This document shows positions 1 through 64,000 of a stretch of DNA of 64,000 nt, piece by piece (within the stretch, counting starts at the first letter, position 1; each line of letters opens with the position of its first letter). The notes beneath the pieces are model-generated. The model was not told the origin of the DNA. It was given only the letters and a program-made list of their open reading frames with translations, and did not search any database. The translations under genes and the position numbers were made by a program. This DNA is from Obrimoposthia wandeli. Its lineage: Eukaryota. The stretch covers positions 62,001-126,000 of the forward strand of contig CDROCS010002801.1 in assembly GCA_977020255.1 (NCBI GenBank). Reading direction: 5' to 3'.

Positions 1-540
1 AACTGGGAATTCCGCACTCGAGGACAACCATTTTCTTGATATATAGATTTGATTTAAATTTAGATAAAGAGTCTTTTCAACAAATATATATTTATTGTCG
101 ATCTTAACATTATTTAAACAAACTTCTTCAATCATGCAATTTTTTCGTAAAAAGATACATAAGTATTTATTGTGTAAATGGAAATAAATGGCATGAAATC
201 ATAATAAACTTATTCAATTCTTTGGTTAATTCTCAACTTTATGGAGTGTCTTCTAAAATTAAACCCGATCAACATAAGCGTATCTTGGCGAAAATTTCTG
301 AAAGACGGACGTATGGCGGGCTTAACAACGTTCTTTTCCCAAAAGGTGTAATATGCGTCCCAAGGACGTATAGGTGGGAACGATAGTCACACATTAAAAA
401 TAGTAAATTAATGCAAGTAATAAACAACAAAATTGTAAAAGTTTTTTATCTACAAGAAAATCACAAAACAATTCAGCATTTGTATCACACACGAATAGTT
501 TTAATTTTTTCTCCTGAAAGAAAAATTGGCCAACACTTCC

Positions 541-845
541 ACAAATTTGTTTGCACCGTTTTATTCTTCTTCTTATCAGCATACATATCTTAATAGAAAT
601 AAGTGCAATTTTGTAACACCTCTCTAACTTTCATGCCTCGTTCAATGTTTGAGTCCGCGGTGATTTTTAGTTCCCAAACATCGTTTAACTTGTTATTTAA
701 TGTTGATATTTCATCTAGTGATTTTTTGAGGGAACAACTTTTTCGATTTCCTGATTTTCCACTTTATCTTCATAACGTAGCTGATCGATCTCCACAAGTG
801 TTTGATCGTCGATGTAGTCAATCTCAAAATCCATATATTCACCTA
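541..845 (-). mobile_element. Tigger/pogo-type transposase C-terminal remnant
   Basis: The minus strand reads ...ADSNIERGMKVREVLQNCTYFY*DMYADKKKNKTVQT, resembling the Tigger1-type tail DPNxERxxxVxRxxxxxxxCYxxIYxEKKKxxxQT. Contains a stop and a frameshift. Confidence 0.55.
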
Positions 846-1110
846 AAAACCGCATGATAGCAAGTACTCACTAATTAAGACCTTTTCATTCAAGGACTTG
901 CAGTATCATCATTTTTGGAGGTATTTCGAAGTATTTGGTTTTCAACTAATTTTTGTAATATACATGCTTCCATTCACAATAACAAAAGATATTAGATTAA
1001 AATATTTTCTATCTACAATTTCTGGAAATCTTTGCGGCATATTTAAGAAAATTAGAGAATTAAACTTTACTGCATTTTACAATTGACTAATAAAATATAT
1101 CTGTATGCAG

Positions 1111-1262
1111 TGATTGGCTCATTCTCAGTGATATACGTCGTCACGGCACAGGCCCGCTTTGTGCTCAACGAGCGTTGCCTTCCCACCAGCGAGATCGTCG
1201 TCGGTACAATTGAGATCCTTTTCTTCGTTGTCCAGGCTGTCTTCTTACTCAAGTACCATTCA
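1111..1262 (+). CDS. OTOP: Otopetrin exon (first in window): (V)IGSFSVIYVVTAQARFVLNERCLPTSEIVVGTIEILFFVVQAVFLLKYHS
   Basis: Acceptor ctgtatgcag ends at 1110 and donor gtgagt starts at 1263. The peptide resembles the otopetrin FGIGSxIY...C...FxFxQxYFIF segment. Confidence 0.85.
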
Positions 1263-2177
1263 GTGAGTATTATTCTTCGGGAACAAAATAACTCAGAAGG
1301 CAAGTATTAGAACTTTAACGATTTTATTCTGATGAAATTTGGTAAAACGTTTGGCATCATTTGGGCAGTCCCCTGTGTCCAGAAGTTAAATTAGTGTCAC
1401 TCGTTATTATTTCCAATGAAAACAAAGTTTAACCTCTTCAAATTTAGCCCACGTCATCTTCAACATTCCAACAAATGCCCTTCAAAATTCTTCTGACATG
1501 CTTGTATTGGTTTCTAAAAGATTCCAATGTCGCAAAAGACATCTCATGACATCGGCAATATCATTTTCCATAACAATCTTTCAGTGTTTACCTCCGGGTC
1601 AAAATGGATCGCACACTGAAATCTTGAGTTATGCAATATATTTGTTCGTCCAGCTGCTGCAATTCGTCTAAATGTCTAATTTATCTGGCTAAAGGTGAAG
1701 TGGATCAATTTAAACTCAAGTGCGACCGATATAGCACATTGATCTATATTTTCCCAATATTGTTCAATGTTCAACATATCATTATTAAGAACCGAATTTG
1801 TTATAGTTTATTATTCACCAAAAATATTATAATTTTCATGTTTAACAGGATTTTTATTGATTAACAATATTCAGTCTGTCACATCGTTTAAAAGGATATC
1901 ATAAATCTAACAATTACTAAAACAGATGAAATTTATGACATGCAAAAATGATCATATACCAACTTTTATACTTAAATCTAAATACATTATTTAAAAGTCA
2001 TTACCAATTGCTGTTAAGAAACTGAACATGACATGATTTACTGGTGATAAAACTGATAGTAAAAGTTGAGCATTTAAAAACAAATCACACAAATTTTAGA
2101 CTGATTTCAAACCTATTATTTATATCCAAAGATCTCACAATACGCTTTTAGAGTTATCATTCATTGGAATCAATGAA

Positions 2178-2390
2178 TTGGAGCTGCATTGGTGTAAACG
2201 TTATTTACTTTTGCTTAAACAATCTGCTACAATTGATGATACTATATATTATACTGAATTCTTTAAATGCAGTGTTCTTCAGGGTTCGATTCTTGGTTCG
2301 CTCTTATTTTCGATGTATACTATGTCAAACGTAGCGATTATTAAGAAATATAATATTCATTACCCCCTTCATGTCGATTACCCATGATCT
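2178..2390 (+). mobile_element. L2/CR1-clade LINE reverse transcriptase fragment
   Basis: SVLQGSILGSLLFSMYT...IIKKYNIHYPLHVD is a degenerate form of GVPQGSILGPLLFSLYT...IxKHxIxFHxYADD. Confidence 0.7.
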
Positions 2391-3659
2391 CATTACCGAT
2401 ACCGATATCCAAAAAGAGCCATACAGTGCTAGAGCATCCACATGGTTCATAAATCAAGCAACTTGCCCTACGTAATATGAACGGTGATTTACTACAAATA
2501 TGCATGTACAGACATTTTGAACTAAGGCGTTTCGGATTAGGACGTTTCGAACTTTTCAGATTTTTTGAAGAAATTGCTGTTATTTCTAAGCAAAAAATTT
2601 GGGTCAAATTAAAAGAAAAACTTTTAAATTTACGTCAATTTTTTTTAAAATTCAATTTGACTCAATTTATAAGAAATAGAAAATTTTCAGAAAATTTTAG
2701 ATTTTAGTCAATTGAGAAAATTTTATTTTTTTTAAAGAAAATTTCAAAAGAAAATATCACAGTTCAATCATTTATTTATTAACTATTCTTACAGCAATCA
2801 GTCAATCAGACTTAGAAGTTTGGCTGTCCACCTCTCAAGTTGTGGCTATCGCCTTGAAGGAGACTATTTCTTAAAATTTCACCAAAATAACCTATTAGAA
2901 AGAACACCAATCTCTTCCAAAAATCTGGAAAGTCCGAAACGTCATACATTCACTGTGATTAGTTTGAGGGAAAAAATTGCCAGAAAAACATGAATAACCG
3001 ATTATTTTAATAAAATCTACAACTATGTAATTCATGGCTTACTGACGTTTCACACGTACTGTATTTTGTATTTTGTATTTGTATTGTATTTTGAAGCTAA
3101 CCAAGAAAAGTGGAAACATTGAGGACATTTGCAAAATGCTGAAATAAAATGAGCCCCCTAACAATTATGTATCAACAATAAATCAACCACACTGAAATAT
3201 CGTAAACAATTCTTCTAAGAGTGCATTGAGTACTATACCGATATTTGCGGTTGAATAGTCCTTGATTTGTCCATTGGAGGACCGTATTCTCAGCTGACAT
3301 TGCCACCTCGGTGGAACTGCAAATATTCACGATTCAGTAATTATTGGTGCAATGATCGGTCTGGCACTGTCTATTGTCGTTTTTCAAGAGCCTTGAGTTG
3401 CCAATTAAACCATGAATCTTCTGCAGATAGCATTCAGTCTCGCATCAGAAACGCTGTCTGGAAAATGTCTGGTGACCTTCTGCACCGTGTATTTTCTTCA
3501 TAGTCAGCTTAACTGTAACTGCAGCATGCTTTCAAAGATGATGCACAGAAAATCAACAATGCTCTGACATATAAAAGGAATTGTTGTAGACAACGATCCA
3601 GCAAACAATTGTGCGCAACTATGTGACATTTTAACCATTGAAGAACCAAACCTCAAAGT

Positions 3660-4040
3660 AAATTAAAGATTAATTACTCAAAAGCGCTTCTTATTTTGCC
3701 AATATAAATATTATCCCTCATAAGATTTTCCGAATAGAAAAGTCTTCACCTGCTTCTTGAAAATTTCAACACTGTCACGGTTTCTTATATCCATCCTCAA
3801 ATTGTTGTAAAGATTGGAAACATAAATTGTTTGTAATTTGAGAATTTTTAAACAATCTGCAATCATCATCGTTGCTCCTAAGATGCATATACATGCTCAC
3901 TGCACCAGGCTCAAGAATGTAATATAAATATTTGGGAGTTTGCGAGAGAATACATTTTTGGATAATAAGTAGGATCTTGAATTCAATTCTGGCATTGGTC
4001 AAAGCTTCATTTACTTTTCCCTTGTGCTAGCATGTTGATG
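3660..4040 (-). mobile_element. L2-type LINE 3' end (ORF2 C-terminus plus 3' UTR)
   Basis: ARIEFKILLIIQKCI...PKYL...LRS matches the L2 LHWLPIxARIxFKILL...YL...LRS tail. Related copies lie at ~8010, ~36780 and ~53500. Confidence 0.7.
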
Positions 4041-6169
4041 ACTATTTGCAGATTAAGTAATTTTTAATTAATTAGTAAATTGAAGTTGCATTGAATTGCA
4101 AAAATTCAAACAGGCCATTTGGAGGCCAGAATTTGTTCTGCAGTTTAAGGTTCTTGGTGTTTGTGTATGTGTGTGATTTCTAAGATATATATTTAAAAAT
4201 GCAATAAAATAAAGATAAAGAACGAATTTTAAAAGCCACTTTATTTTTATCAAACTTAACATTGACTTTTTTATTTTATAGAGTTCTATATGTGTTCCAT
4301 TTCTTCAATTACACGATGAAAACGACTGTGGTAATTCTCAAAAACATCAGAAAGCATATTTTGATTTACTAACTGAAATGGCTCTTTGATCTTTTTCTTG
4401 GGCTGGAGCCCACTATTTAACTTAAATGTTATGAAACCCAACAGAAATAATCACAAAGAGTAAGTTCTGGTGAACGAGAAGGCCAAGGCATTGTTGGGAT
4501 TCACGACCTTTACACCTGTTGTGGAACATTTGATCCAACCAACTTCTTACAACCAAACCCCAGCGAGGAGGTTCACCGTCATGCATGAAGTTCATCATTT
4601 GTCTTTCTGAATGATTAAGTATTGGATAAAACTATCCACGAAGCAATTCCAAATAAATTTTATATAAATCCTTGAGTCATCAAAGTCAGAAATTTGGTGA
4701 TGATTTAACCTATAGTATGGGAGGCAGCACAGTCAAATCATTCTGCAGCAGTTGAGCTGCTATTATGAACTCGCCTCTTCAATTGAGGATTCAGGTAGAC
4801 AGCTGCATTGAGACAGCTGTGTCTATGCAACTTTTCTCAAATATGTTTCTTTCATTGTTTGAATAAGGAGTACTTACAAACTTGCCTATTAATTAACAGC
4901 TCATAATGATTGAGCAATTTTCAATGGTGAAACATTTTGTTCAAATTATAAGAACGGACATTTTTCTAATTAATGTCCCCTCGCCTGTCCTGATATTATT
5001 GCAAGCAGTAACTCGGGAAAGCTCTATAAAAGACAAGCCTAATGTTGGTTAGACTATCTCATTTGATTAAGAATTTATAAATTTAAAAGGGATTTCACTT
5101 TAATATGTTGTTAAAGTAGATTACGATGCCGATAAGTACCGAGCATATATAAGTGAACGGTAATATATTTACTACATATTTATCTTTTTGTAACTTTTTA
5201 TATAACAAGAAAATTTAAACATAGTATACATAGGAATAAGGATTTTCTTCATTTCATAAATGCTTTATAAAATAAAATCGTTTTAATAAAAAATAAATCC
5301 AATTTGACGTCAAAATAACAAATTACTTGAACGCAAATAATCTATATTTAGTGTGTCTACCTTTACATTCAAACGTTTGGTTTATTCTACGAGCCATACA
5401 AAAAATGTATGATATTTTCACTAATTCCTTTAAAAGCTCTACGAATTTCATTCATATATTCTTCTTTGGTTCTACTAGTAGAATGAAATTGATGGTTGAG
5501 CAACTGTATTAATGGAGGGGAAATATTCAGAGTGATTATCATTCATTTCGCTCTTAAGTATCTATGAGTCTCAACATTTTTAAAATTGTTCCCATTTACA
5601 CTCAGACTCTTTTAGTGGCTGTGTTAAGCATGGAATGAAACATCCCGAGTCGCTAATGTTCAAAATAGGGACATTTTTGATTAAAAAAATAACAGAGACA
5701 TCAGAAAAGTAACTAGACCAAAAGTAGCTGCGAATACATGCTTTTGTCACACAAAACTTTATATCATTGCACACACATGCTCGCCATTTAAGATAATAAA
5801 AGAGTAGATATCAACTTTCAAATTTTATTTAAATTTCAAAAAATTGTCTGAATAAGTTTTAAATTTTTTTTTTTTAAGTTTTCCGAATTCAACCCTTTGA
5901 GTCTGAATTTAAACACCATATAAAGATAATGTTTTAGATGCCTACTAGAGGTTGACACAGTGTCAGATTCCTCACATGCTTTTGAAACTTCTGCAATCTG
6001 AGACATTATAAAATGTGCATTTATTTGGATATCTTTCCCCGCCATAATATAAATAACTATGACATCTTTTGGTACAAGGTAGGGTGTTCATAAGGTATAG
6101 AAAAGTCAAAAGCAACTCTGAGGAGAAGCTAATAATATTTTGTTAGTTTTTTATATAAAATAGAAAGTT

Positions 6170-6610
6170 TTGGATGACATCAAAGATTTCATAATATTAT
6201 AGTAAATGTTTGACCATCATATTATTGCGCTGTAAATAGTATGCAGTTCAGACTGTTGACATATTATCATGGACATTGCTTCACTAATACGTCATAAAGA
6301 ATGGGTTACCAATGAATTTAGCTGCAAACCCTATCCATACTATGAGTTTAGGAGAATTTAATGGTGCCTCTTGATATACTAATTGGAAACTAATTGAATA
6401 TTATTGACAAAAGTTTCATCTCCATTGCAAAGGTTTCGTATGGAATGATTTTAACTTCATATGAACACGCATTATTTCGTGAACTGAGGATAAGGGAGGA
6501 ATTTTTGTCTTTTCAATTCACCTCAGCTATTCGCTACCGCCATTTTGGAACACGGACCTTTAATGAAATCATTCTCCGTTTTAAATTACTGAACTGCTTT
6601 TGACACAGAA
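6170..6610 (-). mobile_element. Possible Helitron PIF1-helicase C-terminal remnant (heavily degraded)
   Basis: The minus strand gives FN*FPISISRGTIKFS*THSMDRV...YDGQTFTII, comparable to RQFPxRLAFAMTINKSQGQTxDRV...NIVY. Many stops. Confidence 0.4.
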
Positions 6611-6792
6611 TTTAAATTTTGGGAATAACACTGTAATAATTAATCAACATTAATAATGAAGCGAAGCGAAATTAATGTAATTAATTATGTAGCGAAAGGT
6701 TGAGACCTAATACAATACCGGCGGCAAACATGGTGTCAAGACTGAAAATTTTAAGCGCCTGAGGTAGGTCAAATTTGCACACAGGTAAAGTA

Positions 6793-6839
6793 AGATCGAG
6801 TTTAAAATCGCGACGCAGTCGCGATTTTAAACTCGGTCT
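6793..6839. repeat. Perfect 18-bp inverted repeat with a 3-nt loop (DNA hairpin)
   Basis: cgagtttaaaatcgcgac-gca-gtcgcgattttaaactcg at 6797-6835, extendable by aga/tct after one mismatch. Confidence 0.95.
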
Positions 6840-8009
6840 ACGTGATTTTTTTCAATTTCACCTGAGGCCATTTGAAAATTTTCTCAGAAAAAACAATTTT
6901 TTATTTTGAAAAAAAATTTTTTTGGGTGACAAAATTTGTTACCCCTGGGAATCTCGAAAGTTGAAAAGAATGGATATTTCTCGGCTTTTTGCACTAAAAA
7001 GATGAAAGTGTTAGACAAAGTTTCTCAAAATCAATGACAAGGAATACGAAAAAGGTAGCTCGGTTCACTGGCTACAAAGAGGAGAAGAGCTTTTTCGAAA
7101 ATAATTGTAATGCTAAACTAAACGGGTGACATGTAGTAATATAAATAAAATAGATAAATATATGTTTTGTTCTCCCAAGGCTTTTCAATGCGAGCTCAAA
7201 ATAAGTGGGAATTTCGACTGAAGAAATGATAGGAAAATATTAAATCAAGTTTATTGATTTTACTGAGAAAAGAAAAGTGATTTTGAGTAAAGTAATTCTT
7301 AAATATATTGAAGAATCTTTATCATTTATTTTGCTAGTTAATAAAAAGCTAATATTTGTGGAAAAAAACTTTTATCATATATAAATAATAAATATTGTTA
7401 AAAGTTGCGTTAAGATTCACTTAAAAATATTAGTAAAGTAGTAAAGAATTTAAGTTAATTTCAACAACAAAAATTTCATTAATTTTTGCATTTTTAATTT
7501 GAATAATAATTAGGCTTATTATTTTATATATCAATATTAAAAACAATCTGAAAAAAAATTATTTACAATTATTAAGGCAATTTAAATTTCAAATTATATT
7601 AACGTGGTTATTACAACTAATTTTCAAAGAAATTTGACTGATAAAAATGCATTATTTAACGTACAAAATCCATTTTAAAAAGTTAATAAGTCATTTGACC
7701 ATCAAATATTTAAAGTTTGTTAATAATTAATATTCCGAAAGATAAAATTATATATTTTTAAATGTAAAAGGAATTAATTTTAGATTTAGAGTTTTAATTA
7801 ATTAAAATTTATGTTCTTTTAAATAATTTTCTAAACATTTTAATTTGAATGAACTGAAGAAGTTTTTTATTATTATTTTACTACAAATATAAAACTATAT
7901 ATGTTCTTATCTGTCTTTAGAATATTATGGTTACAAAAATATGGGTGAAAAATACATAAATCAAAATTATATATTTAATAATGCGATGATACCTAATAAA
8001 TATATGATC

Positions 8010-8130
8010 TATTACTCAAAAGCGCTTCTTATTTTTCTATTATCTTCCCAATTTTATTTCAATAGTAAAAAACTGTTTCTTGAAATTTTCAACATTGTTA
8101 CATTTTCTTATATTCAATTTATCAAACATT
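8010..8130 (-). mobile_element. Second copy of the L2-type 3' UTR
   Basis: attactcaaaagcgcttcttatttt...cttgaaa(a)tttcaaca(c/t)tgt(c/t)ac is shared with 3670-3790. Confidence 0.6.
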
Positions 8131-10764
8131 TAGTTCTTCATATAGATTCCTAATTAAGTTCTTCTTGTCTCGTCGTAGCGAAAGGTTGACTCACCACCGT
8201 TGAGTCTTGACTAAGTAAGTAAATATACTGCGACGGTGGTGGCGTTCGTCGCTGCACTGGTGATAAGTCTCCATACAACTCCTCCTCGATATCTTCGTAC
8301 AAGTCAATGTTGTTGGAAAATACCCTTTTTTTATGAGTAAAAATAATTAAAATAAGTTTTCTTAGATGTACTAACATAGTAAGAGGTTCTGTGTCTTTCA
8401 GAACAAGGCAAAGTAGGTGGGATTCTGTTTGGCGATATAGCGAGATGTTTAGAAGAGGTTTCAGAAGGGAGATTAACACGATTGATTAAATTCTAAAGAA
8501 AATTATACCAAATCAACTATAGTATATTTAATCTCAACAAATATATGCTTGTATCTTAAAACTATGATGAAATCTATATATTTTTCAGGGATTTTGTTAA
8601 AATTTCATTGATCTCAAAATTTTTTAAACTAACGTGAAATTATCCATAATGCACATATTTATCAATATTTCGATTACAGTAAGAAAATTAGTGTAGATTT
8701 TGGAATACTTTAGAGGCCTGACATTAAACATTATCAGAATATATAATCCATAATAAGGTTAGAAATTAGAGTATTATCGGTTTGGCTTAGAGGTTAGAGC
8801 ATTAGCGGTTTAGGTTAGAGTTAGAGCTGTTAGGGTAAATCTTGACTGTTCTCAGTAAGGACATAATTACATTTCTGAGACCACTGAAATATTAGTTATT
8901 ATGTGTAAGTTTTTTTTTCGTTATTACTATCAATATTTCACAATTGGTTTCGATTAAATGTATCCATCAGCTCAAAAATCATTTGTAAACTAAGATTTTA
9001 TAATATTTCATTTAAATTCTATTGATTTATGAGAAAAATTGTTAAATGTAGAACTTAAAGATTAATATTTAGTTAGTAAATCAGTCTAAATAGATTAAAT
9101 TGGGATATATTGCTGTTATTGAAGATGCGTTTTAGAAGAGAAATTATTATGAATTAGAGAAAAATGGCTAATTCTATCCTAATTGATTTATTGAGAAGAT
9201 GGGTTTATTTGATAAATGTTTGAAAGTTTGGGGAAAAAGGGAATATAGGCTTGTTTCTAGATTCTGCTATGCATAAGCTGGATTTATTCGATATATGTAA
9301 GAAAATTAAGGAAAAGGTTAGGATTAGTGGGTTAGCGTTTTAGGGAGGTTAGAAGTTAGGGTTAGGGTGTATCTTTCCAAAATATAACTTATTTCATAAT
9401 ATTGAACTCACATTGAATACTTTTTAAGACTGTAAAAAGATGTTGTAAATAGTTGCTTATAGGGTCTAAGTCATGTATGAGTCAAAACAAAAGTTTTTAG
9501 GGGAAACCTAAGCTTTATTGAATAGCTTCCAACAACTGGCGGTGGTGAAGGATTTGAATAAGAGTATTGGTGGAAATAATCAGTGATAGAGTAATCATAA
9601 AAACCAATATGAACCAAATATTTATTAATTTAAAGAAAAAGGAGTATTCGTAAGATCTTTAAATGGTTTTCTTTTAGTAGTAATACTATTAGGAGATGTG
9701 AGTGATTGCGTATTCGGATTCATGTTTCCCTATAATTATTTCGGTTTTGGTTCATATTAGCATATTAATGACTTCCTGAACCAATGTTGCTTATCTTGAT
9801 TATTATTCATATTTTCCAAATTAATGTATATCGATATTGTTAATTTATAACATATTAACGACTACAGATTTCAGATAAATATTGAAAAACCGGATATAAG
9901 GTGATTACGTATAAGAAGTGAAATTAGGATAAATGAGAGCTTATATATGTTCTAAAAGGGATAAGCTGAATCTATTCGATATATCTGTTGGAAAAATAGA
10001 GAAAATAAGACATGATTATAGATTCTGTTATGTATGAGAAGAGGAATTATGCTAAATTATATGAAAATAGCTATTTCTGTCATAAAGTGATTTATTGATA
10101 AGCTGGGTTTATATCTATATATATATATTTGGGTAAATTAGGAAACCAAGGAATATTATGGTGAATTATACGAAGTTTGACTGCTGTATAAGAAGGAAAA
10201 AATAAAATCTAGATTGAATTATATATTCTAAAATATTTCAGAAGAAAGGTTATAGGAAATTTTATAAGAGTGAGAAAAAAAATGTTAGTGGGAATGAATC
10301 AAATAGTTATAATAAACCGAGGCTTTCTATCCATACGATTACATAGAAATTTTGATATGTATTGAAATAACTTCCAACATAACCCTCACTTTCAGAAAAA
10401 GACACCGAAATATACTTCTTTATTGATCATGAATTTCTACATAACCCTAGATACATATTGAAACTTTAGTGAAATTATCTAAATTTTACTAATATCCTAA
10501 TCCTATTTTCAGCCCATATTTTCATTTTCAAACATCCATTTCATCAAACTGCCGTGTTCGAGGAATACTTGAATCATCGCCATGGCTAGGCATGATTTTT
10601 ATAATGTAGCATTTTATTGAGTATGAAGCAATGGATGGTAGAAGAATATAGATTTATGTATTACAGTCTATTGAAGAGATTTCAGAAGTAAAAATGAACC
10701 ATATTGGTTATTTTTTATTCTAAATAAACTTATACAAGACCGTCTATTTTATCCATATTTCGAT

Positions 10765-10845
10765 CAAAACTGAATTAGTTGGCTCACGTTTGTAACAATG
10801 GAATCTATTAGAAACCAATATAACTGTTCCATGTTTTCATAACAG
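10765..10845 (+). mobile_element. Chapaev3-like (CMC) transposase fragment
   Basis: SKTELVGSRL*QWNLLE matches the AELLGSRLxQWNLL motif also seen at 38400. The family name is from memory. Confidence 0.4.
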
Positions 10846-13599
10846 ATTTTACTTCATAATCAAATGTTACAACTAAATATACTGTTTCCTATATACGTAA
10901 AATCGCTATTTTGTGTGAAACATTAAATAAAATATATTTATATACTCGGAGAAATATGGTCATTCTTTGTAGCTACTTTTAAAATGTGTAAAACTCAAAA
11001 TAAAAATTAATTATTTTAAGTTATTATCTTAATAGTCAAAATTTGTTGTATAAAATTAAAATAAAAAATAAATTTTGTAGCGACCTCATAATGTTAGGTT
11101 AATTTAAAACTTAATTGTATTTCCGATTTGTGAAACAACACTCTATTATCACCTTATGTATATATGTTATTTATTATTATTAATTTTTTTAAAAATCTTA
11201 TGAATTTGAATAAAGTTCAATTTTTGTGTGAATTTTCTATTTCATATTTATTTGGTATGTTTTCATTAATTATACAATTTATTTTCACAATATGTCAAAA
11301 TCAATATTGATGTTCTAAATAATTCTAAATTGTGTATGTATATTTTGTAGTCTGGTTCTGAGTCAAGCATTTAAAATACTAAAGATACCGAAATATTCAA
11401 ACTGCTTTATTATCATAAAAACTAAATATTAAAACAAACTTTTAATTAGTCATAATAAAAATAGAATTGTTAATTTTTAAACAATTAAATATTAACTGTA
11501 TTCTACAGTATACATAGGGGACCATACGTTAGGTAATTTTTTTAAACAAGGAAAATTCTCTCTATATATATATTTATATCTTTAATGCATCGATTTAAAA
11601 TGATCTTGAATAATCTCTTATAAAACAGTTCAAATACAATTTTTCACAAGGATATCAGAAGATATGGTTGTTTGTGCTATTTTTAGTTACAATATTCCTC
11701 ATAAAGAGGGTGACCCCGGCGTAGTCAAAATTGCTATTTGAAAAAGATTATTACAAGATAAGAAGTAAAAGCTGGAGATCTTACTGAAATTGGCAAAAAC
11801 TCATCTTAAAGAAGCTGTTGGGTTTAAAATGAATATAGTAGAAAATGTAAAGGACCTAATCGTGTTATTTCTTTGGTAAGCTATAGACATAAAAGATAAC
11901 TTTTGTTTTGTCATATTGATTTAGTTATACACAAATGAATACGATTAAGCGAATTCAAATTTTACTTGTAATGGTGAAATTTTCAGTCAAAAAACTAGAA
12001 TGACATTCCTCACGAGAACACAATCAGAAATATTTTCAACATATTTAAGTGTTTGGGAAGTGTGGCTGATGCACCATAATCAGGGCGTTCCTCAATTCAC
12101 ATTAAGAAAAGAGAAGATATTAAAGAGCATTAAATATTCCATAAACACATAAAATATCGATAAGAAAGACATGCAGAGTTCTCAAATGTTCACCTGGGTC
12201 TGATTTGAAAGTTTAAAACATGACATAAACTCATAGGTCACACAGGAGTTGCTCAAAGACGATTGTGCACTTCCAGTTCACATGTGTGAAATGCTATCAG
12301 AAACTTTTGATAACGATGAAATTTATGTTACGAAACGTTTTATTTTCCAGTTTGCTGGCACTAATTGGCACTGAAAAACCAAGCGATACATTCAAGAGTC
12401 AACGATGTCGAGTACAAGAGTTTATATAAAGTTGCAACATTATATGATAAGTCTAATACTTTGATTAACAGAAATCGATTTACTTTGGCAGATTGTACAG
12501 GAAATTGCATGAGTAATACCTCTGCCATTCGCATTGTCACCCTACTGGTTCAAAAATGCGGTACAGATGCTCGAAGCCGAGATAAGTTTAGTTGAAACTC
12601 GACAATCCGTTTCTGTATTGAATTATTAAGAGCCCACAGATCAAGAACGTTTTGGTTAACTAAAAATACAAAGTTGAATGATTTTCTAATTTTACCAAAT
12701 CATGTTAACATTTTATCACTGTTTAAAATTAACTTTGTCGTTTATATTTTTAAAATCGTAGATAATTAGTTGGCATGGACCTCTTCTTCATTTTTAGCCG
12801 CTCTATAAGTCTTTGTTAATTTTATTCTAAAGCAAAATTCTATGGTTTTTGTGATAAGAATTGATGCTCTTCATTTACTCGTACTTCGCGCCCTTCATTA
12901 GGAGGGAATTCATGTTGATTTGAACAAGTTGAGCATACAGTCACTGAGTAAATAAGTGGCGCTATTTGACAGGCATGGCGAGTAACAAAGACGGAGTGGG
13001 CAAAGAATGGCTGAGTCAGAGTGGCCACAAGTGTATTTGCTCGGTGACTATTTCCCCAGACATGTCAACTACCCAGGCTGGTTGTGACCTTCATGAAATA
13101 TTTATGGGGAGGCAATTATCGTCATATTAGCCCCAATTAGTGTCACTGGCTACGGCGTGGTCATCCACAACAGCTACAGCAACCTTCTGGTAAAGGAACA
13201 TATCCAAATGCCCTAGAGTAGCTAAATTAACTAAAATTTCACTTTCAACTTACTTGGTGTTGCATGGGCCCCGAAAATGTAGACGTGCCGGAGCGAGACT
13301 TTGTCATTGCACTTCGATGAAGTTAAACTCCGCGCTTTCCTTAGTTGGGCGAATCGAGCACGGAATATCTGATATTCAACAAAATGTTTTCGTTTCTTTT
13401 AAAATGTATATATAAATTCCAAAATTTAAAAGTACTCTTAAAAACTACACAGCTGTTAAAAAACATTATTTTAATATTTATTTGTCTAAAATACTTTATT
13501 ATCTGATATTCAAAGCGGTTCGTGTTCTCCAAAGTTTAAAATATGCTTTAACTTTTTCTAAATCATTAAAACTATTTTCTATTATATTTGATCATTTGT

Positions 13600-14330
13600 T
13601 GGAAGCCCTTTGAAATTTTGATCACATCATCATTATTTATGCAATTCAACCGTCGATTTGCCAACTGCCTGATTCCATAACGATACCTTGCTGCCGATAT
13701 AGACTTGGAAAGTTTTCACATGCCCTTTTGACATCGTCGTCGTGGAATGCTGCTCCAGCAAGGAAGTGAGCCCATACGGGATACTGATAGATCACATTCG
13801 ATTGAGCATTATCCAATTGCTTGTCTGATCACTTAGAAATAGTTTATAATGTACAACTCCATCAAAATTTCATCACTAAGCTTCTCTTTTCTTGAGTTTT
13901 CTTTTTTTAACGACTGTTTTTGCCACTCTCATCTTTACTTAGCCATTTCTTTTTTATCATCATTCGGATACTTGAACAGAGTTTGGATATATACATTCCC
14001 TTAACTGCTTGTTCATTTGTCAAACCTAAGTAGCTTCTCTATGACATCTTTCGTTTTCCAAGGTCTTTTTACTTGTACTAGAAATTTTCAACCCAACTGA
14101 TATTTTTCTGACACTTGTTTCTTCAACATAACTTTTGATGGACTCATGCAGTGATTTTACCGATTGTAACTATACCTATCTTTATCAGAAAGAGATGTTC
14201 CTCCGGAATGGAATTTTCTGAACAAACTTTGCACTTTTTTACTATTTCGCATATAATTGTGCTCTTAAACTTTTCTTCTAAAATTGTCGCATAAATCCTC
14301 AAAACACAATTTTCATCCTCCTTCTCTAAC
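13600..14330 (-). mobile_element. Mariner transposase remnant, internally deleted
   Basis: Collinear fragments RKFHSGGTSLSDKDR, WLSKDES, FDGVVHYKL and AHFLAGAAFHDDDVKRAC match mariner (KFRSGDFSLED, QWLxxDE, GVVHYELL, HFLxGxxF...VK). The catalytic D..D region is missing. Confidence 0.7.
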
Positions 14331-14835
14331 TAATAAAATCTGAATATTAAAAGTGACAATGGTATTCATAATCATGGTGGGAGTTTATTTTGATTAAAAT
14401 TTTCTGAATTTAGCTTTTTTATTATATGATAGTTACAGCGTTCAGTTGCATGTCAAAAATAAATGCCACATGTATTGCTGTAACCTTTGCATATACCTTG
14501 CTGTTATCAACTTTTAAAAATTGTTGTCTAAAAATAATAAATTATTTCTTTTCTTCGGTCAGTTTAAGATAATGATTAACATCCAGACTTTCAATTCCCT
14601 AAATAAATTCATAACATCACCATCCTAATCGTATAAGTTATACTGTATCCCAAATTGGATCTAGGAGAGAATCCTCTTGTACACCAAATTTTTAATCACT
14701 GTTCAAGGAAACTAATTCCCAAACGAGCGTCTTTGGATAAAATGTAATTTTAACCGTTAAAACACCCTGCGTGTAGTATGCAAACTGATTTTCGGGTGGG
14801 TCCATAACCTTGATTTTATCACATTTCTCAATAAC

Positions 14836-15258
14836 TTTTGATAGGTCTCCATTTTGATAGGTCTCCATTTTGATAGGTCCCCATTTTGATAAGTCTCCAT
14901 TTTGATAGGTCTCTATTTTGATAGGTCTCCATTTTGATAGGTCTCCATTTTGATAGGTCCCCATTTTGATAGGTCTCCATTTTGATAGGTCCCCATTTTG
15001 ATAGGTCTCCATTTTGATAGGTCTCTATTTTGATAGGTCTCCATTTTGATAGGTCCCCATTTTGATAGGTCTCCATTTTGATAGGTCTCCATTTTGATAG
15101 GTCCCCATTTTGATAGGTCTCCATTTTGATAGGTCTCTATTTTGATAGGTCTCCATTTTGATAGGTCCCCATTTTGATAGGTCTCTATTTTGATAGGTCT
15201 CCATTTTGATAGGTCTCCATTTTGATAGGTCCCTATTTTGATAGGTCTCCATTTTGAT
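14836..15258. repeat. 16-bp minisatellite (ttttgataggtctcca), ~26 copies
   Basis: Directly visible array with variants gtctcc/gtcccc/gtctct/gtccct. It explains the METYQNGDLSKWRPIK ORFs (3 units = 16 codons). Confidence 0.97.
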
Positions 15259-17838
15259 AAATTGTTAATGTCAGCAGTTTTATTTCTTTTATTTGTTATG
15301 TTTTTAACTGTGGATAAAAATCAATGAATTGCCTTATGTGTTAAAAGTATTAGTGTCAAGTATTATGTGTTAAAGTATTAGTGTCAAGTAGAAAGAAAAT
15401 TTTGTTTCTTGACTCGAATTCGAGCAAGTAGTGAAATATTTCCTTTGCTATATTTCCGTTTTTAATGCTGCTGTGATGGGCTGTATTTTATTTTTAAATG
15501 ATTCATAAAATTATTAGTATTTTCAGATTTATTTTCAATATATACATCAATTTCGGGTTATTATTAATTTATTTATTCAACATTTGAAAACATTTTTGAA
15601 TAATATTTACAGTTTTTAAAAAAAATGTCCTAATAGAATCACTGATGTTTGGGAAAAAATTCATTCATATTTATCATTTATGTCTGTTAAACACCTGTAA
15701 AAACCGAGAACTTTGAAATGAAACATCAAATTAATTTTGTTTAAATGCTCTTAAATATTCAAAATTACAAATGAATCTGGTTTTGAAATAATTATTTTCT
15801 ACAATTTATGTAAATTTTATTAATATAAAAGTTTATAAATAATAATGATTTTTAATAGTGTTTTATGTTCAAATACATTTTAGCAAATACCAGGAATAAA
15901 TTAGTCGTCAATTTAATATTTTTAATATATAAAATTGCAATAATAAAGAGTGAAGATTCTGCTTTTGATTATTTCCGTGTTAAAAGAAATAATAATTAAG
16001 CTACGAAATAAATAATTTAAATAGCATCTCCATAAAATAAATGAGATTGGATTTGAAAATTATTGTTGAATTAACAGAAAAGATTTCTGTACGTCTGACC
16101 AAGTTTCAATGGAAACTAATGATTAGTTGAGTTGGAATGGCGCATTTTTCATCTATAATGTTAAATTAAAATGTCCCTTCTTTTTACACTAAGGAATGCT
16201 TTGATAGGTTTTTTGAGAATAATGTTTTAATTGTACCTTCGTCGATTTTAGACCACATACCATGTTACACCTGGAGTAGAATAACAATAACTGGGATCTA
16301 TTTCATAATTTTCTAAACCGACGTTTCCAAATAGATCAGCTTAGATAAGTACATCAATTTTTAAATATTTTAAATATATTTTCAATTTTATTCAGCTATT
16401 TCATAATCATCATTTGATATCGAAGGGTGTCTTAAAGTTGAGTAGAATTTATAATGTGGAGGTTATTGGGTTTCATCCATTATATCTTCATATATATTCA
16501 TAAGTTGGTTTTTAAAGGTTCCAACTTATATTTATTTAATATATGACAATCTTCAAGTATTAAAGTAAAATTAATGTGACTTAATTGAGATTGATAATAT
16601 TGAAGATCGTTTTAATTATTTGCTTTTTCAATGATGCTTTGATGCCCAGGAAATAATATTGTCGTCAGTCTGTAAAAATATCAGAACCTATTTTTAGATT
16701 ATTTCACGATATTTGCTTAACTTAAAAGCTTTCCTGAGATTTCCTCTTCACAAGAGTCTATATTTGGATTGACGATGACAAATTTGTCAAATTTGACATT
16801 CGATTTTTGCGATTAAATATCAAAATCGACAAAACGTAACTTATATTAGTAGGATGATGTCGATTCGCATGTTAAATTGAAATTATCGTTTTAATATTAG
16901 CAAAATTCGCGCCAAGATTATTACTTCAAGTACATTAAAAAAAAAGTTTTTCTTTAATTTGTGTAGTGTATATAAAAACAGTTTGATTTAATTAGGAAAG
17001 TTTTGTTGCTCTCATTAGGAGAGAAAACATTTCAGAAATCTACATTCCGTCTGTGTGTTATTTAAGATGATAAGAAGAACAAATTACCAACTGATATCCA
17101 TACGAGTTTGTCAAATATGTTTCTAAGCACGGTACAAAGCGCTCATCAGAAGTCAAAGGATTACGAACATTTGGAACATCCTATAAGGGGGACTGTTTAG
17201 CACTTATAACAGTCTATCGGGTTGTTACCAGGGGGAATACCGTATAAATATTTACCCATTTAGAAGAGAAACATAAATATCAAATAGTACAAATTGTTTT
17301 CGAATGACTTCATGAAAAATTGGAATAAAATCAAATGATACAGACAACCAGTTTCTCCAATTGACAAAGAGAAATTCAGAGTTTTTTGAGTAGGCAGATA
17401 CGCTAGTACATGTCTGTCCAAGAAGTTTATATCTTGAGCAAAAATAACTAAACCGGTGATCTTGAAGAACTTGACGAAGAATATAAAAATTCAAAAAGCA
17501 ACGCGTGAAAGTTTAGTTAAATTGAAATAAATTGAAATTTTGTAACATTTTCAATTAAATTTAGTAAAACTTGCTTTGAATTAATATATTACTTTTAGTC
17601 AGGTTAGTATAAGTTGGTTACAATCAAATAAGCCTCGGTTAATCTATATACATTTTGTAGGCCATCACAGCTACATTAATGTATATATTAACTAAATAAG
17701 TTTAAATGGCTCTTCCTAAAATGCACGCGACATGAACTATAGATCAATCAGTTGAGAAGGTTACCTTGCCAGAAATATTATTCGGTGCGAATGTGTTCAT
17801 TGGTGGATCACATTGTCAGCACTGTTGTCTTGGCGCAG

Positions 17839-18117
17839 ATTGTGATCCTGAAGCACATCCAACTGATCCAGTTGGGCCTGTACACCATCATCTTCATCAA
17901 CATCACGACCTGGCAAATGGCCTCCCTCGCGAAGATCTTTTCCTCTGTCAACATCACCAAGTCCGCAGACAAGAGCTGCAATCGGAAGGGGTTCTCAACG
18001 ACTGTGCACATGTACTTCTTACCTGCGGTGTCAGAGTACTGCGTGATCGGAGCGGCGGTCATCTACGAGGTCATGAACCGATTGGGCAAGACATCCCTCA
18101 TTGAGACAGACTCTGAG
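17839..18117 (+). CDS. OTOP: Otopetrin exon: IVILKHIQLIQLGLYTIIFINITTW...YFLPAVSEYCVIGAAVIYEVMNRLG...
   Basis: Acceptor ttggcgcag and donor gtaatt at 18118; 279 nt, phase 0-0. Matches otopetrin RFGLMHxxATNxxxW and YLYPFxIEYSLIxAAxxYxMW motifs. Confidence 0.92.
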
Positions 18118-18414
18118 GTAATTATTGATTATTTATTGATTGTTAAATGTTTTGATTGGCTGTGGATAAAACCTGTCATCTTCTTTATTCCATATTATTT
18201 TCTGACAACAAAACTGCAAAAGTTTAATTCACAAACTGACGTTCACTTTCACAAAAACTTTTACAAAAACAAAAAACTTCACCATCACAAAATATCTGGC
18301 TATTATATAGTGTAAAGTGCAAATATCTAACGAACACTGGCTTCTAATTGGCCATTCCTCAAATGGGAGCAACAAAGTGAAAGGTACTTGACGTAATTTG
18401 ATCTTCAAACATGT

Positions 18415-19700
18415 TGGTTGCGTTATTTCGTTTTTCTTATTGATTGTTTGAATGTGTTGAGTAGTTTATTTTATTGATTGGTAATTGTATTGACTGGTTG
18501 ATTGGTTAGTTGTGTTAAATAGTTTATTTTAATGATTGTCAATTGTTTTGATTGGTTGAATGTGTTGAGTATTTTAATTTATTGATTGTTAATTGTATTG
18601 ACTGGTTGATTATGTTGTTTAGTTTTTTATTGATTGTTTTTGTATTGACTGGTTGAATAGTTAGTTGTGTCGATTAATTTATTTTATTGATTGTCAATTG
18701 TTTTGATTGGTTGCATGTGTTGAGTAGTTTATTTTATTGATTGTTAATTGTATTGACTGGTTGATTGGTTGATTGATTGATTATGTTGTTTAGTTTTTTA
18801 TTGATTGTTACTGTATTGACTGGTTGATTGGTTAGTTGTGTCGAATATTTTATTTTAATTATGGTCAATTGTTTTGATAGGTTGAATGTTTGAGTAGTTT
18901 ATTTTATTGATTGTTAATTGTTTTGACTGGTTGATTGGTTGATTATGTTGAGTAGTTAATTTTATTGATTGTTATTGTATTGACAGGTTGATTGCTTGAT
19001 TATGTTGTTTAGTTTTTTATTGATTGTTTTTGTATTGACTGGTTGAATAGTTAGTTGTGTCGATTAATTTATTTTATTGATTGTCAATTGTTTTGATTGG
19101 TTGCATGTGTTGAGTAGTTTATTTTAATGATTGTTAATTGTATTGACTGGTTGATTGGTTGATTGATTGATTATGTTGTTTAGTTTTTATTGATTGTTAC
19201 TGTATTGACTGGTTGATTGGTTAGTTGTGTCGAATATTTTATTTTAATTATGGTCAATTGTTTTGATAGGTTGAATGTTTGAGTAGTTTATTTTATTGAT
19301 TGTTAATTGTTTTGACTGGTTGATTGGTTGATTATGTTGAGTAGTTAATTTTATTGATTGTTATTGTATTGACAGGTTGATTGGTTGATTATGATGTTTA
19401 GTTTTTTATTGATTGTTATTGTATTGACTGGTTGATCGTTTAGTTGTGTTGAATAGTTTTTTATGATTGTCAATTGTTTTGATTGGTTGAATGTTTTGAG
19501 TAGTTTATTTTATTGATTGTTAATCGTATTGACTGGTTGATTGGTTGATTGGTTGCTTATGTTGTTTAGTTTTTTATTGATTGTTATTGTATTGACTGGT
19601 TGATTGGTTAGTTGTGTCGAATAGTTTATTTTAATGATTGTCAATTGTTTTGATAGGTTGAATGTTTGAGTAGTTTACTTTATTGACTGTTAATTTTTTT
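18415..19700. repeat. T/G-rich complex tandem repeat (~45-50 bp units, ~390 bp higher-order period) filling most of otopetrin intron 2
   Basis: Recurring ttattgattg...gtattgactggttgattgg units. Diagnostic variants cgattaattt occur at 18671 and 19061, and tcgaatattt at 18841 and 19230. Confidence 0.95.
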
Positions 19701-19730
19701 GACTGATTCATTGGTCGATTGATGTTGCAG

Positions 19731-20267
19731 CAAGAGCACAAGTCCATCTGCCACAAGATCCGCCAGTCCCGGCCTGGAGTCGCTCTTGGTATCATCGTGG
19801 TCATTGTCAGCATTGCTTGTGCTATTCTGGTCATTTTGCTTGACAATGAGTTCAACAGCAAAAGTGCAATCATGCTCCATAACTGTCAGGAGTTCATTTT
19901 CTACGCGCTTAGCCTCGTTGTTGCCATCATGCTGTTCCGGAAGACGCGTAAGCTAAAGTTCAGCTACACTTTTTTGCAAAACAATGTCGACAAGAACCTT
20001 CTGCAGCTGTCCTGCTTCTTCTCTCTCTACTTCTCTGTCCTGATCGCGGTGCTCTCGTTCCAGAACGGAACGGACACTGAGATCATCTTCCGCGGTTTCA
20101 CTGCCTTGCTGGAGCTTGTGCAGGTCATTGTACAGACGTACGTCATCCAGGACTGTTTCTTCCGATGCTGCGACAATCTCCTTTCTCAGGAACAGAAGCC
20201 TGGCCAGAACTATCTCGCTGTGCTGATTGGCTTAAATTTTGGGCTCTGGGTGCTCAAAAGCTTCCAG
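19731..20267 (+). CDS. OTOP: Otopetrin exon: QEHKSICHKIRQSRPGVALGII...KPGQNYLAVLIGLNFGLWVLKSFQ
   Basis: Acceptor gatgttgcag and donor gtcagt at 20268; 537 nt, several hydrophobic helices. Matches otopetrin KGLFxGI, QxxxQTxFI and KPGRExxTFLxxxNxxxW motifs. Confidence 0.93.
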
Positions 20268-21089
20268 GTCAGTCATATTTTGAAGCACAGTTAGAACTGC
20301 CAAGTCTTTCAATTTTTTTCCATTTTTACCCGAAGCTTTTTTAAGCAGTATTTGTCAACAATCTTGGATATAAATAAGTAATATTTGTTCAGTTAATTTT
20401 TTTTTTCTTTAACACACTTTGTAATTTATGTTTATTATATATTTATATATTTAGTTTATTTCTTATAAATAAAAGTAGTAAATAAAACATTATATTTAAA
20501 TACAAAACATACCAGCCGGTCGAGATATATCTGACCGGTTCTAACTCTGACAAAACATTGAAAGAATACAAACTCTTGTGAAATAGTATTGAATAATAGA
20601 TAAATATGAAGTGTTAAATAAAATAAATAAATTTTAGCTTTGTTTCAAGATCGACTTTTGGTCAACTTTCTCACAAACGTTACATGCTAGGTTCTACAAA
20701 ACAACCAGTTTTTCAGCAAGAAGGGATAGTTCCAACAATCAAACGCGTTCCAAACAGTTTAAATGCTATACCAAGACACAGTGTTGAAGAGGAATGTGTG
20801 AATCTGCATTCTGTAAAGGTTTTTTGTGTAAAAGTGCTTTGCTGTTGAACAGGAATTTCCCAAAGCCGATTCAGTCAAGACAGACACGGATCGTTTGAAA
20901 TGAACTGAAAAAAGTCGATATTAAAACAAACTTATCATTGCTCACAAATAATTGTAATAAATTGTATGAAAGGACTTTAAATTTGAGAAATTAATTCATA
21001 TATGATAGATTTTTATTTTGAGGTTTAAATTTAAATATTTAGAATTTTCGTCGGTTTTCTGATAATTTAAATACAGTTTCTTGGAATAC

Positions 21090-21576
21090 TTGATATTTTG
21101 ACTAACATGTACAATCCAGATACTGAATTAATAATTAGGCATACAATTGATGAAGATATCCACACACTTCATAGTGAGTTCCTGCGTTATTTCCCCGAAA
21201 TTGGTGCATCTGAATATCGATTAATCAGAAAACCAATTTACATCCCATTAGAGGAGATACATACAGAGCTACAAGAAGAATTTACAGATTTGGAAAATAA
21301 TTGTGGAGCTCATGATTTGTTCAGCGGCAGTTTGAACAGCTTTTGGGTGTCCATATATCAATCGCAGCCTCAGCTAACAACATCAGCATTTGTAAAACTT
21401 CTTCTATTTTCATCAATATATGTGCGTGGAGCAGTTTTTCTGCACTGTTTACCATCAAATCTACATCTCGAAACCGGATCGATGTGGAGAAAGATCTTTA
21501 CTGCGCAATGTCAGAAACAGCGCCAAATTTCGACTCATTTGTTTCACATAATCGTTTGCAGTACTCAACTAATTAA
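21090..21576 (+). mobile_element. hAT (Charlie/SPIN/Buster-like) transposase C-terminal dimerization-domain remnant
   Basis: EFLRYFPE...IRKP...LQEEFTDLENN...FW...; after a frameshift, FSALFTIKSTSRNRIDVEKDLYCAMSETAPNFD. Confidence 0.85.
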
Positions 21577-24524
21577 ATGTGTATTTAATTGTGGTTTTTT
21601 ATTTTTATAATAATAATTCATTAATAAATCATGATATTGTTTATGTAGTCTTGGTAGTATTTGCCTAATAAATACGTAATATAATGAAAATAGGTGTATA
21701 TCTATTCCAAACTCGGGTCAAAACCAGTAGGAACCCACTGCTGTAGAAAATGAAATAATGTGAGTTAAATATTCGTACTTTTGTTTGCATTAGAATTCAG
21801 GAAAAAATTAAAACTATCAATTCATCCGATGTAAACAAATTTGGCATTTCAGCCCTGTCCGAACAAATGAATCCCACTTTCAGTTTGGCTGAGTATGGAA
21901 TATTTACTAAAATAAGCAAACAAATGCCTGTCGCGACTTCAACATTTTTATCCCCTTTTCACTTTTTCCTTTTGGTGGTTTTATTTTTGTACTTTGTTCC
22001 AGAGTAAAATCAGCCTTTCTGTTCAAATCCTCAACAAAATCGTTCAAAGTCTTCATAAACTTTTAATTGAATTTATACAGTATTTGGAGGATTAAAAGAA
22101 ATTGTATTCGACAATGTAAAACTGACGATTTAACATTATAATCGAATACCAAATAGTAACAGAGCTCTGAATTGCTGTTTGTAGCGGTTTAGTGTAGCTG
22201 TCTTAATAATGGCACTATCAGCAGCATTTTCATGAAATTTCTGAGCATTAAAAGTCAAGCAAATGAAAAATATTTATTTCTTCCACATAATCTTTGTTTA
22301 TAAATAGTTTTCGATCATAATTGTGATAAATCCTATATTTATTTTCAACTGTGAAAGATTTGTTAAAGAAACTGTCGATCTTTAGAAACATAAAGTTATA
22401 TTAGTAAAAGAAATTTCTTGGTTAGTGGGTCTATTTTCTATAAATCCACATATGTTGTGCAAAAGTAATGGCACGGTAATGTTTATGGTAATATTAATTT
22501 AATTACAAACGCGATAGAAATATAGTAAGCCCCCATTTCTTCTGTCCCATGAGTGCGTGTCTGCATACCTAATATAGTAGATAATTAAACAGTTTTCATA
22601 GCTTCATTGTGATAGATACTGATTTTATTGCTAAGTTTTACTATTGAATTATTATTTGTCTAACTTTTACTTGTTTTACTACGGTAGTATTCATTTTGAT
22701 CAGTGAAACAGTGTTAAATTATTAGCATTTTTTAAAAAATTTATACATAATATTATTGATTAAATGTTACGTTGCTAAATGTTTCATAAATCTATCTATT
22801 TTAAAATGTTTAAAATGTAAATAAATCTACTTAATGAAGTTACTTTGAAGTTACGAAGGCTGAAATAATTATCACGAATACTTGTTAGGTTATTAAAAGT
22901 TATTGAAAATTTCAATGTTATAAAGAAGTGAAATTTGTTAAAATTTTAACTTAAACGAACCTGTAAAAAAGTATTAATATATTTTAATAAACAAAGTTGC
23001 TTTCGAACAATAAACTATTATAAAGTATTATCAAAACAAACACAACGAACGAAATATTGTCAATATCGAGTGCACCTCGATAAGCCTTACAGAAAACGTT
23101 GCGATGAATAATTGAAAACCTGGCCGGAATTTTAAAAGTTTTTGAACAGGAAATTTTGTACTTTCTGATTAGCGTTTAACAACAGACAAAATAATTGAGA
23201 TAAAAGTAATATTTTTCAAATATCAATAAAATAAAAATACAAGCAAAAATTTATAAAAGTTATCATTAAATTTATCATGAACTTGAATTAGATTTTCTGT
23301 TTGTAATTGTTTCTTGGTTCTCTATGAGTTTGATCTAGACCTTATGTATGGGAATAAACTATTTTAATCTACTATTTTACTTTTTTACTATCCTTTTTTT
23401 TATTATCCGTTATTATCCGTATCGAACAATTTATTTCAAAATTTAAAATTCTTTTTATTTTAGAAAATATAAAAAATATGTTAAATTTTGTTTTGCCTCA
23501 AAAAAAAATTGACGAGTAAATTTAAAATAATTCATAAATATATTTTTTCACATTTAATTTTTTTCATATTTTTGAATTCATATCTTGCCCGAAGAATTTT
23601 TCAAGAAGCAATTGTCAAAAAAATTGAAGTAAATAAATAATATTTATTTAGGTAACCTTTGGATTCATTTAGTTTAACCGATTTGTTAAAATATTGAAAA
23701 GTTAAACTTAAATGTACATATATTAATAAGTTATTAATATAAGTAGTATATTATGTAAAAGAAATATTTTAAATTTTAGATTTTATAAATCAAAAACTGA
23801 TTGTCTATTTTTCACCTTACATTTTTACCTAAACCCATACGATTAAACACAAATTTAATTATTGATTTTATATCCAAGCTTGGATGACTTTGCATATTCT
23901 CTTCGATGATTCAAATTTCATTTATACATGTATTAACTATAGAAACTCGTTCAAATTCATGTACTATTTTTTACCCCATAAAACTCCTTAAAACGTTTCG
24001 TACAATTTGAACTTTTATATTTTTCTGTTAACGAAATAGCATATTTCTGATCTTTTTAGGTACTAAATCATGAAATGCTGGTATTGGTTTCTAACAGATT
24101 GCTAACATGAGCCAAGTATTTAAGCTTACTGCTTATACAGATTCAAATCTCTTGCTAGGTCATTTAACTGGCCATGACTTATTAGTAAAGTTCTCTAGAC
24201 ATTGGCATTTCGTAATATGTATCCGCAATAATCTCTTTAATGTCTACTTCCGACAATTCAATAAAAATAAAAGTATTCCAATGTTGTATTAGTCATAAAA
24301 TCCTATTAATTTTATTGGACGCAAAGATTACATTATTTTTGTCGTAATCAGGATGTAAAATTATTCATACAAATCTTCTTTTAATTAGCCAAAAATTTTA
24401 ATATTGTGCAGTTTCGTAGACATTTTTAAAGGTATAAATTGTTGATTCAATTGAAAATATGGACGAGTTGTGTCAGTTTGTGTATTCTTTTAAAGTTTAT
24501 AAGACACTTATGTCTACCATGCAG

Positions 24525-24842
24525 CTAAAGAATGGAGACATTTTCTTCCACAAGAAGAAATACGCCTACAAGATCACGAGTGAAAACAATTTGCTTGCCT
24601 TCTTCTTGTATGGCACGTTACCGCTCTCGATTCTGTATCGGTACCACTCGAGTGCCTGCCTCGCAGATGTATTCTCTAAAATCTACGAGGGCGAGGTGAA
24701 TCGGTTCGAGGGTCTTCTTCGAGCCGAGGGCTTCGCCATGTCGAGCTCAGGCAACCATGACACGGAGAACTGCTGCGATCCTGTGCTCACCACTGTCACA
24801 GCTCCCAAGACCGTGGATGTCGGAGACGGTCTCCCACTCAAG
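24525..24842 (+). CDS. OTOP: Otopetrin exon with the C-terminal signature LPLSILYRYHSSACLADVFSKIY and the start of the tail
   Basis: Acceptor ccatgcag and donor gtcagt at 24843; 318 nt. Matches the otopetrin hallmark PLxIFYRFHSxxCLxEIW. Confidence 0.93.
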
Positions 24843-25039
24843 GTCAGTAGTCTAGGCCAATGGGGGTTTGAAGAATCTTGAAAACAAAATGTATGGCAAT
24901 CTTCGTTGGATGGCCTTGAGAATATAAATTATGGTGATGGTTGTCTAAATCACCTTGTGCAATAGTAATGATAGTCATTTTTATATTTATTTACAAGATA
25001 TATGAAGAGAGTTTTAAAAATGTATGTGAACTACTTTGA

Positions 25040-25300
25040 TCTGTTTAATGATAACTTTAATTGGGAGAAAAGGTCTCTTGATCTGCTCAGATGATGATGG
25101 AATATAATCGAACAATGTAAACAACAGCTTTTCCCTTTCAGTTAGTAGACATGGAGCGTATTCTCAACTTCAGGAAACTTGATTCATTCTCTATTTTGCA
25201 AAATTATCAAATACAATTTCTCAGTCCCATCATTGTATATCGAAAGTCTTTGTGTAAAGATTTTCTGAATTTTGCAGTATATGTTGAAGCTCTTCAGTGC
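25040..25300 (-). mobile_element. hAT transposase C-terminal remnant
   Basis: KFPEVENTL...DLFSQLKL resembles FPxVxxxLxxxL...ERSFSxLKLIK. Degraded. Confidence 0.4.
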
Positions 25301-26633
25301 CATTTCGTTTGTGGAAAATAATCCTTTTATCGATATTAGACATATTTGTCGAACTTTTACTATTTCCGTACTTGCTTACCATTTGAGAGGATTTTAAAAA
25401 TTTCACAGTGCCTATTAATTTGTCAAGAATTTGGATTTTTCACTTCTCAAATATATATTTTGTTGACTGCATATTATGTTATTTTTGTGCTTACAAAAAT
25501 ACTTTTTAGAAAGTTGCTGTGTTTCTGTTCATTTTGGAGCTTTGTTTAGATTGCATTTTTGTTTCAGAAAATACTCTATAAACATAAGAAGGTTTCTATT
25601 GAAAATTGACTGAAATATCACCCATTAGGTTCTGTAAACTCAAAGTATGTAGCATATGTTCATGCGACATACAAGATAAAGATTGTTTAACTATATCGCA
25701 TTTGGTAAATGTAGGCCATGAAAGAAAAGTGAACTGCTGTAATGTTTATTACTGAAATCTCTCTGAACTTTGTATATGTTGTTTTTATTTTAAATTGATG
25801 CAATAAAACAATTTTATTTGTCAATTATCTCAATAAATCTTGCTTAATGAGAACTAATAAATTATCTGTTCTTGAGATCAATTTAAATGGGTTTCAGAAT
25901 TCATAAATAAAAATATGTTTATTTGAAACACAAAATCAAGCGGCTACAAAATAACCTGGTTCTGTTTTATAAAAGAAATGGAGGGGAATAGATTCTATCG
26001 TATATCGTATGTTATTCAACAAATACAAACTGAACGATTTCTATCAAATTTTCATTGTTAAACAGAAAAGATGTCGTTTAAAATCCAACATCCATCGAAT
26101 AGAATAGACAAAACTATAATCCTTAGAAAGTTCAGAGAATATATACAAATATTTTTGATTGTAACAAAAAATAGAACAAATAAAATGAATGACTATTTAA
26201 AAATATTAACACTTAATTACTAATGAAGGCGTTTTAGATAATATTAACCCAAAGTAAAATAATTTTTTATGTAAAATTGACGCCAAGAACCTTAGTTTGA
26301 ATTAAAATGGAAACTTTTTCAGAAATACCCTAAGATCCTGCCTTTGAACAGTTGTTACACACAAACCCTAGTAACCCTAGCTGTCTTACAGCAAACCCAA
26401 ACCCCAAAAGTCATATTAAAATTGTAAGATAAAAAAACGTTGTATTAAATCTACAAAATAAAAATGTTCTCAAACGTTCTGTGATAGTCTGCGAACACAA
26501 ATCATTACATTTTTGAACAAAATCTTTATTAGCCCGCACATAAAATTATATTGACTTTATTGAATAAAAATAGTATAAATTAATTGTTATGTATTATATT
26601 TCATATAATTTCTTTAATCAATTTGTATTAACT

Positions 26634-27500
26634 ATGAACAGAAGAAATTCGTATACAGCCGTAAAGAAACTGAAGATAATTGAATATGCCGAGGTTTATG
26701 GTAACAGAGTGGCTGTCAGATATTATGGTGTTAATGAAAAAGACGTCAGACAGCAGAGAAACCACAAATATTAGATGTAAAAGTCAATAATTTCTTCAAA
26801 GAGAGCACAGAGAGGAACCAAACCAAAGTATCCACAGTCAACCGACCAAAGATATTTGGATAACTAGAAAGAAAAGTTTGAAGAAGTATACCAATGTCGA
26901 TTCAAAACACAGCCAATATGGATTAGGGTTAGGGTCAGACTCATTTGAGTCAGTTTGGGCAAATGACGTTAAATTTCCATGATGACATCAGAAAAAAAAA
27001 TAGGAATAAACTTTTACGCTCAAAAATTACAATGGGAAGAAGTATATATGCGCAATCTCAATTCGTTAAGTAAAAAGCGATGGGTAAATGAAGATGTTTT
27101 TAAGAAATTGATATGTGAAGTTTAGGCAGCCTGTCTCAGTTTCTTAAATCCAAATATGTTTTAATTTTAGATTATGCGCCTGCTTTTTTCACAGAGTCTG
27201 CGAAGGAGAAGGTGCTGGTTGTATCTTCTGTTGCTCTAGTTCCAGATAATATGACTAAATATTGACAGGAGTTTATAATCAAACTGGAAGGAGAAAAGTG
27301 TACGATAAGTTGATATCATTCATAAACGGAAACAATCTATAAAAACAGCCTCGTATGAAAAGTTTTTTGAGTGAATTGTAAATTCTACTAACTCAATAGC
27401 TAGCGATGGTGATGTAGATGATATATTGGTAGTTGAAGGTTCTGATGAGTCATCGAGTGAGTATGTTGAGGTATTATGGGAGTCATTTTTGAAATTTGTG
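26634..27500 (+). mobile_element. pogo (POGK/Brinker-DBD type) transposase remnant with internal deletions
   Basis: N-terminus MNRRNSYTAVKKLKIIEYAEVYGNRVAVRYYGVNEKDVRQ..RAQRGTKPKYP; central LILDYAPAFFTESAKEK..VPDNMTKY; tail NSIASDGDVDDIL. Confidence 0.7.
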
Positions 27501-28477
27501 GATAATTTTAGTAAAGAGTTCAAAATTGTAAAACTCGATGAATAAATTGATTTTTTTTTAATTTGAATTTTTTATAAATTTCAGTGTATAGACTGCACCG
27601 GTTATTTTTGTTGATTTGTATTTTTATATCGTTATAGGTTATACCCAAAATGTAGAGTACTAGATAATTAATACAATTTATGTGCAATGTAATTGTCATT
27701 TTCTACAAGGTATGTATGTATTCGTTTTTCCACATGTTCGTGACATATTTTGCTTTGTCTGTCGATCAAGGGATTATGAGCCATTCTTTTGACAAAAGTT
27801 GAGTCTTCTGTTTAGTCAGATTTGTCGTCAACAATAACAGCTGACACTTGTTTTCAATATGAACCGCATCAACACTCTCAGTCTCTGTTATTTCCTGTCA
27901 ATTGAGTGTTTATAAGCTACTTCAAGTATTCTAACAACTTCTCTACATTATCAGTTTGATGAAATTCTTCACAATAAAGACGCTGTTGTTAAACGTTTGG
28001 GCATGATGATGAAATTTCAGTTTATAAAATCGTTCCTCATTTGATAAAAAAATAGGTGGAGACCGTATTGAAAGTAAACTGTATTAATAATTTCGGTTTT
28101 TAATCATTTCGGTATATTAATTAAATTTTAATTCATAAATTTATTATTTTATAACTAGAGATGAGCTGAGAGGAGCCGAGTGTCTTTTTTTCTTCCCTTT
28201 TTTCTCTTTTTTGCCTAAACTTTTCTTTAGATAAGTTTCTATCTTGTACTCGTTTCTGCATTCATGATAAATAAAAAGAAACATACAAATTATATTGTAT
28301 AAAGCATTGAATCCGGTCTTAGGAGAAAAATATTAATTAGATTAACAATTTAATACGAATAGAAACGTCTGGAGAATAGGAAGAATATATGTACAAATAT
28401 TGAAAGCTAAAAGAAAACATTCATTTTTATAAACAGTTTATATAAAAATAATGCTAGGTTTGTAAAATGTTTCTCAA

Positions 28478-28533
28478 CACGAATGGGAATTGAACCACGG
28501 GCTGCGCATTCTACCATTGAACTATCGCGGCTC
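28478..28533 (-). pseudogene. tRNA-derived sequence (tRNA-Gly-like) lacking the anticodon arm; SINE head or tRNA pseudogene
   Basis: The minus strand reads gagccgcgaTAGTTCAATGGtagaatgcgcagcccgtGGTTCAATTCCcattcgtg, with Pol III A and B boxes too close together for a full cloverleaf. Confidence 0.55.
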
Positions 28534-30080
28534 GAAATCGCTAACTAAGAATTTCTAAATTATAATGACAAAATTAAACATTTTATATGGTTTAATAAGT
28601 TACACATATAATAATCATCTAAACTTACTAAATACACAATTAGATAGCACTATTAAAATGCCTTACATGTAGCAAATATCGTATGTTGTGTGTATGTTTG
28701 AATTGTTTTCCACCTATGTGATTGGTACCAACCGTACTGTAACCAAAAGATAAAACAACGAGTCTTATATTTTATTTTGCCTAGGTATTCTTTACAAGCA
28801 TTAGGCATTATAATTTGTAAGAAGAAGAATTTTGTAAAATAATTCTATTTACAATTCAATAGCACCGATAAATTGTAGAAAACTAACACTACATTAAATA
28901 TTTCCTTATGATATTTTGTCTATGTTATGCAGATATTGAGAAGTAGACAATGGTTGCATTAAATTGACATCTTGGAAATTCAAGTAATTTCAAGCAACTG
29001 GGTATTTCCCAAGCCAATGTGCAACAACATCGTATAGCTGCCAAAATGTAGCGAATGCTTGGTTCTGTGTGGAAAATGAAATGTGTCAATTTCTAACTTG
29101 AACATTGGAAAATTGGAATTATTCTTGGGCATAATAACGTAACACCTAATCTCGTTTCGTCTGACTTCAAAAAGAACTTTTTATATAATTCATTAATTAA
29201 AAAGTTCTTGAAATTTGGGAGGTTTTTTGTATGAATAAAAAGAGGGAAATTTTAATTTATCATTTATATATTTTATAATTGTTTAAATTGTAGACATAAA
29301 TTACTAATTAGCCACAAGTTGTAGTTAAATCGTATTATAAGATGATACTCGACAAAAAAAATGTAATTGAAATATACTTTAAAAGAAGCAGTTGAAAACA
29401 AAAAATACAAAATATCAGATGATATATTTGAAGTAGATTGGCTAATTGTCGATTTTGAAGCTCACGTATTACACCTAATCCCACTGATTAGTGCCGTTAT
29501 AAAGAGTCGGCATGTAATCCTATAGTATAAGATGAGATTAGTAATAATACATAGTAAAACTTACCGATAAAAACAGCATCTATCCAAAATGAATGTTGCC
29601 GTAAAAACTGAATAATTACCTACTATAGAATGCATGCAGTCACACACCTACAGGGCAGAAAAAAAAGTACTTGAGTTCATTTTAATATAATTTTAATAAA
29701 ATAATCACCTTTTCTTGTCTTATTCATGTTTAATAATCCAAATTAATTCTAAAATTATTAAAAAAACACATAAAAAGTGCAAACTTACGAGTCAACGGCA
29801 CTAATCATATTGCTATCGGCAATATCGACTTTGATTGGGTGTATTGGCTTGCTGCCACATATAACTGACTGAGTGAGCTAGTTTTCTCATTTTATTACCA
29901 TAAGATTCAGCAAATGGAATCAAGACTAAATATTGATTGGACGCAAATGATACAGCTTCCAAATTAGAAAGATAGTGTTGTTTCCCAGTGTGCTTATGAA
30001 TTGATTTCAAATTTGGAAACTTATGGAAATTTATCTTTTGATTTATGCCGTATATGCCGTGAAACTATCAATTCTATCTG

Positions 30081-30215
30081 ATGCGTGAAATAGTTTACAT
30101 TCAAGTTGGTCAATGTGGCAATCAGATGGGTGCAAAGTTTTGGGAAGTTATATCAGAAGAGCATGGATTAAGCGTCGATGGATTATATAAAGAACCCGAC
30201 TCATCAGAATGGTAA
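30081..30215 (+). pseudogene. Isolated beta-tubulin N-terminal fragment [44 protein letters not shown]
   Basis: 25 of the first 30 residues match canonical beta-tubulin [30 protein letters not shown]. It ends at TAA or a possible gtaatt donor at 30212. No downstream tubulin sequence was found in the window. Confidence 0.85.
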
Positions 30216-32269
30216 TTGTGTTTTATGAAGATTGTCTTGACCCCAATTTCGACTAATATGTATATAACAATATATTTTAAATAAAAGTTAGCCTTATCAG
30301 AAACTTGCATTTACATTATATCCACGTTGTCTTTATTGTGCTGCACGCTTTCGCACATAGTGAACAACAGGTTAACTTACGTTCCAGCGATTAAACTCGG
30401 TACAACAATTGACTTTTATGTACAATTTGTCCTATAAATTTGCCGAATTTTTTATCCCATCTTCAATCGTATATTAATTATAAATCTAAAAAATTCAAAT
30501 GATTATCGACTGATTGATTTTAGTTCAAATTGACAGAAATTGACCTGAATAGTGCTAAAATATAATAATAATAACAGTATTTAGAAATAAATGTTAATTT
30601 ACGGTAATTTATCATTCCTGTTCTATTTATTGTCGCTGGTACCGACATTTGAATCAGTTTCATATCTCAAAAAAATGGAACCCTATATTACATTTTACTT
30701 GTCGAATGTACAAGAAATTCGAAGAAGAATCCACCAGCAACATTTTGGCCGATTTATTGAACTTGGAGTTTCTTAATAAAAGTTAGAGTTGTTCAAAAAA
30801 ATTTAATCAGTGCATATAACATTGTATTTGTCGTAAACATATAAACAGGAAAATATCGTTGGAAAAGTGATCAATTTTTACACTGTTGAAAAATTGTCAT
30901 AAATATTCTATTAAAGAAAGGGTTGTGTAAAGATGTATTTCTCTATCACTTCACAATTTTATAACTTTAATAAATCAAGTGCTAACCAAAATCAATGTTA
31001 GCATTTAATCTATGCACTACGTCAAAGACAGTTTATTTATATCTCGTGACATTTTAGTAATCTTTAAGTGTTGCTCTATTTATTCGATAAAGATTCTAAA
31101 TATATACAGTGTATCAATGGCAACAGTAAAGTGTAAAATGTAATTTACAAATTACGGGTGGAGTTCGCTCATAAGTCTCTCTGCAACACTTATATTTTCC
31201 ATTTGAACTGATGCGGGGGAGGTTAAACATGGGTCCAAATTATTCCAAATTATATTTTAAAATTTTATAAACTTCATTGTTTTCAGGATAAGTTAACTGT
31301 GCTGTTGTATTGAAACGCAGCTGTGTAAATTTTCAATTCTTTTGAAAGAAAATTTTAAAAATTTAAAAAATTATACAAAAATAAAATAGAATGCGTTTTT
31401 TAAGATGTCTTACAAAAAATCCAGAAAGCATAATCAAAATGTATGAGTACATGGCAGTCTTGCTTTTTTATCTTCAAGGTTATGCCCTAAATATAAAATG
31501 TTGTTAAATGTTTCGGCGCGATGTAAAACAATGATTTCTCAGCCAATACGCAATAGTCAGAAATGGAATTCTAATACGTTGTAAAGTTTTCTTTTTTCCA
31601 AATAGTCAAACTTTATTCAGAAAAAAATGAAATAATTCTAACTGAGGAAAAACGCAACAAAGAGGGTACTGAAAATCGGACCAATTTCCAAATGTAGGTC
31701 AAATAAAGAAGTATATGAAAAATCTGAAAACATATAGGGGCAATATTTTTTAGAAGCGCCTCCAAAACTTTAATAAAAAAAGGGGGTCGCTAACCGTTTT
31801 TCAAAATCAAGGTCATCGAGTATATGACCTTCAAAATTTTTCAAAAAATAACCTTTGTTCTCAATCGTCCCGGGACCTGAAATGTTTATCGTCTCCCGAA
31901 GAGGGTATCTTTTTCTTTCTTAATCACTCCCTTCTGAATCTGTAAAGGTCAGTCGAGTATAACCCAGACGATATAACTTTGGAACCATATTAACTGCGTC
32001 CATAAGATCTTTATCTCTTCGTAAACGGTTTTGTGCATTGCACTCTACTACTTAAACGTCTTGGATGCACTTAATCTTTGTTCATAGCTCATGAAATCAG
32101 CTGTTAAGGGTTTGTGAAACTATAACAAATTATTGGTGTTATTTCAACCTGGGATATTATTTTTTAATGAGTTGGGAGAATAAAATAAATTTTGGTTTTG
32201 CAAAAATACCAGAAAGTTCACTCTATATCAATTAAGCAGTTAAAAGATTGCAATACGAAAGGAGTAATT

Positions 32270-32515
32270 GAATCATTTCTGTTTCAACAGAGGAACCATA
32301 AATACACTCTATCTTGGTTGGATGAAAATAATCCAGACCTAAATATCAAAAAAACATGTTCGTGAAATACATTTAACTGAATTTTTATAAATATGGAGAC
32401 GTTGAGAGCCTCGAACGTGCAATTATTAAGGAATGGAATACGTTATCAAAAATAACATAAAATCGTTATACAATAGTTCTTCAGAAAAATTATTGAAAGT
32501 AGTTGAAAATAATTG
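32270..32515 (+). mobile_element. Tc1-type transposase C-terminal remnant
   Basis: FQQ...WLDENNPDLNI...DVESLERAIIKEWNTLS...KLLKVVEN follows the Tc1 FQQDN..W..SPDLNxIEN..L..AI..EW pattern. Confidence 0.65.
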
Positions 32516-35500
32516 ATTAAATAAATGTGTTTACTACTATTTTTAGGACATTTAAAATTTTGAATTTAGTATTTATTTTTGTTAATGTAGTCAAACAAAA
32601 CCTTGAAGAAATTTCATTTATTTAAATTGAAAGGAATTCAGTGAAAATTTAAATTAAAATCTCTTTCTGTAAAGAAATATATGCAACCAACATTCCCTTT
32701 TTTTCCAATCAGCGCAAGAAACAGCAAACAAAGAGATAGGCATGCAGTGAACCGACTTCGTACATAGCATCTCGATGATCACAGCGTACTGCATTCCTCG
32801 AGATGAGTCAGAGGTTCGAAATAGTCGATAACTTTTAAAAAAATGTCATCGGTCATCTTGCCACACATCGTTGACAAAATTGAGAATAACAATGTGTGAA
32901 TCTCTTTTTGCATTGCCTACAGCCTGCGAGATTAAATATGGAGCCAACCTTCATTCTTATAGTGACAAATTTCAAATCATCAATGATGACCGCAAATATA
33001 TCGTTCAATTCAAGATTATGTTAATAGGGAAGATAGTTAACATATTTAAACTTTAGTCCTTATATTTCTGGAGATCAGGCTTCAGTTTGTGCATCATTGA
33101 ATCGGTAATGAATCTTCAAGAAATATCTCGGTGTCGTCCAGATCCGCATGGTTATGCTTATCTCCCAACGATTCCACTCTCGGGAAGATCAATTGATGTT
33201 TGTGTGATCAGAGACATATCTGAAATTGCCCTTAAGGCATGATTGCCATGGAGGAAAAATGTGTTATCAAAAAAATTGAGTCGAATTAATTCCTTTGGAA
33301 ATATTTAGGCAACCACAAAAAATCCACTGCAATGTCTGTTAAAGAGAGTGGGAGAAAAATGTTACAGGACCTAAATTTTATTGCATTTAAGCGAAACAAT
33401 TTTAACGTGGGAAAATTAATTTATGGTCACTAAATTTTCAATATTTCTGCAAAAAAGATAAAAGCATCATGACTGGTTTCTGGTTTCCGTCCAACAATAT
33501 ACCAATTACTATACATACTTTTAACCTGGATGATGGCAAGGATTTTTATTAAAGTTGTAAAAAAGTGAACGGATTAAAAATTTTACAGGTTTTTGATGAC
33601 TGATTGCTGGTTAAGAGAGTTTTTCTTACTCAGCAATTTCTTTGGAAGATATTCGAAATGAGCCAATTGGCCCAAAGTTAGAAATTGCACTCGAATGTGC
33701 ATGGTTGGACCACACGAATGTATGCGCGTGTTGGTGTGTACGAGTGTCCGGCTATATAATAGCTAAACAGAATCATGGCTTGCTGTTCAGACATATTTCA
33801 TAGATTTTATGTGACACATTTTAAAATTGAAATATTGTCAAGAATTCTTTCCAAAATATAGCCACTGAATTTTTACATCTAAATCGAATGACGACTTCAT
33901 TGGGATTCTATATGACCAACTAAATGTTTGATAAGTTTTTTATAAGCTATATGGAGAAATTTCAATTTAAATGCTAGATGTTTCATATTTACACTTATAT
34001 TAGAGAACGAAAACACCTGAGAAAAATAAAGACATTACGTACTGTTATTTAATTAAACAAACAACTCATTTCCAAATTCTGCTACCCCTTTGGATAAATC
34101 TGAAGTATATTTTAAATACACCTATTTTGTTTTGAGAATTTTTCATACGCATTCTATAATGTACATGTCAGGTGATCTGTTTAACCAAAGTAATATCACT
34201 TTTCAATGCTTTTGAAACAAACCAAGAACTCCTTTCGCAATATGCGGTCTTGTATTATCACGTTGACGGGGAATTTTGAGCCTAAAGTTTCTCTAATTGT
34301 AGGCAAAATATCATCCAAAACTAATGCATATTTTGTGAACATTTAAGTCCCAACCAATTTTTAGCCAACAGCTTCCCACTTGAATTTGTGCATGCACAAA
34401 TCATCACTACATCGCCTTTTCTTCTTTGTCAATTTCCCAGCTTTTAAAAAATTACAAGGATCATCAAGGAAAAATTCAGCTTCATTGTTAGACATATTGT
34501 TTTTATATCATTCTTTAAGTTTTAAAAATCTGCCTTACTTTTGTTGCTCATTTAATTTGATTTTCTTTCTTAATTTCGAAGAGTAAATTTTCGGCAACTT
34601 TCATTTTAGATTTTTTATATTTAATTTGTCTGAATATTGCTTCTTGAGATCTGGCCTTTTCCCTTTAACTTAAATTAAACTTTTTAATTAATTAAGGTTT
34701 TAATAGGATAAATTTCTAGATAAAAAATAATGTCAAAAGAATTTATTGTCAAAATTCGATTTAAAAAGTTAAAAAATTTCCCTACATTTAAACACAAACA
34801 TTTTTCAAAGATAATTTGTGACTTGGTATTTTGACAATGTGAAAGGAATTTTTATTTGTGAATGTACTCTGGCACCGGAATTTATTTTCTCAACTGTTTT
34901 CAGATTTAATTAACAATCCCAGGCAGCAGCTGTCAAAAATGAAATAATTAAGCGAATGCTGTATTCCTGACCTTTCTGCATTTGATACTTATACTGATAA
35001 AAAGCTATTGCAATTAGCGTTCATTATGGATCATCTTCGAGTTATGTTAGTTATGGAAATTTTCAAATAGTTTGGTAGCGAAATTAATTAAAATTCTGGC
35101 ATGATATTTTTTCTATATTCAAAGATACCGTAAGTTTACTCTGAAGCTCCACCGCCTCGAGAAGATATTGATTTCTTACTTTGATGGTCTAGAGATCTCG
35201 CACTGAACCGGGTCTCTGTCGATAAGCATTCATCTTTTTCCCTCAACTATCGTGATAATGTTCAGTTTAATCATTGCACCATGAAACTTCTTGCATTCGA
35301 TTTATAATTTGGCTGATTTAAATCGATCTGCACGAATATAAGGACTCTCTGTCCTTAGTCATTTCTGCCACTTGCTTGTCTCGGTGACAAACTCACAATT
35401 GATACCCGAATCCCAACGACGGTTGGCACAATGTCTAAATTGTCATTAATTACTCTCTACTTGTTGCTGGAGGGTCCAAATATGTTCTATATCATGTCGT

Positions 35501-35767
35501 CCATACTCTCGTAATTTCAGACCAATACCCAAGCTTGCATACTTCATTCTGGATACGATAGACTTTCTCAATTCAATTTACCATAACGATTATGGGTTGG
35601 TTTTTTCTGTATAGTTTGATTTCTTGGATAATCCTATTTACGCGTCTGGTGTCTAAAACGTTATATTTCAATTACTGTATACCGTGCTCATAAATTACTT
35701 TATTGGTTGCATTGTCAGCTGTTTGACAGCATTGGACGGCGGTGACCAAGACATTGTTTGCGCGCAG

Positions 35768-36171
35768 AGAAACATCATGCTGGACGGGCACGACAACGCA
35801 GCATTCGATAGCAGCGGCGCCAACGGAATATTGAAGTTATCGGGCAGCAAGACTGAGCTCACTGACGGGCTCGCGCAGGGCTTATGCCGACCGCGCTCCA
35901 AGTCACTGACAGCAGTGTCAACAGCGCTGACGGACCCAGTCTCGAGAGGCCAGCACCACCAGCACCACCACCATCACCATCCGCGTCACAAACGCCGGCC
36001 CGCCGTTCCTTTGGCCCGTCGGGAGACCCTCAAGAATCTCGAGACCGCCAAACTGCGCGTTCTCTCGTCCCAGTTCCACCACCACCTCGTCAACAAACAG
36101 CTGTCAGCTACAGTCGCTCCCGCCGCCAGTCGATCCCAGTCTCGCGGCTCTTCGAGGAGCAGCTCCGTCAG
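35768..36171 (+). CDS. OTOP: Otopetrin tail exon (His-rich, Ser/Arg-rich, predicted disordered)
   Basis: GC-rich open frame. Phase-0 acceptor tttgcgcgcag ends at 35767 and matches the upstream phase-0 donor. Weak donor gtgacc at 36172 (phase 2); read-through would hit TGA at 36173-36175. Confidence 0.75.
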
Positions 36172-36779
36172 GTGACCTTCCAGAAAGCTGCGCTACATGT
36201 CACTTAATTTGGTTACTCTTGACATGGACCTTATCACATGGAGCTTCTCGCAGTCGGTGTGAATGACAACATCACTGAACAAATCTGACTGAACAAACCA
36301 ATGTCATGAAGCGACCAAATTGAAGCGATTGCACTAACTCACGGGCGTCACTAGCTAGCCCTAGTGGTGTGCTATCTCAGTCAAGAACACTGAGAGAAGG
36401 ATAATCTGTAAATCGCGGCTCACTATAATGTCTGAAACGTTTTTTGTAGGGCTAACAATGATTCAAAACTCGGAAGATTTTTTTTTTTGAGTTTAAATAA
36501 ATTAAATGCTGCATTTGTAAGTTTATAAGTTTAAAATATCTAATTTGTGAATAAAATTCATTCTATTACTTTATTCTAATTTTTAAATATATATGGTCTC
36601 TTAAAAAATTACTTTTTACATTTTTACCATGGTAGACGCCATTTTTAAAATCCTTTCCAGACACCAAAATATCACGACCTATGCTGATGCCATCCAGTTA
36701 CTGCCCATGTGCATTTTACATAAATCTAATAAATACTGAAAATAATACCGTTTATATCTGTATAGAAAGTTATCAGCTT

Positions 36780-37130
36780 CTTTTCCTAAGTTTCTACATT
36801 GTTACAGTTTCTCATAACCTTCGCTAAATTGTTGTAAAGATTCAGAGCATACATTTCAAATATTCCCTCACTCTGATTGTTATTTGAGAACTTCTTGGCC
36901 AATCTGCAGTCATCATCGTTGCTCCTAAGATGCATATACATGCTCACTGCACCAGGCTCAACATTGCCTCAGTTTCTCATATCAATCGGTAAATTGTGGT
37001 GAAGATTCAGAGCATACATTTCAAATATTCCCTCACTCTGTTTGTTATTTGAGATCTTCTTGGCCAATCTGCAGTCGTCATCGTTGCTCCTCAGATGCAT
37101 ATACATGCTCACTGCACAGGGCTAGAGAAG
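36780..37130 (-). mobile_element. L2-type LINE 3' fragment with an internal ~125-bp duplication (offset ~165 bp)
   Basis: caatctgcagtc(a/g)tcatcgttgctcct(a/c)agatgcatatacatgctcactgcac occurs twice and matches 3855-3910. Confidence 0.7.
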
Positions 37131-37641
37131 ATCATATACATATTTTTCAAACACGTTTCAGTTTAAATTTTAATAAAAGAAAAGAAAAGTACGCCATTTA
37201 CATAAATAAAACACTTTAAAATCTTGTTTCGGGTTTGAAAACATATAATCAATTTTAACAGAAATGAAAATATATCAAATATTCTGACAATACAATAATG
37301 AGATTATGCAATCATGTTAAAATATTTTTAATAGTTTAGGCAATCTTAAAGTATAATTAATGAGATACTGTTTTATTTTATGTGCAAAGACTCACACGCG
37401 AACTCAAACCACGAAGTCATTAATATAAAAAGGCTTATTCCGTTTTTTACAGCAAATCAAGATGAAAGACTTCGTGTTTCTTAACTCTAGTTTGGAGGTG
37501 ACAACTTGTCTATGTAATTCACCAAACTTTATTGTCGATGATATGAACCGTATTAATTTTAAAAAATATTTTTGCAAGTTTTAAACTGTTTATGGTGGTA
37601 CTTATATTTGTCAATAGTCTAAGTTACGTAATTTTTAACAG

Positions 37642-37884
37642 CGTTTCCAGCTCGAGGAAGCAAAAGCGGTCCTTAGACAATTCAGTCTCTCCTAGCGCTA
37701 GAAAACCCAAGCGGTCTCTTGACGACTCATATATTCGTAATGACAAGAACAAATCCATCTTATCGTATCTACGCCCCAACAAAGCTAATCCAGACTTCTC
37801 CACCATTCGTCAGCTCGTGGTTACGGACTTCTTTCCCATGACGACGACCTTGGGTATCCCAGGAGCTCCCCGACCACTGAAGAG
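37642..37884 (+). CDS. OTOP: Otopetrin tail exon (243 nt, symmetrical phase 2-2) with duplicated RKxKRSLDxS motif
   Basis: Acceptor tttttaacag ends at 37641 in phase 2; donor gtcaat at 37885; open GC-richer frame. Read-through stop TAG at 37907-37909. Confidence 0.65.
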
Positions 37885-38399
37885 GTCAATACACGTATTT
37901 TACCCCTAGACTCAAACTAAATGCAATATTTCAGAATTATTTACAAAAGTAGAAAACAACTAAAAGTAGTCAAAATATTATTGCAAATTATTGGCTTGGG
38001 TATTGTTTATTCGAAACAAATCTGAATAACGATGGAATTTATCAATTTTTTTATTTAAAATTAACAATCTTGAAAATTAACCTACATTTGACTGATTTTG
38101 CTTGCATGTCATTCGTTATAAAAATACATGTCAGATCAAATAAATTACGTTAATTAAATGTGATAACTCAAACAGTCCAACAAAAAGATACAATATCACT
38201 GAATTTTGTGATTAGACAACACAACATTAAAATCATCCCTTAAATAAAAAAATGTTCTTAAGGGATTAATTATGATTATGTCTAATAAAACCATTTTAAA
38301 ATTGTATTCTTTATTTAATGTTCTCATCAATGTAATTTAATAATTTTTATTTCGGATATGGTTGCTGAAGAGATTGTTATGGAATATTAGTTTTTAATA

Positions 38400-38770
38400 A
38401 GTCAGGTTCAGTTAAATAACTTAGTAAGAGAGTTGAACCTTTCGCAACGGCAAGATGGAATACTGGGCTCACGTTTGCAACAATGTAATATATTAGAAAA
38501 CAATACGAGCATTCCATGAATTTGTAACAGATCGTACCTAATAATACTAAATATACTGTTTCGTGTCAAATCGTCATTATGTGTATGACAATGTGTTTTC
38601 TGATCATGTCGATATCTGAAAATCCTGACGAGGTAGATTTTTTAATAACAATTTTGTAATAAGCTCACATGTAGACTAGGATTTCGTTAAAGGAACAAAG
38701 TTATGTTTTATTACGAAGTAATAATAGTTACTTGAAATTTTGGGGATTTTATGATGTTTGGTGTTAACAG
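38400..38770 (+). mobile_element. Chapaev3-like (CMC) transposase remnant
   Basis: QVQLNNLVRELNLSQRQDGILGSRLQQCNILE matches QxELNDLVRDLNLSKxxAELLGSRLxQWNLL. The family name is from memory. Confidence 0.5.
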
Positions 38771-40759
38771 AACATTTTGTAGTTAAATCTACATTTGGGT
38801 TATAACAAAATATGTTTTTAATTAATTTCAGATTTCAAAATAATAATAAGATGATAAAACGTTGACAAACATTAAAAATATAATTTTATTTCCATTTTGT
38901 TAAAGGAACGTCTCCCAACCACTAAATTTAAATCAGTTGATAGATATGAATCTTGTTGGTAATTCTAAATGATAAAACTTTACGCTTTAGCAGAGGTCTC
39001 TAATTCCATTCTACCGAAATGGATACAGTTTAATTTTATGATGCAGATTTCAAATTATTTATGTAAATGGTGAATAGATATCGAATAAATCTTTTAAGTT
39101 TAGTATTTAAAATATATATGACTATTTTTAATTTAATATTAACCTCGAACGTTTGGTTTCGTTTCTAACAAAGTTTGTAGACTTCCAGGGTAACCATTAT
39201 ATACCTAGCTGCAAATTAAATATAAATAATTAAAATTTCAGTCAGATGGACAAAAGTTTTAAAATGTTGGTAGTCAGACATTTTTGCTAAATTTATTTAA
39301 TTTATAAATAGCTAGCATCCATTTATCTGTTTCTTTGGAATTCTTGTCAATCGGGATAATTTTAAGAAATTATATATTCATATAATTGGAATAAGATTAA
39401 AATGCCATTTTGATTTAACTTTTAATAAATCGCGTTTCATTCATATGGAGAAACAAAAGTATAAAAGTTTATAGCCCATATTTTATTTTGAGAAAATTAA
39501 TTTTTTTTTTCTTTGAAGTATTTTTAGATATCCAATTTTCGGACAAAATTCTTTTGTTTGCCAATTTCTAATTGTTAGGAATATTTTAAATGTAAACTTG
39601 AGAGTTCCAGTTTCATTTATAATTGTTTATTCAGATTTTAATTCCAATTTTTCGAAACGGAAAATTTCTTACCTTTCTTAGATTAAATCTATACTTTTTT
39701 ATTACTTTTACAAGTTATTTTTTATGAGAATAAACTGGGTTTTTAAAATTAACTTTTGTCACATGAACTACTTTTCGAAAATACTTATTTACCAGTTTTA
39801 CATACAGACAAACAATCTGTAACTTTAAAACTACATGATTAAATATGCTATTATTGGATTAATACGAAAAAATATTTAATTTAACAGTAATATTTATTAA
39901 AAAATATATAATAAATGTTATTGAACAAATTACTTTCAATTTGTATTAGAATTTCTTTGATTTTGTATTAACCTCCAGAGCTGTGACAGTTTGTTTACTT
40001 GTTAACAATGTCAAGGTCATGTGACAAAAATGAAGCTTTATAAACATATATCATAAAATTAAGAAATTATGAGTTGCAACTTTATTAACATTTTTGACCA
40101 AACCGAAATGCTAGTTCTAATTATATAAATCAATTCCAAAAAAAAATCGTGATTTAAGTGATAAAACTTTATTATTTTGTAATGAGTTTAATAAATAAAA
40201 AATTCTTAATACTCAAGCAAAATAATTTACATGTTTGTCTTAATTATTTTATTCTCAAGATAAGAATATTTATCTAAAAATTATAAAATCATCCTTGAAG
40301 ATCTCTAGTTTTTGTATTTTTCCCAACTACAATTGTATTTGAATGGCCTGGCCAACACCAGGAGAATTTTGGTTATGTGCCCATCTAAGGAGAAAAGTTG
40401 CTAAAAGCAATTTTAATCATCTAAATGAGCTTACAAAGACTATCAAACATTGAGTTTCCTTGATTTAAACTAAAATGGTGTACTGTTTTGGGCAACTTAT
40501 TTCTGTAAGAATGAGAAAGGTTATAAAAGAAAATTGTGAAAACCAGAGAGGGAATTTTTAACTTTTTTAAAAGGGAAAATTCTGCTTGTAATATGAAAAA
40601 AAAGCTAAATACAACTAAATTAAATCCAAAGCACACAAAATATACAAAATTACTCAACGCATATTACGTAATACAAATGAACAGAATTGCCAAAAGTATG
40701 GAAACATGCACAATTATTTAGAAATAAAACAACATGTAAAGTAGATTTTCTTTAAAAAA

Positions 40760-40940
40760 ATTGATTTACCCGCACACAAATTTGTTTCTTCCGTCAATCT
40801 TCGGCGAATTGAAGTCAATGCAACTTAGTTCTACACTCGCAGTAGTCAATGGAGCGAATTTCATTCAGAGGAGAGCAGTTGGAAAAAGCTATCTGGCATA
40901 TCGTTAGTAACCCAGTATTTCTGGATCACTGATCTCAGTT
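40760..40940 (-). mobile_element. hAT-like C-terminal remnant
   Basis: FAPLTTASVELS...RRRLTEE resembles APxTSxxVERSFS...RRxLTxEN. Confidence 0.4.
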
Positions 40941-43694
40941 AAAATCTTCATTAATTATGTAAATTTTTATGGTGATAATAAGAAAAACAAAAAGTAAAAT
41001 TACGCTGTAAAAATAACAAACGTAAAAAAACAACAACAAAAAAAGGCACAAGGAAAAAAATTCACAAAAATTGCAATTAATGCGTTATCCATTTAATCAA
41101 TCCTGAACAAAATGAATATTAAACCTGTAACTCTAATCAAAGGAAAATTGACCTTAATGTTTTGCCTTTATGTAGTGTAACCTAAATTTCAATAAAACTC
41201 AGTCTGTGCCATTATTACCTAAATTCATAAATTATAACATAATTCTAATGTAGTCATTATTGAAAACACTCAAAAATATTTCGATTGAGTTCAAGTCTGG
41301 AAAACAAGATAATCAGAGATTAAGAAAAGATAATTTAATGTTCAACTCAAGACAATAAAAGTTCAAGAATTGACATAAACGGTTACTAAACAACATTAGA
41401 GATAATTGTTTCAATATAATATGAAATTTTTTGAAATATCTCTTGTTACAGACAATATTTACTGGAATTTGAAATATGATATACCAAGGGCGACACCAAT
41501 AAAATTTGGGCTATTACATTTATTTATTCAAAATAGATATGGAAAAAAAACCAAAGATATATTTATTTATATACTTATTCTTTATAAACCTCATCAAATT
41601 CATAATTTATTCAAATATTCATGGAATTTTCAAATATTACCAGTGCAAAGATTACACAAGTATCTAAAGAAGATGGAATTAAATAGAAAGCATTGTAGAC
41701 CAAAAAGCAGTTGTAGTGAAAAGGCAAAAAGAAGAAAAAAATCGCGATTAAGTCGTTCTTAGTTATGCCGAATTACTGGAATCCCAACTAGATCAATTAA
41801 TAAACTTGTGGGATGGCTAAAATAAAATATATTTATTTATACGATTCCTGTATATTTGCAAGAGTGATTGAATGAATGTATGAAATGCTCAATAGTTGAA
41901 TTATCACATGATTTCCTCAGTCGAAGATCAAGGACAAAAGAAGAAACAGTAACTATTAGGTGTGTATTTTTGTTTGAATATAAATTGGTGATATGAATGT
42001 ATTGACTCGAAATGAAACTAAGATGGCGACCACGCTAATTCAATTTGTCAAGCTCACAGAGCAGAACAAAATTGGAGAGAATATCGAAGGTTTCCTCGAA
42101 TATATGCAGAGATTCTTCGAATGGACGCATCTGGAAGAAAAAAATATGCAGCATATTTGGGTTTGAGCATTTTATCTACATAAGCAGCGAAGAAATTTGA
42201 GACAGTAGAACCTTCATGTTTTCAAGGGGAACCATTAAGAGAAAATATCCTAAAAAAGTTGTAAATGGCTTCGATATAAACTGAAAATCCGGTTACTGAA
42301 ATAAATTCGATTCTGATGATAAATATATGAAGAGGCTGTTAAATATTGACTGCTTTGGTTAGTATTAAATTAGAGGATTGTTATAAAGTTCCTAGTAAAG
42401 TCACTTAATTTTATAATTGAAATTTATTAAATATTCTAAAATCAAAGAATTTAAGAAAGTTACATATGATTTCCCTGCATGACCCTAATGAAACATATGA
42501 AGAGAAAGTCTCGAAGAAATAAACTCTGATTAAACTGAAGAACTTATTGAAGTTGAATCACCAATAACGTATCCTGAAGTTTTCTATCATTTAGAAAAAT
42601 TAGAACGATTTTCAGTAAAAATACCCTGAGAAATGGGAACTCACGTATAAATTGAAAGATTAATAAGTGTTAATATAAAAAACTGGCTTCTGTTTATCTT
42701 TTTGGTTTTACTTTATTATCATTTATAATGTATTATTTAATTTTTGTAATAATGAATAATGAGATTTTGAAACACCCGGATGTCCTTTATAGAGAGTTTT
42801 CACTGCAAAAAAAACACACTATTCATTAATAATATACTACTGACAATTTTTAATTAATACATTGCCTCCTCAAATTTAGAGTCTTGCAGAAAATGTGACA
42901 TGGTAAAATATTGCATGATCTTTATTAACTTTTTTTCTAATACTAATTTCACTGTTTCTTTTTTTCATTTAACTAATGATTTTACTAACAACGTAAGACA
43001 AGAATATTATCGAATGAAAGACCTCTTGACGATATAAATCCTCATAACATTCGAGTTGACCTCAGTTAAAATATATTTTAAAATGAATTTAAAATGATAA
43101 TTGAATAAATTTTAAAAAGTCGTTCTGTTAATAATAACACATTAATTTTAGAATTAAATCTCAAACTAAAATTTACTTAGTTCAAAGTTGCAGTAAATTA
43201 TTTAAGCTAAAACTTTTTAAAAATTTTATAATGATATATATGTTAATATACCAACAGTCAATCTTTTATAGAATTTATTATTTTTAGGTTAAACGTCATT
43301 TCTGTTCACCCGTATTTTATTCGCAAGTTTACATCAAATTGATCAGAGAAAAACTGTTCTACATCTTAAAAAAATGAAGAGCAAAATTTTATTCATAAAT
43401 AATATTTCTAAAAGACATTTCCACCAATTTTTGTTTCTGCAATTGGCTCGGATATGCGCGTGGTAATCTAAAAATCTACTTTTTGGGTCAAGGTTCATAT
43501 ACCTTTCCTTGGCACAACTGACGACTAGAAACTGTGTAAGCAATTGATTCTGCGGTTAAAGTCTTTTATGGAGATAGCAATCTGAATGAATGTTTATTTT
43601 TAATACTAAAGTGGTATATATAGTTTTATATGTGAAATTTAAACCACATAGGTTCTAAACCAGAGATTCTCAATTTTTTGTTGCCATTATCACT

Positions 43695-44130
43695 TTAGAG
43701 CAAAATATACCCGCCCATTTCAACCCTATTAATATATACATATGTATGTATAATTAATGCAAAAAGGTCAGTGTGGAGGATGATCTGGTTGTCAATCTGT
43801 GTTGTTGTAGATGAAAAGACGTAGCGCATGATGTGATCCACAATGAGCTTGGGTAATCCTGATTCACATGAAAAGATGGACGTAAAGTGACTTGTAATTG
43901 GGAGAAGGCTATGGCACAGATGAGGATATGTTGCAATCAGACCACACCAAATCTCAATCAGTGCTCGTTCAAACTGGTCTTTTACCACAATATCATCCTG
44001 CAGATCTAGTAGCTCTGTCTGTCTAATGTAAACGGTATCTAGGATATACGCCACTGACTCTGAAAGGACATTCAGATCAAAATCGAGGTTGTTTGTGACA
44101 TTTCGCGAGGTGTCATACAATTTCAACGTA
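43695..44130 (-). mobile_element. hAT (Charlie-like) transposase C-terminal remnant
   Basis: ELLDLQDD..VKDQF..LIEIW..TYPHL..L.PITSHFTSIFSCESG is the hATC pattern (FW...YPxL...PFxSTYLCExGFS). Confidence 0.75.
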
Positions 44131-45759
44131 TAAAAACCACAAAAAAAGCTTCTTCTGAAACTTTGTATTCAAACTCTATAAACAATACAACACCCTCAAA
44201 AACAAATCGAGTCTCGATCAGCTTTTATACGGCTGGTGCTTCAACAAATCAATCCAGTATTGATTTGGCCCAAATAATTTCATAACCTGCAATGGCTAAA
44301 AACTGGTTAATTTAAAATGTAAAAAACTCGTTTATCCACTTGGAAATGGTGTTCATGAAGTCCTCATCAATAGTTTTACTATCACTGACTTCCGTCCGTC
44401 ACTGTGGGGAACATCCAGAAAATGCAAGTCTTTCTATAAATTTCTAACAGCAATATTAACTTGTTCAATACCCTCCAGAAATAGTCTTATTACCCTCGAG
44501 GAGTAACGACCCTAGTCTCAATTATTCATTTATCAGAAAGCCATCGTTTAAGTCGTACGAAATTGAATATTGGTGGATGACCTCATTCCTGGCTATCTCA
44601 GATTTTAATACTTATCTTGTATGAGTAGAATATCGATTTTCTCTAACCTTTTACCCATAAAGTTACAAAGTTGGTTTTTTTCTATTTTTGTCGTGTCATT
44701 TCGTCTGCGCTTCGAATCATACTTTTTGCAAAGTCAATAAATAAAGATAATTTTCAATATTACTACAGTATTATTATATAAGAAACTTATTATTACAGTT
44801 GCACAAAAACGACCTTGCATAAGACCAACAAAATAAAGACAATTTTCAAGCCACATCGACATGGAAAGTGCATTAATTTTAAAAAATCTTTTTTCTAATG
44901 TTATAGAATTCTATATCAAATTGTTAGTTTAATCCAGCTATTAGCAAATGTTTTGTTTTGGTATTTAATTTAATTTTATTTCGAATTCTACAGTCAAATA
45001 TGGATACAGTAAACCTCTAATTCTAAACTTCTTCACATTTATTAGAAAATAATATCGGTTTTTCTATGATGTTTATATTTATGATGCTTTTAATAATTAT
45101 TATTATATGTATAAATCTGTTTATGTTGTACAATGTATACCTACTTCTCTGCTGTATGACTGAGGCAAATGAAAATTTTGTAAATTGGGTTCCTCTCTTT
45201 TCATTAGTTACGTTCAAAATTATTAGAAGGATTTAAAATTTAAAAGGTTATTTCAATATTCTATAAGAATTAGTTGTATCATAAAATATGATAACATAAA
45301 GCTTATAATTTATTAGATATATTTACATTGTGAGAATATATTCTAAATACAAATGTAAATCTCAATGTAACAAAATTTCATTCTTTCTGTTCATCCATAT
45401 TTTATAATGTTTAAATATAAATTCTGTGACTCTAATTATTGAAATGTAATCAGATTTTTTACTGCACTATCCAATATTACTTTTATAGAAAAAAGTAACA
45501 ATTTCATAATCTACTAGATTGGGAGATAATCTCTTCTTTGTGCTCCATTATGACTTCGACACAAGGACATACACAAAACATACAAAAAAGTAAAAATATA
45601 CAAAGCGCAGTTCAGTATAGATATATATATATTATAATCTCTCATCAGCTCTCTTCAACTTAAGTCAATATTTCAGCCTTTAACCTTGCACCGAAAACAT
45701 TTAGGAAACCAGGAGCTGTATATGCTGAAATTCATTATTGGTTTTAAAATCTGGAGCCT

Positions 45760-46060
45760 TGGTAAATTGCCAAGTTTAATGTGCAGTGGGTCCTTGATAC
45801 AAGACCCAGATGAACAATATTGGGCTTACCCATAGTCAAGCACTATCTAAAAGGCCATTAATTTTGAATGCAGTGCTTGTTATTAGTACGACTAACCCAA
45901 AGGAAAAAGAATCAGGAGTTCTTTGTGTATCCACTTTTGTTAGCCAAACTGAAATCCAAGCATTTTGAAATCACCGTAGATACCCCAAAATACATTATGT
46001 AGCTAATCAGTTGTAGTATATGCTTAATATTTGCATGTGCCCCTTTCAGACCAACAGAAT
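45760..46060 (-). mobile_element. Chapaev3-like (CMC) transposase catalytic-region remnant
   Basis: WGIYGDFKML, SGYTK, WVSR..KHCIQN.WP and PLHIKLG occur in the expected order (WxICGDLK..GYTK..WDSR..HY..WP..PLHIKLG). Confidence 0.65.
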
Positions 46061-46870
46061 GACTACTAGCTTAACCGATGGTAACCAAAATCATTTTTCA
46101 AAACATTACAGTACTCTTTATTAATAGTAGTTGGCAAAGTATTTTTTTTTCATATATACATATTATATTATAAAAGTATTTTATATTACAAAAAGAACCC
46201 ATTTCATTTGATCATAGATATATCGAAACATATTTTGTATGTTGATAATAGTTTATTTGAGATCAATAATGAAGGTATCTAGTTATTATTTAAATAAGCA
46301 AATTGAAAATATATTTTTAAATATTATGTGAATATGCACATTATTTATAAATCGTATTTACTTTGAGTATATTTGGTCATTTTAATTTTTTTTCTTATTT
46401 ATAGAGCAAATTTAGAACAAATTTATTAAAAGTATTTTTATATTTTATTTATACATTTTTTATAAATCATATAATAAAATTATTTTATTATTTTCTACAA
46501 ATATGAGATTTTTAAAAGTTTTCAAATTATCTTGTATCGTATATTTCTCTATCGTGTTTATTTAAACAAAATAACTGTCGAATATTCGTTCAACTTCTGA
46601 AAACTGTCTTAGCTCCCGATTCAATTAAGTGTTTGTTAAATATGTTTGAATAAAATTCGTTTGATTAACAAATGGCTGTCTCAACTTTCCCAATATATGT
46701 CCATCAATTCATTGCGTCTACCTCTCCTTTCCTCTACACAAGTGTACATATCCGTCAAATTTGCACCTATGAGCATCTCCACAACATTTCCGCTATTTAC
46801 TGACGGGAAATTAATATTCCTTTTATGTGGCAATCTCTTTTGAACTTCAGACGCACATTTCTTTCAAATG

Positions 46871-48108
46871 TTCTTTCCAGATTTTCAATCTTAAGATATA
46901 CCTTTTACATTTCATTTGTTTCACTATTCCCCCAATTTCTCCGATTTCTCCGACTGGGATATCACTTTTTATACCGTTTATTTTCAAACAATCTGCCACT
47001 GGTGGTGTTAATGTTTATTTACTTCCCTCCATTTTTTATTATCACCAGCAAAATATGCAAAGTCATCGTCATTTTTGTTGAACCTGTAATTGCGTCTGGT
47101 CTATCGGATTTGTCTGTCTTCCTTTACTGTATTGATTTTTCGTTTGTACTTTAATGTGTAAAATCCAATGATGCCTTTGACTACATTCATCTATAAAATA
47201 TAATTATCCACACTTACAATATTTTGCTCAATGGCCTTTTCTTACTTCATTACACAACTATTTATCTTTTACCATTTTACATCGTTCTTGCACTGACAAT
47301 TTTCTATTCGCATTGTACGTGTTAAATTTTGAAAATACTTTCTTCTGATTTGACGTTTATTTTAACTTATATCAACTTATTTCGTATTTCTTTTGTTAGT
47401 ACACACCTCGATTGGTTTATCCATCCACCTACCCGTGCAAAGGGATATTTCATATGCGTAGTTTGAATCTGCTGTACTTTGCTGGATCCTTCTTTCCAGA
47501 TTTTCAATCTTAAGATATACCTTTTACATTTCATTTGTTTCACTATTCCCCCAATTTCTCCGATTTCTCCGACTGGGATATCACTTTTTATACCGTTTAT
47601 TTTCAAACAATCTGCCACTGGTGGTGTTAATGTTTATTTACTTCCCTCCATTTTTTATTATCACCAGCAAAATATGCAAAGTCATCGTCATTTTTGTTGA
47701 ACCTGTAATTGCGTCTGGTCTATCGGATTTGTCTGTCTTCCTTTACTGTATTGATTTTTCGTTTGTACTTTAATGTGTAAAATCCAATGATGCCTTTGAC
47801 TACATTCATCTATAAAATATAATTATCCACACTTACAATATTTTGCTCAATGGCCTTTTCTTACTTCATTACACAACTATTTATCTTTTACCATTTTACA
47901 TCGTTCTTGCACTGACAATTTTCTATTCGCATTGTACGTGTTAAATTTTGAAAATACTTTCTTCTGATTTGACGTTTATTTTAACTTATATCAACTTATT
48001 TCGTATTTCTTTTGTTAGTACACACCTCGATTGGTTTATCCATCCACCTACCCGTGCAAAGGGATATTTCATATGCGTAGTTTGAATCTGCTGTACTTTG
48101 CTGGATCC
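46871..48108. repeat. Near-identical head-to-tail 619-bp duplication (46871-47489, 47490-48108)
   Basis: Anchors ttctttccagattttcaatc at 46871/47490 and gctggatcc at 47481/48100. No differences were noticed by eye. Confidence 0.95.
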
Positions 48109-48249
48109 ATTTCAACATTGTTTCAATAGAATCTCTCTGTCTTTTTCTTAGTTTTCTCTCCATAAATTCTAGAACTAATATTCAATGTACATTTTTTAGA
48201 AACGTCTGTTATAAATAATTGTTTTCTAATACCTATATTTTTCTAAGTC

Positions 48250-48800
48250 ATGTTAATGTTATCAAAATCCTTTCTACTCTCTGTAAATCTCTCTAAGTCT
48301 TTACCCTCTCCATAGCGTATTATTTTACATCTGTCAATATTCTCTAAGACATTCCGATGCTGTCTTTTCTTTCCACCTGCTCTCCTTTCCAGTTTATTCA
48401 TTGTCATGCCATACACATCTTCCAAAAATCCCAAAATTTCGATCAACTTGACAGGCTAACGTCCCCAATATTGATGTACATGAAAAAGCTTGCTCATTTC
48501 GTCGCCCGCTGCACTTCCAATGAATATGTCAAATGTTGCTTTCCAACTTGATTATTCGTCGGACAGTCCGTTAAATATTGATAATGTAATTTAGTTTAAT
48601 CGTTTCTTACTTCCAATTTACTTGAACTCAGTAACGCTCTGTAACTTTTGAATTCTATTTTTGTATGTGTATCCTCTTGGTGAGAAATATCCTCCGGTAA
48701 ATTTTTCGATCTCAGTTAAATCTGTCTGTAACTTTTCTTTGCTGTCTTCTTTCTTCCACTCAATATCCATTTTCAATATCCTCTAACTTTGTATAATAGT
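48250..48800 (-). mobile_element. Non-LTR retrotransposon RT C-terminal remnant
   Basis: EDSKEKLQTDL...QSVTEFK*IGS resembles SxEELQxxL...VxEFKYLGS. Degraded. Confidence 0.4.
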
Positions 48801-48936
48801 CCTCAGAACATTCAAGTTGTATCTTAACTTTTTGTTGTTGTTTCAAATGCTTGCACCGCTAAATTACGCCTTCTCGTGAATTGTGTTTTTAATAAACACT
48901 TTCCTTTACTTAACTTCTTATCTTTGTTTCCTCTTT

Positions 48937-49128
48937 TTAATTATAATTCAAATAGATTTTGCCTCCTCTTCTAATTCTGTACTCGGTTAACATATGATCA
49001 TCTTCGAAATGTTTATTTGATGGAAAACCTGTCTAATCATAAATTTTTGCTAAGATACTTTCACAATATTCATTTGACTGGACCTCTAGTGTGATTGTCT
49101 TGCCAGCAAGCGTTTTCAAAAAATAGAT
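48937..49128 (-). pseudogene. Ubiquitin-like remnant IYFLKTLAGKTITLEVQSNEYCESILAKIYD*TGFPSNKHFEDDHMLTEYRIRRGGKIYLNYN*
   Basis: KTLAGKTITLEV matches ubiquitin KTLTGKTITLEV at 11/12 positions; AKIxDxxGxP and KxxED..L..YxI are collinear. One in-frame stop and a ~7-residue deletion. Not in the ORF track. Confidence 0.75.
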
Positions 49129-49962
49129 ATGGGTTCTCAAATTCAATATTATGAAAAGACAAATAGGGTGTCAAATATATATTAATACTTCTCTTGTCAG
49201 CACATCTCAAAATAGCGCTTATATTTAAACCTTTGTAAACAATATTGGTCCTTGATCTATTTCGCTTTCTTTACTAAATAACTAAAATCTAATTCTTTCC
49301 GATACTATTTCTTTTTATTTGTTCATTGTTATTCTCAATGGTACTTTTATTTTTATCCGCTTTTCCCTTTCAATCACGCCCACCTCTATTTTCACACCTA
49401 CATTCTTTCCCACTACTATTCCATTTATGTCTTAAAGTTTCGAGCTTTCTTTCATCTTCAGTCGAGTCGATGAATCCAACTGGTATTGCCGAGCTCCTCA
49501 AACATGCACCATCGCTCACACTCCTAACAATAGATAAGATGTAAGTCTCTGTGACGATTGGATCCGGCATTGCAGAGAGTCCTGCCATCTCAGACACGGG
49601 AATAAACTCAACATGAAAAGATTAGAGACCAGAAATTGCACAAGGAAGATTACCGCTCAGCATCTAAGTTTGTTATCGTTCTGCAACAGTCGACCGCGCC
49701 AGAATAAGAGGGACCTTTGATGTCTCCACAGGTACTGCAGTCTGGAGTGCATATTTCGCTGTCGATGGTTCTTCTTTCGAGTATCCACGAACCACGATAC
49801 ATTGAAAGCTTTGTAGGAACTTCTTGGTAGCTCACATTGCCCTCTCGTGCTTTCTCATGTCGAACATTTTTTGAATTTCAACTTCTTTGTCTTTCATAAC
49901 TTACATATTAGTCATTTTTGAATCTCAACTTCTTTGTCTTTCATAACTTACATATCTTACAT

Positions 49963-50450
49963 ATCCTCTTTAGTCATGAAAAATTCTTGGTCGGCTTAAA
50001 TCATCTCCTAACATGAAAGTTCCAGCTGATTCGTCGAAAACTATGCCCCAGAGGCAATAACCATATCTTGCATAGTATTTTTACGATTATCACAAATCCT
50101 GGAGCTTTCCCTGCACTAATTTGAATATCTAATTTCCACTGTAGCAATTAGCAGAGGAAATTTCTATTGGTGAGATAACTCTCAAAATAGAATGAAAGTT
50201 TGCATATTTGATATTTTCTTTTCTGGAATTCACACTTGACACCTTCGTCAGTATCGATAAAGTATAAAGTATAGCGGCGATCAAACTTTAGTCCTTCAAT
50301 AAGTTCCAGTTCGCCAAATAATGTTCTTCCATCCTTAACAGTAATAATGCCATCTTTTCCCACTCTCTTCATAGCGTCAGAAATAAGGTCTGCCACATCT
50401 GCTACTTCATCTACTCCAACTGATCGAGCTTCAGCACTAAACTTCACATC
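49963..50450 (-). pseudogene. HSPD1: Mitochondrial HSP60 (cpn60) pseudogene fragment
   Basis: Collinear pieces: DVKFSAEARS..GVD..AD (N-terminus), ISDAMKRVGKDGIITVKDGRTLFGELELIEGLKFDRRY..YFIDT..KCEFQ, KKISNMQ..PLLIA, KAPGF, DNRKNTMQDMVIASG, TKED. Contains frameshifts and stops. TVKDG is the mitochondrial rather than bacterial GroEL form. Confidence 0.88.
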
Positions 50451-52197
50451 ACAGCACCATCATCTCAGTTTCTGATACACACTATCAAACGTCGTGGTAC
50501 AACCACTTTCTGTTTTCCATTTTTTATTCTGGTTATAAATTCACTAAACATTTGTTAATTGTCTATTTCAACATATTACATTTTTCCACGTATGTCTTAC
50601 TTTTATATATACAGAGAAACATCGCGCACGCGCATACACAATATTTAACAAATCACTTTAAAGTGCATAAATGTCTTGTCCCTTAAATCCTCTCATTGTT
50701 CGATTGTATTAATTGATTATTAAGCAAATTTACTTAATAAGCAATTAATTTTCAACATACATCATTTTATACTCATTTTCCAAATTCAATGTGTAAGCAG
50801 GTATTGATCTACTACCTTTCACCTGGGTTTTCTTGAATCTCTACAAAAGCTTATTGAATGATATATATCAAATTTTACAATCTTTGTACCTTGGCTATTT
50901 CCCTTCACAAAATAACCCATTAGAGCCCAGCATATCATATGACTTATAATATATGCTATTGATAATTTCCTCTGAAACTTTCTTAGTGGCTGAGTCTTAA
51001 CACACAAAAACATTTTCAAAGCTTTCAAGAAACTTATTTTTAGACACGATCATTTGCTAAATGTACAAAAACATTACGGTTACCTTCTATAACTATATTT
51101 ATCATTATTTTCATGTGATAAAGGTACGTCCTTAAAAAAAGACACCATTAAATCAATGGCGGTTTTAAAATGTTTTTATATCTATTTAATAAATCAAATT
51201 AAAGTTTCCATTAATAAAAATCATGCTGCTGCACTATCCCAACTTGTTTGATTAAAAACTTCCTTCACAATTGTTTAAACTTCACAAAAATGGAAACTCT
51301 AAAGAATCGACAGTATCCTGTTCATGGAATTTGTTGAAACGCAGAAATTCTTTTTCATGTGTGAGCCAAGTCAGTCGCCCTTATATCGGTCGCCTTTCTA
51401 TTATCGGCTATAATTTTACGATGTATGATTTTACTTGTGTGTGATTTATGATTGATATAGTTGATATTCGAGTTTCAAATGTCGTTTGAAATTCAATACA
51501 CCGAATATTTTTATCACGTTCGATTTTTTAGGCTAAATGTGGAACAAAACTTTATTTCGCTCAGAATTCCATGGCAATTGTCATTCGACAAGAAAATTTA
51601 AACTAAACTTCAACATTTTATTTCTTTTTTCATTATATATTTTCTGTAAACAATTTTCATCTACTAATTATTAATACTTAATGTATTTTTTATAATTGTA
51701 TTATTTGTAATTTATAATAATCATTATTTTAATACAAAGATCGTTTACTGATAACTATCAACAGGTGAACATTTACTATTTCTCAATTTTTATTGAAGTA
51801 AAATCGTCCTTTAAATTTTTGAAATTTTACAATATTAAAATGTTAGATTCACAAAAACTAATCATGCAAGTAAATGAAATTTAATAATGCAATAATATAT
51901 TTTAATTTAGTATATCATTGATAGACACTGAATACGGCATTATACGGCAGAAATATACACATTTATTTCACATTTTCGATAGCGTCTCCAGAACACATTT
52001 AGAAGTCAACCATATCTTATGTCGCTTTTCTATGTCGTGATTTATGTTTATTAACTTCTATATTTTTTTTATATTTGTAAAAATGTATATTTAATGTTCA
52101 GAAATTTAACAAATTGATCATATTCATAATTAAAGAGTGGTTAAGTACATTTTCAAAGTATCTTCTTAAATTTACTTAATTTGCAATTTTCATTTAG

Positions 52198-52351
52198 ATC
52201 AGCAACCGACAACTCAATCGCAGAAGAGCTAGAAGACGATGCAAGCAAATTCTACATCGGTGATGAGCCCTCCGGTGATGAGAATAGCCTCAATGGTACA
52301 GTGGATGCTGGAAACCCGTCAACAAACACAGAGTACAGCGACATGTTCTGA
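52198..52351 (+). CDS. OTOP: Probable terminal coding exon of the otopetrin gene: (R)SATDNSIAEELEDDASKFYIGDEPSGDENSLNGTVDAGNPSTNTEYSDMF*
   Basis: Pyrimidine-rich acceptor ttttcatttag ends at 52197. Phase 2 fits the preceding donor, the frame is open to TGA at 52349-52351, and the composition is exon-like. Too short for the ORF track. Confidence 0.65.
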
Positions 52352-53499
52352 TTTACACCATCTTCCTAGTGCCTGAACCTTCTCACTTCATCCCGATTCG
52401 ATTGCTAAACTCACTGGTCATATTTAGAACTACCTATTATCATCATAGTCATAAAAGCCACTTCACTTTCTTCCAGTTCATTATATTGCACATTTATTTG
52501 ATCAATTTCTCAAAGCAAAATTACTCAATCGTTCGTTAGAAAGATATTTTTATATTCGTGTACAAAATTCAAGATTTTAGCTTTCGAGGATTTATGAATG
52601 AAATTACTACATTTAAACAATTTTACTAAAATATCAATTTAAGCGGTTTCATTTAAATTTTCTTTCTTCTGAATTTATTTATTAATTAAAAATACACTGA
52701 TAACAGGCGTAAAGTGGTTTTGCCAAAGAGATCTAGTCAAACATATTACTTTTATTTCTGTTTTTGTACGATAATCTCGTTTGAAGCTCAACAAAATCCT
52801 AATCGGTGTTAATATCTTAAATTTATATTTGTAAAGGATTCTTAATTTTTTATTTTATGACATTTTTTCTTTCCATTTGTAGTAGAGATTTGAGAAGTTC
52901 ATAATAGTTCATGGTTTCTAAAAGCTAACATGTACGAAGTGGTTTAACAAGTTTGATGAAAAATATTTCTAATTTAAAGATATTAATAAAATGATTTTTA
53001 CTTCTCTTATACTGCTCGGTAAACCTCTCTAAATCGTGTGAAAAAAAATCCAGTAAAGGTGTGAGACATATTTATTTTAAAAAAGATACGAAAAAATTTG
53101 AATTTATTTTTTTAAATATAACATAAAATTTGTAACAAAAAGGAGTTTTAGTATTCAACATTTCATCTTTAGAACTTTGTTTAAGACACATGTGAAGGTC
53201 ACGTACTGTTTTACGTCATCATGCAATGGCATGAAGAACCCTTTCTTCAAACTGAAATCAACAATGGAATTTGTCAAAAAACATTTACAGTGAAGTTGCA
53301 TCTGAATTTGATGTATTTTACTGAAAAGTGATGGTGTAGAGAATATTTGGAAATCTTCATTTGATTAAAATAAATAGTGATTTTAAGATTTTGAACAAAT
53401 TTATAACTTAAATAGAAAATGAATATCAAAAAGGAGAAAATTTCAAATAAAAAACAATTTTATATTTAATATAGCGCTAATATCTAATTAATCTATGAT

Positions 53500-53860
53500 T
53501 TATCCAGTTTTCGATTATTCTTCGAAATATATTCTGAATATCAAAGTCTTCAGCTGCTTTTTAAGTTTTTCAACATTGTTACAAATTCTTAATTCCATCA
53601 TTAAATTGTTGTAAATATTCAGAGCATAAATTGTCAAATATTCCTTCACTCTGTTTGCCATTTGGGAATTTGTTAACCAGTCCGACGTCATCATCGTTGC
53701 TCCTAAGATTTATATACATACTCGCTGTACCAAGCTCGAGAAAATCATATAAATATGGAAACTTTTGTGAGATAATACATTTTTTCATAATATGTATGAT
53801 CTTGAATTCAATTCTGGCACTGATCGGCAGCCATTGGAGCTTCATTAAATGTTCATTAGT
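53500..53860 (-). mobile_element. L2-type LINE 3' end
   Basis: KLQWLPISARIEFKIIHIMKKCII...YL...LRS; same family as 3660-4040. Confidence 0.75.
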
Positions 53861-54613
53861 ACTAGAACTTTTTAATTTAAATATAATTTTGACAGTTTTT
53901 TTAAGATTTTCTGTTAGTAATTTAATTGATAAGTTGAATTATTAAACAATAGGGAATTTTGAAAATCAAGTCTTGATGTAATTGCTTTTGTTAGCATTGT
54001 AGTTATGTCAATAACTAATTATTTTCATATTACAAAAAAATTAATTTAAACTGTTGGATGTTCTTATTAGTTTATTAATTTGACAATACATTGAAATGTT
54101 TTCATCGAACACACAATCAATTCTTTATTTTACTTTTTACATGATAGATTTTTAAAACATGTATGAAACTAATTTTTCTTTTATATGGTTTATATTATTC
54201 TTTTGTCAAATCAATATATACCAAGTTTAAATCTCATTCATATTCTTTATTTATTTTGATTTTATCCATAAAACTGCTTTAGAAATAAGCTTTTCTATTT
54301 TATAAAATATGATTTCATTAAAATCAAAATAAAGTTGTGTTTTATCAACATACATACCGATGTACGTCAAAATGCGGTCGATAAAATGTACTTTAGACGA
54401 ACACTTGTTGAATTTTGTTCCAATAGGTCAGTATTTGCTGTAAGTGGGTCAAGATCAGTTGTAAATAGGTCATGTATTTGTTATTTAGTACGTGGATGTG
54501 TGACTTCTGGCACATAGTTTCACCCCGATGAATCATGTCTCTGTGGTAAAAATATGTGACGATGACTCATCCATGACCTCATGAGGTCAAGGTCATTATG
54601 AGGTCACTGTCAC

Positions 54614-54690
54614 TCTTGAATGTAGTTCTTTGAATGTGGTTCTTTTAATATGGTTCTTTTAATGTGGCTCTTTGAAAGTGGTTCTTTCAA
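54614..54690. repeat. ~14-bp tandem repeat x5 (tcttt(g/t)aatgtggt)
   Basis: Directly visible near the putative left end of the element. Confidence 0.8.
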
Positions 54691-55496
54691 AATTACCCTT
54701 CAAGTGTCAAAACCTTCAAAAATGTATTTTTCTACTTTTCAAACTTATATATAATAGGCTTGGTCTGAGCTTGGTCAGGCCTTCGAAGGTTGACCTTCAA
54801 GGTTCTACAACCTTCAAAAATGCAATATGCATGTGTTTAAAACAATCACAATTGCATTTAATCTTATAAGTGATTCATGGATTTTTATGAACAAACTATC
54901 ACTAAAAGATGATCATCTAGAAAATTTTTATACAATTTGTAAAATTTTATGAACAGACTATTCAGAACAAAATATACTTTATATTTTTAGTTCGACAGTT
55001 CGAATAGTTATAAAGTCTTATTCAAAATATCACAACTAATATGCGATGACCTGCGATTACAACCATTATCAATAAATACATTTTTTATATCCTACTGAAT
55101 TTTTCAAGGTCATAAAGCACGAACGCGTTCAACTAATTTTGTTAGATTAGGAGAAATGAAATTAAATAAATAACATGGTTGAAATATTTAAGGTTTTAAA
55201 TTAAAAAAACATAATCATTTTGAAACCTTGAAGGTCACGAAGTGAGTATATATGTTAAGAAAAAATGCAAAAAAAGGCTGTAAAAGATTAGAGTAAAACA
55301 AAGAAAGAAACAAATTAGTGGTAATGCGACATCAGCCGAAGAATTGCAAAGTTAGCGATCGCATTGATTAGACCTATAATCAAGAAAATTTCACACAAGT
55401 AGGTGGATGTGTCCGGTCTAATCCACACCCCCCTCCCCCCCTTGTCCTTTAAAACCGTGCATGTGTGTGGAGTGAAATTTCGTGTAGGTGTGTAGA

Positions 55497-56004
55497 AAAT
55501 TTTTCTACCCCCCCCCATCCCAAACACTCAAAAAAAAAAAAAATTAACTCCATTTAACACCCTGTAAATTTAAAAATCTCATAATGCTCATAAAAAATAA
55601 AAATGCATGATTTCATTCAATTGTTTAACATTTTCTTTATGGATATCTTTGATGATATAATCAAACTTGATTTTATTAAATTTGATATGATTGGAAAAGT
55701 GGTATGTGATAGGATTTTTGAACAAATACATATCCCATTCACAGTCATGATAAGAATGTTTCTTCAATTTGATGGTATAATTGAAGATAAATAAATGTTG
55801 AATAAAATCATTAGACTGATTATGGCTTTTTTTTCTTTATTGGAATTGTGTTGACAATGGATTTGATTCTCTTCTCTGGTGTGTTGGTAAATTTCGTACT
55901 GTAAAATTTTGAAGTAAATTTTCTACCCCCCCCCCCCATCCCAAACACTCAAAAAAAATTAACTCCATTTAACACCCTGTAAATTTAAAAATCTCATAAT
56001 GCTC
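55497..56004. repeat. ~90-bp direct repeat pair (55497-55589, 55916-56004) with poly-C and poly-A tracts
   Basis: aaattt(t)tctac(c)n atcccaaacactc(a)n ttaactccatttaacaccctgtaaatttaaaaatctcataatgctc occurs twice, differing only in homopolymer length. Confidence 0.95.
55603..55794 (+). CDS. Small 63-aa ORF of unknown function between the direct repeats
   Basis: ATG in aaaATG context, intact frame, aataaa at and just after the stop. No recognisable homology. Confidence 0.35.
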   Translation: MHDFIQLFNIFFMDIFDDIIKLDFIKFDMIGKVVCDRIFEQIHIPFTVMIRMFLQFDGIIEDK

Positions 56005-56020
56005 CCAAAATTTTGATTAA

Positions 56021-57575
56021 GGTCCTGAGAGGCCAAAAAATTGGCCAAAGCGTGCCCTACGGGCCCGCGGTGGATCAACGAGTAATAAATACAGGCTCAC
56101 TCCCTCTACAACTCCGACTCTGATACCCAACAATACAGTGCCTGATCCATTCAGAAGGCCACAATCTCCGATACGTCCTGTTAGGAGAATAAAGGCGACG
56201 AATGAGGTTAGAAATCATTTATTTAAAATGTTTTTTAATTTTATTTTCAGAAACTGCAACTGGATTTGGCACCGTCAGTGACCACGATTGAGAGGCTAAT
56301 TGAACCGCAATACTTGGCGAGTCAATGTAGCCAGGATGATCCCAGGAGTGATCAGAGATACCTACCGACTCCGGCTAAAATTGAGGTATATTTAATTATT
56401 CACTTAGAAAGCTGAGTTGGTGGAGGAAATTTGGGAGGAGGCATCTCGGAGACTACCTGTCGATATGAAGCAAGCGGCAGTTAGGAAACCTCGACGTCAT
56501 CGAATCAAAACTAATACGGTCCATTGGAAGAAGGCCAAGTTGGTGAAACAGGCTAATCTGCCCGTCATCGAGGTAAATTATTTATATGTTTAAATTTTAT
56601 TAATGTTTTTTTGTTGCAGGAACCAATAACATTAACTGAGGAGACATGGGCCAAAATTTCTCCTTTTCCGCATAAGCGAACGAGGCAGTGTGCTGTACGG
56701 AAGACACGGCGTTTTAGAAAGGCGAAATCCTGTCTGCTCAATTCGAGTGAAAAAACGATTGAGCGGCAGGAAAAACTTCCGTATAAGATTATTGAGGTAA
56801 TTTTTTGTTATTTTAAATATTTTTTTATTTAAATAAATTTTATTTGAAATTTTATTTTTGTTTTCATTTGCAGGAACCTGTCCCGATAATTGAGGAGACT
56901 TGGGGAGAAGTTACTCCTTTCCCTAAGAAAAGGACAAAGCGAGCAGAGGTGAAGAAGACGAGGCGCGCGAGAAAAATGCGAACCTCAATTGGCCATTATT
57001 CTGAGGCGGTGATTGGCCAGCAGGAGATTCTACCTCCTCCAATGGACGACGGGCCTATCTTATATGAGAGGATCCCAGTCTCGCCGATCGAGATAAGTCC
57101 GCACTCGAGTCAACAACGCCTGCAGGAGACTGCTTCTCCTCGTCCAACAACCAGCCAAAACTTGAAGAGGGCCTGGGATGACGCTGGTTTGGACGAATTC
57201 CTGGCGGAACTGGATACACCGGCAATGCTTCCAGATTCGCGTGGGAAACAGGATGCCGTCTCACGCCAGCTTCAGCGTGAGAAGGAGGAGAAACAGAAGA
57301 AAGCTCCGCGGAAGAGGAAGGCTACTGCTTCTATGTCGGGGCCATCAACATCGGCTGCACCTCCTCCCAAAACGTTGCGGCAACTATTGCCAAAACCTGA
57401 GGGAAGGACAATTGCTGTACAGCAACCGGTGAAGCCGAAAAAGAAACCGGGTCGGCCAAAGAAGAAGGAACCAGTACCGCTTTCTCCTATCAAAATAAGT
57501 CGGAGGGAATATGACCCGGATGATCCCAATGAAGACTTCGTAAGGATTTTCAAAAATATAATTTATAAACATTAG
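56021..57575 (+). CDS. Intron-containing basic repeat protein of the element. Exons ~56021-56206, 56251-56385, 56408-56572, 56620-56796, 56874-57575; start codon not resolved
   Basis: Four phase-0 GT-AG introns (44, 22, 47, 77 nt), each after a GAG codon, give a continuous frame. The last three exons are mutually homologous (EE.W...VxKxRRxR...Q..LP). Confidence 0.7.
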
Positions 57576-57605
57576 TTTCTTGTGTTGTCTTTTTATTATT
57601 ATTTA

Positions 57606-57784
57606 TTTTAGAATTTAGTAATATTAAAATATACTACTTAAGTTTATTAAAATAACAAGGTTAAAAATAAATTTTAGAATTTAATATTAAAATATACTAC
57701 TTAAGTTTATTAAAATAACAAGGTTAAAAATAAATTTTAGAATTTAGTAATATTAAAATATCCTCCTTAAGTTTATTAAAATAA
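57606..57784. repeat. ~63-66-bp AT-rich tandem repeat x3 in an intergenic spacer
   Basis: ttttagaattta(gta)atattaaaatat..cttaagtttattaaaata starts at 57606, 57672 and 57735. Confidence 0.9.
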
Positions 57785-57981
57785 AGTTAACTTATTCGAA
57801 TGTGATTGGATTGTTAAGGAATAAATAAAACAATTTAGGATTAAATATAAATGCAATGATTAGTTATATATTTATTAAACTTCCATTTGATAAATATATT
57901 TTAATTGCTTGTGATTGGATTAAAAATATCTTTAATTTATATATATAGGTTCAAATTTATTAACATCTTCATAATTAAAAA

Positions 57982-58293
57982 ATGGAATTTATTAAAATGC
58001 AAAGTTTGGTGACGAAGATCGAGGCAAATATAAGAATAAATGAGAAGAAAGGGGACTTAAAAAAGAGGGTCCTCAACCAGAATTTGTATACTGCTGTCGC
58101 GACAGAGTGGAATCATCGGGTGGAGATACAGGATAGGAGGCTAGCAGAACGCCGTCGAATCGTGGAGTGGAATAAGAAGATCGAATTGGAAAAAAGAAGA
58201 GAAGAGACGGAGGATGTTCGGCGAGCAGCAAGAAAGCGAATCCTCCAGATTAAACCGGAAGAGGGTCCTTCCACAAAAAAATTAATTTTATAG
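57982..58293 (+). CDS. 103-aa charged, probably coiled-coil protein with a basic C-terminus; function unknown
   Basis: Intact ATG-to-stop ORF in aaaaATG context, rich in E/K/R, in a gene-dense part of the element. Confidence 0.65.
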   Translation: MEFIKMQSLVTKIEANIRINEKKGDLKKRVLNQNLYTAVATEWNHRVEIQDRRLAERRRIVEWNKKIELEKRREETEDVRRAARKRILQIKPEEGPSTKKLIL

Positions 58294-58418
58294 ATTATTA
58301 TTTTGTCTTTATTGATTATGTTATAAAATTGTCTAAATACTACCTCGTCATTTTAATAAATTTTTGATTAATAGTTTTTCGTTATAAACAACGGGATTTG
58401 CTACAAATTTGGGTAATT

Positions 58419-58907
58419 ATGCAGGAATATATCATAGATTTTGAGGCTTTCATTAACAAAAATGGGGATTATATTATAAAAGAATTATGTATTATGGATG
58501 TATGCGACGTTTTTCATCCTTTGCATTTCATATTTCATATAGATATCCCATTTAAAAGTTTAGATTATAAGAAAAAATTTACTAATTTATATCTAACTAA
58601 ATATTTCCATTTATTAAAATGGAAAGAAGGACATAAGGCTTTTTGTGAAATATGTATTTTCGATACTATTAAATCTAATTTTGAAATTGAAAATGGAATT
58701 TTTTATGTTTTAGATGACATGGATGGCAAAAAATATAAGACTTTAAAAAAATATTTTCCTAAATTGAGGTTGAATACTTTAAATATTTCACGTGATCATC
58801 TATTAAATATTCCACAAAATATTTGCTGTCCATATCGTAATCATGGTGACCATTGCGCATATAAAAAATGTTTAAGTCTTTCTTATTATTACTTGACATG
58901 TAGATAA
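58419..58907 (+). CDS. 162-aa Maverick-associated protein with an N-terminal IIDFEAF...IIKEL (DxE, DEDD-exonuclease-like) motif and a C-terminal CxxxxHxxHC cluster
   Basis: Intact ORF from ATG 58419. The pattern xDxEGF/AF..FIxKELA..H..W..G..C..H..CA is one I recognise from invertebrate Mavericks. Nuclease function is inference. Confidence 0.65.
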   Translation: MQEYIIDFEAFINKNGDYIIKELCIMDVCDVFHPLHFIFHIDIPFKSLDYKKKFTNLYLTKYFHLLKWKEGHKAFCEICIFDTIKSNFEIENGIFYVLDDMDGKKYKTLKKYFPKLRLNTLNISRDHLLNIPQNICCPYRNHGDHCAYKKCLSLSYYYLTCR

Positions 58908-59049
58908 ACAATTCTTCTAATTGGAGGAATTCATTATTAAAATTTTACAATTATTTACAAATAAGGCTTTTAATTGGAGGAATAAAATTATTTTTTCAAC
59001 CAATAACAGATAAACAATCCTTCTCAGTGGAGGAATAAATTCAATTTTT

Positions 59050-59100
59050 TAATCCAATAGGAAAAGAGCATGTGTGCATAAATTTTAGTATATAAGCAAA
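59050..59100 (+). promoter_or_regulatory. Putative Pol II promoter of the PolB gene (CCAAT at 59054, TATATAAG at 59089)
   Basis: CCAAT and TATA boxes in canonical order, ~48 bp upstream of ATG 59137. Confidence 0.45.
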
Positions 59101-59136
59101 CACTTTCTTCATTTAAATCCCCGACAATTTGAAATA

Positions 59137-62100
59137 ATGCCTATGGTAAGAATTTATTTTTATTATTTCCTTATTAATATTTATTATTTCAGATTACGTG
59201 TAACCTATTCCCTGCGTATTGCGCTGCTTCGGCTCCGCATGGAGGAGAGTCCTGCATGGAGACAATGTCTGCATACTACCGGACAAAGTCTCAAGGTGTT
59301 CTGTTCTTCGTCTGCCCCTTCTGCAGAACAATGGAGGAGAAGGAGTTTCGAAAATTCTTCTGTGAACATCGAGCTCACCTATCGTGTTTCACGGCCAACA
59401 ACAAGAAGAGGGATATCGTCCAATTGGTGCGCGATTCGCAGGCCGCTCCAGCTCCACCTCCAATTAAAGTGGCAGTCAGTCTACCAGTTTATGGTCCTGC
59501 CATTGGTCCTTCTCTCCCGGCTCCTGATTCTGCTGCTGCCCCATCCACTCAAATGTCTAACAATGAGTGGATGAACGACATCTCCGAGGAAGATTTTGAG
59601 GATTTGGCACCAGCAACCCAATTCTCAAACAATGACTGGATGCGAAATATCACCCAGTCAGATTTCGAGATGGAGCAGCCTCAGTGGAGCGATAACTCAT
59701 GGTTGGAGACCATCGAGGAATCTGATTTCGTCGAGTCAACGGACGACAGCTGGATGGATTCCATCGATGAAGAGGACTTCATTCCAGCTCAACTTGGATT
59801 GTCATCATTAGGTTTTTTTTTTTTTTTTGTAAATTGTAATTATATATTTTATTTTTTAATATATATTTTTTATTTATATTATTTATTCAGGAAATACCGT
59901 TCTACAATCGTCATCTGCTACAACAGATATGCCTCCACCATCGCGAGTGCCTACATCGATGTTAGCGCGCCTTAGAGGTAATAATTTTTAAAAATATATT
60001 TATTTTTTAATATATATATTTCAGCAGCACTAACTTTTACAACAGCCGCTTCTTCATCGGAAAGGTCAGCGGTCCCTTCAACATCATCTACAGTTGCCTC
60101 AACATCGGCAGCATCAAAAATAGCAGCAGCTTCCACATCAGCTGCAATTGTCTCAACATCGGCAGCATGTCCAATAGCAGCACCTTCAACCTCAGCTGCG
60201 ATTGTCTCAACTATTAATATAAATAGTTGTCTTCCCGTTCAATTAGGGGGAGGTTTGTCAGCGACAAACGGAAGAAAGAGGCGAGGCCAATTTCTTAATA
60301 AGGTCCCACCCAAAAAACGTAGAGAAAACGGTGCTACTATAGAGTATCACCTAAATAATAAATATGTTATAGTTAAGGTGCCATTAGGAAATGAAATTTT
60401 ATTAAACGTAGGTGTAGATTCAAATATTGAAAATCTTTTAAAATCAGAAGTGACTAAATTAGGACAGGCTAAGGTTCAATTTTGCGCAACAGTGTAGTTT
60501 AAAAATGTCAATGAGGAAACTAAAACTTGGGTAATTTCACATAAAGCAACTGTTTTTTATGATAATTTTGTAACTGAAATTGGAAGAAACCTGGATGAAA
60601 AAATTGCTAATTATAGCGAGGTAAGTAGTGGATGGACTCTAGTTAGAATTCACAATGTTAGCTTTGTTCTACATGATATATCTTTCGGAGGGTTCATACA
60701 TTCCTTCACCTAGATCTCTTCAACTTTCACGTTCCATTGTTAACGTACAAAACAGTGATAACCTTTGCTTTCTGTATAGCGTGTTGGCCATCCTCAAAAG
60801 GGATGTAATTACTGAGCATAGAGAGCGTGTCAGTAAATATACCCCTTTTTTAAATGAATTGCAGTATCATGGAATAGATTTTCCTGTTAAATTAACTGCG
60901 ATATCAAGATTTGAACATCTTAATAACTTGAGTATTAATGTATTCAAATATAATACTGATATCCCAGTTAATGTAACAGACGAAGAAATATTTAAAAATC
61001 CTTTTGTAGAAGCAAAAATGAGGGGACTCAGGTCAACTTAATTTTGCTCGAACATAATAATAAATTCCATTATGCTGCAATTCCCAGTTTAGATCGTCTT
61101 CTAAATTTAGATAATGGAGCCTTACCGGTTAGGATAAGGTGTAAGTGGTGTCATAGATGTTTGCATGGGTTCCGATCCGAGCTCTCTTACAGCAAACATC
61201 TGACATTATGTTCACTGAATCCTGATGACAATACGCTATATAGCATGCCTAAGGATAATGATTTAAAATTCAGGGATTGGGCAAAATGCATACCCGTGGA
61301 ATTCAGGGTGTATGCAGATTTTGAGTCAATTTTAGCATTGCACGACCAGTATGAGAGTATTCACCTACCGGCTTCGGCAGGACTACTATTCTTAGGCCCC
61401 AATATTACCCAGTATCATAAATTTTCCGATCCAAATTGTATTTTAGATTTTATATTAAAATTAGAGGAATTAGGAACAACAATTTTCAAACCGTGGTATG
61501 ATCTCAATGCTCATCAAGCAATGATCATGACAGGCATAGACTGGGTTAATTTTAATTCTTGTAGATTATGTTATTTGTGTGGAACCCAGTCTAAGTTAGT
61601 CAGAGATCACGATCATGTTACGGGGCGATACTTGGGAGTAGCGTGCAACCTTTGTAACCTTGGCCGTCGTCTCCCTAAAAAACCACGCATTCCCATCGTG
61701 TTTCATAACCTCAAAGGATATGATTTGCATCATATACTTAAATACGCGTTGGGTACATTAAGCTCTTGGGAAATTTCATGTATACCTCAAACTTCAGAGA
61801 AATATTTATCTTTAACTGCATATACTGAATTCTGCAGTTTAAGATTCATAGATTCTCTGCAGTTTTTGAGCGGGTCTTTAAAAAATTTAACGGCATCTTT
61901 AAATGCATGGCCAATTACACAGTCAGTGTTCCCAGCTTCGGTTAACGATAAGGGGATTTTTCTGTATAAATTTGCGAAACCTTTCGCAGATTTAGAAAAT
62001 ACAACTGAAATCCCACCCATAACTGAATTTGAAAGTGTAAGTCTTCAAGACTATAATGAGGCCCGTACATTTTGGGTGAATAATTGTCAAAATCTTTTCG

Positions 62101-63602
62101 AATATATGCTTTATTATATGAAGTTAGACATTTATCTTTTAGCTGATGTTTTTGAGTCCTTTCGTGTAAAGTCTTTAGCAGAAGATGGGCTAGATCCCAT
62201 GCATTTCTTTAGTTTACCTGGTCTTTCATGGGCAACAGCAATAAAAACTCTTAAAATTAATATCGAGTTACTGCAAGATCCCGCGATGTATCAAATGTAT
62301 GATTATGGTATACGCAGTGGAATGACTTTTGTCAACAAACATCATGTTGTCAAAAATCAATCCACGGAGATTCTGTACATCGATATTAATAATTTGTATG
62401 GGTGGGCGCTTACTCAACCTCTACCTCATGCCAACTTTAAGTGGGTTTATGATGTGGATCAGTTGAATAAGTTGATGACAGATTTGGCTACTGTTGATAC
62501 AGTTTCATCCGACGTCGGCTATTTGGTTGAGGTGGACATAAAAATCCCTCCCAATGTGCATGATAAATTAGATGATCTTCCAGTAGCGCCTGTTCATCAA
62601 TGCCCACCTAATTCAAAGGTTAAGAAATTATTGTTAACCCATGAAGACAAGTTGAATTATGTTGTGCATTGGCGGCTTCTTCAATTCTACTTAAAGTTGG
62701 GAGCGAAAGTTACTCGAATTCATCGTGCTATAAGCTTCAGTCAAAACTTTGTGTTTAAAGACTATATTGAGAAGAATTCAAGAAAACGTAATTTGGCCAC
62801 TAGCAAATTCGATCGAGATTTTTACAAGTTAAAAAGTAATAGTCTCTTTGGAAAAACTGTAGAGGACTTGCGGAAACGTATTTGTCTACGGTTTTGCAAT
62901 GATGAGCGTAAACTAATAACATATATTAGCAAGTACAACTTCAAGCGTAGTTTTACAATTGCAGATGACTTGGTAGCAGTGTTATTAGGAAAACAGAGTA
63001 TTTGTCTCGATCGACCGAGTTATATAGGTCAAACGGTTTTAGACATTTCTAAAATCAGAATGTATGAGCTTCAATACATAGAATTGGAGAAATATCGACG
63101 AGAATTCAATTGTGAAATCAAAATCGCAGCTGGGGACACTGACTCTTTCTTTTTAGAATGTAGGAATGTTAGTTTAAATAATCAATTATTACCAGCAATG
63201 TTTAGGGACAACTTACTAGATACCCATAAATATCCCGCTAACCATCCTCTACACTCTATGAGTTTAAAGGACATTATCGGGAAATTTAAGGATGAAAGCG
63301 AGGGACAGGTTTCGTATGATGATTGTATTTTCCTACGCCCTAAATGCTACAGTTTACATGCATCTAATAATACATGTTCAATGAGAGCAAAGGGTGTGGG
63401 AAGAAACAATCTTACACATGAGGCCTACCGGAAAGTTTATGATACTGGGTGTATTGAAAGCGTTGAGCAAACTAGATTTATTTCAAGATCCCATCAACTG
63501 TATTCCCATAAATCAACCAAAATCGCGTTGAGTAGTAATGACGACAAGCGCTTTTGGGTAGAAAAGAACGCTAGCCTGGCTTATGGACACTTCAGAATTT
63601 AA
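59137..63602 (+). pseudogene. Full spliced pPolB gene model (exons 59137-59145, 59193-59811, 59891-59977, 60025-63602) with one in-frame TAG (60495) and two mutually compensating frameshifts (~60680, ~61020)
   Basis: GT-AG introns of 47, 79 and 47 nt give a continuous frame into QLGGG and the Polinton pre-polymerase motifs SSGWTL..I, GSYIP, IVNVQNSDNLCFLYSVLA, GIDFPV, ISRFE.LNNLSINVF, VNLILL..HY. Confidence 0.7.
61044..63602 (+). CDS. polB: Protein-primed family B DNA polymerase core (Polinton/adintovirus type), 852 aa intact
   Basis: ExoI VYADFES, inserted Zn/EndoVII-like CYLC..RDHDHVTG..C..CN, ExoII FHNLKGYD, ExoIII YMKLDI, motif A YIDINNLYG, motif B KLKSNSLFGKT, motif C GDTDS, then GKFKDE, LRPKCY, KGV, DDKR. 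Confidence 0.97.
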   Translation: MLEHNNKFHYAAIPSLDRLLNLDNGALPVRIRCKWCHRCLHGFRSELSYSKHLTLCSLNPDDNTLYSMPKDNDLKFRDWAKCIPVEFRVYADFESILALHDQYESIHLPASAGLLFLGPNITQYHKFSDPNCILDFILKLEELGTTIFKPWYDLNAHQAMIMTGIDWVNFNSCRLCYLCGTQSKLVRDHDHVTGRYLGVACNLCNLGRRLPKKPRIPIVFHNLKGYDLHHILKYALGTLSSWEISCIPQTSEKYLSLTAYTEFCSLRFIDSLQFLSGSLKNLTASLNAWPITQSVFPASVNDKGIFLYKFAKPFADLENTTEIPPITEFESVSLQDYNEARTFWVNNCQNLFEYMLYYMKLDIYLLADVFESFRVKSLAEDGLDPMHFFSLPGLSWATAIKTLKINIELLQDPAMYQMYDYGIRSGMTFVNKHHVVKNQSTEILYIDINNLYGWALTQPLPHANFKWVYDVDQLNKLMTDLATVDTVSSDVGYLVEVDIKIPPNVHDKLDDLPVAPVHQCPPNSKVKKLLLTHEDKLNYVVHWRLLQFYLKLGAKVTRIHRAISFSQNFVFKDYIEKNSRKRNLATSKFDRDFYKLKSNSLFGKTVEDLRKRICLRFCNDERKLITYISKYNFKRSFTIADDLVAVLLGKQSICLDRPSYIGQTVLDISKIRMYELQYIELEKYRREFNCEIKIAAGDTDSFFLECRNVSLNNQLLPAMFRDNLLDTHKYPANHPLHSMSLKDIIGKFKDESEGQVSYDDCIFLRPKCYSLHASNNTCSMRAKGVGRNNLTHEAYRKVYDTGCIESVEQTRFISRSHQLYSHKSTKIALSSNDDKRFWVEKNASLAYGHFRI

Positions 63603-63875
63603 ACGGTTTTCATTTTTTGATTTTTTAGTTTAGTTTTTTAAAATTTTAGATCCCTATGGCACCTAGACTCTAACTTATTTGTTATTTCAATACTTTTTTA
63701 GGATGGACCTTATTTATTATGCCTTATCTTTGCTGACATATCTCATTGTGATGTTGTGATTAATAAATGTATTAAAACAATTGTCTTATGTCTTTTATTA
63801 TTTTACCCTTAAATTTTTAGAGATTTAAAAAATAATTCAAAATAAAACATTTAAAATTTTTATTTTTATAACACA

Positions 63876-64000
63876 CTAATCGTTTTGCAACGATAACCAT
63901 AAAATACATAAATGTCCACAGTTTTTCGTCGCAGGATCCTGATATTGTATCTTGTTGTAAAATACTCTTCTTCGTCCTTTTTGAATAGTTGAAACAAGTT
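63876..64000 (-). CDS. C-terminus of an adenain-type cysteine protease (Polinton PRO), partial: ...RRVFYNKIQYQDPATKNCGHLCILWLSLQND*
   Basis: NxxQxQ....xCGxxC carries the oxyanion Gln and catalytic Cys of adenovirus/Polinton proteases. Convergent with PolB; cut by the window edge; not in the ORF track. Confidence 0.75.
   Translation of the reverse strand, partial: LVSTIQKGRRRVFYNKIQYQDPATKNCGHLCILWLSLQND

Follow-up and report, generated by a model that had tools for sequence, protein, structure and literature searches.

A decayed Maverick/Polinton copy from a young, abundant family in Obrimoposthia wandeli whose core genes carry short, likely spliced GT-AG introns

The 64,000-nt stretch of CDROCS010002801.1 analyzed here (positions 62,001 to 126,000, forward strand; hereafter the window) very probably carries a decayed copy of a complete 16.4-kb Maverick/Polinton of a young family with thousands of insertions, in which the PolB, protease, TBP-like and orphan genes have short GT-AG introns likely spliced by the host, and whose clade shares both the intron habit and a compact TBP. 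The boundaries, TSDs, gene set, copy number, age, and the intron positions and their sharing with relatives are the established parts of this reading. An earlier note on the same DNA had described an intron-rich Maverick/adintovirus-like element, and that element type was borne out by the TIR, TSD, PolB, integrase, ATPase and capsid genes, all of which were located. Its observations held in part and were corrected on the element start, the intron lengths and the gene to which introns 5-7 belong; its interpretation stands for the element type, the youth of the family and the spliceosomal type of the introns, but not for a private intron style. The core-gene introns, the decay of this copy, the thousands of copies and the TBP were absent from that account.

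The element copy in the window (the window copy) measures 16,382 bp, from 55,398 to a right end at extended position 71,779, where extended coordinates continue past the window end at 64,000 and contig position equals extended position + 62,000. This length falls inside the 15-25 kb range given for Mavericks/Polintons (PMC6431247). Sister copies with both ends and a TSD were 13.9-17.5 kb long. The window copy ends in AGT..ACT, and AG..CT-type termini are the rule for Mavericks/Polintons. Its TIRs are about 105 bp long; the left TIR (55,398-55,502, + strand) begins with AGT and shares 85% identity with the right TIR (extended 71,680-71,779, contig positions 133,680-133,779). The left copy of the 6-bp TSD (55,392-55,397) is identical to the hexamer at extended 71,780-71,785, so that the right TIR and TSD that had been predicted were both located to the right of the window. 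Distinct 6-bp TSDs were present at 10 of 30 other loci of the family. The left boundary had been placed at 54,330; the sequence at 54,330-55,397 is instead an older repeat that served as the target of the insertion, and an empty site with the 6-bp target present once was found in two other copies of this repeat (2 of 5 loci examined), which together with the TIR and TSD sets the true start at 55,398. The distance from the otopetrin stop codon, as assigned in the earlier note, is 3.05 kb (52,351 to 55,398) rather than ~2 kb. The Otopetrin domain exon of this host gene lies at 19,737-20,309, and a Pfam search with the frame at 52,199-52,351, the putative last otopetrin exon, gave no match. It is by its otopetrin genes that the host is classed here as an animal.

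The left module lies within the window and includes orphan gene A (56,096-57,575, + strand; five exons), whose 5' end, by comparison with a sister copy, was removed from the window copy by a deletion of about 1.4 kb. The gene A product is acidic at the N-terminus (in sisters) and basic at the C-terminus, and contains repeated EExW exon modules. Small ORFs had been called downstream and are confirmed at two places on the + strand. The small charged ORF at 57,982-58,293 is under purifying selection (shared-variant dN/dS 0.11), and the 162-aa ORF at 58,419-58,907 belongs to a conserved eukaryote-associated family and is 44% identical to an ORF in the relative L032. A Maelstrom/3'-5' exonuclease-like fold is a weak lead for the latter product. 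Pfam returned nothing useful for gene A or either ORF, and a search of PDB sequences with the 58,419 ORF was equally uninformative. The word TATAAACA (58,383-58,390, + strand), common to the capsid and packaging genes of the clade, stands 5' of that ORF.

The pPolB gene (59,137-63,602, + strand) is composed of four exons at 59,137-59,145, 59,193-59,811, 59,891-59,977 and 60,025-63,602, and its previous identification was upheld by Pfam matches to PF03175 (E 1.5e-25) and EndoVII PF02945 (E 3e-5). The product comprises a CxxC N-terminal module, a low-complexity linker, putative terminal protein and vOTU regions, EndoVII, exonuclease and polymerase motifs; Cys and His candidates for the putative OTU region, at motif level, are at 60,760 and 61,062. 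In the window copy, a stop at 60,495 and short deletions around 60,675 and 61,010 break the gene. The 3' tail of an adenain-type protease gene, also reported earlier, was confirmed at 63,876-64,000 (- strand) with QYQD..NCG; the start of this gene lies outside the window, at extended 64,256. HW, FD and Q..CG motifs occur in order, which we take to be the adenain-type cysteine protease signature of this gene, and the protein is 50-51% identical to those of L032 and L037. Pfam gave no match for two protease pieces, of which one had been translated in an incorrect frame.

The capsid, ATPase and integrase genes that had been expected further right were all located there, on the - strand. They comprise the major capsid gene (extended 64,258-65,477; broken in the window copy), a putative minor capsid gene (extended 65,816-66,858), assigned by position and homology to L032, L037 and L097, an rve integrase with a chromodomain-like tail (extended 66,873-67,878; PF00665, E 6e-13; also broken) and an A32 ATPase (extended 68,472-69,122; PF04665, E 2.4e-6). 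A pX-like ORF (extended 67,965-68,240) and a TBP-like gene (extended 69,458-69,957; PF00352) share this strand, and a + strand ORF at extended 70,237-70,683 is conserved in L037, with a relation to NCLDV ssDNA-binding families as a weak lead. The major capsid protein is 52-60% identical to its L032 homolog and is of the double jelly-roll type, a fold predicted on this relative and not on the family itself (pLDDT 91.7; Foldseek match to the PBCV-1 capsid, E 1e-16). A PDB sequence search with the L032 capsid gave no match, and no named reference was present among the best 120 of 165 capsid homologs.

All seven AT-rich GT..AG segments noted previously in the window were present, with lengths of 44, 22, 47, 77, 47, 79 and 47 nt, and the spliceosomal-type call was supported by a GT donor, a T-rich tract, an AG acceptor and restoration of the frame on removal. 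Four of them lie in gene A (all + strand): intron 1 (56,207-56,250, 44 nt; GT..AG in 18/18 copies where located, 31 loci), intron 2 (56,386-56,407, 22 nt), intron 3 (56,573-56,619, 47 nt; GT..AG in 8/9) and intron 4 (56,797-56,873, 77 nt; 65-111 nt in sister copies). Intron 2 was shortened by deletion from a 44-nt intron; of the 11 copies in which it was located, nine have 44 nt and one has 28 nt, and a functional 22-nt intron as a family trait was rejected on this ground. Introns 3 and 4, with the adjoining exon starts, resemble each other, the sole such pair noted, and intron 4 probably arose from tandem duplication of an exon-intron unit. Introns 5 (59,146-59,192, 47 nt; GT..AG in 26/26), 6 (59,812-59,890, 79 nt; 16/18; 74-82 nt in sisters) and 7 (59,978-60,024, 47 nt; 19/23; 40-49 nt in sisters), on the + strand, belong to the PolB gene and none of them to an accessory gene. 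On the - strand beyond the window, intron 8 of the protease gene (extended 64,210-64,251) directly follows the start codon, and the 38-nt intron 9 of the TBP-like gene (extended 69,790-69,827) has a damaged acceptor in the window copy. Indels per kb per copy numbered 4-26 in introns and 0.3-7 in exons, a difference that carries little weight because AT runs are error-prone.

Related elements were compared for the same features. In a PolB tree of 93 sequences, for which 47 of 87 loci were excluded because they were short or interrupted and roughly half of the long protein matches were retained, the window copy grouped with L032-L037 in a clade of 23 members (support 0.998) that contained no named references. 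The best named PolB relative (P0113) is 35% identical, and IMG/VR contained PolB relatives at 25-34% only. The protease intron is in phase 2, 43 residues before GEHW, in the window family and in the metagenomic relatives L032 and L037, and is missing in the more distant L097; judged by this shared position, it is old. A shared position is established for the protease intron only, and introns 1-7 and 9 may be private to the window family. PolB introns of other relatives sit at different positions, and in L033, L034 and L039, GT..AG segments of 43-48 nt coincide with frame breaks or stops in conserved PolB regions that are contiguous in L032. The earlier note had proposed that the element has its own compact intron style. 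This is not supported: close metagenomic relatives carry 37-50-nt introns of the same kind, and host chaperonin genes contain candidate AT-rich GT-AG introns measuring 41-112 nt (in 3 of the 7 loci scanned); because host genes have similar ones, short introns would be a clade trait and not a private style. That note had also allowed that the introns might prove common, and already described, in the closest relatives; they are common there, but no earlier description of them was found in the literature searched.

The GT-AG segments are likely removed by splicing. After removal of introns 5-7 the frame is open in 8 of 13 copies, and the protease frame is open in 20 of 28; unspliced, the counts are 0/13 and 0/28. 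PolB exon 2 shows similarity to the N-terminal end of PolB relatives that are contiguous (E 1.5e-10 to 3e-3, 9 of 125 proteins). Were the segments instead unspliced low-complexity spacers or insertions, with the pieces as separate ORFs or decayed sequence, frames would not be expected to rejoin solely on segment removal, nor GT and AG ends to stay constant among copies while lengths vary by non-multiples of three. Purifying selection on exons also appears in the spliced frames only: in gene A and the PolB 5' exons, shared-variant dN/dS was 0.19-0.72 when read in the predicted frames (0.72, weak constraint, in gene A exon 4) and 0.75-3.4 in all six shifted-frame controls. In the L032 protease, moreover, no Met separates the segment from the catalytic His. 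The unspliced reading draws on the fact that the case for splicing was built from DNA sequence, on a sequence heuristic that calls chance sites too (one in the PolB core, three on the non-coding strand), and on an in-frame Met in PolB exon 2 that aligns with the start of some relatives; we regard it as very improbable. Among the best 15 of 494 joints over 55,300-59,800 in contigs from four runs (kind unspecified, one sample), none matched introns 1-5, a result that bears on splicing in neither direction. Group I or II introns gave no Rfam match in 54,000-64,000, and the segments are 22-79 nt long. Introns that are spliced could still have been acquired after integration in the host, by host-style gain or through introners of the kind that inserted in dinoflagellate proviruses, and would then be uninformative about the clade. 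Introns 1-7 and 9 may have arisen in this way: host introns look similar, L032 PolB and TBP, L035 PolB and L037 TBP are contiguous, and most introners in Maverick-like elements are secondary in the available text of PMC11957031. However, no intron-less copy was found among those scored (minimum length 22 nt), so the introns are older than the burst of copies, and the protease intron occupies one position in three elements that are about 50% identical. As a general account, gain after integration is unlikely.

Exact motif counts in the assembly were 12,645 for termini, 4,756 for PolB, 7,930 for capsid and 7,336 for TBP, against 0 for reversed-pattern controls, and may include haplotigs. A further capsid 22-mer, which probably covers a variant restricted to one sub-lineage, matched only 17 times. 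Divergence among copies has a median of 1.0% (range 0.3-4.2%; window copy 0.84%), and the earlier suggestion of a fairly young element thus holds at the family level. Frames were open in 1/31 copies for the last PolB exon, 2/22 for integrase and 7/24 for capsid; since most copies are broken, the family may no longer be active. Assembly error is an unlikely source of the breaks in the window copy, of which six are 7-14-bp deletions and two are 1-bp. It is quite possible, and compatible with the intron reading, that the family multiplied as a germline-only transposon, with a capsid module that serves intracellular steps or is vestigial and with no extracellular phase. Thousands of integrated copies and non-autonomous derivatives of 176-808 bp with TSDs (exact in 3/5) agree with this. 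Shared-variant dN/dS values of 0.17-0.25 for the major capsid, 0.09 for the ATPase and 0.36 for the protease point to purifying selection and argue against it, as do close relatives in environmental metagenomes and a hypervariable middle of the minor capsid (31 nonsynonymous versus 5 synonymous differences between two classes), although p was 0.21 versus neutral for positive selection there and the classes were defined on that same stretch. A large young family with conserved capsid genes is a good test bed for particle formation by animal Mavericks.

The TBP-like protein is predicted to have a two-repeat saddle fold, as indicated by PF00352 and by a model of the L032 homolog (TBP saddle, pLDDT 97, TM 0.72-0.79 versus PDB TBPs). 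ATAAACA, a word pre-selected on a prior lead, occurs in 20 of 38 upstream windows (4 of which do not end at ATG) versus 1.9 expected, and this co-occurrence and enrichment make a TBP-promoter link a candidate. In the proposed life cycle, host Pol II would transcribe the element inside the nucleus. The first genes expressed would be gene A, PolB and TBP, which are preceded by an ordinary TATATAA box, and the element TBP would then read TATAAACA in front of capsid and packaging genes. Three further steps would follow established Polinton biology: protein-primed copying of the linear genome by spliced pPolB, starting at the AGT termini; insertion of this genome by the integrase, with a 6-bp duplication; and mobilization of short TIR-only derivatives in trans. 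Introns would be gained and lost along the clade, partly through tandem duplication of exon-intron units. We tentatively suggest an undescribed animal polintovirus clade with a nuclear two-step program (host-read early promoters and its own miniature TBP for late genes), spliceosome-dependent core genes and a maturation protease gated by an ancestral intron. One member of this clade may have reached one of the highest copy numbers known for such viruses in animals with capsid genes under selection, and intron-blind ORF surveys may systematically have missed or mis-annotated the clade. Introns common to the clade would link its life cycle to the nucleus.

Intronless core ORFs are a descriptive, non-defining trait of Mavericks/Polintons, and here PolB and protease carry introns. 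In the available text of the sources cited below, vertebrate Mavericks share TIRs, the 6-bp TSD, two modules, PolB facing protease, capsids, integrase and ATPase with the present family, but the ORFs of their intact elements (134 in 17 species, versus thousands of one family here) lack introns ("No introns were observed") and TBP is unmentioned (PMC8097293). Nematode Mavericks with wasp/krma cargo have an intron-bearing gene that lies in a GC-richer region near the left TIR, comparable to gene A, but there the introns lie in host-derived cargo and the core is called intronless, whereas here PolB and protease are split (10.1101/2022.07.12.499685). Adintoviruses are alike in a PF03175 PolB with a putative OTU region, an rve integrase with a chromodomain-like tail, adenain, an FtsK-like ATPase, a pX-like ORF and a TBP label in the Fig. 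5 map legend; a word search of the available text found no mention of spliceosomal introns (PMC8502044). HNH-bearing pPolB2 Polintons of nematodes and oomycetes have an EndoVII/HNH-like domain in PolB (PMC10748475). Spliceosomal introns occur in the dsDNA genomes of dinoflagellate introner-containing Maverick-like proviruses, though mostly as secondary mobile insertions (PMC11957031), and in intron-rich mirusviruses, where they are taken to indicate nuclear reproduction but which are unrelated giant viruses of protists (PMC12768974). No report of spliceosomal introns in animal Maverick core genes was found in the literature searched, including the available text of PMC12220804, PMC11244446, PMC11296320, 10.1101/2024.03.25.586562 and 10.1101/2024.03.18.585575; the 2006-2007 founding papers, Repbase entries and supplements may bear on the point. 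Surveys detect core Maverick genes, described as intronless, by long ORFs, and a clade with split PolB and protease would be undercounted and misread as degraded. The clade also offers a natural series for intron gain and loss, with none to several introns in one orthologous gene.

The family occupies roughly 4% or more of the assembly, so that one Maverick family makes up several percent of it. In a pPolB survey that spanned about 1,100 genome listings, about 22,000 pPolBs were linked to an integrase, compared with at least 4,756 in one assembly here, by differing criteria (PMC10748475, available text). Capsid gene copies in the thousands (2,224 and 4,841) are also reported for the Mavericks of Trichomonas vaginalis, a protist in which they form about a third of the genome, whereas the 7,930 exact capsid-motif matches here come from one family in an animal (PMC10120064, available text).

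The element spans positions 55,398-71,779 (16,382 bp; numbering past 64,000 carries the window count on to the right, and adding 62,000 gives the contig position), begins with AGT and ends with ACT. Its terminal inverted repeats (TIRs) of ~105 bp are 85% identical between ends, and the same hexamer flanks it left and right. The right TIR and 6-bp target-site duplication (TSD) that the earlier note had suggested seeking are thus both present, the right end lying at 71,779. Polinton integrase is described, in excerpts of one source, as producing a 6-bp duplication (10.1101/2024.03.18.585575). The 1 kb preceding 55,398 is part of an older repeat and not of the Maverick; in two of five other copies of that repeat the two flanks are contiguous and the 6-bp target occurs once. 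Because of the TIR and hexamer boundary and these empty sites, the start is placed 1.07 kb to the right of the 54,330 first proposed. The ~2 kb given for the distance from the otopetrin stop becomes 3.05 kb, measured from the stop at 52,351 in the putative last exon to 55,398. The otopetrin domain itself was confirmed at 19,737-20,309.

From the left, the plus strand encodes orphan gene A, ORFs of 103 and 162 aa, and pPolB, which was correctly recognized (PF03175, E 1.5e-25) and carries an EndoVII insert. The capsid, ATPase and integrase genes expected further right are all found on the minus strand beyond PolB. This strand encodes the protease, the major capsid, a small ORF, a putative minor capsid, an rve integrase (E 6e-13) with a chromodomain-like tail, a pX-like ORF (E 0.011), an A32 ATPase (E 2e-6), another small ORF and a TBP-like gene (E 2e-10). 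To the right of these, two further ORFs on the plus strand complete the element. The capsid of a related metagenomic contig, L032, is 52-60% identical to that of the window family, is predicted to adopt a double jelly-roll fold (pLDDT 91.7) and matches the PBCV-1 capsid (E 1e-16). The L032 TBP is predicted to fold, within 149 residues, into a full saddle (pLDDT 97.4, TM 0.72-0.79), and its family counts 113 cluster representatives with E values of 1e-10 or lower. All defining features that could be tested are present, the minor capsid being putative, and the element is a Maverick/Polinton. The window copy is decayed: PolB has one stop and two small deletions, the capsid and integrase genes contain deletions, the TBP acceptor is damaged and the start of gene A is gone.

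The insertion target, 54,330-55,397, consists of older dispersed repeat(s) with 45-46 matches at ~70-90%, part of which recurs elsewhere as inverted pairs ~1.7 kb apart. On the right lie a DUF659 (hAT-like) transposon fragment (72,300-73,450; L002:8331-9439), then an older copy of this Maverick's right end (74,058-76,644; L003:58-2644; 79-85%, TBP included). A ~14-kb unit at 76,668-90,680 (L003-L004), set between 900-bp direct repeats (86%), contains tandem sub-repeats and RING-finger and dual-specificity phosphatase ORFs; it may be a large LTR element carrying cargo. The host gene region includes, at 30,063-30,212 (+), what we take to be a short beta-tubulin-like N-terminal fragment. A chaperonin-like fragment at ~50,220-50,435 (-) matches host chaperonin loci L157 and L158 at 30-39%. 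The host genome holds ~20 intronless 550-aa PF00118 ORFs, and the six compared with L157 show ~70% DNA identity to it; they are an unusual expanded HSP60-like family.

All seven of the spliceosomal-type introns claimed as a minimum are present, four in gene A (introns 1-4) and three in PolB (5-7), and two more were found, in the protease and TBP genes. Of the reported 22-79 nt range, the segments are real, but the 22-nt one derives from a 44-nt intron by a private deletion. The GT and AG ends are mostly preserved from copy to copy, and lengths differ by non-multiples of three; no intron-less copy was found among those compared. Introns 5-7 sit in PolB, since exon 2 aligns with the very N-terminal end of uninterrupted PolB proteins, including a 1,298-aa ORF of L032. 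With these introns removed, 8 of 13 copies have an open frame, as compared to 0 of 13 unspliced; for the protease the counts are 20 of 28 and 0 of 28. Selection is seen in the predicted spliced frames (dN/dS 0.19-0.72) but is absent from shifted ones (0.75-3.4). From these sequence patterns we infer splicing by the host. Two more GT..AG candidates lie at the end of gene A (57,540-57,618) and just past the PolB stop (63,606-63,649).

The nearest relatives are metagenomic contigs with PolB identities of 47-54%, and a PolB tree of 93 sequences places the window family in a clade with 23 members (support 0.998). L032 and L037 share its core gene order and TBP. Their protease introns (39 and 37 nt) occupy the same phase-2 position as in the window family, lying 43 residues ahead of the catalytic His motif; the more distant L097 is without it. 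In L033, L034 and L039, introns lie within conserved PolB regions that are contiguous in L032, several occur in the PolB 5' part of L036, L037 and L100, and the PolB ORFs of L032 and L035 have none. These differences indicate that intron content turns over within the clade. The "own compact intron style" proposed earlier is therefore not private to the element: its closest relatives carry introns, and in 3 of 7 loci scanned the host's own chaperonin genes contain AT-rich candidate introns of 41-112 nt. Gene A is built of repeated exon-intron units, three modules in the window copy and fewer in sister copies. The PolB 5' region of L036 (80-470) likewise consists of tandem exon-intron repeats, and the two sequences suggest that tandem duplication of such units may be one route of intron gain.

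Maverick core genes are described as intronless in the available parts of PMC8097293 and 10.1101/2022.07.12.499685. In nematode Mavericks, as portrayed in extracts of the latter, introns are confined to cargo genes, whereas the window family has them in core PolB and protease. Introns of dinoflagellate Maverick-like elements are mostly secondary introners according to sections of PMC11957031. No report of introns in animal Maverick core genes was found in the literature searched, a scope exclusive of founding papers, Repbase and supplements.

The family is abundant in the 1.35-Gb assembly. A 30-nt terminus has 12,645 exact matches, and 20-mers of PolB, capsid and TBP have 4,756, 7,930 and 7,336; reversed-pattern controls of these motifs gave 0 matches. 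The capsid count exceeds the 4,841 that is the largest quoted in passages of a protist survey (PMC10120064), by different methods. All 104 protein matches scored were at 98-100% identity. Among 30 sampled loci (the 10 best protein matches and every fifth of 100 listed PolB-motif loci), 10 had both ends and distinct 6-bp TSDs. At a mean span of 12.2 kb in 20 evenly picked loci, the 4,756 PolB-bearing copies alone amount to ~58 Mb (4% of the assembly); with haplotigs the copy count would fall and the genome share stay unchanged. Median PolB divergence among copies is 1.0%, in keeping with the fairly young age proposed. Copy-private variants are near neutral (dN/dS 0.35-2.0) and include stops, whereas those common to several copies are under constraint, with values of 0.20 for the PolB core, 0.17-0.25 for capsid, 0.27 for integrase, 0.09 for ATPase and 0.22 for TBP. 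A lineage replicating under selection, with insertions decaying afterwards, leaves this pattern.

Of 38 upstream windows from the window family, L032 and L037, 20 contain ATAAACA, as compared to 1.9 expected, and the word stands largely before capsid and packaging genes; TATATAA precedes PolB, gene A and TBP of the window family. The Maverick would be transcribed in the nucleus and its transcripts spliced by the host. In the simplest model, host TBP would read the early genes and the element's own TBP the late genes, through putative binding to such promoter words. A terminal-protein and vOTU region ahead of the polymerase is described, in part of one source, as priming Polinton replication from the ends (10.1101/2024.03.18.585575).

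At 13480-13977 and 6512-8583, L032 encodes a ubiquitin-conjugating enzyme (PF00179, E 2e-12) and has two genes resembling minor capsids. In the window family, copies of the putative minor capsid gene divide in its middle part (66,190-66,717; L002:2190-2717) into two classes, one uniform (97-99% within the class) and one diverse (88-95%). The differences are mostly amino-acid-changing, other core genes having almost no fixed differences, which suggests relaxed or diversifying evolution of this region. TIR-only derivatives (L170-L174; e.g. G000:C1:72187-72369 of the host assembly) measure 176-183 bp, with one of 808 bp, and three of the five have exact 6-bp TSDs.

Follow-up and report, generated by a model that had tools for sequence, protein, structure and literature searches.

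In the accessible parts of the literature, animal Maverick/Polinton elements (Eupolintoviridae, formerly adintoviruses) are described as 15–20 kb in length, with terminal inverted repeats (TIRs), a 6-bp TSD, a protein-primed DNA polymerase B (pPolB) of the PF03175 type, an rve integrase, an ATPase and an X-like ORF, and the element described here is like them in these features (PMC8097293; PMC8502044). TBP-like genes are listed for the related MELD viruses in the available sections of the same articles (PMC8097293; PMC8502044). Intact vertebrate Mavericks are described as intronless, the accessible text stating that "No introns were observed" (PMC8097293), and unlike them the present element carries four introns in its leftmost gene and three in the 5′ part of pPolB. 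The introners of dinoflagellate polintoviruses are, from the portion of the article available, a different matter (PMC12166617), group I introns are reported in the available portion of another article (PMC12220804), and the corresponding portion of a third contained nothing relevant (PMC10748475).

Cargo genes that do contain introns, among them the wasp proteases and the krma kinases, have been described for nematode Mavericks in the accessible part of a preprint (bioRxiv 10.1101/2022.07.12.499685). The gene described here resembles this cargo in its introns, its high GC and its place beside the left terminal repeat; unlike the nematode genes, which, as far as that part of the preprint goes, are members of large host families and encode folded enzyme domains, it has no host family that could be found, is of low complexity and varies in exon number by lineage. 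Adintovirus Oncoid genes usually lie upstream of PolB and encode LxCxE and/or CR1 and usually paired CxxC motifs, according to the available sections of PMC8502044, and no accessory gene described in the accessible text of PMC8097293 and PMC8502044 matches the present gene. Intron-bearing cargo by the left repeat is already known, and an exon duplication or exon accordion in Polintons was not found in print in the openly accessible literature searched. The reading that we prefer, with somewhat better than even confidence, is that of a leftmost accessory gene that is spliced by the host, whose repeat modules are gained and lost as exon-plus-intron units, and whose product would be a disordered nuclear regulator.

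A high-copy Maverick/Polinton and its leftmost gene

The gene stands leftmost in a Maverick/Polinton of ~16 kb and high copy number, which begins at position 55398 of the window (the whole 64,000-nucleotide stretch of Obrimoposthia wandeli DNA that was analysed) and has its right end beyond the window, at approximately window-equivalent 71779 (locus L021). The two ends are 85% alike over ~100 nt as terminal inverted repeats, and the 6-bp TSD CACACA (55392..55397, unstranded) is repeated after the right end. The left TIR region (55398..56095, + strand) begins with AGTAGG, a variant of the (AGT)2 end word that the accessible text of PMC8097293 gives for vertebrate elements. Part of this region occurs twice, at 55498-55595 and at 55916-56010, with ~320 bases of other sequence in between. 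Downstream of the gene lie a 103-aa ORF, a 162-aa ORF that we take to be DEDD-like, and the pPolB gene (59137..63602, + strand), which matches PF03175 (Pfam E=1.5e-25) and PF02945, has three further short GT..AG introns in its 5′ part and is broken in the window copy. After pPolB, on the opposite strand, follow a protease (weak PF00770 match, E=0.029), capsid ORFs, an rve integrase (PF00665, E=6.1e-13), a small protein X-like ORF, an A32-type packaging ATPase (PF04665, E=2.4e-6) and a TBP-like ORF (Pfam E=2e-10). The capsid ORFs have no informative match in Pfam or NCBIfam and are presumed to be such from their position and likeness of sequence. Two small basic ORFs of 88 and 89 aa (pI 10.7-10.9) belong to the virion module, one of them being the X-like ORF with its weak match to Adeno_PX (adenovirus protein X; Pfam E=0.011). 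With its TIRs, TSD, pPolB, integrase, ATPase and TBP-like ORF, the virus-like element in which the original prediction had placed the gene is a Maverick/Polinton.

A DNA search of the genome gave 3659 candidates, the best-scored 40 of which all match at 92-100% identity. Another Maverick family of the genome has no detected counterpart of the gene in 4/4 loci, so not every Maverick here depends on it. The host genome is of animal type and 1.35 Gb in size, and an otopetrin exon also lies inside the window.

Seventy-eight copies of the gene were aligned in three subfamilies, namely A (35 copies, the window's own), B (20 copies, ~86% alike) and C (23 copies, ~76-86%), the last taken from 25 loci after leaving out L087 (where the query came from) and L096 (cut short by another element). 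In the window copy, where all parts of the gene are on the + strand, the surviving 3′ end of a truncated exon 1 (56096..56206) is followed by intron 1 (56207..56250; 44 nt, 14% GC), the 45-codon exon 2 (56251..56385), intron 2 (56386..56407; 22 nt), a repeat module of E3 type (56408..56572; 55 codons, 165 nt), intron 3 (56573..56619; 47 nt), a module of E4 type (56620..56796; 59 codons, 177 nt), intron 4 (56797..56873; 77 nt) and the last exon (56874..57575). The last exon holds a third module, E5a (56874-57035), and a Pro/Ser-rich basic tail that ends in the stop codon at 57573-57575. All four introns are GT..AG and in phase 0, in agreement with the original prediction, and the KKPGRPKKK that it had noted in the C-terminal part is found in the tail at 57441-57467, with the same reading in 26/35 A copies. 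A donor-like GT at 57540 may offer an alternative to the gene end at 57575, and a stop lies 11 codons after 57539 in 35/35 A, 18/20 B and 21/23 C copies.

The window copy is a 5′-deleted pseudogene. Its terminal-repeat sequence is fused straight to 56096, it is ~1.43 kb shorter than a copy retaining the region, and all 19 of the 19 sibling loci extend upstream of 56096 with further coding sequence. This ~1.43-kb loss has removed the promoter and the ATG together with ~200 exon-1 codons, and of the gene span first proposed, 56021..57575, the start at 56021 does not stand, since the 5′ end is deleted here. Intron 2, which is 22 nt in the window, is 44 nt in 34/35 sibling copies and 38 nt in subfamily C. 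In other copies the full exon 1 is 681-738 nt long and strongly acidic (median 17 K+R, 47 D+E), with two YIDL(T/L/D)SQDS words and one FxxxWxxL, and in a copy without the deletion an ATTGG word and a TATA word precede the ATG by 100 and 64 bases, resembling the arrangement at the neighbour ORF and pPolB. The charged, 103-aa neighbour ORF (57982..58293, + strand) evolves under purifying selection (net pN/pS 0.07-0.32), carries ATTGG and TATA-like words of its own and found 0 homologs among 7 candidates. It is preceded directly on its 5′ side by an in-frame stop, yet both of its ATGs are missing in 11/20 B copies, and it is probably a separate gene and not a sixth exon.

Predicted introns and selection on the spliced frame

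Exon lengths in subfamilies A, B and C are multiples of three throughout (135/135/135 nt for E2, 165/165/147 nt for E3 and 177/177/0 nt for E4), the 135 nt of exon 2 being kept in 33/35 A, 20/20 B and 23/23 C copies. The modal intron lengths in the same order are 44/46/44 nt for intron 1, 44/44/38 nt for intron 2 and 47/46/~42 nt for intron 3, with 77 nt (A) and 76 nt (B) for intron 4. GT..AG are the commonest junction words in each subfamily over the 78 copies, and GC is 44-51% in exons and 10-18% in introns.

Selection was measured as net pN/pS, that is, between subfamilies minus within subfamilies, from uncorrected distances over at most 120 random pairs per comparison and with a codon bootstrap. 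In the spliced frame, exons 1 (3′ end) to 5 gave 0.27 (0.17-0.39), 0.42 (0.29-0.57) and 0.40 (0.26-0.61), and the two shifted frames of the same exons gave 1.09-1.59; exon 1 has 0.19-0.32 versus 1.21-2.21 in its shifted frames. The E3-type module has 0.14-0.36 and the repeats combined 0.30-0.38, and E4 alone, at 0.73 (0.30-2.82), is not clearly below 1. Intron interiors have diverged no more than synonymous sites (0.06-0.11 versus 0.12-0.18). Purifying selection is thus confined to the spliced frame, and together with the length patterns it strongly implies that the introns are spliced in vivo by the host.

Four sequencing runs (one sample, one study) cover introns and exons alike, as DNA would. 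The predicted introns matched 0 of the 15 read joints listed (141 more exist), and two joints that leap ~260 bases between intron 3 and the acceptor of intron 4 fit the two-module form as DNA. No processed, intron-free copy was found in 16 loci, 12 of which had been selected for long open frames, and the introns are kept in all of them; the long open frames of the fetched loci are due to introns of in-frame length.

Repeat modules and their probable gain and loss

The homology of the three repeat exons, which translate as first quoted, is well beyond chance. Local protein scores are 143 for E4/E5a and 66 for E3/E5a, each reached by 0/2000 shuffles, and 55 for E3/E4, reached by 1/2000, and for each of the other 25 segment pairs at least 69/2000 shuffles reach the score; E4 and E5a are identical at 99/157 DNA positions. 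Exon 2 was considered as a fourth repeat and ruled out, having no score above the shuffles. A LIR-like WxxL/WxxxTP motif common to exon 1 and the repeats was dropped, as it is not kept across module types. The GAG codon that the original prediction saw before every intron is there in the window copy, but in subfamily C intron 2 follows AAG in at least 21/23 copies. A special signal in GAG is ruled out, since it is the usual donor context and not universal.

In subfamily C, E4 is missing along with its intron, exactly and in frame, in 23/23 aligned copies; the subfamily was retrieved with a query without E4, and the 23/23 describes a multi-copy subfamily and not a share of all copies. The best-scored 40/40 further matches to C are 96-100% alike over ~1485 bases. 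One of the five C regions examined retains almost all genes of the element and its two ends, this copy keeping pPolB, protease, capsid, integrase and ATPase. Silent sites are close to saturated between E4 and E5a (pS 0.74), the corresponding value for E5a between A and C is 0.23, and subfamily C has accordingly lost E4.

Older lineages were reached through a decayed fragment at window 8140-8400 and were sampled as 23 hand-picked loci, 19 of them entering a tree from which modules <100 nt were left out. Four modules are present in old copies L204, L206 and L208, a single module in L196 and L197, and one chimeric module in L211, and the other old copies have either three modules, with one or other middle module, or two. 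These copies are decayed, the internal module length being a multiple of three in 13/25, and in 22/22 old loci checked an element gene or terminal repeat lies within 1.5 kb. In the DNA tree of 62 modules, rooted at its midpoint, an E3-type clade separates from an E4/E5-type clade (100/99). The lineage that has diverged furthest holds a single module per type; each type later splits in two, and the modules of four-module copies run A, A′, B′, B. The E4 of subfamilies A and B clusters with E5a and not with the older middle module (98/93), which points to a history blurred by recombination or independent duplication.

The modules have very probably undergone tandem exon duplication followed by loss, in whole exon-plus-intron units, as judged from module homology and the tree. 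An ancestor with two modules (types A and B) would have duplicated each once in tandem to give A, A′, B′, B, and later losses would have come about by recombination between look-alike intron/exon junctions. The phase-0 ends keep such gains and losses in frame, so that many variants could have stayed mobile and spread. The growth by intron-mediated exon duplication that had been proposed for the gene is thus borne out by the homology, the copies with one to four modules and the tree, splicing itself being inferred. In cellular genes, exons with the same phase (0-0) on both flanks duplicate in tandem and are gained and lost in frame. The module array is like these symmetric exons in its same-phase flanks and in-frame gain and loss, and unlike them in lying inside a virus-like mobile element and in the persistence of its intermediates, with one to four modules, as fossil copies within a single genome.

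Predicted product and possible function

All exons are open in 4/47 copies with exon 1 visible, and all four belong to the two-module subfamily C. They encode 545-553 aa with a pI of 5.3-6.5, 6.9-7.3% Arg and ~10.5% Pro, and for the three-module type the sum of exon medians gives ~631 aa with 97 K+R versus 100 D+E. The whole protein (~545-630 aa) is therefore neutral to acidic, and the acidic exon 1, missing from the window copy, changes how the protein is read: the Arg/Lys-rich character first assigned to it is true of the repeat modules, which are basic (12-15 K+R versus 7 D+E), and not of the whole.

The gene has no recognised family, as had been stated at the outset. Pfam gave a sub-threshold PF09720 match on E3 and nothing else for the gene's exons, PHROGs and NCBIfam gave no match for them, and a PDB profile comparison returned ribosomal eL29 alone (E=0.35). 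The repeat alignment against longer proteins found none among 7999 candidates, the exon-1 alignment 0 homologs of 7999 candidates, and the viral contigs held 0 homologs among 76 pattern matches; 1.84 billion representatives gave one match (E=2e-4, 17 positions), to an unrelated tandem-repeat protein. The ESM Atlas gave 0.76 for both protein halves, with a cluster named 'AT hook domain-containing' as first match, which is a lead only. The AT-hook core consensus is RGRP flanked by basic residues, and of the AT-hook-like GRP core originally proposed the PGRP word is present, but the core is not RGRP and Pfam gives no AT-hook match. A structure model of the repeats folds poorly (pLDDT 61, pTM 0.23), and with 11 similar sequences as input this low confidence is no proof of disorder.

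Short motifs give the main indications of function. Two SIM-like words are found in 23/32 in-frame exon-1 copies and one in the other 9, with up to three in older copies, and FxxxWxxL is found in 31/32; an [ILVM]DLT word is missing from 2/4 open copies. These motifs were picked after the sequence had been seen, and each arises by chance in 0.3-18% of shuffles (PGRPK in 16-25, FxxxWxxL in 59-71, [ILVM]DLT in 165-188 and LxxIxE in 795-914 of 5000). The activation helix of p53 resembles FxxxWxxL. The YIDLT of exon 1 is one residue off the published SUMO-binding motif [PILVM][ILVM]DLT, missing its first position, as that motif is given in the accessible text of PMC4086084.

We give about an even chance to a predicted disordered, motif-rich nuclear adaptor with an acidic front and a basic rear, and this functional claim, resting on short motifs without homolog support, is weaker than the exon history. 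Host polymerase would transcribe the gene as a separate unit, from a CCAAT-like and TATA-like promoter beside the left repeat, and the protein would act as an early adaptor whose SIM-like words bind SUMO and whose acidic-aromatic words act like an activation domain, the N-terminus recruiting host factors. The basic modules and the GRP word would hold the protein on DNA or chromatin, DNA or chromatin binding by the modules being plausible, and the element might thereby be kept transcribed or shielded from silencing. The adenovirus E1A gene has a left-end position and is spliced. The present gene is like Oncoid/E1A in lying upstream of PolB and in encoding an acidic, motif-based product with no sequence family, and by this analogy it is probably an early regulator acting on host proteins. 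It differs in that none of the 4/4 open copies has LxCxE or CR1 (nor RGRP or (M/I/L)xGG) and no CxxC, paired or single, was found in the translations of the window gene and sibling exons inspected; SIM-like words, FxxxWxxL and basic repeats are there instead, so that the gene may work like Oncoid and not be a member.

Gene accordions are used by poxviruses. A more specific reading, which we consider doubtful, is that the lineage has long tuned an early regulator by a spliceosome-dependent exon accordion in which exon number sets the dose of phosphatase and SUMO binding; each exon gained or lost would then be worth one basic module and one junction-made LxxIxE-type docking word. It is unlikely that the product is a PP2A-B56 adaptor in which splicing makes an LxxIxE word, preceded by a basic patch, at the end of each E3-type module and module number sets recruitment. 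The junction reads LPVIE|E in 33/33 A and 14/19 B copies and LPIIE|E in 22/23 C copies (69/75 overall), with RKKAK six residues upstream, and B56 partners have basic patches within ~15 residues, according to the part of PMC7108865 available. The combination of basic patch and LxxIxE arises in 32-39 of 5000 shuffles, and 2/3 four-module loci have two LP[VI]IE words. Against this, LxxIxE by itself turns up in 16-18% of shuffles, both Glu codons are also favoured splice-site letters (GAG|GT, AG|GAA), E4-type modules end with Tyr for Leu and E5a has no such word, and B56 binding is putative.

Just as unlikely is a captured host gene carried as cargo, with a host function or with no role in the element cycle, as in nematode Mavericks, where intron-bearing, high-GC genes lie between the left repeat and the core genes (accessible part of bioRxiv 10.1101/2022.07.12.499685). 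Capture would suit the exon GC3 of 0.42-0.53, versus 0.12-0.34 in core genes, and the second Maverick family without the gene, but the element's own pPolB 5′ exon has a like GC (0.49, GC3 0.52) and intron style. The old loci (22/22) adjoin element genes or repeats, and no relative came from two word-based searches or from the 1.84 billion representatives, apart from the weak, unrelated match. A host source may hide beneath thousands of element copies because the genome searches score the best 40-150 matches.

A virion core or genome-condensing protein, as originally predicted, whose basic modules would compact the ~16-kb genome in the manner of adenovirus pVII or pV, is slightly less probable again. 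The basic modules and the KKPGRPKKK tail would suit such a role, and tandem basic repeats are common in nucleic-acid-packing proteins, but the product is about three times longer than pVII. Like pVII, pV and pX it has Arg/Lys-rich stretches, and unlike them it is not basic overall: its pI is 5.3-6.5, its exon 1 is acidic and its Arg content is ~7% versus 23% in pVII, which also has a protease site (available text of PMC7998265), and no (M/I/L)xGG site occurs in the open copies. The gene lies outside the virion module, on the polymerase strand, and that module has small basic ORFs of its own, neither of which is matched by the repeat profile (probability 0.4% and 0.0%). Pfam gave no core-protein match for any exon, and the core reading was not borne out. 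Least probable by far is that no splicing takes place and that the pattern reflects a tandem DNA duplication, since decayed, or an alternation in composition, for although the introns are predicted from DNA sequence only and the 22-nt intron 2 of the window is too short for a normal intron, the frame without splicing halts at codon 61, selection tracks the spliced frame over introns that are not multiples of three, and gains and losses respect exon-intron units.

The preferred reading, that of a host-spliced accessory gene with modules gained and lost as exon-plus-intron units, bears on how these elements are annotated and understood. Since Mavericks are usually treated as intronless, intron-blind annotation would miss such a gene or call it junk. 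The gene would represent a virus-like element using host-style introns as a modular design tool, and the thousands of fossil copies in one genome, which keep one-, two-, three- and four-module states, would document with unusual completeness how exons are duplicated and lost under selection. If the dose reading were true, it would add a new class of Maverick effector, and if the regulator reading is true, the gene would be a candidate for the means by which Mavericks turn on gene expression or escape silencing in animal nuclei.

Open reading frames between the repeat gene and the polymerase gene

Three AT-rich tandem repeats of 63–66 nt each lie 3' of the stop codon of the repeat gene, the leftmost gene of the Maverick/Polinton element (57619–57810). 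Next on the forward strand comes an orphan ORF encoding a charged protein of 103 aa (57982–58293), for which a homolog search found none and which is under purifying selection stronger than that on the repeat gene (net pN/pS 0.07–0.32); both of its ATGs are missing in 11 of the 20 copies of subfamily B. It is followed on the same strand by an intronless ORF with 24% GC (58419–58907), which is common to a second Maverick family of the same genome (∼44% identity) and has no match in Pfam, PHROGs, or NCBIfam; its beginning presumably resembles a DEDD/RNase H-type nuclease. Upstream of the start of the protein-primed DNA polymerase B (pPolB) gene, three words spaced 53 nt apart (58906–59036) each contain TGGAGGAAT.

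Introns and acidic repeats in the 5' part of pPolB

The 5' part of pPolB (59137–60024, forward strand) contains three short introns with GT..AG junctions, at 59146–59192 (phase 0), 59812–59890 (phase 1), and 59978–60024 (phase 1), and their predicted splicing leaves 392 codons open in frame. The junction words are conserved in most copies of subfamilies A and C that still have the region. The matching region in the second Maverick family is a single unbroken ORF of 499 aa. The N-terminal exon (59193–59811, forward strand) encodes four acidic W-x-x-x-I-x-E/Q-x-D-F repeats, preceded by a Cys/His cluster. At the equivalent place, the second family carries three repeats that are VTIISDD-like (SIM-like).

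Right end of the element and other loci

Just past the window, in the locus that covers the element and its right end (L021), a TBP-like protein is encoded on the reverse strand (L021:7461–7856; PF00352, E = 1.9e-10), as it also is by the second Maverick family. Two similar ORFs, 27% alike in one copy, occupy the right end (L021:8207–9087, forward strand). The second family (L149–L151; G000:C184) additionally carries an ORF with a motif that we take to be like that of a dual-specificity phosphatase, and a pair of RING-like ORFs, one of them with VDLT as its final word, lies immediately outside its element. Elsewhere in the window are a decayed exon 1 fragment of an older lineage of the repeat gene (8140–8400, reverse strand) and a host otopetrin exon (19707–20294, forward strand; PF03189, E = 4.9e-22).

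Candidate core proteins in the virion module

The virion module includes two small basic ORFs on the reverse strand, at L021:5968–6234 (pI 10.9) and L021:3477–3740 (pI 10.7), the first with a weak match to adenovirus protein X and an xNGG|F word. Because of their basic pI, their place in the virion module, and the protein X match and xNGG|F word of the first, these two ORFs are better core-protein candidates than the repeat gene, for which the original prediction had proposed a core-like role.
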